Shown: positions 1-37,623 of the stretch, piece after piece
Position numbering within the stretch: position 1 is the stretch's first letter
Layout of the letters: every line of letters begins with the position of its first letter
Source: a virus
Direction: 5' to 3' (one strand)
IMG/VR virus record: IMGVR_UViG_3300047160_000628
Span: 1 to 37,623 of that record
DNA length: 37,623 nt
The notes under the pieces: generated by a model
What the model was told of the DNA's origin: nothing
What the model saw: only the letters and a program-made list of their open reading frames with translations
The model's database searches: none
Position numbers and translations under genes: made by a program

Positions 1-97
1 TGGGCTCGAAGTGCCCACGCCAGCCGGTTCACGTCCAGCGCGGCGGCCTCGGCCTCGATGTCCGCGCGGATGGCGGCGAAGGTGCGGGTCGGTTCGC
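1..97. repeat. Left copy of a 97-bp exact direct terminal repeat (identical to 37527..37623). This is the signature of a circular or circularly permuted genome assembly.
   Basis: Bases 1-97 (tgggctcgaagtgcccacgcc...gggtcggttcgc) recur verbatim as the last 97 bases. The repeat lies inside a minus-strand reading frame that continues across the junction. Confidence 0.9.
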
Positions 98-221
98 CGT
101 TACCCCAGCGGTTCGCGAAATAGATCGCCATCTCGCCCCAGAGGTCGTCGAGCCGCCCTGCCGCCGTCCGTGGCTCGCTCCGTGGCCTCGCTGCGCCTTC
201 GGGGCGGTTGGTGGGGGTCAT
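1..221 (-). CDS. Hypothetical protein, 5' part of a 104-aa gene that wraps across the circular junction and continues at 37526 down to 37433
   Basis: ATG at 221 overlaps the TGA of the upstream gene (ATGA at 218..221). The hand-translated frame is GC3-rich: MTPTNRPEGAARPRSEPRTAAGRLDDLWGEMAIYFANRWGNGEPTRTFAAIRADIEAEAAALDVNRLAWALRAQ. It is not in the ORF track because the window edge truncates it. Confidence 0.6.
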   Translation of the reverse strand, partial: MTPTNRPEGAARPRSEPRTAAGRLDDLWGEMAIYFANRWGNGEPTRTFAAIRADIEAEAAALDVNRLAWALRA

Positions 222-430
222 CGGACGCAGCCACAGATAAGTTCGCCGTCGATGGTGTTGTCAACGGCCGTGCATGGATCGCTATGCGGCTTGTGCTGGC
301 AGAAGAAGCACTTGGTACGCATCGCCTCACGGACAATGCGTCGATCCGACTCGCGGACTGTGGCTGTGGGGCCTCTGCGAGCGACCGCTGTCGCCTGTTC
401 CAGCAACGCGCGGCCCTCGTCCGGGCTCAC
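218..430 (-). CDS. Small Cys-rich hypothetical protein (70 aa)
   Basis: Track ORF. ATGA overlaps at both ends (427..430 and 218..221). Cys pattern is CFFCQHKPHSDPC...ICGC. Confidence 0.6.
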   Translation of the reverse strand: MSPDEGRALLEQATAVARRGPTATVRESDRRIVREAMRTKCFFCQHKPHSDPCTAVDNTIDGELICGCVR

Positions 431-1002
431 GGTCGCTCGTCTCTTGGCGTGTCTGCGAGGGCGATCCCGAGGTCATCTATGGCCTCGCGCACGTCGTCAG
501 CCCTGAGCGTCACGCGACCCGGCTCTCCCGGCGTGTCTGCGAGGGCGGCGCGGAGAATGATGCGGGCATCCTCGTGGATGACGCAGAGACAGTGGCGACC
601 CTCTCTCTGCTCCCCGTGGTTGAGTGTGAGCATTGCTTCCAAGCCCTCGCGCAGCGCCGCCACCTGTGCCCGCAACGCCGTGAGTTCCGCGAGGATGTCG
701 GCGCGGTGGGTGCCGAACCATGCGATGGCGGCGGCGTCGGCCTTGCTGCGGAACCAGAAGCTGCCTAGGTAGTCGCCGGTCAGAAGAGCGTCGGACAACT
801 CAACGTCGGATCGAGCAGCGACCGGCTCGAAGGGGTGGTGAAACCAGTCGCTCATATCGACCTTCGGACCGTGGACGCTCTCGCCTTCCAGCGCAGCGCA
901 GATCGCATCGGCGAATTGGTGCCCGCAGAATACTGTCGGAGGCCACGGCCCCGGCGTCATCGCCACGTCGTGCTCGCGCAGCTTGTCGATGTCCACGGTC
1001 AT
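427..1002 (-). CDS. Hypothetical protein, possibly Ead/Ea22-like
   Basis: Track ORF 427..1068. The likely start is the ATG at 1002 (MTVDIDKLREH), which forms an ATGA overlap with the methyltransferase stop. The N-terminal AMTPGPW motif resembles Ea22-like phage proteins. Confidence 0.55.
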   Translation of the reverse strand: MTVDIDKLREHDVAMTPGPWPPTVFCGHQFADAICAALEGESVHGPKVDMSDWFHHPFEPVAARSDVELSDALLTGDYLGSFWFRSKADAAAIAWFGTHRADILAELTALRAQVAALREGLEAMLTLNHGEQREGRHCLCVIHEDARIILRAALADTPGEPGRVTLRADDVREAIDDLGIALADTPRDERP

Positions 1003-2069
1003 GCTGTCTCCTCGTCCCACAGTGACAACTGCGGGGATGGCGGGCGCCAGTCCATGCGCAGGTCCCACGTGCGCGGATCGGGCTGGCCCTTCGCCATCAC
1101 CACCACGTTCTGGTGGGACCGGCCTAACTTCCGGGACACCTCCATGGCGCGGGCTGCGCGCATCGGCAGCGTCCCGTACGGGTTGATGAGCACTGCGTCG
1201 TTGTACAGGCGCAGCCCGCAGTCCTGCATGGCCCGGATCGTGTCGCTGTGAAGGCCATAGTAGTGGCCCAAACGCCCGTGCTTGTCGCGCACGTCCGAGA
1301 CCACCATCACCATGAAGCGATCGTTCCGCAGCCGGTCCACGGCAGCCCGGATGATGTCCCGGTACGCCCCGAGGAAGTCAGCGTAGGTCGGTAGGTTCGA
1401 CAGGTCCCGTGGATCGTCGCTGTAGACCTCCAGATCGTAGTACGGCGGGCAGGTGAAGATCAGGTCGTACTGATCCGGCATCAGCGCCCCGACGTGGTCG
1501 GTCTGGTCCCCCAGCCGGGGCATCATGTCCAGACTGTCACCAGCGATCCAGTCGGGCGCCACCCCCAGCCGTTCGGCCTGTGCGCGGTTTGATGTCACCT
1601 GCTCCGCGCGCAGTTCGATGCCCACGTATCGATACCCGAGGTACTCGGCCACGATGCCCCGGACGCTGCCGCCAGCGAAGGGGTCGAGGATCGTGCCCCC
1701 CAGCGGGCACCACCAGCGATAGGCGCACTCGCACAGGACCGGATCGAAGATGCTGGTGCCGGGCGCCACGTTCTCCATCCCGAAGTCCGCATAATCCGGC
1801 AGGGGCGCTGCGCCCGTCAGATTGGACCGGGCGTCTGCCGCGCGCCTGCTGCCACCCCGCGCGGGCAGCCCCTCGAGTTGCATGGCAGCGGTCTTGGTGG
1901 TCAGCCCGCGCCCCAACTCCGACTCGATCCCCAGCGCCAGCCACGCCCGCCGTCGCGCCTGCCACTCGGCTGTGGTCGTGAACAAGGTGGATGTGGGCGG
2001 GACCACGAAGCGATCCGCCAGCGATGGGCGGGCCACCGGGATCTCCGCTGTGAATAGTCCGTCCGTCAC
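999..2069 (-). CDS. DNA methyltransferase (N6-adenine or N4-cytosine type)
   Basis: AdoMet-binding motif ILDPFAGGS is followed by the catalytic-type motif FTCPPYYD. The N-terminal WQARRRAWLALGIESELGRG is typical of phage DNA methylases. A GTG start at 2069 overlaps the upstream stop (GTGA). Confidence 0.75.
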   Translation of the reverse strand: MTDGLFTAEIPVARPSLADRFVVPPTSTLFTTTAEWQARRRAWLALGIESELGRGLTTKTAAMQLEGLPARGGSRRAADARSNLTGAAPLPDYADFGMENVAPGTSIFDPVLCECAYRWWCPLGGTILDPFAGGSVRGIVAEYLGYRYVGIELRAEQVTSNRAQAERLGVAPDWIAGDSLDMMPRLGDQTDHVGALMPDQYDLIFTCPPYYDLEVYSDDPRDLSNLPTYADFLGAYRDIIRAAVDRLRNDRFMVMVVSDVRDKHGRLGHYYGLHSDTIRAMQDCGLRLYNDAVLINPYGTLPMRAARAMEVSRKLGRSHQNVVVMAKGQPDPRTWDLRMDWRPPSPQLSLWDEETA

Positions 2070-2830
2070 TTCACCCTCCGCGCGACACTGGCCAGATTGC
2101 CTGCCAGCGCAGCCCTGATCACCCGCTCCACGACCACCGGGCGCTGCCGGTCGCTGTGTGGCCCGACGTACGCAGTACGCGGGCTCCAGATCACGCCCGG
2201 CAGGTCCGGGTCCTGCCCACCGTCCACGATGTACTCACGGATGGCGCCGTACCGCAGCCCCTCTGTCAGCGCCGGGCGGGACAGCAGACCGGGCCACGCG
2301 CCATTCACGATGGCCACCCCGTCCAGCGACGGAACGATCCCGTCCAGCCAGCCGGGGCCATCCGACAGGTGCAGGCTGATCACGTCAGCCGCCAGCATCG
2401 CGCCCTCGGCTGCCAGACTGTCATGGTGGACTGCCACGACCGGGCAGCGTGCCCGGCGCAGCATTCGATGCACCCGCCGTCCGACCCGGCCCAGCCCCAC
2501 CACGGCCACCAGACTGCCCACGGCAGGCGTGCGCGTGCCCCTGTACGCCCGTGCGATCTGCCGGACCGTCCACAGTGCCGTGTCATGGGTGGACCACATC
2601 TGGTGGGGCATCCAGACGGGGCTTTGCTCAATGTGGCTGGTCATCCGGGCGTGACTGCTGAGGCAGACGATGGGCGCGCCCGTGTCAGCCGGGCGGCTGT
2701 GCGTGGTCAGGACCAGATCAGGGCGCGTGCGCAGGGGCCGGAAGCGCGTATGGAGATCCACCTGCACGCCCAGTGCCCGGTATCTGTCCACGTCATCGGT
2801 GGTCAGCCGGTCGTACATTGCTACTCGCAT
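2066..2830 (-). CDS. D-isomer-specific 2-hydroxyacid dehydrogenase-like NAD-binding protein (divergent)
   Basis: Rossmann motif VAVVGLGRVGRRV. Also DVISLHL, IVNGAWPG (where the family has N-[TA]-A-R-G) and VGPHS near the C-terminus. Overlaps the PLP enzyme gene by 10 nt. Confidence 0.6.
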   Translation of the reverse strand: MRVAMYDRLTTDDVDRYRALGVQVDLHTRFRPLRTRPDLVLTTHSRPADTGAPIVCLSSHARMTSHIEQSPVWMPHQMWSTHDTALWTVRQIARAYRGTRTPAVGSLVAVVGLGRVGRRVHRMLRRARCPVVAVHHDSLAAEGAMLAADVISLHLSDGPGWLDGIVPSLDGVAIVNGAWPGLLSRPALTEGLRYGAIREYIVDGGQDPDLPGVIWSPRTAYVGPHSDRQRPVVVERVIRAALAGNLASVARRVK

Positions 2831-3600
2831 GGCTGGTCACCCAGTGGCTGGCCCACCGACCAGAAGAGCACCCTTGCGCCCATGTCGGCATGCGCACAGG
2901 CGATGCCCCATGCTGCGTGTTCGTAGCGCGGGTCTGACGGGAAGGGCGTGACCACGGGCGCCACGGGCAGGACCAACTCGAGCCTGCCTACCGTGTCCGG
3001 GGTCAGCAGCGCGCGCACCCTGTCCGCCGTATTCGCCCGGTTCATGGCGGGCACCCCGATGACGAAGCAGGCGCGGTCGTACCGCACCACCCCGATGGCC
3101 AGCGCAGCCGCGTACCCGCCTGATCCGACGCTGACGCAGTACACGTCGAAGTCATCAGGCACCTCGGCCACTGCCATGGCCGTGTGGTCCACGACCCCGG
3201 CTGTGGCGAAGCCCCACGGGATGTATTCGTACCCGCTGGTATCGGCCACGTGCCGGGCGTAGGCGCGCAGCGGCCCCAGATGACCGGGGCCGTGCAGGAA
3301 GACCGACGCGCCCAGATCAGCCGCCCGGCAGGTGTAGCCGTTCGGCTTGTAGGTATTCACGCAGGTGATCACGCCCACGCCCACCCTGCGCCCTGCGTAC
3401 GCAGCGATGGCGTGGGAATTAGATTGTGACGCCCCGGCATTCACCACGCCCCGTACGCCCTGATCGCGCAGGGCTGCCAGATACGGGATGACCCCGCGCA
3501 ACTTCCCATTCGGGAGGCCGGGGTCGTACTGGGACTCGTCCTTGACCCAGATGGGTCTGCCGCTGGGCGTACGGTACTTGCTGATTGGCGTCGCTGCCAT
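2821..3600 (-). CDS. PLP-dependent fold-type II enzyme, ACC deaminase / D-cysteine desulfhydrase family
   Basis: Motifs are VKDES...NGKLRG (compare the GNKxRK lysine motif), GASQSNSHAIAAYA (compare GGxQSNH) and the SVGSGG phosphate loop. The likely start is the ATG at 3600 (MAATPISKY), preceded by GAGGGGGA. The track ORF extends to 3702. Confidence 0.65.
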   Translation of the reverse strand: MAATPISKYRTPSGRPIWVKDESQYDPGLPNGKLRGVIPYLAALRDQGVRGVVNAGASQSNSHAIAAYAGRRVGVGVITCVNTYKPNGYTCRAADLGASVFLHGPGHLGPLRAYARHVADTSGYEYIPWGFATAGVVDHTAMAVAEVPDDFDVYCVSVGSGGYAAALAIGVVRYDRACFVIGVPAMNRANTADRVRALLTPDTVGRLELVLPVAPVVTPFPSDPRYEHAAWGIACAHADMGARVLFWSVGQPLGDQPCE

Positions 3601-3638
3601 CACGTCCCCCTCAGGACTTGGTGGTGAGGATAGGGCTA

Positions 3639-3707
3639 GGTCCCGCCTGCCGTCATCAGCAGACGGGACCAGATAGCCCGTCAGGATACTGCGGGGCGCC
3701 ACCCCGC
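3639..3707 (-). terminator. Two GC-rich hairpins downstream of the 3714 gene; candidate factor-independent terminator without a U-tract
   Basis: Hairpin 3639..3670 has 12-bp arms (ggtcccgcctgc / gcagacgggacc) with one wobble and an 8-nt loop. Hairpin 3691..3707 is gcgggg-cgcca-ccccgc. Confidence 0.4.
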
Positions 3708-3713
3708 GTGCGG

Positions 3714-4586
3714 TCAGTCAGCGGCTGCCACTGCCGCGCCCGGCAGGCTGGCCGCTTCGGGGTCTTCCGGCATGATCGCCTTGGGCTTGCGGGTCCGGGG
3801 CGCTGCTGCCTTCTTGGCTGCGTCCTTGCGGACTGCTGCCCGTGCGGCCTCGGCGGCTGCGGCCTTCGTGCCCTTGCGCGGGGTCTTGGGGGCTGCCGTC
3901 GCCTTGGGTGCCTTCGGGGTCTTGGCCGCTGGCGTGGCCTTGGCCTTCGGGGTGCCCGCTGCCGGACGCTGGTCCGCCGTGGCATTCAGGTACCCGACGT
4001 ACACCGGGCGGCAGGTCTTGCACATGCGGGCCAGCCCGTCCGCGTGCGCCTTGTTCGAGTTGAACTGCGTGATCGGGGCGCTGTGCTTCTGCACGGGCGC
4101 GGTACCGGGCGCTGCCGGGGTGCCGGGGCAGTACTTGTACTCCTGCCCGCCGTCGATGAAGTGGCCGCTGGCCAGCGTCGTGGTATCGGTCATCTGAGTG
4201 GTCTCCTTCGTGTCCGTGGTGGGGGTGGTGCGCGTCTTGCGCGGGGCGGGGGTCGTGGTGGTGATCGTCGGCTCATCCGTCTCCTTGTCGAATGTGATGT
4301 GGGCTGCCTTGATGGCCTTGGCGAGGCAGGGCGCCCATTCCACGACAGCCGTGGACCATGCGCGCTCGTAGCGCTCGGCCTCGGGCAGGTACGGGGCCAT
4401 CCCGAACCAGTCGGCCATGTCCGTGTCCGCCGTGCGGATCGCGTCCAGCAGGTCCGTACCCGTGTACGTCACAGGCTCCCGACCTGACCGGGCGGACCAG
4501 CGGGCACCCTTCTTCAGGTCCGCGCAGCCTGCCACGTGCATCTGGAAGTCGCCCCGCTGGGTCTCGGTCAGTGTTAGTGCGGTCAT
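3714..4586 (-). CDS. Putative DNA-binding protein with a zinc-ribbon-like motif and a histone-H1/HU-like Lys/Ala/Pro tail
   Basis: The likely start is the ATG at 4586 (MTALTLTE), with AGGAGA 6 nt upstream. Features are a Thr-rich linker, KYCPG...DGLARMCKTCRP, and the C-terminal tail PKAKATPAAKTPKAPKATAAPKTPRKGTKAAA...AAKKAAAPRTRKPKA. Confidence 0.5.
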   Translation of the reverse strand: MTALTLTETQRGDFQMHVAGCADLKKGARWSARSGREPVTYTGTDLLDAIRTADTDMADWFGMAPYLPEAERYERAWSTAVVEWAPCLAKAIKAAHITFDKETDEPTITTTTPAPRKTRTTPTTDTKETTQMTDTTTLASGHFIDGGQEYKYCPGTPAAPGTAPVQKHSAPITQFNSNKAHADGLARMCKTCRPVYVGYLNATADQRPAAGTPKAKATPAAKTPKAPKATAAPKTPRKGTKAAAAEAARAAVRKDAAKKAAAPRTRKPKAIMPEDPEAASLPGAAVAAAD

Positions 4587-4668
4587 CTCAGGTCTCCTGT
4601 CGCTGCTCGGCGTCGCTGCCGATGACCGAAACAATCGGTGCTCGGCAGCGACTTGTCAAGCAGGACCT
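4587..4668 (-). promoter_or_regulatory. Early-region regulatory cassette 1: promoter-like hexamers, a hairpin and a CAGCGAC x2 leader
   Basis: In minus sense: TTGACA (4659..4654), 18 nt, ATTGTT (4635..4630). An 11-bp perfect inverted repeat (4612..4622 / 4642..4652) plus inner stem ACCGA/TCGGT places TTGTT in the apical loop. This is followed by CAGCGAC-gccgag-CAGCGACAGGAGA, 6 nt, then ATG. Confidence 0.55.
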
Positions 4669-4848
4669 TCAGCCCAGTACGATCAGTTCTGCGACCCCGA
4701 AGGCGAGGGCGCACTGCATGCCCCACAGGCGCACCAGCACGGTCCCGCTGGCGCCCTGTGCCCGGATGTCAGTGACCACGCCCCTGCGCCCGGCATAGGC
4801 GGTCTGGTGCGACCCTGACACCCGGACGATGCTGCCGACCCGGATCAT
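4669..4848 (-). CDS. Small hypothetical protein (59 aa), possibly a KOW/SH3-like beta protein
   Basis: Not in the track, being one residue below the 60-aa cutoff. ATG at 4848 forms an ATGA overlap with the upstream stop. The hand-translated, GC3-rich frame is MIRVGSIVRVSGSHQTAYAGRRGVVTDIRAQGASGTVLVRLWGMQCALAFGVAELIVLG, ending in TGA at 4669. Confidence 0.65.
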   Translation of the reverse strand: MIRVGSIVRVSGSHQTAYAGRRGVVTDIRAQGASGTVLVRLWGMQCALAFGVAELIVLG

Positions 4849-5624
4849 CGCCCGGACCCGATCTGGCGCGTCCCCACGCCCACCTGCGTCTGGCCCAGAT
4901 CAGCCCGGTTCGCAGCGTCGCGCCCCAGCGTCGCGCCCACTGCGTCCGCGCTGTACCCGCGCGCCTTGCCCAGTTCCGGGAAGCGCGCCACGCGGGCTGC
5001 CTCCACGATGGTGTCCCGCTGGACCAGCAGGGCGCTGGCATTCGGGACCGTGGCCACGACCTGCGTCTCGAGTTCGCGCAGCCGCTGCCCGATCCGGGTG
5101 GCGTAGCCCACCAGATACCCGGTCAGGAACTTGGACTTGCCGGTCCCGGTCAGGGCGCCGTATCGCTTCCAGTCCGCCTGCCCGAAGTGCATGCCCTGTG
5201 TCAGCAGGCTGGTCCACAGGACCTTGGCCGCTGCGATGTCGGACGGGAAGCCGATCATCACGCCCCAGCGCTCGCGCTCGGTATGCTCGCGGGTGCTGCC
5301 GGACCTGCGCCCGGTCCAGTAATAGTTCCGGGTGCCGTACATGAAGAACTGCACGTGGCAGGCGCGGGCCACGTGGCCCATCAGGGCGCCCCGCCCGACA
5401 GCGTTCTTGCCGTCCGGGGCGTACATCACGTCCTCGATGCTGGGATCATCGGCTGCGGTCCGGGCGCCATGTGCCTGTCGGGCGGCTGCCTCGTCGATGC
5501 TGTGGCGCAGCATGAGTTCATGCGCCTTGGCGAGGAAGGCATCGGCCTCGTGCTCGTTATCGGTCCCCTCGGCCTTCGCCAGCAGGGCACCGATCTTGCG
5601 CATCGTGTCGTCGGGGGTGGCCAT
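4845..5624 (-). CDS. Hypothetical protein with a DUF2786-like N-terminus
   Basis: Track ORF. The N-terminus MRKIGALLAKAEGTDNEHEADAFLAKAHELMLRHSI matches the DUF2786 pattern common in phages. GGGAGA lies 8 nt upstream of the ATG. Confidence 0.6.
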   Translation of the reverse strand: MATPDDTMRKIGALLAKAEGTDNEHEADAFLAKAHELMLRHSIDEAAARQAHGARTAADDPSIEDVMYAPDGKNAVGRGALMGHVARACHVQFFMYGTRNYYWTGRRSGSTREHTERERWGVMIGFPSDIAAAKVLWTSLLTQGMHFGQADWKRYGALTGTGKSKFLTGYLVGYATRIGQRLRELETQVVATVPNASALLVQRDTIVEAARVARFPELGKARGYSADAVGATLGRDAANRADLGQTQVGVGTRQIGSGR

Positions 5625-5725
5625 CGTGTCATCTCCCTGTCGCTGTCGCGCCCGCCGTCGCTGTGGTGGGCTGCTGGGACGAACACTAGCGAGTGCCCGC
5701 CCCAGCCGTCAAGCAGTACTTCGGG
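5625..5725 (-). promoter_or_regulatory. Early-region regulatory cassette 2
   Basis: In minus sense: GAAGTACTGC-TTGACG (5712..5707), 18 nt, TAGTGT (5688..5683). The flanking inverted repeat is gctggg/cccagc (5673..5706). This is followed by CAGCGAC, 11 nt, CAGCGACAGGGAGATGAC, then ATG at 5624. Confidence 0.5.
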
Positions 5726-6046
5726 TCAGTCCTTCCCCCACCCCAGCGGCAGGTCCGCGCCCTCGAGGTCATCGATCATCGACTCGATCTCGTCCAGATC
5801 GGTGGCGTCGGGGTCAATGTTCAGGTTCGTGATCTCGCCCAGCTTCTCGCCTGTCGGGCTGCTGTCGCGCAGTCCCTCGGGCATGTTGTCGTACCAGTCC
5901 TGATACTCGGACTGGAGGTCCTGTAGGTCGGTCAGGGCGCTGCTGATGTCCACCAGTGCGCTGCGCGCGGCCTCCAGTGCCGTGCGTGCATCACCACAGG
6001 CTGATGCCCAGCGCGTGGTCCGTGATTGCTGCCGTAGTCGTGTCAT
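5726..6046 (-). CDS. Hypothetical acidic protein (106 aa)
   Basis: Track ORF 5726..6223. The likely start is the ATG at 6046 (MTRLRQQS), with AGGAGA 6 nt upstream. The remainder of the protein is ...LQSEYQDWYDNMPEGLRDS... Confidence 0.55.
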   Translation of the reverse strand: MTRLRQQSRTTRWASACGDARTALEAARSALVDISSALTDLQDLQSEYQDWYDNMPEGLRDSSPTGEKLGEITNLNIDPDATDLDEIESMIDDLEGADLPLGWGKD

Positions 6047-6093
6047 CTCGTATCTCCTGTCTGTCGCTGTCCGGGTGCCGATCTGGCCCCGCT

Positions 6094-6133
6094 GCTGCCG
6101 GGTGGGGCGCCTGTCACGCCCAGACCCGGCAGC
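6094..6133 (-). terminator. Strong hairpin 8 nt downstream of the 6142 gene stop (terminator or processing site)
   Basis: 10-bp perfect arms gctgccgggt (6094..6103) / acccggcagc (6124..6133), plus an inner 5-bp stem gggcg/cgccc and a 7-nt loop. No U-tract follows. Confidence 0.45.
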
Positions 6134-6141
6134 CGTGGTGA

Positions 6142-6972
6142 TCAGATGCCGAAGCCCCGCCCCGAGCAGATGGGGCCGATCCCCGCTGCGATGCTGGACT
6201 CGTCTGTCAGGGTCCGCCCGCACACGCAGCAGACCCCGTACAGCCGCCCGAAGGCCTGTGCGTCCTCGAGGGACATCTTGTCGGCTGCCGTCAGCCGGGT
6301 GATCGCGCCCGGTGCGTACTCGAACGAGCCCGTCCTGCTGGCCTCGTCCACGACCAGCCGCTTGGCGTACAGATTGCCCGATCCATTGACCGCCCGCTGA
6401 ACCTTCCAGATCGTGCCGTCAGCGGTCTTGTACATGCCGTCCGCATCGACGCGGGCTGCGGGACGCCACGCCTGCGCCTGCTGGACGGGTTGAGCCGGGC
6501 GAGCGACCCATGCCCGGTACTGATCGTCGGCAGCGATCTCGCGGGCGATCTGGGCGGCCTCAGCGCGCTGTGCGTCGCGCGCCTTGCCGGTCAGCAGGGC
6601 ATCCACCTGTCGGTCCGTCAGGTGCAGCCACTTGGTGCCCCAGCGGCTGTCAGCGCGGATGTCCAGCGGCAGACCCCATGTGCCCGTGTATGCGGCCACG
6701 TACGCGATGGCTTCGGCATGTCGCGCGCTGGCTACTGGGTTGGCGACGCCCGTTCCGGTGGATGTGCGCGGGGCCACGTCGCTGTCATCAGCGGGCGCTG
6801 CGGTCCAGCCGAGGCGATCATAGTACTCGCGGTACGTGACGCCATGCTTGTCGAGGAACTCTTGGTCGATGTCCGCATCGGCCATCGCGCGCCCGGCCTT
6901 GGTCGTCAGGTCCACGAGGCGACGCCCGCCCCCGCTGTGCCCGCTGGTGATGTACTTCTGTGTCATCGTCAT
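6142..6972 (-). CDS. Hypothetical protein with a DUF6011-like C-terminal Cys motif
   Basis: Track ORF 6142..7029. The start is the ATG at 6972 or, better spaced from GGGAG, the ATG at 6966 (MTQKYITSG). The C-terminus GRLYGVCCVCGRTLTDESSIAAGIGPICSGR matches the CxxCGRxLT...GIGPxC motif seen in phage proteins. Confidence 0.6.
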   Translation of the reverse strand: MTMTQKYITSGHSGGGRRLVDLTTKAGRAMADADIDQEFLDKHGVTYREYYDRLGWTAAPADDSDVAPRTSTGTGVANPVASARHAEAIAYVAAYTGTWGLPLDIRADSRWGTKWLHLTDRQVDALLTGKARDAQRAEAAQIAREIAADDQYRAWVARPAQPVQQAQAWRPAARVDADGMYKTADGTIWKVQRAVNGSGNLYAKRLVVDEASRTGSFEYAPGAITRLTAADKMSLEDAQAFGRLYGVCCVCGRTLTDESSIAAGIGPICSGRGFGI

Positions 6973-7048
6973 CTCCCTGTCGCTGCCGGGGTCGCTGTCC
7001 CGATGTGCGAACAATCGCCCCGGCAGCACAGGCTGTCAAGCAGTACTT
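6973..7048 (-). promoter_or_regulatory. Early-region regulatory cassette 3
   Basis: In minus sense: GAAGTACTGC-TTGACA (7039..7034), 18 nt, ATTGTT (7015..7010). The inverted repeat is ctgccgggg (6983..6991) / ccccggcag (7018..7026), with an inner GCG/CGC stem around the ATTGTT loop. This is followed by CAGCGAC-cccgg-CAGCGACAGGGAGATGAC. Confidence 0.55.
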
Positions 7049-7339
7049 CTAGGTCCAGTCCTCGCGTGGCGTCAGGTGCAGGGGCGTGCCGGGCCAGTAC
7101 CAGACGCGCCCGACAGGGGGCAGCGTCAGCAGGGTGTCAGCGATGGACTGGAGTCTGTGGGTCTGGTAATCCAGCAGCCCGTCCGGGGCGCCTGCCAGTG
7201 CGACCTGCGCCCGGCTGATGTGGACCAGCGCCATGGCCATCTGGTCCGCCAGATCGGGGTCCCAGCCGTGGGCCTCGAGCCTGCGTCGCAGGGTCTGGGT
7301 GGTCTGGGCGTGGAGGGGCGGGTCCTGCTGCGCTGTCAT
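7049..7339 (-). CDS. Hypothetical protein (96 aa)
   Basis: C-terminal part of track ORF 7049..7765. ATG at 7339 (MTAQQDPPLH) forms an ATGA overlap with the stop of the upstream gene at 7336. Confidence 0.55.
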   Translation of the reverse strand: MTAQQDPPLHAQTTQTLRRRLEAHGWDPDLADQMAMALVHISRAQVALAGAPDGLLDYQTHRLQSIADTLLTLPPVGRVWYWPGTPLHLTPREDWT

Positions 7340-7566
7340 CGTCGTGCCGCCATCCGCTCGCGGGCGGCAGCCTGTGCCTGCGCAGACCAGCGGGTGTACG
7401 CCTCGTCGATGGGCAGGTACAGGTCGGACATCAGGGTGTCGGCCACCCCGCGCAGTCCGACCTCCTCGCACAGGCGGATGACCCGCCTGAGCGCGTGCAT
7501 GTCGTTCAGGGCGTCGGATCGACGGTTGGCGTCCGCCATGTCGCGCCCGGTGGGGTCTGCTGTCAT
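7336..7566 (-). CDS. Hypothetical protein (76 aa)
   Basis: Track ORF 7336..7680. The likely start is the ATG at 7566 (MTADPTGRD), preceded by AAGGAGAA. Confidence 0.55.
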   Translation of the reverse strand: MTADPTGRDMADANRRSDALNDMHALRRVIRLCEEVGLRGVADTLMSDLYLPIDEAYTRWSAQAQAAARERMAARR

Positions 7567-7601
7567 CGTGGGTTCTCCTTGCTGGGGGTGCCGTGGGTCC
7601 A

Positions 7602-7814
7602 TCAGCGGGACCGGGCACTGCGCTCGCGTGCCCGCAGCAGGGTGTACACGCGATCCCGTGCCGCATCCAGTGCTGGCCAATCAGACTCGGGCACGAGCCA
7701 GCGGACCTGCACGCGGGCGTCCGTGACCACGAGGCCATCAGCCGTCCACCGGGTGGTGGCGCCATCGCGCTCGATGTACCACGCGAGCTGCTCGAGTGTC
7801 GCTGTCATCCCCAT
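7602..7814 (-). CDS. Hypothetical protein (70 aa)
   Basis: Track ORF. AGGAG lies 7 nt upstream of the ATG at 7814. Confidence 0.55.
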   Translation of the reverse strand: MGMTATLEQLAWYIERDGATTRWTADGLVVTDARVQVRWLVPESDWPALDAARDRVYTLLRARERSARSR

Positions 7815-7902
7815 CTGTCATCTCCTATCGCTGCCGGGCGTCGCTGCCCGCTGAGCGAACACTAGCGCCTCGTCAGCGGGCGTCAAGCACATTCTTAGTA
7901 CG
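7815..7902 (-). promoter_or_regulatory. Early-region regulatory cassette 4
   Basis: In minus sense: TTGACG (7886..7881), 16 nt, TAGTGT (7864..7859). The inverted repeat is cccgctga (7847..7854) / tcagcggg (7873..7880), with an inner GCG/CGC stem and the loop holding TAGTGTT. This is followed by CAGCGAC-gcccgg-CAGCGATAGGAGATGAC. Confidence 0.5.
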
Positions 7903-8340
7903 TCAGTCCCACCCGGCGTGACCACAGTAGTACAGGTCCCAGCCCCGATCACCACGGGGCGTGTAGGGGTGCCCGTCCCGGCGCAGCCGTCGCCCGGTGT
8001 GCGGGTGAATGTCCGCGTGCGTGTAGTCCACCATGCCACAGGTGGCGCACATGGCGGCAGACGCTGATCCGGGACCGCAGTACTCGAAGAAGGCGAGGCC
8101 CAGACTGGACGGGCGCTCGTCAGTGCCGTGGCAGCGGGCCACGCGCCCGGTCAGGTCCACCGGGCGGCTGATCAGGCACGCCCCGCTGTCGATCCCGAAG
8201 TCCATCGGGCAGGCCGGGTGATCGACCCCCAGCCCGTGGTGGTCCTGATGGTGGATCGCTGCCGGGGTGTGCCCGCAGCGCATCAGGGGTCGTGTAGACT
8301 GCTGATCCGGGATCGGTCCGGGCAGTTGATGCGTAGTCAT
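7903..8340 (-). CDS. Cys/His-rich hypothetical protein (145 aa), probably metal-binding
   Basis: Track ORF with an ATGA overlap to the upstream gene. It has 8 Cys and 12 His, including RCGHTP, HPACP, RCHGTDE, MCATCG and YYCGH. I do not recognise the family. Confidence 0.5.
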   Translation of the reverse strand: MTTHQLPGPIPDQQSTRPLMRCGHTPAAIHHQDHHGLGVDHPACPMDFGIDSGACLISRPVDLTGRVARCHGTDERPSSLGLAFFEYCGPGSASAAMCATCGMVDYTHADIHPHTGRRLRRDGHPYTPRGDRGWDLYYCGHAGWD

Positions 8341-8543
8341 CTCCGCTCCTGTCTAATGCCCTGTCGCTGGGGCGGGACCGATCCCGATACCTCCACGGGA
8401 TCGTAGCCCAGCGTCCTGAGCGATGCCCGGCAGGATGGGCACAGGACCCGGACCCCCACCATGAATAGGCGGCAGGCGGTCATGCCTGCGCGCTGATCGT
8501 GGCAGTGGGCGCACCGGGTACTGGATGCCGTGGTCGCTGTCAT
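8337..8543 (-). CDS. Small zinc-ribbon-like protein (68 aa)
   Basis: Track ORF. The Cys pattern is RCAHCH, 20 residues, then LCPSCR. It is the first gene after the late-operon terminator region. Confidence 0.5.
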   Translation of the reverse strand: MTATTASSTRCAHCHDQRAGMTACRLFMVGVRVLCPSCRASLRTLGYDPVEVSGSVPPQRQGIRQERR

Positions 8544-8572
8544 GGCCCGGACAGGCTACAGCCCCTGATAGC

Positions 8573-8598
8573 GCCCCTGCAAGTGGTACGTCAGGGGC
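8573..8598 (-). terminator. Hairpin downstream of the tail fibre gene; candidate end of the late transcript
   Basis: gcccctg (8573..8579) pairs with caggggc (8592..8598). It lies in the 72-nt gap between the last structural gene and the first early gene. Confidence 0.35.
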
Positions 8599-8615
8599 AG
8601 GACCCTGAGCCCGAC

Positions 8616-9560
8616 TCAGACCTTGATCTGGCGAATGTAGCCTGCCACGTAGTCAGACCCGGCTGCTCCGGCCCCCACCACAGCCGAGGAGCCCGAGGCG
8701 TTCCATGCCCTGATGCTGTACGTGTGGCTGGCATTGCTGGGCGTCCGCCGCAGTCGCCCGAAGCCGCCTATGTCCATTCCGCCGCTTACACTGGCAGGCA
8801 CCCGGCACGCTTGGATGTAGCCGAGGATCGTGCTGCCCTCGTTGATCTGGATGACGAGGTTATTGCCTGCCGTCGTGCCTGACTGGAGATAGGGCGCATA
8901 GAACTCAATCCAGATCTCGGTGCTGCCGTCGTAACTGACCGCATTGGCGGTCACGACCGTATTCGCAGTTGCGTCGCTGGTGGCAGTGATCGTGACCGCT
9001 GCCGTGTAGTCCACACGGTCGAACTGGTAGCCCGGTGGCCATGCCCATGCCGGGGTGCCACTGGCCAGCACCAGCCCCATGCCATTGGTCGCTGCCGCAA
9101 GACGGGCAGGCGTACCGCTGGCCCCGCCGACGATGATGTCACCCGCCGTAGTCATGGGATTGGTGAGTGACGCTCCGCCCAGATCAGGGTTGTACAGGTA
9201 CGCACTGGGCGTCGTACCGCCTGTCAGAAAGACCATGCACGTCCCGGATGCACGGCTGGCGCCTGCGTCCGTCGCCTGCTTGGCCACCGTGTAGGTGGCG
9301 CCATAGTGCAGGCGCGTCACGCTAGCATTCACATTCACCAGCGGGGCGTACCCATCCAGCAGCACGGGACCCACTGCGTTATTCGCGATGGATGCCATGG
9401 CGACGCCCACGATGTGGGTGTCTGACGCTGTGGTCGTGGTCGTGAAGGCCTCGTCATTCGCGCTGTTGATGACCACCACATCACCAGCAGCGACCGACCC
9501 GCCAGACTTGTTGGTCAGGGGCAGGATCACCTGACGCCCGAAGGTATTCACAGCCGTCAT
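8616..9560 (-). CDS. Tail fibre / receptor-binding minor tail protein
   Basis: Track ORF and the last gene of the tail module. The motif NPMTTAGDIIVGGASGTPARLAAATNGMGLVL is a widespread tail-fibre signature. Confidence 0.65.
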   Translation of the reverse strand: MTAVNTFGRQVILPLTNKSGGSVAAGDVVVINSANDEAFTTTTTASDTHIVGVAMASIANNAVGPVLLDGYAPLVNVNASVTRLHYGATYTVAKQATDAGASRASGTCMVFLTGGTTPSAYLYNPDLGGASLTNPMTTAGDIIVGGASGTPARLAAATNGMGLVLASGTPAWAWPPGYQFDRVDYTAAVTITATSDATANTVVTANAVSYDGSTEIWIEFYAPYLQSGTTAGNNLVIQINEGSTILGYIQACRVPASVSGGMDIGGFGRLRRTPSNASHTYSIRAWNASGSSAVVGAGAAGSDYVAGYIRQIKV

Positions 9561-9570
9561 TGCCGGTTCC

Positions 9571-10305
9571 TCACACCTGCGCCACGATGTCCACCACGAT
9601 GTTATTCGTCCCGGACGCAGGCGCGGACCCGAACGTCAGGACATCGAGGAAGGTACCGGATAGCGCCCAGTCCTGTGACCTGCTACCCGCCACGTAGACG
9701 CTGATGGACATGGCATCGAGGGGCGCCACCGGCAGATAGAAGACGGTGGTGGACCCGTCGCCATTGAAGCAGTTGTTGTCCACGTGGACGTGGGCAGTGG
9801 CTGCCGCTGCCGGGGGATCGCCCGGCACCCACGCTGTGCCATTCCACGTCAGGACCGCGCCTGTCACGGCACCTGTCAGCGTGCCCAGCGCCGTCCCGTT
9901 GATCTTCGCCACCACGGGACTGGTCCCAGACCCTGACAGGTCCCCGCCCCACGTGACATGAAGTCCAGTGACCGTAGGGCTGGTCCCAGACCCCGACAGA
10001 TCGCCCGCCCACGTGACGTGCAGCCCTGTGACCGTGGGATTGGGGTAGGTCCCGCCCAGATCGCCACCGGCAGGACCCGTGGGTGACGTGGACGGTGGCG
10101 CCACGAAGTCCCACGTGCCCGTGCCCGCGTTGTACTGGATCAGGTTCCCATTGGCCTCGGTGCCGGGCGCGGTCAGGGGCTTGCCGTCAATGCCCACGAC
10201 CTGTGGCGACGGCAGCCCGCCCCCCAGATCGCCACCGACAGGACCTGATGATCCCCCAGCCGGACCGGGCGCTGTGACATTCGGGGCGAAGCGCGTGGTC
10301 TTCAT
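9571..10305 (-). CDS. Glycine-rich minor tail protein with repeated GGDL(G/S)G...P.V motifs
   Basis: Track ORF 9571..10326. ATG at 10305 (MKTTRFAPNV) gives an ATGA overlap with the upstream stop. The GGDLGGTYPNPTV-type motif occurs four times, as in actinophage minor tail proteins. Confidence 0.65.
   Translation of the reverse strand: MKTTRFAPNVTAPGPAGGSSGPVGGDLGGGLPSPQVVGIDGKPLTAPGTEANGNLIQYNAGTGTWDFVAPPSTSPTGPAGGDLGGTYPNPTVTGLHVTWAGDLSGSGTSPTVTGLHVTWGGDLSGSGTSPVVAKINGTALGTLTGAVTGAVLTWNGTAWVPGDPPAAAATAHVHVDNNCFNGDGSTTVFYLPVAPLDAMSISVYVAGSRSQDWALSGTFLDVLTFGSAPASGTNNIVVDIVAQV
9921..10040. repeat. Imperfect 60-bp tandem duplication inside the minor tail gene
   Basis: Units 9921..9980 and 9981..10040 are roughly three-quarters identical by eye. 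They encode VTGLHVTWAGDLSGSGTSPT and VTGLHVTWGGDLSGSGTSPV. Confidence 0.8.
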
Positions 10306-12497
10306 GCGCTGATGTTCCCCGGCCATGGGATGTCAGCCACCGGGCGATGCAGGTCCGGGATCGCCACTGCGACGCAGGCGGGGTACAGGTAGTTCGACCA
10401 GTTCGGGACCTGACCGGGAAAGCCGGGTACGGTGTTGTTCATGTCATAGTGGCCCATGTGGAAGGTGATCGCGGTCCCGGTGGGTGACTGCGCGAGGTAC
10501 TGGAAGGGCGGGCTCCAGTGTCCGCCTACGCAACCGAACGAGTACAGGAGGGCCTCGACCCCATTCCATCGGTTGACGCCATAGCGTCCATTCACGTCTG
10601 ACACGCCATTGCCATTGCAGGTATAGCCGTCGTACTGGCCGGTGTTCGGAATGGCCCGCAGCACGTCACCATTGCCCGGTGTGATGATCGGGGTCATTGC
10701 CCAGTCAGGGCATCCGCCGATGACCGCCATTCCCAGCACCCAGCCGGGCAGGTCGCTGCCGATGGTGACATCGAGGTGGGATGGGGCAGGTGGACCGGGA
10801 TTGGCCCACGACCCGATGCCGCTGGGATCGTACTGGGCACTGGTGTGATGAGTGGGCGCCGTATGGGTGGCGAACTCCCACAGCCACCCCGTCGTCTTCT
10901 GCGTTGCGCCCGGACCGTTGGGGATCACCTGTACAGGCTTGACGGTGGTCTCGCCCGGCTGCGCGAAGCGGTACGCTACCCCAGCCCTGACCGGGAAGCC
11001 ATCGGTGCTGCCGTGTGTTGCGTCCGGGATAGGCCAGCGATGGTCAATCTTGTTCCGGTAGTCGAAGGTGCCCACGGTCTCGAGGGTCGTCCACGGGTAG
11101 TTGCTGCCGTCATCCACCGTGTGCAGGATCGGCTCATTCGGGTAGTCCTCATAGCCCAGACTACCGAGGCACGAGTAGAAGAGGATCAGCAGGTTGCCGG
11201 GCGTCGTGACCCGTGGCAGCGTCGGGATCGACCCCCCAGCCGTATTGCCGTACTTGTACGATCCGTCACCCGGCTGCCACGAGTCCTGCCCGCCTGACGG
11301 GGCAGTGGACAGAGGCGTAGCCTCGATCCGAATCTTGTATCGGTCATCCGTCTGCTCGTCCATGATCACGGTCCGCTGCAAGGCACGTACGTACGTCCAG
11401 TCCGTGTACCCCGGCAGATGCGTGAACTTGACCCTGCCCCGCTGGCCTTCCTTCCAGTCATTCACATGGGCTGGCGGGACCTGCACCGTGAAGGTGATCC
11501 GGTCATCCTCGGTGTCATTCTCGGACAGGTAGCGGTCCAGCCGCGCTTCGATCTTCGGGACCGTCTTGAGGTTCCGGGTGTCCACCACGGCATCCCGCCA
11601 CCCGAACTCATACGAGGTTGACGCCTGCTCGCGATATACAGAGTTCGATCCGTTATTCGCAAAGGCGCCCGCGATGACGCGCGATGGGTCACGCACTAGA
11701 ACTGCGTCCTGCCACGGTGCCACGATCCCGGCCCATGTGGATACGGTCGTGCCGTCCCATGGGTTCTCGTCGATGTCATTCGTGACATCCATGGTGCCGT
11801 CATAGACCGCATCGTCATTGAAGCGGTAGAACAGTCCGTAGTCCCCCGGTGATGGTGTGTACGTCCCGGCCTCGTCATAGAAGACGAAGAAGTTCTTGCC
11901 GGACTGCTGGGCGCAGTCATTCAGCACATCAGCAGGTCGCTGCGAGGTGTAGTCGCAGGCGTCCATATCGACTGGCCCGCTGGTCGATACGAGTCCGTCG
12001 AATAATGTGTCGGACAGGAAGGACACCGCCAGCATTGCAGTGACCCGCTGCACATCAGTCTCGGCGGGGCGATTGAAGGAAGTATTGCTGCCATTCGTAT
12101 CCGCGCGGAATATGCGGAAGGACAGGAAGGAATTGATATCCGCGAGCGCCATATCGATGACGCGCGCTGATCCAGTCCGCAGCGACGGACTGACGCCCTG
12201 CGACCCGCGATAGTAGCGCCGGTCCCCGATGTAGTACTCCCCGATCCTTCGGTTCCCGGATGGCGCCAGCGACTCGCTGATGCTGAGTTGCTTGAGCCCC
12301 TTGATCGCATCGCCAGCATTCCCGGCTGACCCAGTGGGATCATCGAAGCGCAGGCTGCTGGTGGCGACAGCGCCCAGTTCGGCCTCGGTGGACAGACCGG
12401 GGATGTCACCTGACCGGACCGCCTGCGTCCCGAGGTTGACGCTGAAGCCCGGATTGCCGGGCGTCGTGGGGCTGTGATAGACGAAGGAGATCGGCAC
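10302..12497 (-). CDS. Large minor tail protein (distal tail / tip complex, 731 aa)
   Basis: Track ORF lying immediately downstream of the tape measure, with no gap. The call rests on size and position; no catalytic motif was recognised. Confidence 0.55.
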   Translation of the reverse strand: MPISFVYHSPTTPGNPGFSVNLGTQAVRSGDIPGLSTEAELGAVATSSLRFDDPTGSAGNAGDAIKGLKQLSISESLAPSGNRRIGEYYIGDRRYYRGSQGVSPSLRTGSARVIDMALADINSFLSFRIFRADTNGSNTSFNRPAETDVQRVTAMLAVSFLSDTLFDGLVSTSGPVDMDACDYTSQRPADVLNDCAQQSGKNFFVFYDEAGTYTPSPGDYGLFYRFNDDAVYDGTMDVTNDIDENPWDGTTVSTWAGIVAPWQDAVLVRDPSRVIAGAFANNGSNSVYREQASTSYEFGWRDAVVDTRNLKTVPKIEARLDRYLSENDTEDDRITFTVQVPPAHVNDWKEGQRGRVKFTHLPGYTDWTYVRALQRTVIMDEQTDDRYKIRIEATPLSTAPSGGQDSWQPGDGSYKYGNTAGGSIPTLPRVTTPGNLLILFYSCLGSLGYEDYPNEPILHTVDDGSNYPWTTLETVGTFDYRNKIDHRWPIPDATHGSTDGFPVRAGVAYRFAQPGETTVKPVQVIPNGPGATQKTTGWLWEFATHTAPTHHTSAQYDPSGIGSWANPGPPAPSHLDVTIGSDLPGWVLGMAVIGGCPDWAMTPIITPGNGDVLRAIPNTGQYDGYTCNGNGVSDVNGRYGVNRWNGVEALLYSFGCVGGHWSPPFQYLAQSPTGTAITFHMGHYDMNNTVPGFPGQVPNWSNYLYPACVAVAIPDLHRPVADIPWPGNISA

Positions 12498-14747
12498 CTA
12501 CTGGGACCCTGCCATGGCCGGGGTCGGACCGTACCGGCCCTGAATGGCATTCGCGTAGTCATTCGACCGGGGCGATACCTGCGAGTTGACCACGATGTGC
12601 ATGGATGTCCCGAAGTGCTGGGGCAGCGGCGGTCCCAGCTTCTGGCCACCACCCGCTGCCGTCGCCTTGCGCGGGGCGGGCGGACCGAGCTTCGGACTGC
12701 CCGGCGTACCGGGTCCGACCTGTGCCGACGATGCAGCCGACGCAGCCGCTGCGGCTGCGGCTGCCGAGGTCGCCCCGGCAATGGCGGTCAGGGCTGCCAC
12801 GACCGACGCGAAGCCACCATTCAGCGACGCCACCACGGCCCCGTTCATGGCACTGATCGCGCCCTGCACGGTCTGCGCTGCACGCCCCGTGGCAGCCACT
12901 GTGGCCTGCCGGTGCTGTGCCAGTGACGTGGTGGTCGCACGGGTGGACTGCTGCTGCTGCTGGACCGTCTGGTGGCCGGTTGTCTTCGTCGCAGTGGTCG
13001 TGTCCTTGACCGCCTTGGTGGTGGGCGTGTCCTTCGGGGTCTTCTGTGCGTCCAGCGCGTCCAGCGCAGCCTGCACCTGATCCCGCTGGGACGTCAGTGC
13101 ATCGATCTGCCCGCCGTACAGGAAGCCCGACAGTGGACCGGCCACATTGGACAGGTTCTGGATGCCGGTATTCAGGGCTGCCAGTGACTGCTCGAGGTTC
13201 GCCCGCGTGGTGGACTTGGCAGCGATCTGCTTGTTGACGCTGGCCCCGATGCTGTCGGTCATCGACTGGAACTGCGGGTCCTGTACCGCGCCCTTCCACA
13301 GGGCTGCGATGGACAGTCCGCCGAAGATCGCACCCCCGAAGCCCAGCACCTTTCCGAGGATGCCGCCACCCCCGCCACCCCCGCCAGCCCCGCCACCGGG
13401 GATGTTGTTGTCCACGATCACGTGCATCGGATTGCCCGGTCCGCCGCGCCCCAGCAATCCACCCCCGCCTGCGACTGTCTTGAGGATGTCCAGCCCGCTG
13501 AACCCAAAGGCGAACTTCAGCACCTTGTTGCCGACCAGCCCACCGATCAGGACCTGCTGGAGCGGACCGGGGATCATGCCCCATGCCTTGGCGAAGGCAC
13601 CACCGATCTGTGCGGCCACATCAGCAACCTGCCGGGCTGTCCCGAGGATGGCCCGGACCGTGCCCGCGATCTGCTGCGCCCCGCCATGGGTCAGGAAGGC
13701 TGTGACATTCTTCTGGAGGTCGGTCAGGATTGGTATCACCTGCGTCCCAATGGCGATCTTCAGACCCTGCATAGCCTCCCCGAAGGCGAGGCTGGCATTC
13801 CGGGCGTTGACCAGATCGCGGGCGGTCGTGGCGGTCAGCGTGACGCCTAGGTCCTTCGCTTCCTGCTCCGCTTCCAGCAGTCCCTTCTTCCCGACGCCCG
13901 CGATGATCGGCATGAGGGCAGCAAACCCGCGCCCGAATAGTTGGGATGTCTCGTACGCGAGCTTGGACTTGTCGCTGGTCTTCTGGTAGGCACTGGCGAT
14001 CTGGGCCAGTGCCGTATTGAAGTCCACCACATGACCCTTGGTGTCAATCAGCGACAGTCCGTACTTCTGATCGAGTGACTGTAACTTGGTCAGTGCCCCG
14101 GCATGTCCGGTCAGTGCTGCTGCCGCCAGCTTGTCCCGCGCGGTCTGCTCGCTGATCTGCTTGTTGATCGCAGACAGCGCCTTGCCGGTTCTACCAGCCG
14201 CCTCCAGTCGCAGTTTCTCCGTCTCGAGTGCCAGCAGCGCGGCGGACTTCCCGGCCTTGGCCCCAGTGACCGTGGCTTCATTCAGTTTCCCGACGGTCTT
14301 CTCGTAGAACCCGGCCACCTGTGTGAGTTTGTTATACGAGATACCATACTTCTCAGCGATGGCCAGCAGGGCGGATGCCGTCTCCATCGAGCCGCCTGTC
14401 AACTGCTGGAGCTTGATGGTGGCATTCCCCAGTTCGTACGTGGACTTCACAGCGTCATCGAGGAACTTGGTCAGCCCGAAGCCAGCAGCGCCCAGACCGA
14501 TCATCCCCAGTGGCCCGCTGATGAGATCGGTCAGCGCGTGCTTGGCATGTGACAGTCCACCTGCCAGCGTCACGGCATGGCCACCGGCCTTGTGCATGGA
14601 CTCGCCTGCCACGGCCACGGACGATGCCGTCCGGTTCGTCGTGGCATTCAGGGCGGACATCTCGCCCTCGGCCTCGCGTGCCGGTCCACCCATCTGATTA
14701 TTCATCTTCAGATTGGCGACCAGTTCGGCGGTCTCGGCTATGGGCAC
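12498..14747 (-). CDS. Tail tape measure protein
   Basis: A 749-aa ORF directly after the chaperone frameshift pair, starting at GTG 14747. It is Ala/Gly/Gln-rich with helical segments and contains the Gly run GGGAGGGGGGGG. Confidence 0.8.
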   Translation of the reverse strand: MPIAETAELVANLKMNNQMGGPAREAEGEMSALNATTNRTASSVAVAGESMHKAGGHAVTLAGGLSHAKHALTDLISGPLGMIGLGAAGFGLTKFLDDAVKSTYELGNATIKLQQLTGGSMETASALLAIAEKYGISYNKLTQVAGFYEKTVGKLNEATVTGAKAGKSAALLALETEKLRLEAAGRTGKALSAINKQISEQTARDKLAAAALTGHAGALTKLQSLDQKYGLSLIDTKGHVVDFNTALAQIASAYQKTSDKSKLAYETSQLFGRGFAALMPIIAGVGKKGLLEAEQEAKDLGVTLTATTARDLVNARNASLAFGEAMQGLKIAIGTQVIPILTDLQKNVTAFLTHGGAQQIAGTVRAILGTARQVADVAAQIGGAFAKAWGMIPGPLQQVLIGGLVGNKVLKFAFGFSGLDILKTVAGGGGLLGRGGPGNPMHVIVDNNIPGGGAGGGGGGGGILGKVLGFGGAIFGGLSIAALWKGAVQDPQFQSMTDSIGASVNKQIAAKSTTRANLEQSLAALNTGIQNLSNVAGPLSGFLYGGQIDALTSQRDQVQAALDALDAQKTPKDTPTTKAVKDTTTATKTTGHQTVQQQQQSTRATTTSLAQHRQATVAATGRAAQTVQGAISAMNGAVVASLNGGFASVVAALTAIAGATSAAAAAAAASAASSAQVGPGTPGSPKLGPPAPRKATAAGGGQKLGPPLPQHFGTSMHIVVNSQVSPRSNDYANAIQGRYGPTPAMAGSQ

Positions 14748-14800
14748 AGGTGGACCCCTAGGATGGGTTGTCTGCGACGATCAGGCGGCAGGCTGCATCA

Positions 14801-15465
14801 TCAGCCACCCCGGCCACGTGCTGCCGCCTGTGCCAGTCCTGCGGCCAGACTGTCCTCGAGGGCACGGGCACGCAGCAGGTCCTCACGGGACTGCGCCCCG
14901 ATGCGCTCCTCGGCAGCCACCTGCATCGATAACTTGGCCTCGCGCCACGTCAGGACACCGGGGCCACGGATGACATCCCAGCCGTACCGTTCCGCGAGGA
15001 TCGCCTCGACCGCCTCGGGCGCCGTGGCCCAGACCGCAGGCTCGCTGATGTCGATACGGCCATCGGCCCAGCCTGCAATAATGTCGATGGCCGGGCCAGT
15101 AAAGGGCTGAGCAGATCGTCGCTGTACTGCTCGTCACAGGCATCCGCCAGCGCCAGTCCGCCCTTCTGCCACGGCACCAGCCGCTCGAGATTGTCGCGGG
15201 TGATCGGCACCGGGCGGATGCCCCCCGTCCCATCCGACTCGAGGAAGGACCACGACCGGATCACGGTGGGCAGGTATGACCGGATCAGGGCGGCTTGGAT
15301 CAGTGCGGGCTCGCTGTCCACGAGTCGGATCGCTGCCAGCGCGCCCGCTGCCATCGGCAGGTCCAGCGCCGGGATGATGCGCACCTCCTCGACGGCATGG
15401 GGCGATCCGGGGCAGGGGCAGTCCCCCGCCCGGATCGGGACCGTGACCAGATCGTCTGCCATCAC
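14801..15465 (-). CDS. Tail assembly chaperone -1 frameshift fusion (G-T analogue)
   Basis: The -1 frame stays open for about 100 codons from the heptamer to TGA at 14803..14801. It is GC3-rich (…AIDIIAGWADGRIDISEPAVWATAPEAVEAILAERYGWDVIRGPGVLTWREAKLSMQVAAEERIGAQSREDLLRARALEDSLAAGLAQAAARGRGG). It has no usable start codon until 41 codons before its stop. Confidence 0.6.
14950..15465 (-). CDS. Tail assembly chaperone (zero-frame product, G analogue)
   Basis: Track ORF between the major tail and tape measure genes, with an ATGA overlap to the major tail stop. It contains the slippery heptamer at 15106..15100. The zero-frame tail after that site is Arg/Ser-rich. Confidence 0.65.
   Translation of the reverse strand: MMADDLVTVPIRAGDCPCPGSPHAVEEVRIIPALDLPMAAGALAAIRLVDSEPALIQAALIRSYLPTVIRSWSFLESDGTGGIRPVPITRDNLERLVPWQKGGLALADACDEQYSDDLLSPLLARPSTLLQAGPMAVSTSASLRSGPRRPRRSRRSSRNGTAGMSSVAPVS
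15100..15106 (-). promoter_or_regulatory. Programmed -1 ribosomal frameshift slippery heptamer C CCT TTA
   Basis: Minus-sense CCCTTTA sits in the X_XXY_YYZ phase of the chaperone frame (codons AGC CCT TTA), at the canonical position between the major tail and tape measure genes. Confidence 0.6.
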
Positions 15466-16475
15466 AGGGCCGACAGCGCCGTTGCCACCAGCGTCCGGTA
15501 CGGGTACGTCAGGGTGGCGTCAAACAGCCCCTGAATGACGATCTGATTCGTCGTGTTGGCGGTCTGGTAGATGCCCGGCGTATTCGTGAACCAGTAGCCG
15601 GGGAAGCGGATCTCGTGGCTGTACGGGACAGACGAGGCCGGGATCAGCGTCGGACTGACGGTCTTGAGCGACACGAAGCGGCGGACCGGATCATTGGCCA
15701 GCCAGTTGACGATCTCGGCCAGCGCGGCAGTGGACTTGGCGAAGTTGAAGGTCGCTTGGAAGCCGCGCAGACCGCGCCCGTAGCCTGCCGCCTGAAAGCG
15801 CGTGTTACTGCCATTGGCGAAGGACTTCACGTCGATGTTATTCGAGATCTCGACCGTCGCCCCGTGCAGGGTATTGGTCAGCTTCGTATTGCCCAGCGTG
15901 CCTGCCGTGTCATTGATGTACACGGACGTGTCGGCCATGTACGCCCAGACCGGCTGACTGTCCACGTCCAGCGCAGCCATCGCGTGCGGGTACGCCTCTG
16001 CCGATCCGCGCAGGTCCGCTGACACCTGAATCGGACCCAGATCTTCCGGGTACGTCAGGGTCAGCTTGTCCACGATCACGTCTTCCAGTTGGTACTGGTC
16101 CGTGGTCTCGTCGCCCCACTCGGCTGTGAAGATCTCGAACGCATCCTGCGACTTGGACGCGGGCTGGTAGTCCCAGACGTGCGCCGTGGGCGTGACCCCT
16201 GCCTTCGCGGTCATGGCCCACAGGTACGGCGCATCGTCATACGCCAGTGGCCCGGTCAGCGGACCCATCACGTCGATGCGGGTCCGGTAGGGCGCGATGG
16301 CCTGATCCAGCGTCCCGGTGTCCGTGTCCGGCCACGTCCAGTGCGGATCGATATTCGGTGCGAAGCGTAGCCCGAAGCGTCGGGTCGCTGTGACCGGCAC
16401 ATGGAAGGTCGTCTGCAAGCCCATCTGGAAGGCACGCAGGCGGACATTGCCGGGCAGGGCTGCCACAGGTGACAT
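15462..16475 (-). CDS. Major tail (tube) protein
   Basis: A 337-aa track ORF directly upstream of the chaperone pair. There is no sheath gene nearby. Confidence 0.6.
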   Translation of the reverse strand: MSPVAALPGNVRLRAFQMGLQTTFHVPVTATRRFGLRFAPNIDPHWTWPDTDTGTLDQAIAPYRTRIDVMGPLTGPLAYDDAPYLWAMTAKAGVTPTAHVWDYQPASKSQDAFEIFTAEWGDETTDQYQLEDVIVDKLTLTYPEDLGPIQVSADLRGSAEAYPHAMAALDVDSQPVWAYMADTSVYINDTAGTLGNTKLTNTLHGATVEISNNIDVKSFANGSNTRFQAAGYGRGLRGFQATFNFAKSTAALAEIVNWLANDPVRRFVSLKTVSPTLIPASSVPYSHEIRFPGYWFTNTPGIYQTANTTNQIVIQGLFDATLTYPYRTLVATALSAL

Positions 16476-16933
16476 CAGGATCGTCCCTCCAGTACCACGT
16501 ACGTGTAGTCCGCGACCAGTTGCATGAAGCCTTGCAGCGGACCCTGCGAGATACTCCCCTCACGCAGCCCGATCTCCTGAAAGATGCCGGGCGGCAGGAT
16601 GCGCGCGTTGGCCGTGAAGACTTCGCGCATGTAGTCAGCGAATGAGTTCGCCCGTGTGTTTGCCTCCTCGTTATCGGGCGCCACGTCCACGTACACGATC
16701 TGCCCGGTGAACAGCGTCTGGCGCAGCCCGCTGTCATGGACGATCCGCTCGGTGATCGCAGACAGGTACACCAGCGGGACCTCGCCCGTCAGCGCCTGTG
16801 GGATCTCCGACCACTGCTTCCTGATCACGCCCGGCACGGCTGCCATGAAGCCCGACAGGATCGCAGCGAGGAAGTCGTTCACGTCCTGCCGTGTCGGGTC
16901 CCACGTCGTGGGGATGACCGGCATGTACGTCAT
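16475..16933 (-). CDS. Tail terminator / head-tail joining protein (positional call)
   Basis: A 152-aa track ORF between the gp10-like gene and the major tail gene, overlapping the genes on both sides. Confidence 0.4.
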   Translation of the reverse strand: MTYMPVIPTTWDPTRQDVNDFLAAILSGFMAAVPGVIRKQWSEIPQALTGEVPLVYLSAITERIVHDSGLRQTLFTGQIVYVDVAPDNEEANTRANSFADYMREVFTANARILPPGIFQEIGLREGSISQGPLQGFMQLVADYTYVVLEGRS

Positions 16934-17454
16934 TCGATGATCCCCTCGGCAGCCGCACCGGGGTTGCCGCTATTCCAGACCATCACGATGGCGTCCGCCA
17001 GACCGGCCTTCTGGACCGCGACGCCAAACCCCCGCTCGACGAAGGCATTGACTGGCGTTGCGCCCCGGATCACGCGCTTGGCGAAGACCACGCCCCCCAG
17101 TCCGCCACGGGCTGCGCCACTGCGCACGGACCCGGACAGGCGCCGTCCGGCAGCACTGGCAGCCCAGCGCAGTGCCTTCTTCGTCACGGGCACGATGATC
17201 TGGCCACCCTTCGTGCCGAACTCAACAAAGCCTGCGTAGACGGCACTAATGATGATCTGCGCGTACTCGCCTGTGATCTCGCCCGGATGCACGCTGCGCG
17301 ACAGGTTGTCGGTCTTGCGTGGCGCCTCGATCTTGATCTCCCGGACCGCTGACATCTGGAGCCTGCGCAGGACGGCAGGACCGACCTCGGCTGACCCGAC
17401 AGCCTGTATCCGGCGCTGGAGGGCTGTGTACCCGATCAGGGCGTCATCAGCCAC
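16930..17454 (-). CDS. HK97 gp10-like head-tail joining (neck) protein
   Basis: The motif SAVYAGFVEFGTKGG matches the YAxxVEFGT signature of the HK97 gp10 family. The start is GTG at 17454. Confidence 0.6.
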   Translation of the reverse strand: MADDALIGYTALQRRIQAVGSAEVGPAVLRRLQMSAVREIKIEAPRKTDNLSRSVHPGEITGEYAQIIISAVYAGFVEFGTKGGQIIVPVTKKALRWAASAAGRRLSGSVRSGAARGGLGGVVFAKRVIRGATPVNAFVERGFGVAVQKAGLADAIVMVWNSGNPGAAAEGIIE

Positions 17455-17602
17455 GGATCAGCACCTGCATGGCCGCGATCATCGCAGCAGGTCCACAGGA
17501 CCGGCACAGCCACAGGACGCGCCCGGACAGCGGCAGCGTGACCGGATGGCCACGATGCCGCTGGCAGCGCACACAGGCGATCCTAGACGGGCTGTTGCTC
17601 AT
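17447..17602 (-). CDS. Small zinc-ribbon-like protein (51 aa) inside the head-tail joining block
   Basis: Not in the track. ATG at 17602 shares one base with the upstream TGA (TGATG). The hand translation is MSNSPSRIACVRCQRHRGHPVTLPLSGRVLWLCRSCGPAAMIAAMQVLIRG, ending in TGA at 17447. Its end overlaps the next start by 8 nt. Confidence 0.5.
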   Translation of the reverse strand: MSNSPSRIACVRCQRHRGHPVTLPLSGRVLWLCRSCGPAAMIAAMQVLIRG

Positions 17603-18312
17603 CAGACCGATGCCACCTGTAGGCCGATCTTGAAGTCAGCGATGAAGTCCCGCGCCTCGGGCGGCAGTTGGCTGTACTGCTGGACCGCCCCGCTGGGGGT
17701 GATCGCCACGTCAGCGAGGATCGATCCCGGACGCTCGGTGTAGAAGGCGGACAGTACCTTGACCGCCTGAAGGAACGTGTCGGGCTCCTCGCCCGGCGCC
17801 CAGCCCGCAGACCCCTTGATGTACAGGTCGTTGGGCATCGAGGTCCATGCGTACCCGCCCCCTCGATTGCCGGGGAAGAAGGGACTGTCGAGCAACTTGT
17901 CATACCACAGCGGGTCCGACAGCCACCATGGCGCGTCACTGTCGGCACGCCATGCCCGGAACTGGAGTGCCACGTAGGTCCCGGACATCAGATCGTCTGG
18001 GATGGCCCAGCAGGACGTATTGGGATCGGTGCTGCTGAAGCCCACGGACATGGTGGCGCCACCCCACGTCACGGTATCGAAGGTGCGGAAGCCGGGGATC
18101 GGCACCTGCGCCCGGATCATCGTCGTGGTCCGGTACACGAAGTCCGACACGTCCACCAACTTACGATGCGTCTCGAACTCGAGCTTGGACTGCGCAGCGC
18201 GGATGTTGGAGCCAATGGTCTCGTCGCTGTACCGGCTACTGCTGGGCGGGGTATTCAGTGACATGTAGTCACGCACCTGCGTGGGCGTCACCACCATGGC
18301 CATCTGGCTCAC
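17602..18312 (-). CDS. Head-tail connector (gp6-like adaptor) protein
   Basis: The N-terminus VTPTQVRDYMSLN...SDETIGSNIRAAQSKLEFETHRKL resembles the phage gp6-like connector pattern. It is the first structural gene after the glycosylation cassette, joined by a GTGA overlap. Confidence 0.5.
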   Translation of the reverse strand: MSQMAMVVTPTQVRDYMSLNTPPSSSRYSDETIGSNIRAAQSKLEFETHRKLVDVSDFVYRTTTMIRAQVPIPGFRTFDTVTWGGATMSVGFSSTDPNTSCWAIPDDLMSGTYVALQFRAWRADSDAPWWLSDPLWYDKLLDSPFFPGNRGGGYAWTSMPNDLYIKGSAGWAPGEEPDTFLQAVKVLSAFYTERPGSILADVAITPSGAVQQYSQLPPEARDFIADFKIGLQVASV

Positions 18313-19574
18313 GCTGCCGCCTCCGCCTCAGCCGGGTCCACGATGGCCTGCATCTGCTGGGCAGCCACCGACCACCGGAAGTTCCGCTGGACGTGCAGCA
18401 GCCCGGCCTTGCCCCGCACGCCCAGTTCGTGCTTGTTCTTGATGATCCAGTGCAGCGTGGTGGCGTACTGCTTCTGGTCTGGCGACGCCCACCAGTGGCT
18501 GTACACATTCTCAACGAGGTAGCCCACCGGCACGGTCCAGCCACCGGGACCGATCACCTCGGGCACACTGCTGAAGTCCAGCCCCACGACCGGGGTCCCG
18601 CACGCCATGGCCTCGGCAATGGTCAGCCCGAAGCCCTCGGCTGATGTGCTGACGTACAGGTCCGCTGCCGCGTACATGATGCGCAGAATGCTACGCGGGA
18701 CCCCACCGAACTCATCATGCAGCCCCGTGCTATTCATGCGGTCTGCGATGGGCTGCGGATACTTGCTGCGCTCGTCCAGCAGGTCCCCGCCCTGATCCAC
18801 GGACAGACAGTGCCAGATCAGGCGGGCGCGCGGGAAGACCTCGAGTACCGGGGCGACGGCACGCAGCAAGGCCGGGTATTGCTTGCGGGGCATGTGCCGG
18901 TCCGCGCGGAACATGATGAAGTCATCCTGTGGCCAGCCGAGGAACTTGCGCGCCTCGGCGCGACTGCGGATCACCACGTCCCGCGTGATCGTGCCATCTG
19001 GCCGGGCGCGCCCCACCAGCCGCACAGGCGAGATCTCGTTGATCGGCTTGAAGTCGGTGGTGTTCACCCCGTGATAGACCACGGGCGGGCGCCGTCCCGT
19101 CAACCGCTCGATCTCGCCCGCCCCGAAGTCGCACATGGCGACGGGCTGCACCCTGTCAAAGACTGCCTTCCACGATGGCGGCAGCCCGATCCCCTCGACC
19201 GGGACGTAGAAGTACGTAGGGTGACCCTCGGGCAGGATGGGCAGGATCGGGGACATCTTCAGCGACGCCACGTCCCCGACGATCAGGGTGGCGTCAGGCT
19301 TCCAGCCGTCCTCGAACAGCCCGCCCTCGAACATGGACTTCAGCCTGTCGCGGGTCTGGGGCAGCGACGCCTCGTCCAGCGCCAGCCACCCGGTCTTCTC
19401 GCCCAGCAGCGCGGTCCGGTCACGGAAGGGCGCGGGCAGACCGTCACGGGTGGGCGCCTCGTTCATCGACAGGAAGCGGATGTCCATGCCCAGCGCCAGC
19501 ATCTCGGCGCCCAGATCGATGGTCACGGTCCCGAAGCCGGTCCCACCCATGTCCCCGCAGAACAGCAGCCTCAT
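18309..19574 (-). CDS. GT-B fold glycosyltransferase (GT4 / Glycos_transf_1-like)
   Basis: The motif STSAEGFGLTIAEAMACGTPVVGLDFSSVPEVI is the E-x7-E region typical of GT4 enzymes. ATGA overlap with the upstream gene. Confidence 0.75.
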   Translation of the reverse strand: MRLLFCGDMGGTGFGTVTIDLGAEMLALGMDIRFLSMNEAPTRDGLPAPFRDRTALLGEKTGWLALDEASLPQTRDRLKSMFEGGLFEDGWKPDATLIVGDVASLKMSPILPILPEGHPTYFYVPVEGIGLPPSWKAVFDRVQPVAMCDFGAGEIERLTGRRPPVVYHGVNTTDFKPINEISPVRLVGRARPDGTITRDVVIRSRAEARKFLGWPQDDFIMFRADRHMPRKQYPALLRAVAPVLEVFPRARLIWHCLSVDQGGDLLDERSKYPQPIADRMNSTGLHDEFGGVPRSILRIMYAAADLYVSTSAEGFGLTIAEAMACGTPVVGLDFSSVPEVIGPGGWTVPVGYLVENVYSHWWASPDQKQYATTLHWIIKNKHELGVRGKAGLLHVQRNFRWSVAAQQMQAIVDPAEAEAAA

Positions 19575-20212
19575 GCCAGCGCCGCCATGCGCGCGTCCCA
19601 GCGCGCCCGATCCCGCTCGATCATCGGCTGGAGATCATCGGCTGCCTTCATGTACGACTGCGCCAGCAGATGCCAGACCGGCAGCCCATTGACCCGGATC
19701 ACCGACAGCCCCGCCACCCGCACATCATGCTCGAACTGATCGTCTCCGTACCACCACTGGTACCCCTCGTCGAAGCGGATGGGCAGATCGGACCGGATGG
19801 CGAAGGCAAAGCCGGTCATCCCGTCGTGACCCTGCGCGCCCCATGTCCCGCGCACCTCGGTGTAGGTGCCATCGGTCTGGTAGTCCATGTCGAAGGGCAC
19901 GGACGTATCCGGGCATGACACGCCCACGCGGGGATCAGTCAGCGGAGCGATCAGGGCGTGGATCGCGCCCGGTGGCAGCACCACGTCATCATTCAGCACG
20001 ACCGTGTACCGGGCGCGGTAGACATCACGGGCGATCTGGCAGCCCGTATTCCAGAGGCGGTAGATGGACCAGTCAGGGCCACGGTCGAAGGCATCCGGCA
20101 CCAGCACGACCTGCACCCCGTCCAGACGCAGGGTGGACACCAGCCCTAGCAGCGGGTCGGACTGGTAGCGCGTCGGGATCACGGCTGCGATGGTCACGGC
20201 TGGCCCACCCAT
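19571..20212 (-). CDS. GT-A fold glycosyltransferase (GT2-like)
   Basis: The N-terminus is IAAVIPTRY, and VVLNDDVV is DxD-like. An alternative GTG start at 20197 would give a GTGA overlap with the upstream stop. Confidence 0.6.
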   Translation of the reverse strand: MGGPAVTIAAVIPTRYQSDPLLGLVSTLRLDGVQVVLVPDAFDRGPDWSIYRLWNTGCQIARDVYRARYTVVLNDDVVLPPGAIHALIAPLTDPRVGVSCPDTSVPFDMDYQTDGTYTEVRGTWGAQGHDGMTGFAFAIRSDLPIRFDEGYQWWYGDDQFEHDVRVAGLSVIRVNGLPVWHLLAQSYMKAADDLQPMIERDRARWDARMAALA

Positions 20213-20814
20213 GCGACTGGCATTCCGAACTCACGGGCAGCCGCCTCGGCCTTGAAGGCGCCCAGTGCGTACCCATGGTGCGGATTGTCACCCGTCAGGG
20301 TACCGTCATCCAGCACCGTCCGCGTGTCCCCGGACAGGTACGAGTCCATGCCGACCAGAACGACCTCCGTGCAGCCGATGGCCTGCGCCAGCCGGACAGC
20401 CACCTCGGCTGACATGCTGTACCACGGGATGCCGAAGTCCTCGACCACGATCCGCACCGGATCATACGCCTCGAGGCAGTAGTTCGCCTCCTCGCGGGAC
20501 ACGACCGCGATCTCGTCCGGGGCGGGCGTGATCAGCGCGCATTCGTGACCGGGACCGGGCGGGTGCCACGTCGGGTCATCCCACCTGTGCCCCTGACAGC
20601 CGTCCTTCTGCATGCTGACGATCCGGTACGCAGCCACCAGCGGGCGCACGTGGATGACCGCCCGATTCAGCGTGATGACAGGACCCCAGCCCCAGCCCAT
20701 GAAGGTGTCCTTCGTGACCGCCAGCAGGCTGGGGCCACGGCCCACCACGTAGGCTGGCCTGTCCCGGAAGCGGGACTTGAGTTCGCGCAGGGGATCGGCC
20801 ACCACAGCGATCAC
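20194..20814 (-). CDS. MptE-like / DUF115 (Maf-type glycosyltransferase-like) protein
   Basis: The motifs AYVVGRGPSLL (compare GxGPSL) and VVLVGMDSY (compare the GxD motif) fit the DUF115/Maf family. The likely start is GTG at 20814 (GTGA overlap); the track ORF extends to 20877. Confidence 0.45.
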   Translation of the reverse strand: MIAVVADPLRELKSRFRDRPAYVVGRGPSLLAVTKDTFMGWGWGPVITLNRAVIHVRPLVAAYRIVSMQKDGCQGHRWDDPTWHPPGPGHECALITPAPDEIAVVSREEANYCLEAYDPVRIVVEDFGIPWYSMSAEVAVRLAQAIGCTEVVLVGMDSYLSGDTRTVLDDGTLTGDNPHHGYALGAFKAEAAAREFGMPVAWVGQP

Positions 20815-21539
20815 CTGACCGCTTCCTCGAAGCCAGACCACTTCCACTGCGTGATCTGGCCCGTATCGAACTCCCACTCGGGATTGGCGTGCAGCAGGTC
20901 CAACACATCCTGTGTGGTCACGTCCGGCCAGCGCTTGGACAGGCGCGCCATGATCCGCCTGTGCAGGGCCAGATCAGCCGCATGGTCGATGGTCAGCCGA
21001 TGGTGGGACTCGTCCGGGACCGTGGACAGCACCCTGACCGGGTACTCCTTCGGGCGCCTGTCCCAGAACGCCCCGGTGTGCTCGCGCTCCTCGGTCGTGG
21101 TGGCGTGACGATTCGCCATGTCCAGCGCCCAGCGGGTCACGGCCCATGCGTGCAGTCCGTACGGCTGGCCCGTGGTCCGGGCATAGACCGCCCCGTCGTG
21201 GACGGCATCGAGCACCTGCCGGATCGTATCCGGGTCCATCAGCGGCTGGTCTGCCCCGAGAAAGGCGATGGCCTGCACGTCGTGATAGAAAGCCGCCAGC
21301 CACACCCGGTGCACCACGTCATTGACCGGGCCACGGACCACACTGGCGCCCGCCGATGACGCCACGTGGCCCACGGCAGTATCAGCCGGGTCCCACGTCG
21401 TGGCGACGATCACAGGGGCAACTTTCTTCAGGCGGGACACCTGCCATGCCAGCAGCGGCTGCCCCACCACCTCCGCCAGCGTCTTGCCGGGCAGTCGGTG
21501 CGACCCCTGCCGCGCCTGAATGATGATGGCCTCCTTCAT
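20811..21539 (-). CDS. SpsF/NeuA-family cytidylyltransferase (CTP_transf_3-like nucleotide-sugar synthetase)
   Basis: The N-terminus MKEAIIIQARQGSHRLPGKTL is followed by TEEREHTGAFW and HRLTIDHAADLALHRRI, which resemble the EHVT and RLTVD..D motifs of SpsF-like enzymes. ATG at 21539 gives an ATGA overlap. Confidence 0.7.
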   Translation of the reverse strand: MKEAIIIQARQGSHRLPGKTLAEVVGQPLLAWQVSRLKKVAPVIVATTWDPADTAVGHVASSAGASVVRGPVNDVVHRVWLAAFYHDVQAIAFLGADQPLMDPDTIRQVLDAVHDGAVYARTTGQPYGLHAWAVTRWALDMANRHATTTEEREHTGAFWDRRPKEYPVRVLSTVPDESHHRLTIDHAADLALHRRIMARLSKRWPDVTTQDVLDLLHANPEWEFDTGQITQWKWSGFEEAVR

Positions 21540-22171
21540 CCGACCCCAGCCTCGATCCGGCTGTACAGGCGCGTGGACTCCTCGGCAATGGCCTCGTACT
21601 TGCTGTGGATCAGATACGCAGACCGGGGCGCCTTCGGCAGCCATGGGGTCCCGCGCGTCAGCGCCTCGGGCACCCCGTCCAGCATCACCTGCTCGTGGAC
21701 CGGCTTGTACCAGACGCCAGCCTTGCGCCTGAATAGGCGGCAGTGCCAGTGCTCCTCGTATTCGTCACCCTGATGTCCGTCGAAGTAGTTCTGCGTGAAG
21801 TACAGGTACCCACGCGGGGCCGGGTAGCCCGTCCCCTGCCAGCGCACGTCCTGCTGCACCGGGTCCTGCGTCACCAGCCGGATGTGCTCCATCATCGCCA
21901 CGGACGGCACTTCGTCCGGGTCCAGATGCAGCACCCAGTCCCCGGTGGCCACCGGGATGGCGGCATTCCGGGCTGTGGCGAAGTCATCCACCCACGTGAA
22001 GGGGACCAGCACCGTGTCCCGCCACTGCTCCATGATGCTGACCGCCTCGGGCAGCGTCCGGTCATCGACCACAATCACGGTCTGCTGCACGAACGGGCGG
22101 ATGTACTCCACCAGCGCTGTCAGCCGGTCGATGGGTGGGTCCTTGACGAGGAACGCTGCCGAGACGGTCAT
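21536..22171 (-). CDS. GT-A fold glycosyltransferase (GT2-like)
   Basis: Motifs are VSAAFLVKDPP, TVIVVDDRT, WVDDFATARNAA and GDWVLHLDPDE. It starts 18 nt after the capsid gene stop, preceded by CAGCGACAGGTGA. Confidence 0.7.
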   Translation of the reverse strand: MTVSAAFLVKDPPIDRLTALVEYIRPFVQQTVIVVDDRTLPEAVSIMEQWRDTVLVPFTWVDDFATARNAAIPVATGDWVLHLDPDEVPSVAMMEHIRLVTQDPVQQDVRWQGTGYPAPRGYLYFTQNYFDGHQGDEYEEHWHCRLFRRKAGVWYKPVHEQVMLDGVPEALTRGTPWLPKAPRSAYLIHSKYEAIAEESTRLYSRIEAGVG

Positions 22172-22189
22172 GGGATCACCTGTCGCTGA

Positions 22190-23689
22190 CTAGGTGGTGA
22201 GGGTGGTCATGTACTGGAAGGCACCGACAGCCACGGCGGTCTTCGGGTTGAACCCGATTTCCTCCTCGGCACGGAAGCCAATCAGGTTGTAGTCCCAGCG
22301 GGTCCCAGCCTGATCGGACGTGTCGATGCGGAATTCCATGCCCCGGTACAACTTCGCCTGCTTCCAGTCGCCAGCGATGGCGAGCGGAACGATGGACGCG
22401 TTGGTCCCGAGGTTGGCGTCGTACCGGACCGGGACGCCCCAGAAGGACAGCCCGCCGTACGGGGTGATGTCGCCCGGTCCGCCTGTCGGAGACAGGAAGA
22501 AGCCCGCCGTGTCCGTGCCCTGCGCAGCCACCGTCCAGAAGGTGGTGGCGTCGATGACCACGGCTGTGGCGCGCTGAGACCGTCCGGCCAGCGCCCCGAA
22601 CAACTTCGCCAGCCCAGCGGCAGCCGATCCCGCGAGGGTATTCGGTCCAGCCGTGGGGGTGAAGGTGGACTTGTACAGCGGGTCTGCCGCCTGAAGGGCG
22701 GTCAGGATGCCCGTGGGCGTGTCGGTCCCGGCAACGCCAGTACCGCCCGCGCCCACCGCCATGTAGTAGTTCTCGCCCAGAACGGCTGCCCGAGTGAGTT
22801 CGTCCATGACATCCGTCTCGGCAGCGCCCGCGCTGAAGCGCGCGTACTGCTTGGAGATGTCCATGACACGGGCGATGGTGCACAGGTACGCAGCGTACGT
22901 GCCGTACGCCTCGTCCAGATTCTCCTTCAGCGTGCCCCAGTTGGACACGACCATGCGGGGCGGAGCCCCGGTGCGGTAGGGCTGATCCACGCCCCGGACC
23001 GCCACGCCATTGATGACCGTGACCAGCGTCTGGTAGACGGCCTCCTGCGTGTGCGGCTTGACCACCGTGTCCACGAGGTTATTCGGCAGGACGTAGCCGC
23101 CTGCCGACCCCGGTGTACCGAGGGTGGCCTTGCCTCCGCCGTCCACGAACTGGTAGCCCGTGGCGAGGTCGGCCTTGCCTGCGTAGGCACTGAACTGCGC
23201 CATCGCAGCCTTGCCGCGCAGGATCGCCTCGAGGTCCGGCGCCGTGGTCATCCCGTCGATGCCGTGGACATCGAGCAGGGCGGTCAGCCACTCGCCAGCC
23301 TTGTACTTCGTGAACGCCGCGTCCATCGACGGAAAGGGGCTGATGATCGCGTCCGCCTTGCGACGGGACCCGCCACCAGACCTGTCCAGCGGTCCACCCT
23401 GCCCGATCTCGCCTGCGCGGGACGGGCTGTACTGGTGGACTGCCGCCTTGAAGCGCTCGAACTCCTCGGCCTGCTTGTCCAGCCGCTTCTGGAGATCGGC
23501 CTTGCGCTTCTTCTTGCCCTGACGCTGGTCTGCGTCAGTCAGCCGGGCTGCTGTGTCACGCAGCCCATCAGCGGCAGCGGCCTTGCGGCCACCGTCGCTG
23601 CGCGATCCATCCTCGAACCGCGCGATCAGGTCCCGCATGTCCTGCGTCGCCTGACCGATCTCGCGGGCGAGGTCCTCGTTCTGGCCCAT
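22190..23689 (-). CDS. Major capsid protein, HK97 fold, with an N-terminal coiled scaffold-like (delta) domain
   Basis: A 499-aa ORF after the protease gene, with GAGGAG upstream. The charged helical N-terminus runs for about 110 aa. It is followed by typical capsid-family sequence (GGYVLPNNLVDTVVKP..., ...WDYNLIGFRAEEEIGFN). Confidence 0.75.
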   Translation of the reverse strand: MGQNEDLAREIGQATQDMRDLIARFEDGSRSDGGRKAAAADGLRDTAARLTDADQRQGKKKRKADLQKRLDKQAEEFERFKAAVHQYSPSRAGEIGQGGPLDRSGGGSRRKADAIISPFPSMDAAFTKYKAGEWLTALLDVHGIDGMTTAPDLEAILRGKAAMAQFSAYAGKADLATGYQFVDGGGKATLGTPGSAGGYVLPNNLVDTVVKPHTQEAVYQTLVTVINGVAVRGVDQPYRTGAPPRMVVSNWGTLKENLDEAYGTYAAYLCTIARVMDISKQYARFSAGAAETDVMDELTRAAVLGENYYMAVGAGGTGVAGTDTPTGILTALQAADPLYKSTFTPTAGPNTLAGSAAAGLAKLFGALAGRSQRATAVVIDATTFWTVAAQGTDTAGFFLSPTGGPGDITPYGGLSFWGVPVRYDANLGTNASIVPLAIAGDWKQAKLYRGMEFRIDTSDQAGTRWDYNLIGFRAEEEIGFNPKTAVAVGAFQYMTTLTT

Positions 23690-23703
23690 GCCAGTGAACT
23701 CCT

Positions 23704-24960
23704 CTAGCGCGTAGTGGGGAGCACCTCGCGTGCCCGCGCGATGACGAGGCGCGCTTCACGCAGTGCTGACAGCAGGACATCGCGCCCGGTCCCGTAACCG
23801 GACTGGTCGGAAGCAGTCAGCCGCCTACCAGTCAAGCCGCTATCCGGGTCGATGTCATCGAGTCCGACCAGTGCCGCCTTGACGGCACCCAGCCCTACCT
23901 CGCGAAGTGGGATGTCAGCGGCCAGTATCGCCTTCAGCGACGGCATGACCGCGAGGGTATTCTGGGGTGACGTGCTGATGGTCTGCCTGATCCACGGCCA
24001 CGTCAGGATCTCCCCCGTGGCCTTGTTCACGCGCCAGCCCGGCGCAGACTCGGACGACCCGTACAGGTGCGCGCCCCTGCGCTCCAGATCGGCCACCAGA
24101 CGCAGCCTGCGCTCGCCCGCATTGGCCCACAGGTCCACCCACAGACCATCCATCTCAGGCGACTCGTCCGCTACGGCCTTCCCGAGAATGGCGTCGCCCA
24201 TGTAGCCCGTGGGGTCCATCCGGTGGTGGAAGTCCACCAGCCGGTCCCGCGTGGCCAGCAGCGCCTTGTGCCCTGCGTACAGGTCGGTGCGCTCGCTGAA
24301 CCACTCGCCATCGATGTCCACCCCGCGCGGGGCACCGGCCTGTGGGATCGTCCCGCCGTAGGGGATCGCCAGCATCCTGCGCGGGATCTCGCCCTTCAGC
24401 CACCGATCCAACTGCCCGGTGGTCATCGGCTCGGCCTTGAGTTCTGCGAACTCGCGGGCCTTCATCGAGTAGGACGGGGCCATGGCATCGTCACCCGCCA
24501 GATCGTCCGCAGTCCCGATCTCCTGCTGCTCGAGTTGCAGCCACTGCGCCAGACTGGCGATGCTGGACTTGATGGCGGCAGCCTGCGTGGACTCGTCCGC
24601 CTCACAGGACAGCAGGTCGTACAACTCCGCCATGATCCGGGCGCCACAGGCTGCATTGCTGGCAGCCTCGCTGTACGCCTTCTGCTTGGTCCCGGCATCC
24701 TCGGCGGGCTGCCCGATCCCGAACTTGCGGGCGGCAGCCTCGACCTTCGGGCGCGCCTTTGCCTCGAAGGGTGACGTGGTCAGACGCGCCAGCGCATTGC
24801 GCACGTGGGCTGCGTCATGGATCGGAAAGTGCCGCTTCGACCGGGGCACGGTCTTGCCCTGATCGTCCTTCGTCCCGCCCGGCTCGATGTAGGCGAAGTC
24901 CGAGTCTGGCAGATCGTTGATGTCCGCGCTGGACATCGCTGCCTTGCCGCTAGCCATCAC
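23704..24960 (-). CDS. Prohead maturation protease / scaffold fusion
   Basis: It lies between the portal and capsid genes. The N-terminal motif DLPDSDFAYIEPGG...RHFPIHDAAHVRNALARL is common in phage scaffold/protease proteins. The C-terminal half has HK97-protease-like His and Ser regions (VDFHH..., LYGSSES). Confidence 0.55.
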   Translation of the reverse strand: MMASGKAAMSSADINDLPDSDFAYIEPGGTKDDQGKTVPRSKRHFPIHDAAHVRNALARLTTSPFEAKARPKVEAAARKFGIGQPAEDAGTKQKAYSEAASNAACGARIMAELYDLLSCEADESTQAAAIKSSIASLAQWLQLEQQEIGTADDLAGDDAMAPSYSMKAREFAELKAEPMTTGQLDRWLKGEIPRRMLAIPYGGTIPQAGAPRGVDIDGEWFSERTDLYAGHKALLATRDRLVDFHHRMDPTGYMGDAILGKAVADESPEMDGLWVDLWANAGERRLRLVADLERRGAHLYGSSESAPGWRVNKATGEILTWPWIRQTISTSPQNTLAVMPSLKAILAADIPLREVGLGAVKAALVGLDDIDPDSGLTGRRLTASDQSGYGTGRDVLLSALREARLVIARAREVLPTTR

Positions 24961-27641
24961 TCGCCCTCGCCTTCCGTACTGCCCTCGTCCATGGTCTCGA
25001 TGACCGGCACCCAGTCCAGCGTGCCATTCGGGTGGTCCTCGATATCAGCCGCTTCCTCGACGCTGTAGGTCTGGCCATCGCGCTCAGCGCACACATCGTC
25101 ATCGTCCCCGTCGATGGCCTCGACCTGCGTCACGCCCATGTCCCCGTACGTACTGACAGCAGCGGCGTTGTACGCAAACATCAACTCTGTGGTGGCGATC
25201 CGCTCGGCGCGGTACTCGTCCCAGCCGAACCACGACTGGATCATGTCGCCCAGCGTGGCCGGTGACGCGCCCTCCTCGAGCCCGTCATCGATGATTTCCT
25301 TCAGCCCGTCGCGGGTGGTCTCGTTGATCTTCGTGACCCGGCCAGCACCCTTGGCCAGCACGTACGTGACGGCAGCCGGTTGGGGCGGTCCGCCCACTGG
25401 CACAAATGCCGCCTTGCCTGTCGGCATCACGGTCCTGATGTGATCATCCACCGTGACCGCGACATTCGTGAGGGTGGGTGACAGGGCGGCTGTCATCGCC
25501 TGATCGTGCGCCTTGGCATTCCACCAGATCGTGGTGTCACCCGGCGTCCGCCTGATGGCGTCGTACTTCGTCAGAACCCGCGACACCACGTCCCGCTTCA
25601 TTTGCTCCAGCGCGCCTGCCACGGACGCGCGCAGCACTGGCGTCTGCGCCTTCTGCACCCGCTCGCGCAGCCCCTGCATCCGGGACCGGACCGTGGCTGC
25701 CTTGCCACGCGATCCGGCATCCTGTGGGGCGGGCAGGGTGTCATCAATCGCGATCAGGTCCCGCGTCCACTGATCGTCACCCTTCCCGATATAGGCCGGG
25801 ACGTGGGTCAGCCCTGCGTGCTCGGCGCCCAGCAGCCGGTGCCACCCATCGATGGGTTCCGTGGGCTTGGCATCCGCCCCGCTGCCGCCGATCCGCTTCG
25901 TCTTGACCAGTACCACGGGATCGATGGGCGCGCCCACGCCCAGCGCAGCCGCGACAGCCTGCACAGTCTTCGGATTGCGGGCGATGGGGCGCCGGGCGTA
26001 GTCGATCTTGTCCAGCGGGTACGCGGGATCGTACTTCCAGTCCCCCTTGGAGATCTGGGACAGGCTGTCGGCAGACCACTGCTTGCGCAGGGCGCCCAGA
26101 ACCGCCTGTGTCACGTCGCCCTTGGCCTTGGTGGCCTGCACGCCAGCCGGTGGCTGAACTGCCGCTGTTGCGGCTGTTGCGGGCGCAGGCGCGGGCGTGG
26201 CCGGGGCTGCCGGTCGTGGACCTGCGCCCGGCGCAGGCGAGCCCCCACCTGACGGGATCGGTGGGGATGCGCCGGGCATCAGGTCCTCAATGGGAATCAG
26301 GGTATTCGGCATCAGGATGCGCTTGCCGACCGTCTCGTCATCCAGCGGGTCCTTGCCGATCAGGTCCCGGCGCTCGTCATTCGTGAGCGCGATCCACTGC
26401 GCCTTGGCCAGTTTGTCGAAGCGTGCGCTGTCATCATTCAGCGCCGGGATGTCCAGCACCAACTGCGGCGCCCAGCCCAGCAGCGCCTCGAAGCGGTCGA
26501 GGATGCGTCCCTGCACGGACTCCTGAATCTCGGCCAGTCGCGGGATGATCGCATTCTCCCACATCGCCTGCCGGTCGTACTTGCGCACGTCCCCGGAGTT
26601 CAGCCCGGTGGGCGTATAGCCGCCCAACTGCGACAGGGGCACGCCCCAGACCGCCAGCAGGTCGGCCTCGTTCTGCTTGAGGAAGTCCACCAGCGCCATC
26701 TCGACCGTCGTAGCGGTCGTGCGGGTGAACTCGATGGGTCCCCGGACCACCTGCACCCGCTTGCCGGACTCGGGCTGCTCCGTGATGTTGCGCCAGTCCC
26801 GGACCATCTGCTGGTACACGCCATCGTCCTCGATGGCGCCCGTCTTCGGGGACAGGATGCCGGACAGGCGCCCACCCCCGGACAGCAGGCTGGCGAAGTA
26901 CTTGTCAATGGTCCCCGACAACTGGACCTTCATGATTGCGGACTCGATCAGCCCGGCTGGCATGTAGCCCACGTCTGGCGGCTGGAACTGGAACTGCACC
27001 ACCTCGTTGGGGTCCAGCTCGCGCCCTTCGGCCCTGCCACCGGGGCCGGGACGCGGGTCCAGTATCCACTTCGTCAGCACACCCTGATCATTCGTGTCCG
27101 GGACGATCCGGTCAGGACGGCAGTAGATGACGCTACGCGGAATGCCCAGCGGGTCCATACCATCCAGAATCCAGAAGCCGTATCCGGCCAGCCCCATGTG
27201 CCGGGACGTGATCTCCCAGAGTTGGCGCCGGGTCCGCAGCGGGCTGGGCACGTCGAGGTACTTGAATGGCTGGTCCACCAGCGTGTACGCCTCGATGGCG
27301 CGCGGATCGCCCGTGTACTCGTCATCGATGGTCTCGCCATCGGGGTCTTCCAGATGCCACGATGCGGACTGGTCCCCCATCAGCGGCGTTCCGGCCACCG
27401 CCCCGCTGATCGCGCGCTCGGCCATGCGCACATACGGCACGTCCACGCCCAGCGCCAGACTGCGGGCAGCCTTCTTCTGCGTGTCGTTCGGCAGGATCAG
27501 TGGCAGCAGCCACTCGGTCATCAGGACGCCAGCGCCCGGACCGATGGGGCCAGCCTTCACTGCCGCTGCCCCGGCAGTTTCGACACCGGGATGCCGGGCC
27601 ACCGGGGCAGCAGCAGGACGGGTCGGGACCATGACACTCAC
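24957..27641 (-). CDS. Portal protein fused to a ParB-like nuclease/DNA-binding domain and a MuF/SPP1 gp7-like head morphogenesis domain
   Basis: An 894-aa ORF. The N-terminal ~470 aa are portal-like by position and size. A Pro/Ala linker follows, then the ParB-N-like segment PLDKIDYARRP...PIDPVVLV...EPIDGWHRLLGAEHAGLTHVPAYIG. The C-terminal MuF-like segment is RAERIATTELMFAYNAA...DDVCAERDGQTYSVEEA...HPNGTLDWVP. Confidence 0.65.
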   Translation of the reverse strand: MSVMVPTRPAAAPVARHPGVETAGAAAVKAGPIGPGAGVLMTEWLLPLILPNDTQKKAARSLALGVDVPYVRMAERAISGAVAGTPLMGDQSASWHLEDPDGETIDDEYTGDPRAIEAYTLVDQPFKYLDVPSPLRTRRQLWEITSRHMGLAGYGFWILDGMDPLGIPRSVIYCRPDRIVPDTNDQGVLTKWILDPRPGPGGRAEGRELDPNEVVQFQFQPPDVGYMPAGLIESAIMKVQLSGTIDKYFASLLSGGGRLSGILSPKTGAIEDDGVYQQMVRDWRNITEQPESGKRVQVVRGPIEFTRTTATTVEMALVDFLKQNEADLLAVWGVPLSQLGGYTPTGLNSGDVRKYDRQAMWENAIIPRLAEIQESVQGRILDRFEALLGWAPQLVLDIPALNDDSARFDKLAKAQWIALTNDERRDLIGKDPLDDETVGKRILMPNTLIPIEDLMPGASPPIPSGGGSPAPGAGPRPAAPATPAPAPATAATAAVQPPAGVQATKAKGDVTQAVLGALRKQWSADSLSQISKGDWKYDPAYPLDKIDYARRPIARNPKTVQAVAAALGVGAPIDPVVLVKTKRIGGSGADAKPTEPIDGWHRLLGAEHAGLTHVPAYIGKGDDQWTRDLIAIDDTLPAPQDAGSRGKAATVRSRMQGLRERVQKAQTPVLRASVAGALEQMKRDVVSRVLTKYDAIRRTPGDTTIWWNAKAHDQAMTAALSPTLTNVAVTVDDHIRTVMPTGKAAFVPVGGPPQPAAVTYVLAKGAGRVTKINETTRDGLKEIIDDGLEEGASPATLGDMIQSWFGWDEYRAERIATTELMFAYNAAAVSTYGDMGVTQVEAIDGDDDDVCAERDGQTYSVEEAADIEDHPNGTLDWVPVIETMDEGSTEGEGE

Positions 27642-27862
27642 TCTGTCACCTCACCCGACCCCGGACCATCAGCAGACAGGGCTGATGGCACTGGCCCGTC
27701 GCTGGGCTCAATCCCCGCTGGCGATGACCGGCGATCATGCAAGACCGCCAGTGCCACAAGAAACATGGCTGAAACTACCAGCGCGAGGGGCGGGTAGATC
27801 ATAGCAGCACCTGTGACTGCCAGTACATACCCTGCCTCCACGTAGATGCTGGCAGCGCTCAC
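27638..27862 (-). CDS. Small membrane protein (74 aa, 2 predicted TM helices)
   Basis: Track ORF with an ATGA overlap upstream and a GTGA overlap with the portal start. The hydrophobic segments are YVLAVTGAAMIYPPLALVVSAMFLVALAVL. Confidence 0.55.
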   Translation of the reverse strand: MSAASIYVEAGYVLAVTGAAMIYPPLALVVSAMFLVALAVLHDRRSSPAGIEPSDGPVPSALSADGPGSGEVTE

Positions 27863-27993
27863 AGGCGTGCGGCCACCACGGCCAGCCCCACAAGCAGAAC
27901 CCCCAGCCCCGCGATCCGGCTGTCATTCGTGAAGGCCGCGAGGGCACCCACAACACAGCCGATGACCGCGAGCACTAGGGCTATCGACGCCAC
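27859..27993 (-). CDS. Small membrane protein (44 aa, 2 TM helices)
   Basis: GTG at 27993 follows the acidic-ORF stop by one base. The sequence is VASIALVLAVIGCVVGALAAFTNDSRIAGLGVLLVGLAVVAARL. The track version (to 28107) carries an Arg-rich, off-frame-looking N-terminus. Confidence 0.45.
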   Translation of the reverse strand: MASIALVLAVIGCVVGALAAFTNDSRIAGLGVLLVGLAVVAARL

Positions 27994-27994
27994 G

Positions 27995-28138
27995 TCAGGC
28001 TTCGCCCCCCTCGGACTCGGGCTCGTCCGTGTCGAGGCTGGTGTCATCCGCCGCCTCGGTCTCGTCCGGTGCCGCGTCCTCGTCGGCAGCCGGGGTGGTG
28101 GGCTCATCCTCGACTGGCGGGGTCTGCTGCTCGGTCAT
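27995..28138 (-). CDS. Highly acidic 47-aa protein
   Basis: Not in the track. ATG at 28138 forms an ATGA overlap with the TerL stop. The hand translation is MTEQQTPPVEDEPTTPAADEDAAPDETEAADDTSLDTDEPESEGGEA, ending in TGA at 27995. Third codon positions are G or C in 41 of the 47 codons. Confidence 0.6.
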   Translation of the reverse strand: MTEQQTPPVEDEPTTPAADEDAAPDETEAADDTSLDTDEPESEGGEA

Positions 28139-29442
28139 GCGATACCTCCTGCACTGACCAGCGACGCCCACGGATTGTCCGGGTCAGGCTCCAATGCCAT
28201 GACCGCGTATCGCAGCGCGTCGCATGCGTCATCATTCACCTCGACCGGGCGCTCGAAGAAGCCGCCAGCACGGTTGGGTGCCCACGTGTAGCCCGGCAAC
28301 TCACCAAGCAGACCCTGACAGGTCGGGTCCACGATCAGCCCCAGACGAATCTGCTTGTCCACAGCCTGTATGCCGGTCAGTACGTCATTCCGGGCGGGCT
28401 CCACGCGCGTGCGCAGGCGACAGCCGCTGTGGCCCTGCCGGTGTGTGATCAGGTGCCGCGCCAACTCTGCCATCAGCCCCGGCTCGGACGGGTCACAGAA
28501 GACAGCCGACACGTCCCGGCGCTCGAAGATCTCGGCCAGTCGCGGGGCGATCTGATCCACGCCCAGACCCTTGGCGTAGACCTCCTCAACGACCGCCTCG
28601 CGCCCTGACCCGGACTGGCCCACGACCTCGCAGGCGAAGGCATGGACGAAGCCCCAGTCCAGCCCTGCGATGGTGCGCTTCGGGACTGCGCTGGGCGCCC
28701 GGACCTGATCGTCCGGCAGCGTCCAGATCATGCCCTCGGCCCCAGCCCATTCTCCCTTGCCCAGCCGTCGCCCGGCTGCCGTGTCCGGCAGCGATCCCAG
28801 CATCTCGACGTACTCGCGTGACAGGAAGCGGTTCGACTTGGCGTACAGCATCCTGCCGTGCGTCGCCATCCGGTCACGAAGCCAGTGCTTGGGCGGTCCG
28901 GGGTTCGTCGCAGCCGCGATCTGGTGCCACGGCATGCGTGGATCACGCAGGCGCCCCAGCAGCATGATCCAGTCCTCGGGCGTCAGCTCCACGGCCTCGT
29001 CTACCCCGATCCATGCCGCGTCCAGCGATCCCACCTTCGACGGGACGCCCGTCAGCGGGTCCGGGTCCAGCCCGAGGAAGTAGATGCGGGCACCATTCGT
29101 CAGTTCGAGCCAGTTCTCGGATCGGTTCTGGCGGGCGAGGTAGCGCAGGTCCACCACGTCACGCCAGAAGGTCCGGGCGGTCGTGGCCGGGATCGATGCA
29201 GCCACCTTGCGGAAGAGCGCGAAGGTGGCACCCGGATACTGGCGCGCCAGCCACCACGCCTTCTCGCACAGGACCCGCGACTTGCCCGCGCCCATCCACC
29301 CGGACAGGACAATCTCGCGGTCATGCGACATGTAGAAGTCACGATGCGTAGGGGACGCGAAGGCCGCTGGCCCCATCTGGTCCAGCAGGGCGCGCAGGAC
29401 GGGCAGCGTCAGCCCGCTGATGCTGTCAGCCGTCAGCACCAT
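28135..29442 (-). CDS. terL: Terminase large subunit
   Basis: The Walker A-like motif is VLSGWMGAGKSRV. The call also rests on size and on its position after TerS. The likely start is the ATG at 29442 (MVLTADSISG); the track ORF extends to 29523. Confidence 0.75.
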   Translation of the reverse strand: MVLTADSISGLTLPVLRALLDQMGPAAFASPTHRDFYMSHDREIVLSGWMGAGKSRVLCEKAWWLARQYPGATFALFRKVAASIPATTARTFWRDVVDLRYLARQNRSENWLELTNGARIYFLGLDPDPLTGVPSKVGSLDAAWIGVDEAVELTPEDWIMLLGRLRDPRMPWHQIAAATNPGPPKHWLRDRMATHGRMLYAKSNRFLSREYVEMLGSLPDTAAGRRLGKGEWAGAEGMIWTLPDDQVRAPSAVPKRTIAGLDWGFVHAFACEVVGQSGSGREAVVEEVYAKGLGVDQIAPRLAEIFERRDVSAVFCDPSEPGLMAELARHLITHRQGHSGCRLRTRVEPARNDVLTGIQAVDKQIRLGLIVDPTCQGLLGELPGYTWAPNRAGGFFERPVEVNDDACDALRYAVMALEPDPDNPWASLVSAGGIA

Positions 29443-29992
29443 CCGGGACCGTCTCAGTGGCAGCCTCGGCCTGTGCGATGGCGTCACGCAGCACCTGCGC
29501 CAGCACCTCGCGCTCGTGGTCATCGATATCCGGCAGCACGTCCGTGGTCCCGGTCACGATGTTGGCCTCGCCCGACTCCAGCCGCATCTTGTCGATCAGG
29601 ACGCCCACGCTGATGGCGTAGTCCTTGACCGCCTGCGCCGGGGCGATGGGGTGAATGACCTCGCGCCCGTCCTTGCCCACGAAGTCGATGTGCGGGGCGT
29701 CCATGCGGTCCAGCAGATCGTGCACCCGTTCGACCATGCGCTCGCGCAGCGCCAGCCGCTGCTCGCGTGCGCGCTCGATCCGGCGCTCGGTCATCAGCCC
29801 GGTCTGCGCGTAGCGCTCGTCCCGGCTGGTGGACAGCACCCCGTGCTGCTTGGCCCACATGGCGATGGTGGGCTTGGGAATCTGCGTCCGCCGTGACGCC
29901 TCGGACAGCCCGACCTCGACGTATGCCGCCAGCGCGGCCTTGACCACTTCCTCTGGCCACTTCCACGCGAACTGACCGTGCCCGTTATCCAT
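29426..29992 (-). CDS. terS: Terminase small subunit (HTH-containing)
   Basis: Track ORF 29426..30190. The likely start is the ATG at 29992 (MDNGHGQFAWKW). The N-terminal HTH-like segment is GLSEASRRTQIPKPTIAMWAKQHG. It lies immediately upstream of TerL. Confidence 0.55.
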   Translation of the reverse strand: MDNGHGQFAWKWPEEVVKAALAAYVEVGLSEASRRTQIPKPTIAMWAKQHGVLSTSRDERYAQTGLMTERRIERAREQRLALRERMVERVHDLLDRMDAPHIDFVGKDGREVIHPIAPAQAVKDYAISVGVLIDKMRLESGEANIVTGTTDVLPDIDDHEREVLAQVLRDAIAQAEAATETVPDGADG

Positions 29993-30209
29993 TGGGCTTC
30001 GCGTCCTGTCGCGCCTGTGCAGCCTGCCCGGCTGCGATCTGCGAAGCATCGGACCCGGCCACCAGCAGGACCACGGCCCCGATGGCAGCCGTGACCAGCC
30101 CAGTGACCACGGGGTCCACCCTGAGCACTGCCACGGCCACGCCCCAGCACGCAGTGAGGGCACCGATCCACAGGTTCGGACTGCGCCCAAGGATCAGACC
30201 TGACGGCAC
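29985..30209 (-). CDS. Putative holin (74 aa, 2 TM helices, polar C-terminus)
   Basis: GTG at 30209 has AGGAGA 6 nt upstream. The sequence is VPSGLILGRSPNLWIGALTACWGVAVAVLRVDPVVTGLVTAAIGAVVLLVAGSDASQIAAGQAAQARQDAKPNG. The track ORF (to 30320) has an implausible Arg-rich extension. Confidence 0.5.
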   Translation of the reverse strand: MPSGLILGRSPNLWIGALTACWGVAVAVLRVDPVVTGLVTAAIGAVVLLVAGSDASQIAAGQAAQARQDAKPNG

Positions 30210-30362
30210 GTGGCGTCTCCTGATGGCAGGGGGATCTCGACGGGAACGATAGCGGGCGCCTGCAAGGGGTAGCGCCCCGATGCCCGGTCTCACGCGCCAG
30301 ACACCGGGGCGCGGGAACAATGCGAGGCGGGGAGGGGGTACCCGCCCGGCGCAAATGCTACA

Positions 30363-31178
30363 TCAGGCGCCCACGTTCATGTCAGCCGTTCGGACCGTAG
30401 CCGCAGACCGCTCGACATACACGCCATAGTCGCCATCGGCCACTTGGTAGAAGCCGGTCTGGTCGCCCATGGTGGCACCCAGCATGCCCAGCGTCACGTC
30501 CGCAGTCAGCGTCGTGTACTTCGGGCCATTGGGCGCATCATACAGGGTCGTGCCTGCCTTCAGGTCCACCACCCGGTGCACAGTCATCGGTACCAGATTC
30601 GTCATCCCGTCACCTGCCCCTGCTGCTGGCGGCTGCACAGGCAGCCCGAGGAATGCGCGCAGATCGTCAGCCGTCCCGTTGAAGCGATCTCGGTCCAGAC
30701 CGATGCCCCGGTACTGCCAGAAGTCCCAGCGGATCGGTGGCGGGGTGGTGCCGTAGTACGCGATCCAGCGCCAGTCCGCCCCGTACGAGTCGGGCGGGTA
30801 CGGACGCGGGCTGCGCAGCGACTGGTACAGCCCGATGCGCTGCTCGGTCTGGCGTCGCCATGACGCGATGAAGGTGCGAACCTGATTCGCTGACGGCAGC
30901 GAGCCGGACCCGCTGTGCTCATAGTCCACGGCCCAGCCGTCCGCGCCAGCAGCGACATTCAGGAAGGTGGCGATCTGGCCAGCGATGCTGACCTCCGCGC
31001 GCAGGAAGTGGTACGCCAGCAGGGGCAGGCCCTGCGCCCGCACCTGCGCACTGTGCTGCGCCCAGCGCGGATCGATCCCGCCACCCTCGCTGGCCTTCAC
31101 AATCACGAAGTCCAGCCCGGTCAGGTCCGGGTCATGCTCCTGCGCATACGAGACATCGATGCCCTCGGCCAGCGCCAT
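30363..31178 (-). CDS. Endolysin: GH25 muramidase with a C-terminal putative wall-binding domain
   Basis: The N-terminus GIDVSYAQ...LDFVIVKASEGG...PLLAYHFL matches the GH25 lysozyme pattern. The C-terminal ~90 aa look beta-rich and SH3-like. Confidence 0.75.
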   Translation of the reverse strand: MALAEGIDVSYAQEHDPDLTGLDFVIVKASEGGGIDPRWAQHSAQVRAQGLPLLAYHFLRAEVSIAGQIATFLNVAAGADGWAVDYEHSGSGSLPSANQVRTFIASWRRQTEQRIGLYQSLRSPRPYPPDSYGADWRWIAYYGTTPPPIRWDFWQYRGIGLDRDRFNGTADDLRAFLGLPVQPPAAGAGDGMTNLVPMTVHRVVDLKAGTTLYDAPNGPKYTTLTADVTLGMLGATMGDQTGFYQVADGDYGVYVERSAATVRTADMNVGA

Positions 31179-31217
31179 GCGGGCAGCGTACAGGGCGTGT
31201 CCAGCCCCGGACAGGCG

Positions 31218-31249
31218 CAGGCGCCCGGTGGGGGGGTACCGGGCGCCTG
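31218..31249 (-). terminator. Perfect 12-bp hairpin between the replication/early block and the endolysin gene
   Basis: caggcgcccggt (31218..31229) pairs with accgggcgcctg (31238..31249) around an 8-nt G-rich loop. No U-tract follows. Confidence 0.45.
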
Positions 31250-31259
31250 CATGAAGTGG

Positions 31260-31556
31260 TCAGATCATACGCCCGATCCACGTGTCCAGATCGGGTCCGC
31301 GCCATGGCCCGCCGTCCAGCGGCGCCAGCGGGATGGGCGCAGGATCGATCCCACGCCCCACCAGCGCCCAGTACGTCCGGTTCAGCAGCCCGGCCACAGC
31401 AGCGGGCACCGGGTGGCCGTACGCCCGCCCCAGACGATCCGTGCGGGCAGTTGTCTCAGTGCCCCCAGCGATCCCACCCCACGCCCGGCTGACCCGCCGC
31501 ATCAGCAGCAGCGGCTCAGGCGCGGGCCACGCCCCGGTGCAGTAGCGCCACGTCAC
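31260..31556 (-). CDS. Hypothetical protein (98 aa)
   Basis: This is the GC3-rich part of track ORF 31260..31685. GTG at 31556 gives a GTGA overlap with the 31-aa ORF stop. The upstream part of the track ORF has T-rich third positions. Confidence 0.5.
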   Translation of the reverse strand: MTWRYCTGAWPAPEPLLLMRRVSRAWGGIAGGTETTARTDRLGRAYGHPVPAAVAGLLNRTYWALVGRGIDPAPIPLAPLDGGPWRGPDLDTWIGRMI

Positions 31557-31648
31557 AGGGGCAGGCGCAGGACCGGGACCATCGACGCCAGCGCCAGCAT
31601 TGCCTCCACCACGATGAAGCAACACAGCGCCCACAGGATCAGTCGCAT
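31553..31648 (-). CDS. 31-aa hydrophobic single-TM peptide
   Basis: Not in the track. GGAGG lies 5 nt upstream of the ATG at 31648. The hand translation is MRLILWALCCFIVVEAMLALASMVPVLRLPL, ending in TGA at 31553. GC3 is much higher than in the overlapping track frame. Confidence 0.55.
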   Translation of the reverse strand: MRLILWALCCFIVVEAMLALASMVPVLRLPL

Positions 31649-31660
31649 CCGTACCTCCGA

Positions 31661-31966
31661 TCATCGCATCAGCCCCTTGGTCCACGCCTCGTCAGACGCC
31701 AGCTCCATGATCAGTCCCAGCAGCGGGACGCCCCGAATGATCCCCACGATCTCGGCAAGTGACTGCGGGTCCACGCTGGCCAGTGCCGCTGCGACCATGA
31801 AGCCCGACAGCCACGCAGCCTGTGACGTGTCAGCCACCACATCGGGGCCGGTGGTGTAGGCAGTCGTCACCTCGGCCACCACCTGCATGGTGCCCACCAG
31901 ATCATTCACGCGCCTGTCACGTGATGCGGCCTCGGCAAGCAGGGCATCCATCACACTCATGGCCAT
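31661..31966 (-). CDS. Hypothetical protein (about 100 aa) with two moderately hydrophobic segments
   Basis: Track ORF. AGGAG directly abuts the first ATG, so the ATG at 31960 is probably the true start. The hydrophobic segments are AAWLSGFMVAAALASV and IVGIIRGVPLLGLIMEL. Confidence 0.5.
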   Translation of the reverse strand: MAMSVMDALLAEAASRDRRVNDLVGTMQVVAEVTTAYTTGPDVVADTSQAAWLSGFMVAAALASVDPQSLAEIVGIIRGVPLLGLIMELASDEAWTKGLMR

Positions 31967-32105
31967 CTCCTATCGTCCGTCCCCGTCGCTGTGGGGTCAG
32001 CGTCCGGGCCAGCCTCGTGCGTTCCACATCGTCCCCGACGCGCCTTGCAGTGCGTCGGGCCACGCAGTACTTGCACGCACGGCCAGCCCAGACCGCGACA
32101 GCCTA
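31967..32105 (-). promoter_or_regulatory. Variant regulatory cassette: AAGTACTGC box, hairpin, single CAGCGAC, SD
   Basis: In minus sense: AAGTACTGC (32072..32064), an 8-bp hairpin cccgacgc (32034..32041) / gcgtcggg (32052..32059), CAGCGAC (31991..31985), then AGGAG-ATG. The -35 position is degenerate (GTGGCC). Confidence 0.4.
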
Positions 32106-32582
32106 TCACGCCCAGTCCACCCCCATCCCGGCCACCAGCACACTGGCACCGGGCGATCCCGGCAGCGGGCTGTACTCGGCCCACGACTTCCGACAGGTGA
32201 GTTCGACCACCTGCTTGTCATCGAGCACCAGAACGCCTGTCAGGGCATCCAGCAGCGCCCGCGCCAGCTTGTCGATGTCAGGCGTCGTGGCCGGGTACTT
32301 CGGGGCGCTTGGCTTGACTGTCCCGCGTGCCCCGAAGTGGTCCCGTGGCCGCACCATGTACCACGTGGCATGCACCTGCACTGGCCCCTGAAACGGGCTT
32401 TTCCGCTCCGATCTGGCGGCTGCGGCTATCGCAGTCCGCCAGTCGCCCAGCGCCCGTGGGGCAGTGTGCAGAACTCGAGCGTGCCCGCCCCTGACGACCG
32501 CCCGCATCGACCCCTGCCCCACCGGCAGCCCCTGACAGAAGAACTGGACTGCGCCCGGCAGGTCCACCACGGGCGCGATCAT
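32106..32582 (-). CDS. rusA: RusA-family Holliday junction resolvase
   Basis: The motif PDIDKLARALLDALTGVLVLDDKQVVEL matches the RusA catalytic region. ATG at 32582 (MIAPVVDL) gives an ATGA overlap with the upstream stop. Confidence 0.7.
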   Translation of the reverse strand: MIAPVVDLPGAVQFFCQGLPVGQGSMRAVVRGGHARVLHTAPRALGDWRTAIAAAARSERKSPFQGPVQVHATWYMVRPRDHFGARGTVKPSAPKYPATTPDIDKLARALLDALTGVLVLDDKQVVELTCRKSWAEYSPLPGSPGASVLVAGMGVDWA

Positions 32583-32941
32583 CGCCCTGCCCTCGCAGCC
32601 GAGACCTCGGCTGGCGTGGCGATATGGTCCTCGTAGTACATGCCCGTGGCGACGCAGCGCCACAGCCACATTCCGGCCCCATCCCACTTGATGTGCAGGT
32701 ACAGCGGGGCGTCAGAATCACGGCAGTCCGCCACGTGCTGGTGGAAGACAGATGGCGCCACGGGATCGTGCCCACGCGCCACGCGGGCAGCCCACGCAGC
32801 CGCCCACGGTCCCGGCGCCCGGCTGATGGGCTGCACCACGGCCATTCCGGGCCACTCGCCCAGCCACGTGTACGCCCAGCGATCCGGGAACTCTGTCCGC
32901 TGATCCGGGGCCACCACGTCATTCTCGCCAGTCATCGTCAT
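32579..32941 (-). CDS. Hypothetical protein
   Basis: Track ORF 32579..33010. The start is the ATG at 32941 or 32935, after GGGGAG (the same GGAGATGACGATG arrangement as at 6972). Confidence 0.5.
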   Translation of the reverse strand: MTMTGENDVVAPDQRTEFPDRWAYTWLGEWPGMAVVQPISRAPGPWAAAWAARVARGHDPVAPSVFHQHVADCRDSDAPLYLHIKWDGAGMWLWRCVATGMYYEDHIATPAEVSAARAGR

Positions 32942-33215
32942 CTCCCCACAGACTGAGTTGGTCCACCACGTAAGACGGGTCCGTGACCAGCCTGTACTGC
33001 CACCGACCACCGTACAGCGGATTGGGGCGTCGCTGGATGATCAGCCCCTCATCGCGCAGTTCCCGAAGCCGCCGCAGTCCCTCGAGCCCGCCCACGGCAG
33101 GACCGCTGAACTGCTCCCCATCGATCCACGCATTCGCAGACGCGAAGAGGATCTCGCGCACCTTCTCGCGCAGGGCGGCTGCGGCAGGCGTCCCACCGAA
33201 GCCACCACGACTCAT
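32919..33215 (-). CDS. Hypothetical protein, possibly a winged-helix DNA-binding protein
   Basis: Track ORF with an ATGA overlap to the exonuclease stop. The segment LEGLRRLRELRDEGLIIQRRPNPLYGGRWQYRLV looks wHTH-like. Confidence 0.4.
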   Translation of the reverse strand: MSRGGFGGTPAAAALREKVREILFASANAWIDGEQFSGPAVGGLEGLRRLRELRDEGLIIQRRPNPLYGGRWQYRLVTDPSYVVDQLSLWGDDDDWRE

Positions 33216-34069
33216 GACGCAGCCCTCGCTTTCGCCTTCCCCTTGCGTGACGCCACCCTGACATCATCCGCCCGCTCGTGACTGCGCATCCACGTGGCGA
33301 AGGTCAGCAGACCCCGGTACGCATCCCACGTCTGGCGATCCGACCTGATCACATCGAACTCCCAGCCTTCCTCGGACAGGTGCAGGATCGCGATGCCGTC
33401 CACCTTCTGAAGCAGCCCGGTCAGCGCATCGTCCACCACATCGTCCGCCCCCACGAACTCTGCCATGAGATACGCGATCAGTTGCAGCGCGTGCTCCCCG
33501 TAGATGGACTTCCCGGTCTTCAGGTCCACCAGCCATATCTCACCCTGAGGCATGCGCACCAGCAGGTCCGCAGTCCCGGCATAGCCCACCGTCAGATTCC
33601 AGCACTGGAACTCTGACGCCAGCACGACCGCCCGCGACTCGTCGAGCCAGTCATGGAAGTGCGCCAGCCGGGACCGCATCTCGGGCGACACACCCGGATG
33701 ATCCAGCGGCAGGTCCTTCGCTGCCGCGTCATGGACCGACGTTCCCAGCCGGGCAGCCGCATCCCGCTCGGCTGTCGCAGCCGCGCGCAGGTCCGACCTG
33801 ATCAGCGTGAGCGCAGCCTCCTTCTCGACCTGACCGGGAATGATGAAGGCCTGCATGATGTCCGGGGCGCGGGCCATCGCTGCCTCGATCACCCGGCTGA
33901 TCTGCCACTGATGAAGGCCATGGGGCAGCCCTGCCAGCCTTCGGATCGTCGTGACAGACGGATACTCATTCCCGCGCCATGTGTAGAAGCGCAGCCCCGT
34001 GCCGGGGATCGTCCTCGCATTGCGGGGTCCGGTCTGGATCAGGACCTCAGGCATTGCGCTCACCAGCAT
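33212..34069 (-). CDS. PD-(D/E)XK exonuclease (RecB/Cas4-like, no Fe-S cysteines)
   Basis: Motifs are GTSVHD, GYAGTADLLV, WLVDLKTGK and HALQLIAYL. An alternative start is the ATG at 34054. Confidence 0.65.
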   Translation of the reverse strand: MLVSAMPEVLIQTGPRNARTIPGTGLRFYTWRGNEYPSVTTIRRLAGLPHGLHQWQISRVIEAAMARAPDIMQAFIIPGQVEKEAALTLIRSDLRAAATAERDAAARLGTSVHDAAAKDLPLDHPGVSPEMRSRLAHFHDWLDESRAVVLASEFQCWNLTVGYAGTADLLVRMPQGEIWLVDLKTGKSIYGEHALQLIAYLMAEFVGADDVVDDALTGLLQKVDGIAILHLSEEGWEFDVIRSDRQTWDAYRGLLTFATWMRSHERADDVRVASRKGKAKARAAS

Positions 34070-34271
34070 CGATCAGTTCCGCCAAGGCCTCGGGCGTGAT
34101 CCTGACGGAGCGCCCGATCCTCACTGATCTGATCATCCCACTGGACGCCATCGCATATGCCTGTGGGCGTGACACCCGGAGAATGTCTGCCATGTCCGGG
34201 CACGTCAGAAGGGCGCCCCTCGGACGACCCTTCGCCATGGACCACTTCTGGATCAATTCCAGCGATGTCAT
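34047..34271 (-). CDS. Excisionase-family / MerR-like HTH DNA-binding protein
   Basis: LTCPDMADILRVSRPQAYAMASSGMIRSVRIGRSVRITPEALAELI matches the Xis-type HTH pattern. ATGA overlap with the primase stop. Confidence 0.6.
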   Translation of the reverse strand: MTSLELIQKWSMAKGRPRGALLTCPDMADILRVSRPQAYAMASSGMIRSVRIGRSVRITPEALAELIDAGERNA

Positions 34272-36766
34272 TCGGCTGTCCCCTCACGATCTGAGCAGAC
34301 CTCGCACCACGGGTCCGTGGTCACGTCCCGATGCGCAGTCTGATGCGGTCTGAAGTAGTGGCACCAGATGGTGCCATCAGTACGTCTACCAATACCGTCT
34401 ACATCATCAACGTGCACCCTTTCTGCACTATCCGTGCGACTATCGTGCACCTTTCGTGCAGGCTGATCTGATCGTGAACTTGGGCTTTCGTGCATATCGT
34501 GCACTGGTGTGGCGTCATCTGGGGTGGGGGGTCGCGCGGGCGCGCGAGGTGCACGAAAGGTCGGATCGTCGGGTGGCGGGGCAACGCGTGCGCGGGCGCG
34601 CGCCTCTGCGCGGGGGGCCACAGCGACCAGCACCGTCAGGGGTCGCCCGCCTGTCTGCCGGACCACGACCTGTGCCAGTCCCAGCCGGACCAACTCATCC
34701 TTCGCGGCCTCCCTTCGCAGCGGGTCCCGGATCGCATGCTGCGTCACCCAGTTGGCTGTCAGCCCATCCGGCTGCATCCGCAGCCTGCGCAGCAGCAACT
34801 GCGCATCGGGGTTCCCGACGATGGGTCCAAAGACCCACGGGATACCGCGTCGGGCGTACTGCGTCAGGGCCAGCGCCCGGTCCAGATGCACCGTGCCCAC
34901 CGATCCCGCCTGATCCACTGCCGCATGCACCAGCGCGATCCGCAGCGCCATGGTGGCCAGCCGGGGCGACAGGTCGGCCTCCTGCCCGATGCTATTCGCC
35001 CCGATCCAATCTGAGTACTCTGTCAGTCTGGATGTCACAGCAGCGTCCAGCGGCAGGGGCGTGGCCCAGTGTGCCTCGGCGCTGTGCCGGGCGCCTAGCA
35101 GGGCTGTGGTCAGGTCTGGCGGCAGCACGGGCGTGCCACCATCCGTGGCCACATCCCGCCGCATGACCGGCAGGTACAGCCACCGATTGCCAGACCCGGA
35201 CTTGATCGCCCCGCCCTCGATCCTGTCGCGCAGTTCCGTGGGCGTGATCGCCACCAGTGCGGGGAGCCAGTAGGGTGCCTCGACCACCTTATTCGAAGCG
35301 GACTTGTGCTGCGCCAGCACGTCCATGTCGAAGGCCTGTCGCATGTACTGGTCCAGCGTCGCGCCCTCGCGCTGGCGCGTCGCCAGCATCCGGGCGAACT
35401 CCTCCTCCCAGATCAGCGCCACCACCTGTGCATCCGGGGTCCCGTCCGGGCGCTGTCGGGCCAGCGCGGACACCAGCCCCTCGCCTGACGCCAGCCCGGA
35501 CAGCAGCAGCCGATTGACCACCGATCTGCCCAGCGCCAGTCCCAGTGCGATCCGTGCCCGATTCATGGCCGTGCCCTTGCGCCCGATGGCAGACGGTCCG
35601 ACCAGACAGATGTACGGGCTGGTGGTCACCTCGCGATTCCAGAAGGTCTGTCGCGGGATCAGCGCGCCTGCCAGCGCGATCAGCGATCCCAGCATGCCCA
35701 CCCGGCTGGCATCCGTGCCGTCGCTGATCACATCCAGCACGGCGCCCAGAGTTCCGCCGAAGGCCTCGGCGTCAGGATCAGCCGGGAACGCCTCATCGTC
35801 CAGATTGATGGTCCATCCGGGGTCCTCGCCATCCTGCCGACGCTGGCGGGCGCTGGGGGCCGTATCGATCCCGCGCGGCTCGCCCAGCCGTCCGGCCATG
35901 TCGGACACGCACCTGTCGAAGCGCTGCCGCAGTTCGAGATCCGACAGGGGCGTCTCGAAGCGTGGCGCCAGCACCATGACCACCTGCGCCCACATCTCGT
36001 CCGTGGACAGCCTCCGGTTGTACAGGTGCGCCGTGTAGTCCCGGATAGCGTCGTACCGTGCCCCGGACGCCACGCGATCCGGCAGGTGGTACGCGCCCTC
36101 CTCAATCGTGATGTCCACCCCGCCGTCAGCCGCCTGTGCCCCTGTGCGCCCGCCAGATGGCATCAGCGCGGCGTTCGCCCATGCGGCTGGCAGTACGGCC
36201 ACCTCGAACGCAGACTCGGGCGCAGGGGCGTACACGTGGCCGCTGGGATGCACGGACCGTGGCCCGATCACGTACCCGGCCCCGCGTCCCGATCCCCAGC
36301 GCGTGACCATGCCGAACATCTCGCCCAGCGGGCGGGGCAGATCGTCCGGCCACCTGAAGAAGATATGCTCCCCGTGTGCCGTGACCGTGCGCAGCGTGGG
36401 CGGCAGCGGTCCGTACTTGGCTTCCATGTCTGCCATCTGGTCCTGCCAGCCCGGCGCGTCCGCGTCCCACGCGAAGACGCCATCCGGGCAGACCAGCCCG
36501 TAGTTCGGCTCCGATCCTGCCGACAGCAGCCGCCTGATCCTGTCCGGGTCCCGCGTGGCGTCCTTGAAGCCATTCGCTGTGACCGGATGCTTGCCGGGGG
36601 TCGGGCAGGTCCGCTCCAGTGGGCACCTGCATGTCCCGTCCGGGTCCGTGGACCAGACCGTGAAGATCCCGAACTCGCGGGCAGCGAACCACAGGGCAGC
36701 CCTGATCCGGTCCTCGACCGTCGGGCGCTCTGGCATCACTGCCACGACCATCATCCCCTCATGCAC
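34268..36766 (-). CDS. Bifunctional primase-polymerase (Prim-Pol) / DUF3987-like helicase
   Basis: The N-terminal CPTPGKHPVTANGFKDATRDPD matches the Prim-Pol domain. The central segment CLVGPSAIGRKGTAM is P-loop-like. The ORF is 832 aa, and which of the clustered ATGs is the start is uncertain. Confidence 0.7.
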   Translation of the reverse strand: MHEGMMVVAVMPERPTVEDRIRAALWFAAREFGIFTVWSTDPDGTCRCPLERTCPTPGKHPVTANGFKDATRDPDRIRRLLSAGSEPNYGLVCPDGVFAWDADAPGWQDQMADMEAKYGPLPPTLRTVTAHGEHIFFRWPDDLPRPLGEMFGMVTRWGSGRGAGYVIGPRSVHPSGHVYAPAPESAFEVAVLPAAWANAALMPSGGRTGAQAADGGVDITIEEGAYHLPDRVASGARYDAIRDYTAHLYNRRLSTDEMWAQVVMVLAPRFETPLSDLELRQRFDRCVSDMAGRLGEPRGIDTAPSARQRRQDGEDPGWTINLDDEAFPADPDAEAFGGTLGAVLDVISDGTDASRVGMLGSLIALAGALIPRQTFWNREVTTSPYICLVGPSAIGRKGTAMNRARIALGLALGRSVVNRLLLSGLASGEGLVSALARQRPDGTPDAQVVALIWEEEFARMLATRQREGATLDQYMRQAFDMDVLAQHKSASNKVVEAPYWLPALVAITPTELRDRIEGGAIKSGSGNRWLYLPVMRRDVATDGGTPVLPPDLTTALLGARHSAEAHWATPLPLDAAVTSRLTEYSDWIGANSIGQEADLSPRLATMALRIALVHAAVDQAGSVGTVHLDRALALTQYARRGIPWVFGPIVGNPDAQLLLRRLRMQPDGLTANWVTQHAIRDPLRREAAKDELVRLGLAQVVVRQTGGRPLTVLVAVAPRAEARARARVAPPPDDPTFRAPRAPARPPTPDDATPVHDMHESPSSRSDQPARKVHDSRTDSAERVHVDDVDGIGRRTDGTIWCHYFRPHQTAHRDVTTDPWCEVCSDREGTAE

Positions 36767-36778
36767 TGCGGGTGGGGG

Positions 36779-36815
36779 CAGGCGGGCGCCGTGCTGGTAC
36801 TACGGCACCCGCCTG
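36779..36815 (-). terminator. 14-bp hairpin between the SSB-like gene and the primase gene
   Basis: caggcgggcgccgt (36779..36792) pairs with acggcacccgcctg (36802..36815), with one G-U wobble in minus-sense RNA and a 9-nt loop. Confidence 0.4.
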
Positions 36816-36839
36816 AAGTAACATGGGCGCTAGAACCGC

Positions 36840-37376
36840 CTAGAACGGCAGATTGTCGTCCCGCTGGGGTGCAGCAGCCGCAGCGCGTGCGCGCCCGCCC
36901 TGTGCCCCGCTGGTGGCCGCTGGGCGCGACTGCGCGGCAGCCGGGACGTGCGCAGGCTGGCGATCACTGAAGGCCTGCGCCTGCACGGCATGCTGCATCC
37001 CCTCCGGGATCGCGCTGAGGGTCTTGATGCGCGGCCAGCCGCGATCATTCTTCTCGACCGTCCCGATGGCCACCCGGCCCAGTAGCACGTCCGTGTTGAA
37101 TGACGCCCCGATCTCCGGGCTGCGCCCGCCCGCCAGCGCGCTGATCCATGCGTACATCTTCGAGCGCGGGGACGTGGCCGTGGACGTGCTGTCCTGAATC
37201 TCGGTGTCAAAGTAGTCCCCGTCGTAGACCGTGAAGGTCCACTCGAGGATGTCCTTCGGACCGTCCACCGTATCGATGGTCTTCGGCCCCTCGCACTTGG
37301 TCAGCACCAGCGTGTAGACGCCATCCGGCAGGTCCGTCGCGCCCAGTGCGCCCTGCGTGATCGTGATATCAGGCAT
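36840..37376 (-). CDS. Single-stranded DNA-binding protein (DUF669 / T7 gp2.5-like) with an SSB-type acidic tail
   Basis: The likely start is the ATG at 37376 (MPDITITQG), with GAAGGAAA upstream. LPDGVYTLVLTKCE is DUF669-like. The C-terminus ...PQRDDNLPF mimics the DDDIPF tail of bacterial SSB. The track ORF extends to 37544. Confidence 0.6.
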   Translation of the reverse strand: MPDITITQGALGATDLPDGVYTLVLTKCEGPKTIDTVDGPKDILEWTFTVYDGDYFDTEIQDSTSTATSPRSKMYAWISALAGGRSPEIGASFNTDVLLGRVAIGTVEKNDRGWPRIKTLSAIPEGMQHAVQAQAFSDRQPAHVPAAAQSRPAATSGAQGGRARAAAAAPQRDDNLPF

Positions 37377-37432
37377 CTGACTCGTTTCCTTCTGTCTGGG
37401 ATCGCATTTGATGTGACACGTCTGTATCGCCA

Positions 37433-37623
37433 TTATTCCATAGGCGTCTCCTCGCGGGCGAGGCGGGCGTATTCCTCGACGACCTCCGGGGCATGCAGGT
37501 CCATGCCCATGCAGTCGTCGTGCCATTGGGCTCGAAGTGCCCACGCCAGCCGGTTCACGTCCAGCGCGGCGGCCTCGGCCTCGATGTCCGCGCGGATGGC
37601 GGCGAAGGTGCGGGTCGGTTCGC
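37433..37623 (-). CDS. 3' part of the same wrap-around hypothetical gene, ending in TAA at 37433..37435
   Basis: The frame continues from the repeat: ...LRAQWHDDCMGMDLHAPEVVEEYARLAREETPME then TAA. Bases 37527..37623 duplicate 1..97. Confidence 0.6.
   Translation of the reverse strand, partial: EPTRTFAAIRADIEAEAAALDVNRLAWALRAQWHDDCMGMDLHAPEVVEEYARLAREETPME
37527..37623. repeat. Right copy of the 97-bp direct terminal repeat
   Basis: Identical to bases 1..97. Confidence 0.9.

Follow-up and report, generated by a model that had tools for sequence, protein, structure and literature searches.

Which role can a PLP enzyme and a protein that resembles D-2-hydroxyacid dehydrogenases play directly beside a DNA methyltransferase in a phage? 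This question is raised by three genes of a complete virus record of 37,623 bp, which is bounded by direct terminal repeats and which in its full length is called the window here. All three open reading frames lie on the minus strand, with the PLP gene at 2821..3600, the gene of the Rossmann protein at 2066..2830 and the methyltransferase gene at 999..2069, and they have a coding-like composition (GC3 0.82-0.87, GC2 about 0.5). A preliminary description of this DNA had named the protein types, linked the genes to one operon and considered an auxiliary metabolic module, a glycan route or a DNA-modification route for the pair next to the methyltransferase. On direct reading the three minus-strand genes, both overlaps and all of the motifs quoted there are present. 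We hold with moderate confidence that the trio forms one translationally coupled phage DNA-modification unit, to which the PLP/dehydrogenase-like pair is accessory.

Translational coupling of the three genes

Judged from the nucleotide sequence, the three genes are translationally coupled via a GTGA and a 10-nt overlap with a Shine-Dalgarno sequence at each gene, in agreement with what had been claimed before. At the PLP/Rossmann junction (2821..2830, minus strand), which was read directly, the 10-nt overlap ATGCGAGTAG contains the stop codon of the PLP gene and the ATG of the Rossmann gene, and the latter start is backed by the N-termini MRVA.YDRL of the family in alignment A2. The Rossmann/methyltransferase junction, also read directly, is the GTGA overlap at 2066..2069 (minus strand) with GGAGGG located 6-8 nt upstream. 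The PLP gene starts with the ATG at 3600, which is preceded by the Shine-Dalgarno sequence GAGGGGGA and is the start in the protein-collection record of this gene as well (P0001, 259 aa); the longest open reading frame uses an alternative GTG start at 3702 and leads to a 293-aa form. The PLP start is separated from the upstream gene (3714..4634) by a structured spacer of 113 nt with two hairpins (3601..3713, minus strand), the RNA of which is predicted to fold with -59.9 kcal/mol (z -3.9), and 0 of 200 shuffles fold equally well. If translation of the PLP gene actually began at the GTG at 3702, this spacer would be coding. Around the trio, neither a sigma-70 promoter consensus nor a T-tailed terminator consensus was found, and megablast of the region 900-5700 against the phage collection revealed no nucleotide match.

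The PLP protein and its relationship to gp52

The product of the PLP gene had been regarded as a PLP fold-type II enzyme with affinity to ACC deaminases and D-cysteine desulfhydrases, and both assignments hold. PF00291 (PALP) matches aa 37-220 of the 293-aa form with 54.5 bits (cut-off 35). Lys33 within NGKLRG (aa 31-36 of the 259-aa form; 3493-3510) aligns with the Lys of IlvA ("SFKLRG") and with Lys36 of gp52 of phage M6 and is invariant in alignment A1. Along with the SNSH of SQSNSH (3412-3435, within GASQSNSH, aa 56-63), the GSGG of the phosphate loop SVGSGG (aa 157-162; 3115-3132) and the motif DPxY[E/D]..AW, which reads SDPRYEHAAW here (2908-2937), this Lys is kept across the 10 relatives in the alignment. 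The Tyr and Glu of SDPRYE may be the counterparts of Tyr294 and Glu295 of ACC deaminase. The structural model (pLDDT 95.7) retrieved exclusively fold-type II proteins among its top 50 PDB matches in Foldseek, the best of which is the ACC-deaminase homolog 1j0a (PH0054; TM 0.84), and the D-cysteine desulfhydrase 4d8w of Salmonella follows with TM 0.80. The phage protein shares the GG.K.R-type Lys motif, the SN motif, the Gly loop and DPxY with these two enzymes, but is about 70 residues shorter. Moreover, it scores far under the cut-off of every NCBIfam equivalog, with 21 versus 289 bits for TIGR01275 and 17-19 bits for the D-cysteine desulfhydrase models, which have cut-offs of 429-469. The PLP protein is apparently an intact enzyme of a short fold-type II kind.

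The A1 profile, which represents the PLP clade of the window itself, has its best-scoring characterised match in M6 gp52, with 61 bits end to end (positions 2-247), compared to a partial best PDB match of 51 bits. The window protein alone matches phrog_7093 weakly, with E 1.7e-7 and 32 bits, a score no better than the generic similarity to PALP and threonine dehydratases, and it also matches phrog_3650. The scores for phrog_7093 are 58 bits for the PLP homolog of the metagenome locus L083, 189 bits for a sister clade and 530 bits for gp52. By sequence, the window protein can be assigned, weakly but over its full length, to the gp52/gp226-type family. M6 gp52 and gp226 of Salmonella phage ViI decarboxylate DNA-bound amino acids, i.e., amino-acid:thymine conjugates, in a PLP-dependent manner (Lee et al., 2021; PMC8989533). 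Like the window protein they are short phage PLP fold-type II proteins, and gp52 shares the C-terminal motifs PFP.[DN]P.Y[DE]..AW and FW.[VI]G with the window clade. However, identity is low, and the window protein has an amino-methyltransferase and a 2-hydroxyacid-dehydrogenase-like protein as partners instead. Homologs of the M6 ORFs flanking gp52, which we take to be gp51, gp53, and gp54 from the expected gene order, were found neither in the window nor in the 80+ loci, and the annotation of the phage comprises no dUMP hydroxymethylase, 5-hmdU DNA kinase, aGPT-Pplase or radical SAM domain. Since the partners of gp52 that install the amino acid on DNA are absent, this phage lacks any known means of obtaining a DNA-bound amino acid.

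The dehydrogenase-like partner protein

The Rossmann protein (2066..2830, minus strand) has 254 aa and a pI of 10.65. It had been described as D-2-hydroxyacid dehydrogenase type, which is confirmed for the fold: PF02826 matches with 27.4 bits (cut-off 25.1) over just 38 residues (aa 103-140), the A2 profile matches CtBP1 with 59 bits, and the homolog at L083 matches PF02826 and PF00389 alike. The model (pLDDT 92.2) was matched in Foldseek to whole D-2-hydroxyacid dehydrogenases at TM 0.62-0.77, so that the modeled fold is that of a two-domain D-2-hydroxyacid dehydrogenase. The two-domain fold and the GxGxxG loop are shared with CtBP1/2, PHGDH, D-LDH, GhrA, and McyI, whereas the family has a size of about 250 aa rather than about 320 aa. 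A word-indexed homolog search with the protein retrieved itself alone, and an exhaustive HMMER search led to 21 relatives of 224-284 aa. No match was obtained by tblastn against phages or by scanning viral contigs (A2, A3, A5) and genome contigs for the family. A structural search in BFVD returned only an 810-aa fusion and distant matches and is therefore uninformative.

The first two Gly of the GxGxxG dinucleotide loop, which is GLGRVG in the window (aa 112-117; 2480-2497), are invariant across the family. Its consensus motifs NxAR and TPHxAW align with Arg266 and His315 of CtBP1, respectively. Out of 18 members, 11 retain the catalytic Arg, 14 the catalytic His and 9 both of them; the loop bearing the Glu (CtBP1 Glu295) is deleted family-wide. 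In the window, NGAWPG (aa 176-181; 2288-2305) has Trp179 in place of the Arg, and SPRTAY (2168-2185) has Arg218 in the column of CtBP1 His315. Hence, the loss of the Arg noted in the preliminary description is real but is not the only one, as the His is replaced and the Glu loop is missing, too. The VGPH cited there as a hallmark (aa 222-225) can be dismissed as catalytic His motif, because it is the TPHxAW of the family that aligns with His315. Furthermore, the family has a median pI of 10.0 versus 6.1 for the phage proteome. Such a strong basicity is unlike what we would expect of a metabolic dehydrogenase, and it is only suggestive of DNA binding. The dehydrogenase-like partner appears to be new, and we found no paper describing it.

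The methyltransferase

The third gene (999..2069, minus strand) encodes an N6/N4-type DNA amino-methyltransferase of 356 aa that belongs to the phage ParB-terminase-locus clade, with scores of 38.1 bits for PF01555 (cut-off 26.7), 302 bits for phrog_12517 and 222 bits for phrog_498. Motif I, DPFAGGS (aa 129; 1665-1685), precedes motif IV, CPPYYD (CPPY at aa 207; 1434-1451), which is the unpermuted order, and the homology to 2zie covers both halves in permuted order. Near the N-terminus, aa 10-66 are similar to the C-terminal portion of ParB-like proteins, but the protein has no ParB_N domain, and a search of the whole genome for PF02195 (ParB_N) gave no match at E <= 0.1. Conservation of both CPPY and DPFAGGS was observed among 61 homologs from the loci as well as for 110 of the 120 nearest relatives, and with a threshold of E <= 1e-30 the family numbers 7,946 proteins or more. 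CPPY can be discarded as a signature of PLP-linked chemistry, as it also occurs in methylases that have no such partner, e.g., gp36 of Enterococcus phage phiFL3A, and therefore the methyltransferase of the window may simply methylate. The phiFL3A enzyme, a methylase of a ParB-terminase locus, is 43% identical to that of the window. [quoted passage not shown] In contrast to them, the window gene is located at the distal genome end, with the terminase 26 kb away, and is coupled to the PLP/dehydrogenase-like pair.

Co-occurrence of the genes in other loci

Members of the PLP family were encountered here exclusively in contigs of viral or metagenomic origin. The family is distributed over 104 viral contigs, its scan of metagenomes revealed the single locus L083, and its two peptide patterns gave 0 matches in a pattern scan of the contigs of 185,579 species genomes. 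The preliminary description had regarded its reading as weakened if, among other things, the pair never occurred outside this genome, and the pair does recur. At L083 the PLP and the Rossmann gene adjoin and overlap; their neighbours are replication genes, and within 9.9 kb no methyltransferase could be recognised. Co-occurrence of both genes was further deduced for four contigs of 5741, 5709, 19578, and 80588 bp, and that of the Rossmann and the methyltransferase gene for contigs of 25895 and 2185 bp, in each case from equal size, source and contig count and not from sequence. The divergence ranks of PLP and Rossmann proteins are concordant in 5/5 pairs, and the dehydrogenase-like protein accompanies the PLP enzyme nearly always.

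Of 80 viral loci with a sister PLP clade, about 70 have the PLP gene directly behind a homolog of the window methyltransferase (E 1e-68 to 1e-85), usually with an overlap of 4 nt, and Microcystis phage Mae-JY30 has the same order of methyltransferase and PLP gene. In Pseudanabaena phage Pam4 (gp70) and the Erythrobacter phages R6L/ZS04 the PLP and methylase genes form nested fusions. Methylase family and PLP superfamily agree between these phages and the window. However, the PLP protein of the window belongs to a distinct clade with about 30% identity, its gene is positioned upstream instead of downstream or nested, and the third, co-inherited Rossmann gene is absent from all 80 sister-clade loci. 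The methylase-linked PLP clade is likewise basic, with a pI of 9.75, in contrast to the Rossmann-paired one with 8.2. The long PLP ORFs in L031, L037, L048, L063, and L064 share sequence with the methylase ORF in a different reading frame and are more probably over-extended than fusions.

Proposed function of the trio

As to the substrate, the chemistry, a physical complex of the proteins and the biological role, we infer the following. The core enzyme of the unit would be the amino-methyltransferase of the ParB-terminase-locus clade. The PLP enzyme would act on an alpha-amino-acid-type group that is either present on DNA or derived from SAM, the cofactor of the methyltransferase. The dehydrogenase-like protein would be its obligate co-inherited partner, which in this phage has kept the dinucleotide loop and lost the acid/base residues, and which may bind NAD(P)(H) and/or DNA. 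This partner could hold the PLP enzyme on its substrate; alternatively, the members with Arg and His could reduce a carbonyl formed in the PLP step. In the end, the phage would have modified DNA that is resistant to host restriction. In a much more specific version, which we consider rather improbable, the enzyme with methyltransferase fold would put the aminocarboxypropyl-type part of SAM instead of a methyl group on a DNA base, and the gp52-like PLP enzyme with its NAD(P)-binding, DNA-hugging partner would remodel the tethered amino acid by decarboxylation or by deamination and subsequent reduction. If true, this would add to phage DNA hypermodification a new class with a starting point other than 5-hmdU.

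The kinship of the PLP protein to enzymes acting on DNA and the eroded, basic, co-occurring partner make a DNA-modification module likelier than a metabolic add-on, and thus, among the functions initially considered, the DNA-modification role is favored, while the auxiliary 2-oxo/2-hydroxy-acid module and the glycan route are disfavored. For the auxiliary module, the PLP enzyme would deaminate or desulfhydrate ACC, D-Cys, Ser or Thr to a 2-oxo acid and ammonia, and the dehydrogenase would reduce the acid with NAD(P)H, independently of the methyltransferase. The proximity of the PLP structure to 1j0a and D-cysteine desulfhydrase is in line with such a pathway, as are the full dehydrogenase fold with its GxGxxG loop, the retention of both Arg and His in half of the family members and the conservation of the pair, which at L083 has no adjacent methylase. 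However, we consider it unlikely, given the Trp and the Arg at the catalytic positions in the window, the family-wide missing Glu loop and the strong basicity of the family. The PLP family is also absent from the pattern scan of genome contigs, its best-scoring characterised relative acts on DNA, its sister clade is firmly tied to a DNA methylase, and no NCBIfam equivalog comes near its cut-off.

The link to the methyltransferase could also be one of cofactor housekeeping, with the PLP enzyme breaking down or converting the amino-acid moiety of SAH or SAM, e.g., by an elimination of SAH that relieves product inhibition and releases 2-oxobutyrate, and the partner disposing of the oxo acid or aiding nucleotide binding. 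SAM is the source of ACC, on which enzymes with the closest cellular fold act, the PLP gene is closely coupled to a SAM-dependent methylase or even lies inside one, and the oxo-acid/hydroxy-acid logic of the preliminary description would still be applicable. Yet some members of the methylase family such as phiFL3A gp36 manage without a helper, the catalytic residues of the partner are eroded in the window, and neither the basic pI nor the DNA-directed activity of gp52 would be explained, which makes this function improbable. Least of all do we expect that the pair supplies precursors for virion glycosylation, although the same phage has a glycosylation cassette (18309-21644) encoding a GT1 glycosyltransferase and a CTP_transf_3 cytidylyltransferase. 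This very improbable connection is opposed by the distance of about 15 kb between pair and cassette, by the location of the pair elsewhere near methylases or replication genes and not sugar genes, and by the different PLP fold of sugar aminotransferases.

To our knowledge, all DNA-acting PLP enzymes known from phages are part of the 5-hydroxymethyl-uracil pathway. Here, an enzyme of the gp52 kind is coupled to an amino-methyltransferase, and this lineage adds a basic, co-inherited and partly inactivated partner with dehydrogenase fold. If the DNA-modification unit that we favor makes a non-methyl mark, it would represent a new hypermodification route and a new anti-restriction chemistry; if not, a metabolic dehydrogenase fold would have been recruited as a non-catalytic or re-purposed partner. 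The methylase-PLP part of the system is present in the cultured phages Pam4, R6L/ZS04, and Mae-JY30, and therefore the core question is accessible to nucleoside mass spectrometry.

Organization of the three-gene locus

The window is the whole of a virus record that is complete at 37,623 bp and carries terminal repeats. It has a GC content of ~67%, and all genes but one, as called by codon-position GC, lie on the minus strand. Among them are three minus-strand ORFs with a coding-like GC3 of 0.82-0.87, which encode a PLP protein (2821..3600; the longest version begins at the GTG at 3702), a dehydrogenase-like Rossmann protein (2066..2830) and an amino-methyltransferase (999..2069). The three genes and all motifs quoted for them in the preliminary description are present in the sequence, and the overlaps by which it joined the genes could be read directly. 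The junction of the Rossmann stop and the methyltransferase start reads AAGTGACG, a GTGA overlap with GGAGGG upstream, and the PLP stop overlaps the Rossmann ATG by 10 nt (CCATGCGAGTAGCA), a start that is backed by the family N-termini MRVA.YDRL. The PLP ATG at 3600 is preceded by the Shine-Dalgarno sequence GAGGGGGA and by a structured spacer of 113 nt (3601-3713, minus strand) that folds into a pair of strong hairpins (-59.9 kcal/mol, z -3.9), which may make the trio a separate regulatory or processing unit. Just upstream of the trio, a basic 306-aa protein (3714-4634, minus strand; pI 9.5) may, judging from its sequence, bind DNA, and DUF2786/DUF7168 and DUF6011 proteins (4845-5624 and 6142-7029, both minus strand) are encoded between the tail genes and the trio. 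The 306-aa protein also ends in a long histone-H1-like tail rich in Lys, Ala and Pro, and its weak Lar-like/endonuclease PHROG matches centre on a segment that contains Cys.

The PLP protein and its dehydrogenase-fold partner

The PLP protein matches PF00291 with 54.5 bits (cut-off 35), and its scores against the NCBIfam equivalogs for threonine dehydratases, EutB, D-Cys desulfhydrase and ACC deaminase are all far under the cut-offs. The family Lys aligns with the Schiff-base Lys of IlvA, and Lys33, SNSH, the GxGG loop and, at the C-terminus, the block PFPSDPRYE..AW...FWSVG are conserved in ten relatives of 243-278 aa. The AlphaFold model, made with 38 sequences as input (pLDDT 95.7), is closest to the ACC-deaminase homolog 1j0a (TM 0.84), next to Salmonella D-cysteine desulfhydrase and then to threonine deaminases. 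With the former two as best matches, the model supports the ACC-deaminase/D-cysteine-desulfhydrase fold and subfamily originally proposed.

The Rossmann protein has a Pfam match of 27.4 bits over just 38 residues around the GxGxxG loop. A word-indexed homolog search with it found nothing; an exhaustive HMMER search recovered 21 relatives of 224-284 aa, and phage-encoded members of the 2-hydroxyacid-dehydrogenase fold may be commoner than these. Its model (pLDDT 92.2) resembles the two-domain D-2-hydroxyacid dehydrogenases CtBP, PHGDH, D-LDH, GhrA and McyI (TM 0.62-0.77). In a profile alignment Arg266 and His315 of CtBP1 correspond to "NsAR" and "TPHtAW" of the family, whereas the Glu295 loop of CtBP1 is missing in the whole family. 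The Arg is kept in 11 of 18 members, the His in 14 and both in nine. In the window's protein Trp179 stands in the Arg column, in line with the loss of the catalytic Arg predicted earlier from sequence, and Arg218 in the His column. The "VGPH" stretch, previously taken as a dehydrogenase hallmark, was rejected as the catalytic His, since the family alignment puts it just past the His motif in the "GxRS" stretch. The Rossmann family is basic, with a median pI of 10.0 and a pI of ~9 or above in 15 of 16 aligned members; across the phage proteome the median is 6.1, with just 4 of 30 proteins above pI 10. The feature-nearest neighbour of the protein in the ESM Atlas (score 0.93) is a mostly viral, 2-hydroxyacid-dehydrogenase-like cluster of 102 members of ~291 aa.

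The pairing of the two genes recurs in other genomes. In the metagenome contig L083 (1-9927), the only second locus with the pair whose sequence was fetched, a Rossmann-family ORF (6402-7193) overlaps the beginning of the gene for a PLP homolog (7163-8026), in the opposite gene order to the window. This pair is surrounded by genes for a Toprim primase, a DnaB-like helicase and a clamp-like protein, all replication genes, with no methylase within 9.9 kb. For four further pairs of PLP and Rossmann homologs (5741 JGI, 5709 Logan, 19578 Logan and 80588 Logan) and two of methylase and Rossmann homologs (25895 and 2185), the contig records agree in length, source and contig count, from which we infer that the members of each pair share a contig. 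The ranking by identity to the window is the same for both proteins in 5/5 pairs. None of 80 loci of the sister PLP clade "GGTKARF" has a Rossmann-family gene. Thus, the Rossmann gene is a specific partner of the window's own PLP clade, "NGKLRG". The combination of a separate PLP clade with an obligate partner that is basic, is inherited together with it, has the 2-hydroxyacid-dehydrogenase fold and has variably lost its catalytic residues appears to be new; the trio of methylase, PLP protein and such a partner was not found described in literature searches.

The methyltransferase

The methyltransferase matches PF01555, phrog_12517 and phrog_498 and belongs to a family of at least 7,946 members at E <= 1e-30. 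Its motif I (DPFAGGS) precedes motif IV (CPPY), whereas the order is permuted in the beta-class structure 2zie. By sequence this order fits the unpermuted clade described at ParB-terminase loci (Iyer et al., PMC4738411). Residues 10-66 resemble ParB-like proteins in their C-terminal part alone (phrog_15396, positions 157-213), and no ParB_N (PF02195) was found in the whole genome at E <= 0.1, the portal fusion (24957-27641) included. CPPY occurs throughout the family, 110 of the 120 closest relatives carrying it, and is present both in Enterococcus phage phiFL3A gp36, which lacks a PLP partner, and in Pseudanabaena phage Pam4 gp70, which has a PLP domain nested inside; on these sequence grounds, no feature sets the window's enzyme apart from a methyltransferase. 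In gp70 of the cultured phage Pam4 (2050-4539 of its locus) the PLP domain lies between motif I and motif IV, and a two-piece match suggests the same kind of nesting in methylases of the cultured Erythrobacter phages R6L and ZS04. The Pam4 record names its gene simply a "pyridoxal-phosphate dependent enzyme", and the counterparts in R6L and ZS04 are annotated as DNA methylases.

Relation to gp52 and possible function

PLP relatives of ~30% identity were found by peptide-pattern scans on 104 viral contigs and were absent from the scan of genome_contigs (one genome per species, 185,579 species). In ~70 of the 80 fetched "GGTKARF" loci a gene homologous to the window's methyltransferase gene (E 1e-68 to 1e-85) is immediately followed by the PLP gene, mostly with an overlap of 4 nt and with a ParB-domain gene upstream, and the cultured Microcystis phage Mae-JY30 has the same methyltransferase-PLP order. 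This clade (189 bits) is included in phrog_7093 together with gp52 of Pseudomonas phage M6 (530 bits). A profile of the window's PLP clade alone spans gp52 end to end with 61 bits, Lys36 and the C-terminal motif being common to both, whereas its best PDB match (51 bits) aligns with just two thirds of its length. Like gp226 of Salmonella phage ViI, gp52 is a PLP decarboxylase of thymine-attached amino acids in DNA (Lee et al., 2021, PMC8989533). On the other hand, the window lacks homologs of the ORFs on either side of gp52 in M6, and no hmdU-pathway genes were seen in the rest of the phage's annotation.

We give an even chance to the trio being a unit for DNA modification, whose methyltransferase would be aided by the gp52-like PLP enzyme and the basic Rossmann partner, with substrate and chemistry inferred. 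A bolder reading, in which an aminoalkyl group derived from SAM would be transferred to DNA and then remodelled there, is improbable. That the PLP protein and the dehydrogenase form a deaminase/reductase pair for free metabolites, as envisaged in the preliminary description, is unlikely, and housekeeping of the SAM/SAH cofactor by the PLP pair is less likely still. The supply of a glycan precursor by the PLP pair is very improbable; a virion-glycosylation-type cassette with a GT1 glycosyltransferase and a CTP_transf_3 cytidylyltransferase is located inside the structural module (18309-21644, minus strand).

Follow-up and report, generated by a model that had tools for sequence, protein, structure and literature searches.

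A minus-strand cassette of five sugar-handling genes (18309-22171) lies in a complete phage genome, with an HK97-type capsid gene on one side and neck genes on the other. We consider it probable (about 0.6) that its products O-glycosylate the phage's own virion proteins in the cytoplasm, including with a CMP-activated ulosonic acid derived from a host-supplied sugar; one of the added sugars may resemble sialic acid. The position of the genes suggests that virion proteins are modified, with the major capsid protein as the most likely candidate acceptor of the glycan. If this reading is true, virions would be glycosylated here by enzymes that bear no relation to those of the only phages with proven virion glycosylation. 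The window, i.e. the whole stretch of 37,623 nucleotides that was analysed (record IMGVR_UViG_3300047160_000628), holds a genome of ~37.5 kb with a 97-nt terminal overlap. Its relevant features are given in Table 1.

Table 1. Genes between the capsid and the neck of the phage head module
Feature	Position	Strand	Evidence
Major capsid protein, HK97-type, 499 aa	22190..23689	-	PF05065 1.9e-14; phrog_10 2.8e-21
GT2a, GT-A family-2 glycosyltransferase, GmaR/SunS-like clade, 211 aa	21536..22171	-	PF00535 4.3e-8
SpsF/PseF/LegF-like cytidylyltransferase, putative CMP-ulosonic-acid synthetase, 242 aa	20811..21539	-	PF02348 1.3e-17
DUF115/MptE-like small protein, putative CMP/CDP-donor transferase, 206 aa	20194..20814	-	PF01973 26 bits, under cut-off
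GT2b, GT-A fold glycosyltransferase, 208 aa from GTG 20197	19571..20197	-	PF00535 1.3e-3, under cut-off; AlphaFold/Foldseek
GT4 (GT-B) glycosyltransferase, 421 aa	18309..19574	-	PF00534 1.8e-14; phrog_2170 6e-19
Putative head-tail adaptor/connector, 236 aa	17602..18312	-	position
Neck1/tail-completion protein, downstream boundary of head module	16930..17454	-	phrog_5 2.2e-5

Gene order and junctions

The five minus-strand open reading frames of the original prediction were recovered at their coordinates together with every motif it had quoted, and the overlaps it had proposed for all internal junctions can be read in the sequence. The stop and start codons overlap as ATGA between GT2a and the cytidylyltransferase (21536-21539) and between GT2b and GT4 (19571-19574). 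The cytidylyltransferase and the DUF115-like gene are joined by GTGA (20811-20814) with a Shine-Dalgarno-like GAGGAAG upstream; the JGI-called start of the latter gene lies earlier, at 20847, and gives 217 aa. The GTGA overlap at 20194-20197 requires that GT2b starts at GTG 20197. This start yields MTIAAVIPTR, in agreement with the family consensus MIAAVIPTR; the alternative ATG 20212 gives 213 aa and a 19-nt overlap with the DUF115-like gene. The GT4 stop overlaps the start of the putative connector gene (GTGA, 18309-18312), and 18 nt, containing AGGTGA, separate the capsid stop from the GT2a start. The cassette genes are translationally coupled through these overlapping codons.

No promoter-like or terminator-like sites were found on the coding strand between 16500 and 25000, and we infer that the cassette is co-transcribed with the capsid and neck genes. 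The coupled genes and the lack of a terminator-like signal bear out the earlier view of a cassette wired into the late structural operon. Also as predicted, no flippase, polymerase or integrase, nor any lipid-carrier transferase, was found among the genome ORFs tested, and membrane segments are absent from all five cassette proteins.

The cassette in related genomes

A survey of synteny among relatives, which had been suggested with the original prediction, showed that the capsid-to-neck insertion point is shared: in 34 related viral or MAG contigs a glycosylation-type gene immediately follows the capsid gene. A cassette of 2.2-6.7 kb with the same GT4 at its end is present in all lineage genomes that reach the connector (21/21), and in the lineage comparison it is missing only in the distant L146. 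The cassette content at this site varies among related contigs. L012 and L015 also have the full five-gene version, and L013 and L014 have part of it; the L012/L015-type cassette proteins are 40-65% identical to those of the window, similar to the adjoining structural proteins. Because homologs of each of the five ORFs keep their order in other contigs, we regard them as real genes and not as chance ORFs of GC-rich DNA. The majority cassette of the lineage comprises a methyltransferase and three GT-type genes, and related viral cassettes include TagF-like CDP-glycerol glycerophosphotransferases and a TagD-like cytidylyltransferase. A search of about 185,000 species genomes gave no close relative.

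The capsid protein shares 44-58% identity with its counterparts in L001 and L015. Its Thr-rich C-terminus (...FQYMTTLTT) had been put forward as an acceptor site, a proposal that loses ground since the stretch is not conserved and reads MTTLTT, TKDLTT or VTSIIP in cassette-bearing genomes. The 17602-18312 protein had no match in Pfam, PHROG or PDB. It is 53-71% identical and syntenic in L001, L012, L014 and L015, and in relatives, too, its gene adjoins GT4 and is followed by the Neck1/tail-completion gene. Its position suggests a putative head-tail adaptor or connector. The L012 homolog of the neck protein itself gave a weak HK97-gp10-like match.

Assignment of the five proteins

Profile, family and fold searches (Pfam, PDB, AlphaFold/Foldseek) support the five enzyme classes originally proposed, weakly in the case of the DUF115-like protein. 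The GT-A, GT-B and cytidylyltransferase assignments held in the profile and fold searches, which had been named beforehand as the refutation test.

At E<=0.01 the GT2a family profile matched only GmaR (2.5e-12), SunS (1.4e-7) and the SunS-like protein 7msk (1e-5) in the PDB, all of which glycosylate proteins or peptides. The motifs WxxDF(S/A)xARN and D-x-D-E/N are common to all four. The GT domain of GmaR attaches GlcNAc directly to flagellin (PMC9638930). In the window-type, minimal and larger cassette types, GT2a is the first gene after the capsid gene.

The GT2b model (pLDDT 93.1) has the predicted fold of a GT-A glycosyltransferase: Foldseek returned 301 PDB matches at E<=1e-3, and the best 50 of 301 are almost all GT-A glycosyltransferases. 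TarP and RmlT, both teichoic-acid glycosyltransferases, are among its structural neighbours. GT2b has 68 homologs, and the NDD and GDD motifs of the family are invariant. GT4 is a clear family match, with EGFGLTIAE as the ExxxxxxxE motif, and is 53% identical to the GT4 of L001, whose cassette differs.

The cytidylyltransferase, with the N-terminal motif IIQARQGSHRLPGK, matched PDB entry 6oew at 1e-14, followed by KdsB entries. Its closest cellular homologs hold the PseF position in NeuB-containing clusters (P0007 and P0011: dehydratase, DegT, cytidylyltransferase, PseG-H-like, NeuB). One such cluster also has two small GT2 genes and a weak MptE-like gene, which aligns with the DUF115-like protein of the window at 4e-8. 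By these neighbourhoods, pseudaminic/legionaminic-acid clusters, the enzyme is more specifically PseF/LegF/SpsF-like. In B. subtilis, SpsF is the putative cytidylyltransferase that completes CMP-legionaminic-acid synthesis as its last step (PMC7439481). The ORFs tested in the complete phage genome yielded neither NeuB nor any other gene for ulosonic-acid synthesis, and the CMP branch would therefore rely on the host for free sugar.

The DUF115-like protein scores 26 bits against PF01973, below the Pfam cut-off of 34.6 bits. In its family (245 homologs) 26 of 70 members gave weak PF01973 matches, and nothing else matched. With its model (pLDDT 90), Foldseek found archaeal HPPK MptE (8sd5) as the best match, along with Maf (5mu5), GT29 sialyltransferases and thiamine pyrophosphokinase (TM 0.42-0.48, E about 1e-2); SteA and thiamine pyrophosphokinase score equal to Maf and the sialyltransferases. 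Against PDB, the profile of the family had a single, non-significant match, to the sialyltransferase Cst-II, in which GxGPSL, S and D-x-Y align. Of the earlier label 'DUF115/Maf-like' there remains a very distant DUF115 relationship; the 206-aa protein is a small stand-alone one and, on this weak evidence, may be distantly related to the MptE/Maf/sialyltransferase-like group. Maf/DUF115 enzymes use CMP donors to attach nonulosonic acids or Kdo to Ser/Thr in O-linkage and resemble GT42 Cst-II (bioRxiv 10.1101/2020.06.03.131540); a transferase role is likewise proposed for the phage protein. Members of the family are present in 71 non-redundant viral/metagenomic loci, in many cases adjoining unrelated capsid genes: their neighbours in other viral contigs are Gp13-like, P22-like and S77-protease-fused capsid genes and SU10-type adaptors. 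Most of these viral genes have no SpsF-like cytidylyltransferase close by. The pair of both genes is found again directly 3' of the capsid gene in the unrelated phage L003, and is kept in two phage lineages.

Proposed mechanism and alternatives

We propose the following mechanism. The five soluble enzymes would be made together with the capsid and neck proteins and, owing to co-transcription and translational coupling, be present when and where their presumed substrates are. GT2a and the lineage-invariant GT4 would build a hexose/HexNAc-type glycan on surface Ser/Thr from host UDP-sugars, to which GT2b would add a further residue. From CTP and a free ulosonic acid made by the host (pseudaminic, legionaminic, Kdn or Kdo-type), the cytidylyltransferase would form the CMP-sugar. 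The DUF115-like protein, as a minimal Maf/sialyltransferase-like enzyme, would then transfer it as an acidic cap or as a direct O-linked residue; gene pairing and homolog contexts suggest both steps. The capsid-to-neck site would serve as a swap-in hotspot in the lineage, so that relatives display differing glycans. Such variety would parallel O-antigen diversity and fit a surface-exposed product under diversifying selection.

The enzymes could instead modify a host envelope glycopolymer (wall teichoic/teichulosonic acid, arabinogalactan or similar), either masking receptors against progeny loss on debris or blocking superinfection, like prophage TarP. Ulosonic-acid wall polymers occur in some high-GC Gram-positive bacteria, the GT2b neighbours TarP and RmlT glycosylate wall teichoic acid, and the TagF-like and TagD-like enzymes of related cassettes represent teichoic-acid-type chemistry. 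We nevertheless regard a host polymer as unlikely, because the fixed, coupled capsid-neck position over dozens of relatives and several unrelated capsid lineages would be hard to explain. The lack of lipid-carrier transferase, flippase, integrase and membrane segments among the ORFs and proteins tested also speaks against it, and late expression with no integrase detected would leave little time to export a modified wall polymer. The protein- or peptide-directed sequence relatives of GT2a argue against a host polymer and against glycosylation of phage DNA (base hypermodification) as protection from host restriction. According to bioRxiv 10.1101/2023.12.21.572611, phage glycosyltransferases often act on DNA, and the genome has a DNA methylase as well as unexplained PLP-dependent and NAD-binding enzymes at 999-3702. 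However, no hydroxymethylase or TET/JBP-type enzyme was found among the ORFs tested, the cassette lies in the head module distant from the replication genes, and DNA is not known to undergo CMP-ulosonic-acid or Maf-like chemistry, which makes a DNA target highly improbable.

It is also conceivable, if doubtful, that the glycosyltransferases act on the virion while the DUF115-like protein is an MptE/thiamine-pyrophosphokinase-like (pyro)phosphotransferase or a non-catalytic factor. In that case, the substrate activated by the cytidylyltransferase would not be a nonulosonic acid but, e.g., a polyol or sugar phosphate, leading to a phospho-linked substituent. The Foldseek ranking, with MptE first and SteA and thiamine pyrophosphokinase level with Maf and the sialyltransferases, is compatible with this, as are the naming of the Pfam family after a kinase, the missing NeuB among the ORFs tested and the DUF115-like genes that adjoin TagF-like enzymes, not CMP-sugar synthetases, in other phages. 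A CMP-sugar transferase is favoured by the NeuB-containing Pse/Leg-type clusters around the nearest cellular cytidylyltransferase homologs, by Cst-II as the only, though non-significant, PDB profile match and by the gene pair kept in two phage lineages.

Comparison with known systems

Mycobacteriophages Che8, Corndog and Myrna use phage glycosyltransferases to O-glycosylate their own capsid and tail-tube subunits (Freeman et al. 2023, Cell Host Microbe 31:1216). Like the window, Corndog has its GT genes (with an O-methyltransferase) inside the structural operon, adjoining protease and capsid genes, and the majority cassette of the lineage likewise couples a methyltransferase with three GT-type genes. 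Che8 gp108-110 and Corndog gp35-38 have no detectable sequence similarity to the five window proteins, and the annotated Che8/Corndog gene sets contain no cytidylyltransferase or DUF115 gene, whereas the window has both. The mycobacteriophage modification is experimentally proven; that of the window is predicted, with a proposed C-terminal acceptor tail that is not conserved. GT genes within structural operons, even at the same capsid-to-neck site, occur in deposited phages (Corndog, Pontimonas phage phiPsal1). In phiPsal1 (MG835450), a cultured phage of an actinobacterium, the order is MCP, GT4, SAM-methyltransferase, GT2 and neck, and the GT4 proteins of this phage and of the window are homologs (1e-12). 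The three-gene cassette of phiPsal1 has no cytidylyltransferase or DUF115 gene and is annotated, with no study found. The cassette had been called uncharacterised: it does differ from the mycobacteriophage systems and no published description was found in the literature, but sister cassettes also encode nucleotide-sugar enzymes, and its size and own activating enzyme are therefore less exceptional than claimed.

Giant viruses (chloroviruses, Mimiviridae) use nucleotide-sugar enzymes of their own, a CMP-ulosonic-acid synthetase among them, and glycosyltransferases for particle glycans, and CroV and Fadolivirus have a putative CMP-Kdo pathway (PMC9614988). These eukaryotic viruses have full sugar pathways, whereas the 37.5 kb phage has the activation step only. 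In the B. subtilis sps spore crust, an SpsF-type cytidylyltransferase is needed to put nonulosonic acid on a proteinaceous surface layer (PMC7439481). That system is cellular and encodes the complete synthesis pathway alongside, unlike the phage.

GmaR (Listeria flagellin O-GlcNAc transferase) and SunS/ThuS (peptide S/O-glycosyltransferases) form a GT2 sub-clade with catalytic domains significantly similar to GT2a. SunS/ThuS need no lipid carrier and use nucleotide sugars to modify polypeptides directly. The same holds for GmaR (PMC9638930). GT2a, with 211 aa, lacks the TPR and anti-repressor domains of GmaR and the C-terminal substrate-binding domain of SunS.

The Maf + PseF/LegF flagellin systems (Campylobacter, Aeromonas, Geobacillus, C. 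botulinum) differ from the window in their target, flagellin instead of the presumed capsid, and no nonulosonic-acid synthase was found among the phage ORFs tested. M. magneticum Maf (PDB 5mu5) has 632 residues with a central DUF115 domain, whereas the phage protein is a stand-alone domain of 206 aa without flanking domains. Both pair a CMP-sugar synthetase with a DUF115-type transferase and have GxGPSL-type motifs in common. Maf acts in the cytoplasm, modifying Ser/Thr of a structural protein that has yet to self-assemble, and we propose the same mode of action for the window.

Genome organization and operon structure

The window is one entire JGI metagenome contig. Its first 97 nucleotides (nt 1–97) are identical to the last 97 (nt 37527–37623), and we therefore regard it as a complete, circularly assembled phage genome of ~37.5 kb. 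Its GC content is 65–70% and all of its genes are carried on the minus strand. Among the encoded proteins are a PrimPol, a PD-(D/E)XK nuclease, RusA, a GH25 lysozyme and the large terminase. The head genes are arranged in the order portal (with a weakly matching MuF-like domain fused to it), 418-aa head protein, HK97-type capsid protein and five-gene cassette. Past the cassette lie a 236-aa gene, named a putative head-tail connector from its position, a Neck1/tail-completion gene, a candidate major tail protein and the tape-measure protein.

Coordinates and strand of the features discussed in the text
Feature	Coordinates	Strand	Description
N6/N4 DNA methylase	999–2069	minus	
NAD-binding Rossmann domain protein	2066–2830	minus	2-Hacid_dh_C-like
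PALP-family enzyme	2821–3702	minus	PLP-dependent
Candidate decoration protein	8616–9560	minus	weak, sub-threshold Phage_cement_2 match, residues 14–63
Cys-rich ORF	17447–17602	minus	51 aa, CxxC...CxxC, zinc-ribbon-like
Putative connector	17602–18312	minus	236 aa
GT4	18309–19574	minus	predicted GT-B glycosyltransferase
GT2b	19571–20197	minus	predicted GT-A glycosyltransferase
DUF115-like	20194–20814	minus	206–217 aa, depending on start
Cytidylyltransferase	20811–21539	minus	CTP_transf_3 family, predicted
GT2a	21536–22171	minus	GmaR/SunS-like GT2, putative
Capsid	22190–23689	minus	HK97-type
Portal	24957–27641	minus	894 aa; weak Mu-F-like head-morphogenesis match, residues 781–872 (PF04233, 18.9 bits, below cut-off)

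All five open reading frames of the original prediction, and every motif quoted for them, are present in the window sequence. The overlapping junctions that it proposed were also found and read, in order, ATGA, GTGA, GTGA, ATGA and GTGA. The third reads as GTGA because the start of GT2b is taken at GTG 20197, as the overlap needs; we consider this the better start, since it reproduces the family consensus N-terminus MIAAVIPTR. For the DUF115-like gene the JGI call starts at GTG 20847 (217 aa). The start at GTG 20814 (206 aa) is preceded by a Shine-Dalgarno-like sequence (GAGGAAG) and yields the GTGA overlap. The 18-nt gap between the capsid stop codon and the start of GT2a contains an AGGTGA ribosome-binding site, and the coding strand shows no promoter-like or terminator-like signal from 16,500 to 25,000. 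The GC content is uniform across the region (0.65–0.68), so a recent horizontal acquisition of the cassette, as judged by base composition, was rejected. Neither a megablast search with positions 17000–24000 nor a tblastn search with the capsid protein gave a match to GenBank phages.

Some further features of the genome were observed. A portal homolog from another viral locus (L001) matches both halves of the window portal. The Cys-rich ORF separates the putative connector from the Neck1 gene, and its ATG overlaps the connector stop codon by one base (TGATG). The methylase, NAD-binding and PALP genes form an adjacent trio that is unusual in a small phage and might serve nucleotide, DNA or amino-acid modification.

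Enzymes encoded by the cassette

The cytidylyltransferase matches PF02348 (CTP_transf_3) with 64.7 bits against a cut-off of 22.6 bits. Its N-terminal segment IIQARQGSHRLPGK corresponds to the nucleotide-binding motif ARxxSxRxPxK, and the KdsB/NeuA-type motif ARxGSxRLPGK is present. In the PDB it matches entry 6oew (1e-14) and KdsB entries (about 1e-7). This strong match predicts a member of the CTP_transf_3 CMP-ulosonic-acid synthetase family (KdsB/NeuA/PseF/LegF/SpsF); no NCBIfam equivalog cut-off was reached, and a back-translated pattern scan of viral contigs gave no match. The closest named cellular homolog (Halobacillus, 38% identity) is flanked by a DegT aminotransferase on one side and by a PseG/PseH-like fusion followed by NeuB on the other, which is the canonical order pseB-C-F-G/H-I. 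A second cellular homolog (40% identity) belongs to a NeuB/DegT cluster in which a pair of small GT2 genes and one weakly MptE-like gene also occur; the last of these aligns with the window DUF115-like protein (4e-8) across the GxGPSL and LxGxD motifs. A cognate ulosonic-acid synthase (NeuB/KdsA type) is thus encoded alongside both cellular homologs (P0007 and P0011). The ORFs tested in the complete phage genome include no such synthase, so that the phage would need the host to make the sugar that it activates. In Bacillus subtilis, SpsF is a putative cytidylyltransferase for the last step of the CMP-legionaminic-acid pathway and is needed for transfer of legionaminic acid to the spore surface (PMC7439481).

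GT2a matches PF00535 with 33.7 bits (cut-off 23.3 bits). At E ≤ 0.01, a profile built from ten homologs of the lineage had just four PDB matches: GmaR (2.5e-12), two SunS constructs (both about 1e-7; SunS 1.4e-7) and a SunS-like protein (1e-5). The LDPDE sequence of GT2a is a DxD-type motif and aligns with IDADE and IDADN. By homology and by this motif GT2a is assigned to the GmaR/SunS-like GT2 clade, with putative transfer to a polypeptide acceptor. GmaR itself places GlcNAc directly on the flagellin protein (PMC9638930).

GT2b scores under the Pfam GT2 cut-off (19.2 versus 23.3 bits), and PDB sequence searches with it, as with the connector, returned nothing or only spurious matches. Its structure, predicted with database homologs, has a pLDDT of 93 and gave 301 PDB fold matches at E ≤ 1e-3 (Foldseek). 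The matches listed are GT-A glycosyltransferases almost throughout, with a probability of 1.0 to AvpGT, COLGALT1, TarP, b4GalT7 and GnT-I. NDD and GDD motifs are invariant in the family, and the model identifies GT2b as a predicted GT-A fold glycosyltransferase with a DxD-like motif. GT4 is clearly predicted to be a GT-B enzyme of the GT4 family (PF00534, 54 bits versus a cut-off of 26.4 bits), with EGFGLTIAE at residues 313–321 as its ExxxxxxxE motif. None of the five cassette proteins contains a membrane-spanning segment (no hydrophobic 19-mer above 1.6).

The DUF115-like protein matches PF01973 with 26.4 bits, under the gathering score of 34.6 bits. A word-index search retrieved a single homolog (P0122 from locus L004, with uninformative gene context), compared with 245 by exhaustive HMMER search, most of them stand-alone proteins of 180–210 aa. 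Near-invariant residues include G36, G38, P39, S40, N61, Q80-K81-D82, S146, D168 and Y193. Weak PF01973 matches occur in 26 of 70 members, and no other family was matched. The sole PDB match of the family profile, at a non-significant E-value of 0.71, was the Campylobacter sialyltransferase Cst-II, in an alignment that covers GNGPSL, the serine of TSG and GID-x-Y. The structure model, a confident one (pLDDT 90.4), gave weak Foldseek matches (TM 0.42–0.48, E about 1e-2) to the archaeal MptE kinase (8sd5), to Maf (5mu5), to GT29 sialyltransferases (ST8SiaIII and ST3Gal), and also to SteA and thiamine pyrophosphokinase. In a viral structure library the best matches were ‘MptE-like’ proteins of uncultured Caudovirales, followed by viral sialyltransferases. 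Membership in the DUF115 superfamily is credible; as modeled, the fold alone does not discriminate between a CMP-sugar transferase and a pyrophosphokinase. Maf/DUF115 enzymes, which are similar to Cst-II, use CMP donors to attach nonulosonic acids or Kdo to Ser/Thr through an O-linkage (bioRxiv 10.1101/2020.06.03.131540). We favor a transferase because of this published chemistry, the pairing with the cytidylyltransferase and the neighbors of the relatives, and treat the biochemical assignment as soft.

Variation of the cassette within the phage lineage

A capsid alignment retrieved 37 viral contigs together with two short contigs from a metagenome-assembled genome (MAG). A glycosylation-type gene directly follows the capsid gene in 34 of those contigs. 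The sole exception with downstream sequence is a distant temperate relative (L146; 33% capsid identity) in which an integrase is present. Where the contig reaches the connector (21 genomes, the window and 20 relatives), the capsid-to-connector distance is 2.2–6.7 kb and the last cassette gene is the same GT4 in all 21.

Cassette types between capsid and connector genes
Type	Genes	Loci
Majority	FkbM methyltransferase, two GT-B-like genes, GT4	about two dozen
Minimal	GT2a, GT4	L133, L135, L136
Intermediate	GT2a, GT2b, GT4	L134
Larger	GT2a, additional genes (GT2b in L120 and L121), GT4	L120, L121, L125, L129
Window type	GT2a, cytidylyltransferase, DUF115-like, GT2b, GT4	window, L012, L015; partial in L013, L014

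The FkbM methyltransferase of the majority type matches PF05050 (3.5e-9). Among the larger cassettes, L120 encodes between capsid and GT4 (12179–15918) an FdtA/QdtA-type dTDP-sugar 3,4-ketoisomerase (PDB, 5e-26) and, by eye, GNAT, acyl-carrier protein, short-chain dehydrogenase and KAS-III-like genes, a set that suggests an N-acylated deoxy-amino sugar. L129 carries an additional NDP-sugar epimerase/dehydratase (3e-78). The proteins of the window-type cassette are 40–65% identical across genomes, similar to the flanking structural proteins. Since the cassette types vary at one site while GT4 stays, this site is a conserved slot for interchangeable glycan-building modules, and the five-gene cassette of the window is a minority variant.

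The two MAG contigs (L118 and L119; 2.9 and 4.4 kb) are binned to a Verrucomicrobiia genome and encode a capsid protein 45% identical to that of the window, followed by a GT-B-like gene of the majority cassette. The binning is either a host hint or an artefact and is too unreliable to name a host.

DUF115-like genes in other viral lineages

A scan with an 11-sequence alignment, the 70-sequence alignment being too divergent, yielded 57 IMG/VR and 47 metagenome loci with DUF115-like genes, of which 71 are non-redundant. In at least 23 of these 71, with ten neighbor clusters annotated, a capsid gene lies upstream or an adaptor/connector gene downstream. The recurring layouts are an S77-protease-capsid gene followed by TagF-like, Methyltransf_24, DUF115 and SU10 adaptor genes; a Gp13-like capsid gene with a DUF115 fusion (about 700 aa) behind it; and DUF115 downstream of a P22-like coat protein. 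The family adjoins the gene for the major capsid protein in no fewer than four capsid lineages that are unrelated to one another (HK97/PF05065, Gp13-like, P22-like and S77-protease-fused). An unrelated 38-kb phage contig (L003) carries, in order, capsid, GT4, TagD-like cytidylyltransferase, weak NTP-transferase, SpsF-like cytidylyltransferase and DUF115-like genes. A pattern-limited scan of about 185,000 species genomes found no close DUF115-like relative, and our literature search found no paper tying DUF115/Maf-like genes to phage structural modules.

The S77-type loci (L021, L024, L027, L031, L086, L092 and L112) form an unrelated viral lineage. The full order, in which the TagF-like gene encodes a CDP-glycerol glycerophosphotransferase, is found in L021 and L024; in the other five the order varies or some members are missing. 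These loci hint at a glycerol-phosphate-type capsid modification. In eight further loci (L053, L054, L059–L061, L065, L068 and L070), DUF115-like paralogs stand in tandem, two to four per locus, and a protein of about 1,000–1,700 aa without a Pfam match is encoded upstream of them. In Tetrasphaera phage TJE1 (L006), genes for a nucleotidyl transferase, a guanylate kinase, a nucleotide-sugar epimerase, a methyltransferase and a GT4 homologous to that of the window (2e-18) occupy positions 4911–10254; they are located upstream of the terminase gene, not beside the capsid gene.

Proposed function of the cassette

The cassette is real: there is support for its enzymology and for its operon wiring, and the lineage-wide synteny adds strength. 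We propose, with a probability of about 60%, that it serves to O-glycosylate, in the cytoplasm, proteins of the virion itself, with the capsid as the likeliest target. Within this proposal, a branch in which a CMP-linked ulosonic acid is activated and transferred has, in our estimate, slightly less than an even chance; the free sugar would be supplied by the host. If the proposal holds, the glycans could alter how stable the particles are, how they adsorb to debris, whether grazers or immune systems recognize them and how they behave pharmacologically in phage therapy. The small, soluble cassette enzymes might find use in protein glyco-engineering.

A different target, a wall polymer of the host, is a less likely alternative; in its favor, the predicted GT2b fold resembles teichoic-acid glycosyltransferases and TagF- and TagD-like genes occur in sister cassettes. 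The cassette does not match temperate-phage serotype conversion (GtrABC or O-antigen modification), for which a membrane flippase, a bactoprenol-linked glycosyltransferase and an integrase would be expected: its five proteins lack membrane-spanning segments, and no integrase, flippase or polymerase family was found among the ORFs scanned. Glycosylation of the phage DNA is considered very unlikely, as the cassette lies in the head module and no base-hydroxymethylating or -oxidising enzyme was found among the subset of ORFs tested.

As acceptor on the virion, the original prediction had tentatively pointed to Thr-rich stretches. The window does have the one that ends the capsid protein (MTTLTT); the tail varies in relatives (VTSIIP in L015), and a conserved acceptor at this position was rejected. 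The FTTTTTASD run, placed on a fibre, does occur around residue 38 of the 8616–9560 product. From its weak Phage_cement_2 match, this product may be a decoration protein instead.

A broader proposal is that tailed phages O-link nonulosonic or ulosonic sugars, or other cytidine-nucleotide-activated groups, to their capsids via a virus-specific, minimal Maf/sialyltransferase-like family. We hold this to be less likely than not. If true, capsid glycosylation would be common and diversifying among phages in the environment rather than something peculiar to mycobacteriophages, and a general capsid-modifying enzyme of this kind would have an importance far past one genome.

Comparison with known glycosylation systems

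In the proposed reading the cassette would work like the mycobacteriophage systems and Maf-type flagellin glycosylation. In the mycobacteriophages Che8 and Corndog, capsid and tail-tube subunits reportedly carry O-glycans at their C-terminal ends (Freeman et al. 2023, as cited in other papers). In Corndog the glycosyltransferase genes abut the protease and capsid genes, and the cultured Pontimonas phage phiPsal1 has the order capsid, GT4, methyltransferase, GT2 and neck protein. A phmmer comparison of the five window proteins with Che8 gp108–110 and Corndog gp35–38 gave no match at E ≤ 10; in the same comparison, the Che8 and Corndog proteins matched each other at 1e-56 to 1e-88. Homology to these enzymes was thus rejected, and because no sequence similarity was detected we place the window system outside the Che8/Corndog family. 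The window DUF115-like protein likewise lacks several features that define true Maf proteins: it comprises the core domain alone, not a multi-domain chain of ~600 aa in which acceptor-binding regions flank the core. In some of its viral relatives the domain is part of a fusion of about 700 aa.

To our knowledge, virion glycosylation has been demonstrated in a few mycobacteriophages only, and the mycobacteriophage study reportedly saw few indications of it among phages at large. The present locus and its relatives point against such rarity, as a whole uncultured high-GC lineage keeps a swap-in glycan cassette at a fixed capsid–neck site. None of the cassette enzymes is related to those already known, and the window variant adds a predicted CMP-sugar activating enzyme and a putative Maf-like transferase. 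If confirmed, this would be a second, independent origin of phage particle glycosylation and possibly the first sialic-acid-like sugar on a phage capsid.

Follow-up and report, generated by a model that had tools for sequence, protein, structure and literature searches.

A predicted CMP-sugar synthetase coupled to a minimal DUF115/MptE-like protein in a putative virion glycosylation cassette of an uncultivated phage

Glycosylation of virions by phage-encoded enzymes was shown only recently, in mycobacteriophages, where it shields the particles from antibodies. Sialic-acid-like sugars, for their part, control surface recognition and immune evasion in bacteria. The locus described here raises the question of whether a phage could place such a sugar on its own particle. 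Two overlapping genes in its head region resemble a cytidylyltransferase of the type that makes CMP-activated sugars and a protein of the DUF115 type. An earlier note on this DNA had proposed that the pair decorates the virion with a nonulosonic or Kdo-type sugar. We asked what the two products are, which sugar they might handle, where that sugar would come from and where it would be placed.

The window, that is, the whole stretch of DNA analysed (37,623 nucleotides; IMG/VR record IMGVR_UViG_3300047160_000628), is the genome of an uncultivated phage of 37.5 kb, and a 97-bp terminal repeat indicates that the genome is complete. Its GC content is 0.67, the GC content at the third position of the two genes is 0.81-0.82, and no tRNAs were found in the genome. 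Both genes were found on the minus strand (Table 1), and since both proteins have homologues, the open reading frames are not due to chance. The cytidylyltransferase (CTase) gene starts at ATG 21539, which overlaps the stop codon of the upstream GT2 gene (ATGA), and stops at 20811. The DUF115-like gene starts at GTG 20814, directly over the CTase stop codon (GTGA), with a Shine-Dalgarno-like AGGAAG element about 8 nt on the 5' side, and ends at 20194. The GTGA coupling described in the earlier note was thus confirmed, and the four motifs that it quoted (IIQARxGSxRLPGK, EREH/RLTID, GRGPSL and LVGMDS) are all present in the two products.

Table 1. Features of the head region around the putative glycosylation cassette
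Feature	Coordinates	Strand	Evidence or remarks
Portal gene	24957-27641		Cassette lies downstream of this gene
HK97-type major capsid protein	22190..23689	(-)	PF05065, E 1.9e-14; directly upstream of cassette
GT2-family glycosyltransferase, 211 aa, cassette gene 1	21536..22171	(-)	PF00535, 33.7 bits, above the cut-off of 23.3
SpsF-type cytidylyltransferase (CTase), 242 aa	20811..21539	(-)	Predicted CMP-nonulosonic-acid synthetase
Minimal DUF115/MptE-like protein, 206 aa	20194..20814	(-)	Predicted nucleotide-sugar-dependent transferase
GT2-like protein, ~208 aa from GTG 20197	19571..20197	(-)	PF00535 weak, 19.2 bits against a cut-off of 23.3
GT4 (GT-B fold) glycosyltransferase, 421 aa, final cassette gene	18309..19574	(-)	PF00534, E 1.8e-14; PF13692
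Virion-module protein, 236 aa, downstream cassette boundary	17602..18312	(-)	Conserved in synteny

The two genes belong to a cassette of five (GT2, CTase, DUF115-like, GT2-like and GT4) situated between the major capsid gene and the gene for the 236-aa virion-module protein. Besides the CTase/DUF115-like junction, three of four cassette junctions are 4-nt ATGA or GTGA overlaps; among these, a GTGA overlap joins the GT4 gene to the 236-aa gene. The longest open reading frame of the GT2-like gene starts at ATG 20212. If the alternative start read from the sequence, GTG 20197, is used, the DUF115-like/GT2-like junction is a GTGA overlap too. The earlier note was also right to place the pair inside a structural operon: glycosyltransferase genes lie here within the virion structural operon, downstream of the portal and capsid genes and upstream of the conserved 236-aa gene. 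The whole cassette, from the capsid gene to the downstream gene, is syntenic in two related loci, L007 and L009, and in a truncated one, L006. The capsid gene is 45-52% identical to its counterparts in front of the cassette in both L007 and L009; the GT2 gene, the product of which weakly resembles SunS-type peptide glycosyltransferases, is 60-62% identical to the syntenic genes of these two loci. Compared with their counterparts in L006, L007 and L009, the GT2-like protein is 40-42% identical, the GT4 protein, which matches PHROG 2170 (glycosyltransferase, E 6e-19), 40-50% and the 236-aa gene 53-61%. Neither Pfam nor PHROGs gave a match for the 236-aa protein. It is encoded where a head-tail adaptor would typically be found, and that role is a prediction from its position. 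The major capsid protein is a candidate glycan acceptor. Its C-terminus is Thr-rich in this phage, ending in TTLTT. A Ser/Thr-rich C-terminus was considered as the glycosylation site and dropped because it is not shared by L007 and L009.

The cassette might act on the host envelope (receptor masking or superinfection exclusion) or on the phage DNA and not on the virion, and both serotype conversion and DNA glucosylation are well known for phage glycosyltransferases (PMC12619734). The position of the genes argues against such targets. They are embedded in the late head operon, where they overlap adjacent genes in the stretch from the capsid gene to the following virion gene, and the same placement was seen in every locus examined in detail. 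Moreover, the ORFs that were scanned included no integrase, and none of the scanned proteins matched polyprenol-linked or membrane glycosyltransferase families. We therefore consider an envelope or DNA target quite improbable, and take the virion as the probable target of the cassette.

The identity of the CTase was examined at the levels of sequence and predicted structure. The product starts with MKEAIIIQARQGSHRLPGKTL and contains EEREHTG and HHRLTIDHAADL. It passed the Pfam model PF02348 (CTP_transf_3) with 64.7 bits against a gathering cut-off of 22.6, the match covering residues 39-203 of a 277-aa version of the ORF, that is, most of the 242-aa enzyme. In a phmmer search, residues 1-220 aligned to residues 9-235 of PDB entry 6oew (E 1.2e-14), with EREH and RLTID aligned. 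The AF2 model (pLDDT 96) was superimposed on the same entry by Foldseek with a TM score of 0.89, an rmsd of 2.0 and an E value of 7e-23, at 26% identity in the structural alignment. KdsB, NeuA and the CMP-Kdn and CMP-Pse synthetases ranked next, and IspD and GlmU lower. Only SpsF-type proteins matched it from end to end, with the EREH and RLTID segments included, and a protein identical to the CTase has been named SpsF by JGI. Across 43 homologues, conservation is complete or at least 90% at R152, E153 and H154 (the REH of EREH) and at D185. By sequence and model, the predicted enzyme groups with CMP-ulosonic-acid synthetases, and specifically with the SpsF type, much as the earlier note had supposed.

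The Kdo alternative in that note fared less well. The KdsB equivalog and subfamily models of NCBIfam gave 33-46 bits against cut-offs of 155-281 and matched residues 1-121 only. Since these models cover only the N-terminal half, and at low bits, a Kdo-type sugar is disfavoured. The canonical PseF model (TIGR03584) failed as well, with 23.7 bits against a cut-off of 205.7 over residues 6-67 only. To our knowledge, the substrate of an SpsF-type enzyme has never been defined biochemically. In B. subtilis, SpsF is genetically needed after legionaminic-acid synthesis, which fits CMP activation (PMC7439481). The cellular homologues of the CTase are informative on this point. For each of the four that were sampled (31-40% identity), the surrounding cluster encodes a NeuB-type synthase together with a PseB-like dehydratase; a DegT aminotransferase is also present in three of these clusters, and two contain the canonical pseB-pseC-CTase-pseG-pseH-pseI array. 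One cellular NeuB/CTase cluster (L061) also contains a small PF01973 protein. A sugar of the pseudaminic/legionaminic (Pse/Leg) type is favoured over Kdo.

The phage itself does not appear to make this sugar. No homologues of PseB, PseC, PseG, PseH or PseI/NeuB were found in the complete phage genome, and no other nonulosonic-acid genes were found in the available flanks of 57 related phage loci. Since the genome is complete and has no nonulosonic-acid synthase, the substrate must be host-derived. No host could be assigned: the terminase and PrimPol are less than 33% identical to those of any isolated phage, the hosts of which are mixed, and the PrimPol matches to Streptomyces phages are too weak for this purpose. 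A scan of a genome collection for the host gave a single distant match, a fusion protein of 451 aa encoded in a MAG of the Syntrophales. The gene for this protein lies amid co-directional genes, a layout suggesting an unannotated prophage.

The second protein required more sensitive comparisons. Its product contains VVGRGPSLL and VLVGMDSYLSGD. Against PF01973 it scored below threshold (26.4-26.6 bits against a cut-off of 34.6, over residues 7-30 only), and the PF01973 score was likewise below threshold in every match table shown for its relatives. PHROGs and NCBIfam gave no match, and phmmer against the PDB sequences gave nothing meaningful. Nevertheless, 16 of 51 family members matched PF01973, and no other family, at E below 0.01, some of them aligning to positions 12-165 of the 171-position profile. 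In hhalign comparisons, the protein was matched with a probability of 99.2% (E 1e-19) to a PF01973-bearing member of the family (P0181) and of 93.4% (E 2.6e-7) to the cellular PF01973 protein of the NeuB-containing cluster L061, the negative control giving 0.3%. Foldseek searches with the AF2 model (pLDDT 91.5) gave phage proteins annotated as MptE-like as the best matches in BFVD (E 1e-5, probability 1.0). In the PDB, the best match was MptE of M. jannaschii (8sd5; probability 0.94-0.98, E 0.01); the PDB matches are weak, with E values of about 0.01 and TM scores of 0.42-0.50, and include GT29 sialyltransferases, about as good as MptE, together with thiamine pyrophosphokinase and SteA. A profile search of the PDB reached the sialyltransferase CstII at a non-significant E value of 0.9-1.6, with the GPSL and S...G...D motifs aligned in register; in CstII these motifs bind CMP. 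G25, S29, L30, N50, K70 and D71 are invariant in one family alignment (A2), in which G27, P28 and D157 are at least 90% conserved, as is S135 in the broad alignment (A1). A QKDGC motif is specific to the family, and a close clade has conserved C73, H90, C92 and C113 in a loop insert.

These comparisons of sequence and model place the putative transferase in the MptE/sialyltransferase-like fold, as a minimal domain. Of the likeness to MptE and Maf claimed in the earlier note, the MptE/DUF115 fold is upheld by the hhalign results and the AF2 model. Identity with Maf was rejected. Maf is a protein of ~600 aa with several domains, in which substrate-recognition domains flank DUF115, and it is encoded in a flagellar glycosylation locus. 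The phage protein is a bare, single domain of 206 aa without flagellin-recognition regions, encoded in a phage head operon. Neither the fold comparison nor the placement of the CTase in its clade, two of the three possible refutations set out in the earlier note, overturned the idea.

It is worth considering that MptE, which ranked first in the PDB, is no glycosyltransferase but a pyrophosphokinase, and that thiamine pyrophosphokinase and SteA were also among the matches. The DUF115-like protein might then be a small-molecule or sugar kinase or a pyrophosphokinase, the phosphorylated product of which would be converted to a CDP-linked donor by the cytidylyltransferase. A role in phosphoryl transfer would fit the invariant K70-D71 and the nearly invariant D157, and the pairing of a kinase with a nucleotidyltransferase is a common logic of salvage pathways. 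Several facts speak against a kinase, however. The CTase belongs to the PF02348 branch, the known members of which use unphosphorylated 2-keto-3-deoxy acids, and its homologues lie in NeuB clusters. A nucleotidyltransferase partner is missing for most family members, the fusions found in the family are with glycosyltransferases and methyltransferases, and MptE and GT29 sialyltransferases fit the fold about equally well. A kinase role thus seems to us highly unlikely, and a nucleotide-sugar-dependent transferase is the prediction that we retain.

The conservation of the pair was then analyzed in related phages. Neither megablast of the cassette nor tblastn of the DUF115-like, CTase and capsid proteins found a match among 50,697 deposited phage genomes. 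A word-indexed protein search gave only two relatives of the DUF115-like protein; an exhaustive search of representatives revealed a family of 246 representative clusters of ~200-aa proteins, without annotation and here on phage-like contigs, which is almost never found in species-representative cellular genomes. Loci were searched with a closer alignment (A3), since the broad alignment A1 lacks a conserved stretch. Members sit beside capsid genes with glycosyltransferases and methyltransferases. An SpsF-like CTase was present in 4 distinct contigs among the 58 sequences scanned, namely this phage and 57 loci, a few of which are duplicates. The JGI metagenomes from which related contigs derive are 3300047409, 3300047160 and 3300046517. 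In this phage, L002, L007 and L009, the CTase gene directly precedes the DUF115-like gene with a stop/start overlap, and across these genomes the CTases are 37-47% and the DUF115-like proteins 40-43% identical; the CTase of L009 (254 aa) is ~47% identical to that of this phage. The CTase-linked members all belong to a high-GC clade, but a quick NJ tree does not unite them cleanly as a monophyletic group. In other loci the DUF115-like gene adjoins TagF-like, rhamnosyltransferase-like and methyltransferase genes, and members fused to GT2, GT4, RgpF and methyltransferase domains were also found.

Since the CTase and other nonulosonic-acid genes are rare or absent in the phage loci, the family as a whole is not tied to CMP-sugars. 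The nonulosonic pairing proposed in the earlier note therefore stands in part: the CTase homologues do lie in Pse/Leg-type clusters, but most relatives of the DUF115-like protein have no CTase. It is conceivable that the virion is glycosylated and yet that the two proteins do not form a donor/transferase pair, the DUF115-like protein transferring some other group from a host-supplied nucleotide donor and the product of the CTase being used by another cassette enzyme, such as the GT2-like protein. The neighbours of the CTase-less members (TagF-like, rhamnosyltransferase-like, glycosyltransferase and methyltransferase genes) would agree with this, as would the lack of nonulosonic-acid genes in all of the phage loci; in phages without a CTase, the DUF115-like protein would have to use such a donor. 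Furthermore, a TagD-like cytidylyltransferase is present in L002 as well, and L007 has a second SpsF-like copy away from its DUF115 gene. On the other hand, the overlapping order of CTase and then DUF115-like gene is kept in four genomes despite divergence to ~40% identity, the residues of the sialyltransferase-type nucleotide-binding pattern are invariant or nearly so across the family, and one cellular cluster combines a small PF01973 protein with a CTase homologue and NeuB. We regard separate functions for the two proteins as unlikely.

Our preferred explanation, for which we would put the chances at about even, is that the two genes serve to activate and then transfer a sialic-acid-like sugar within a virion glycosylation cassette. 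The five genes would be expressed late. The SpsF-type enzyme would make a CMP-sugar from CTP and a free, host-made nonulosonic acid, which is most likely a pseudaminic- or legionaminic-type sugar. The 206-aa protein, a stripped-down version of the nucleotide-binding fold of the MptE/Maf/sialyltransferase type, would bind this CMP-sugar and transfer the acidic sugar. The acceptor would probably be an oligosaccharide made by the GT2, GT2-like and GT4 enzymes on the capsid or another virion protein. The earlier note had envisaged that the acidic sugar is O-linked to protein directly, which is not indicated here: since the cassette has three more glycosyltransferases, capping of an oligosaccharide is at least as likely. 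The analysis suggests a glycan on the particle that would bear a host-derived, acidic nine-carbon sugar. More tentatively, minimal DUF115-like transferases may be a recurrent core of glycosylation cassettes in phage head modules, and in the high-GC clade they may have become coupled to a CMP-nonulosonic-acid synthetase, capping capsid glycans with a Pse/Leg-type sugar scavenged from the host; we judge this broader proposal possible, though somewhat doubtful.

We know of no report of a nonulosonic acid on a phage virion, and a literature search for one found none. A paper on a Tannerella nonulosonic-acid transferase did not name DUF115, MAF_flag10 or PF01973 and treated Maf as background only, so that it offers no precedent. 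If the explanation is true, it would provide the first case of a phage virion decorated with a sialic-acid-like sugar, and charged nine-carbon sugars would join the known chemistry of virion glycosylation, with a bearing on phage stability, mimicry of the host surface, adsorption and the design of therapeutic phages. The analysis also defines a large, previously unnamed and phage-associated family of predicted minimal DUF115-like transferases. Its 246 clusters provide a handle for spotting glycosylated phages in metagenomes, and the family may yield compact nonulosonic-acid transferases, a class with few known enzymes.

The components of the cassette can be compared with known systems. With the SpsF-type enzymes (the COG1861 branch of PF02348, including B. 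subtilis SpsF and the Leptospira protein 6oew), the CTase shares the ARxGSxRLPGK loop, a GDxP-like motif, EREH and RLTID, and the C-terminal EREH/RLTID region is missing in KdsB and NeuA. Unlike the genes of the cellular SpsF-type enzymes, its gene lies in the head operon of a phage and has no NeuB, PseB, PseC or PseG partners. With the Maf/DUF115/MptE-like proteins (PF01973), the DUF115-like protein has in common the GxGPSL loop, the S...G...D motif, an Asn after the second strand and an acidic residue ending the third strand; in contrast to Maf, it is a bare domain of catalytic type, with no flanking domains and no flagellar context. Its resemblance to the GT42 (CstII) and GT29 sialyltransferases is more distant, the sequence similarity being non-significant (E about 1) and the TM score only ~0.45. 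The closest parallel for the cassette as a whole is found in the mycobacteriophages. According to the account in PMC12619734 of Freeman et al. (2023), their capsid and tail-tube subunits are glycosylated by phage-encoded enzymes, and the same subunits are described as glycosylation targets in PMC11256854. In Che8, Corndog and Myrna, phage glycosyltransferase genes likewise lie in or beside the structural genes. In comparison with those cassettes, the one described here is extended by a DUF115-like protein and by a predicted synthetase that would supply a nucleotide sugar of the sialic-acid-like class.

An exact direct repeat at its two ends shows the window to be the complete genome of a phage, circularly assembled and ~37.5 kb long, with a GC content of ~67%. 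The window has no tRNA, and the ORFs scanned included no integrase. Every gene in the cassette part is encoded on the minus strand. In the 894-aa protein, the portal part and the MuF-like domain are separated by a long Pro/Ala-rich linker. Eighteen nucleotides separate the capsid stop from the GT2 start, and 4-nt ATGA or GTGA overlaps are found at four of the five junctions that follow. The DUF115-like/GT2-like junction is also a 4-nt overlap if the GT2-like gene starts at GTG 20197, not at the upstream ATG 20212. The coordinates, the motifs and the GTGA coupling that the earlier note had given for the cytidylyltransferase (CTase) and DUF115-like genes were all correct. The same genome encodes a fold-type II PLP enzyme (PALP, E 1.5e-14; weak Thr/Ser dehydratase similarity) and a protein with an NAD-binding Rossmann motif; the end of the former overlaps the start of the latter. 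This is a metabolic pair unusual in a small phage.

Table. Positions of features in the window and in related loci (L002-L026, phage; L061, cellular)
Feature	Sequence	Positions	Strand	Length or source
Direct terminal repeat	window	1-97 and 37527-37623		97 bp
PrimPol	window			Pfam
PD-(D/E)XK nuclease	window			Pfam
RusA	window			Pfam
GH25 lysin	window			Pfam
Large terminase	window			Pfam
Portal (PF04860) fused to C-terminal MuF-like domain	window	24957-27641	minus	894 aa
Major capsid protein, HK97-type	window	22190-23689	minus	Pfam
GT2	window	21536-22171	minus	211 aa
Cytidylyltransferase	window	20811-21539	minus	242 aa
DUF115-like protein	window	20194-20814	minus	206 aa
GT2-like protein	window	19571-20197	minus	about 208 aa
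GT4	window	18309-19574	minus	421 aa
Conserved protein downstream of cassette	window	17602-18312	minus	236 aa
DUF2786/DUF7168 and DUF6011 proteins	window	4845-5624 and 6142-7029	minus
PLP enzyme	window	2821-3702	minus
Rossmann protein	window	2066-2830	minus	254 aa
PLP enzyme and Rossmann protein, pair	window	2066-3702
TagD-like cytidylyltransferase	L002	6863-7291
DUF115-like gene with neighbours	L003	5662-9232
DUF115-like gene with neighbours	L005	5268-7578
Second SpsF-like copy	L007	1163-2137
DUF115-like gene with neighbours	L010	4482-6754
Fusion protein	L023	6317-8827		836 aa
Fusion protein	L026	5284-7410		708 aa
PF01973 protein	L061	16090-16902		270 aa

The CTase matched PF02348 in Pfam with 64.7 bits (cut-off 22.6). 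Among the NCBIfam models, those of KdsB covered residues 1-121 only and scored 33-46 bits (cut-offs 155-281), and the canonical PseF model gave 23.7 bits (cut-off 205.7). The only solved structure matching the full length was the SpsF-type cytidylyltransferase of Leptospira (6oew, E 1.2e-14), in an alignment that takes in the EREH and RLTID segments. The AlphaFold model (pLDDT 96.1) matched 6oew with a TM of 0.89; the next structural matches were the CMP-Kdo, CMP-Neu5Ac, CMP-Kdn and CMP-Pse synthetases (TM 0.57-0.67), which outranked IspD and GlmU. In 43 homologues, Q8, R10, R15, P17, G18 and K19 of the nucleotide loop were invariant, as were D97, H154 and D185; R152 and E153 were at least 90% conserved and, together with H154, make up the REH of the EREH motif. 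Judged by this conservation, the CTase looks catalytically intact.

The genomic context was sampled for four cellular CTase homologues, all of which lie in a cluster with a NeuB-type (nonulosonic-acid) synthase. The homologues of Halobacillus sp. (38% identity) and Gracilibacillus oryzae (34%) are located in pseB-pseC-CTase-pseG/pseH-pseI(NeuB) and pseB-pseC-CTase-pseG-pseH-pseI(NeuB) arrays, respectively. Those on a 53-kb metagenome contig (40%) and a 3.7-Mb genome-scale contig (31%) belong to polysaccharide clusters with NeuB and a PseB-like dehydratase, joined by a DegT aminotransferase on the former. When spsF is deleted in B. subtilis, legionaminic acid is still present in the mother cell but absent from the spore, in line with a CMP-activating role of SpsF (PMC7439481). 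From the family and structure matches, the NeuB-cluster homologues and B. subtilis spsF, the CTase is therefore placed among the enzymes that activate sialic-acid-like sugars. The earlier note had proposed a nonulosonic or Kdo-type sugar; the SpsF type and the NeuB clusters support the former, whereas Kdo is less likely in view of the partial, sub-cut-off KdsB matches, and a substrate of the pseudaminic or legionaminic acid type is more likely. In tblastn searches, PseB, PseC, PseG, PseH and PseI queries from two clusters found nothing in the complete phage genome; against 57 phage loci, these queries found nothing beyond the CTases already noted. Since the phage carries no other nonulosonic-acid gene, any acidic sugar would have to be supplied by the host.

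The sole Pfam match of the DUF115-like protein was PF01973; it scored 26.4-26.6 bits, below the cut-off of 34.6, and was confined to the GRGPSL region. PHROGs, NCBIfam and a search of PDB sequences yielded nothing of use. With hhalign, its family profile scored 99.2% against a PF01973-bearing member and 93.4% (E 2.6e-7, 161 columns) against the 270-aa cellular PF01973 protein, versus 0.3% for an unrelated Rossmann protein as control. The PDB fold matches of its AlphaFold model (pLDDT 91.5, pTM 0.90) were all weak (E about 0.01, TM 0.42-0.50). The best was the M. jannaschii MptE pyrophosphokinase (probability 0.94-0.98), and GT29 sialyltransferases, SteA and thiamine pyrophosphokinase were also among the better ones. 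In BFVD, the best matches were phage proteins annotated as MptE-like (E 1e-5, probability 1.0); the matches also included viral sialyltransferases. Of the suggested Maf/DUF115-like character, a relation to the MptE/DUF115 fold thus stands, at remote-homology strength. The Maf identity was rejected: the protein is a bare domain without flagellar context, whereas Maf proteins are more than twice as long.

In the CstII sialyltransferase, motifs of the same pattern, which we take to be its CMP-binding motifs, lie in register with the GPSL and S...G...D motifs of the family in a non-significant alignment (E about 1). The fold that the DUF115-like protein resembles takes in pyrophosphokinases too, and the protein might be a kinase that feeds the CTase. 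We regard the kinase as very improbable and prefer a putative transferase.

The IMG/VR scan gave 52 loci (L002 and L008 are the same contig). With HMMs of both families, the CTase gene was found to precede the DUF115-like gene directly in the window and in the phage contigs L002, L007 and L009. The order in L002 is capsid, GT4, 77-aa ORF, TagD-like cytidylyltransferase (of the glycerol-3-phosphate type), 239-aa protein, SpsF-like CTase and DUF115-like protein; the last two genes overlap, and their products are 37% and 43% identical to those of the window. In L007 and L009, the scaffold, the capsid, all five cassette genes and the downstream 236-aa protein are syntenic with the window, at protein identities of 38-62%. 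L006 starts within the DUF115-like gene, and the genes that come after it are again the same. Since gene order and overlap are kept at such divergence, these facts argue for functional coupling of the CTase and the DUF115-like gene. L007 also has a second SpsF-like copy upstream of the scaffold gene, where it adjoins a GT4 fragment.

The two families co-occur independently in the polysaccharide cluster of the cellular contig L061, where a CTase homologue, NeuB, DegT, a PseB-like gene and the 270-aa PF01973 protein (33.5 bits, nearly full profile aligned) stand together. This protein is a candidate non-flagellar nonulosonic-acid transferase. It could be argued that the CTase and the DUF115-like protein are not a donor/transferase pair: a CTase is absent near most family members, which sit in head modules beside other enzymes. 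Beside the kept gene order and the cellular cluster, we consider this unlikely.

The neighbours in such head modules are a TagF-like glycerophosphotransferase and two methyltransferases (L003 and L004), a glycosyltransferase and a methyltransferase straight after the capsid gene (L005), or a rhamnosyltransferase-like gene between the portal and protease-capsid genes (L010 and L011); the methyltransferases are of the Methyltransf_24/23 type. Because these enzymes lie in the head module, they hint at teichoic-acid-like or methylated glycans on the capsids of these phages. The DUF115-like family is clearly part of the phage glycan-building machinery, and not every member need use a CMP-sugar as donor.

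A word-indexed search of 5.8 billion proteins returned the DUF115-like protein itself and one relative (34% identity); when 1.84 billion cluster representatives were searched exhaustively, 246 relatives emerged at E ≤0.001, 93 of them at ≤1e-10. The typical member is a standalone protein of ~200 aa, and none of the 41 members returned from the annotated protein database has a functional name. The family-defining residues are G25-x-G27-P28-S29-L30, N50, a Q-K70-D71-G motif, S135, G147, D157 and Y182. PF01973 was matched by 16 of 51 members, several relatives aligning to almost all of the profile, and no other family was matched. In the close clade, C73, C92 and C113 are invariant and H90 nearly so. 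These residues, within the stretch 69-113, are for the most part located in a loop insert without regular secondary structure, modelled with high confidence, and may form a structural metal site. In species-representative genomes the family is almost absent, the one match being a fused protein among co-directional genes in a Syntrophales MAG. Some members carry a fused methyltransferase, GT2, GT4 or RgpF domain. In two low-GC phages, the L023 fusion combines two methyltransferase regions, a DUF115-like profile match and a GT2 domain, and the L026 fusion has a PF01973-like domain in its centre.

No related isolated phage was found in deposited phage genomes, and the terminase and PrimPol matches (<33% identity, over many host genera) indicated no host. 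DUF2786/DUF7168 and DUF6011 domains are common in actinobacterial phages, and their presence in the window weakly hints at an actinobacterial host.

From the gene structure, the family and fold membership, the synteny and the cellular-homologue context, all of which the analysis shows, we infer the substrate, the donor, the acceptor and the virion as target. Late in infection, the cassette would be co-translated with the head proteins. The GT2, GT2-like and GT4 proteins would assemble a short glycan on one of the virion proteins; the most plausible carrier is the capsid protein, whose gene directly precedes the cassette. The SpsF-type enzyme would convert CTP and a free host nonulosonic acid to the CMP-sugar, from which the DUF115-like protein would move the nonulosonic acid onto the glycan, probably as its cap. 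The target could also be the host envelope or DNA, which seems highly improbable for a cassette that follows the capsid gene. For virion decoration by this whole mechanism, the prospects of being right or wrong are about equal.

The prediction of a sialic-acid-like virion sugar is specific and testable, and the DUF115-like family is broad. In full-text searches of the literature, no phage-encoded synthetase of the SpsF/PseF type turned up in a pair with a DUF115 protein, and no description of nonulosonic acids on phage particles was met with; the phage cytidylyltransferases treated in a cyanophage paper are of the TagD type. Beside the cassette, the analysis brings out a family of minimal DUF115-like proteins that is largely carried by phages and lacks annotation. 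In mycobacteriophages, glycosylation of capsid and tail-tube subunits by phage-encoded enzymes is established (Freeman et al. 2023, as cited in PMC12619734 and PMC12582341). Compared with the virion-glycosylation cassettes already known, that of the window adds a predicted module to activate and transfer a sialic-acid-like sugar.
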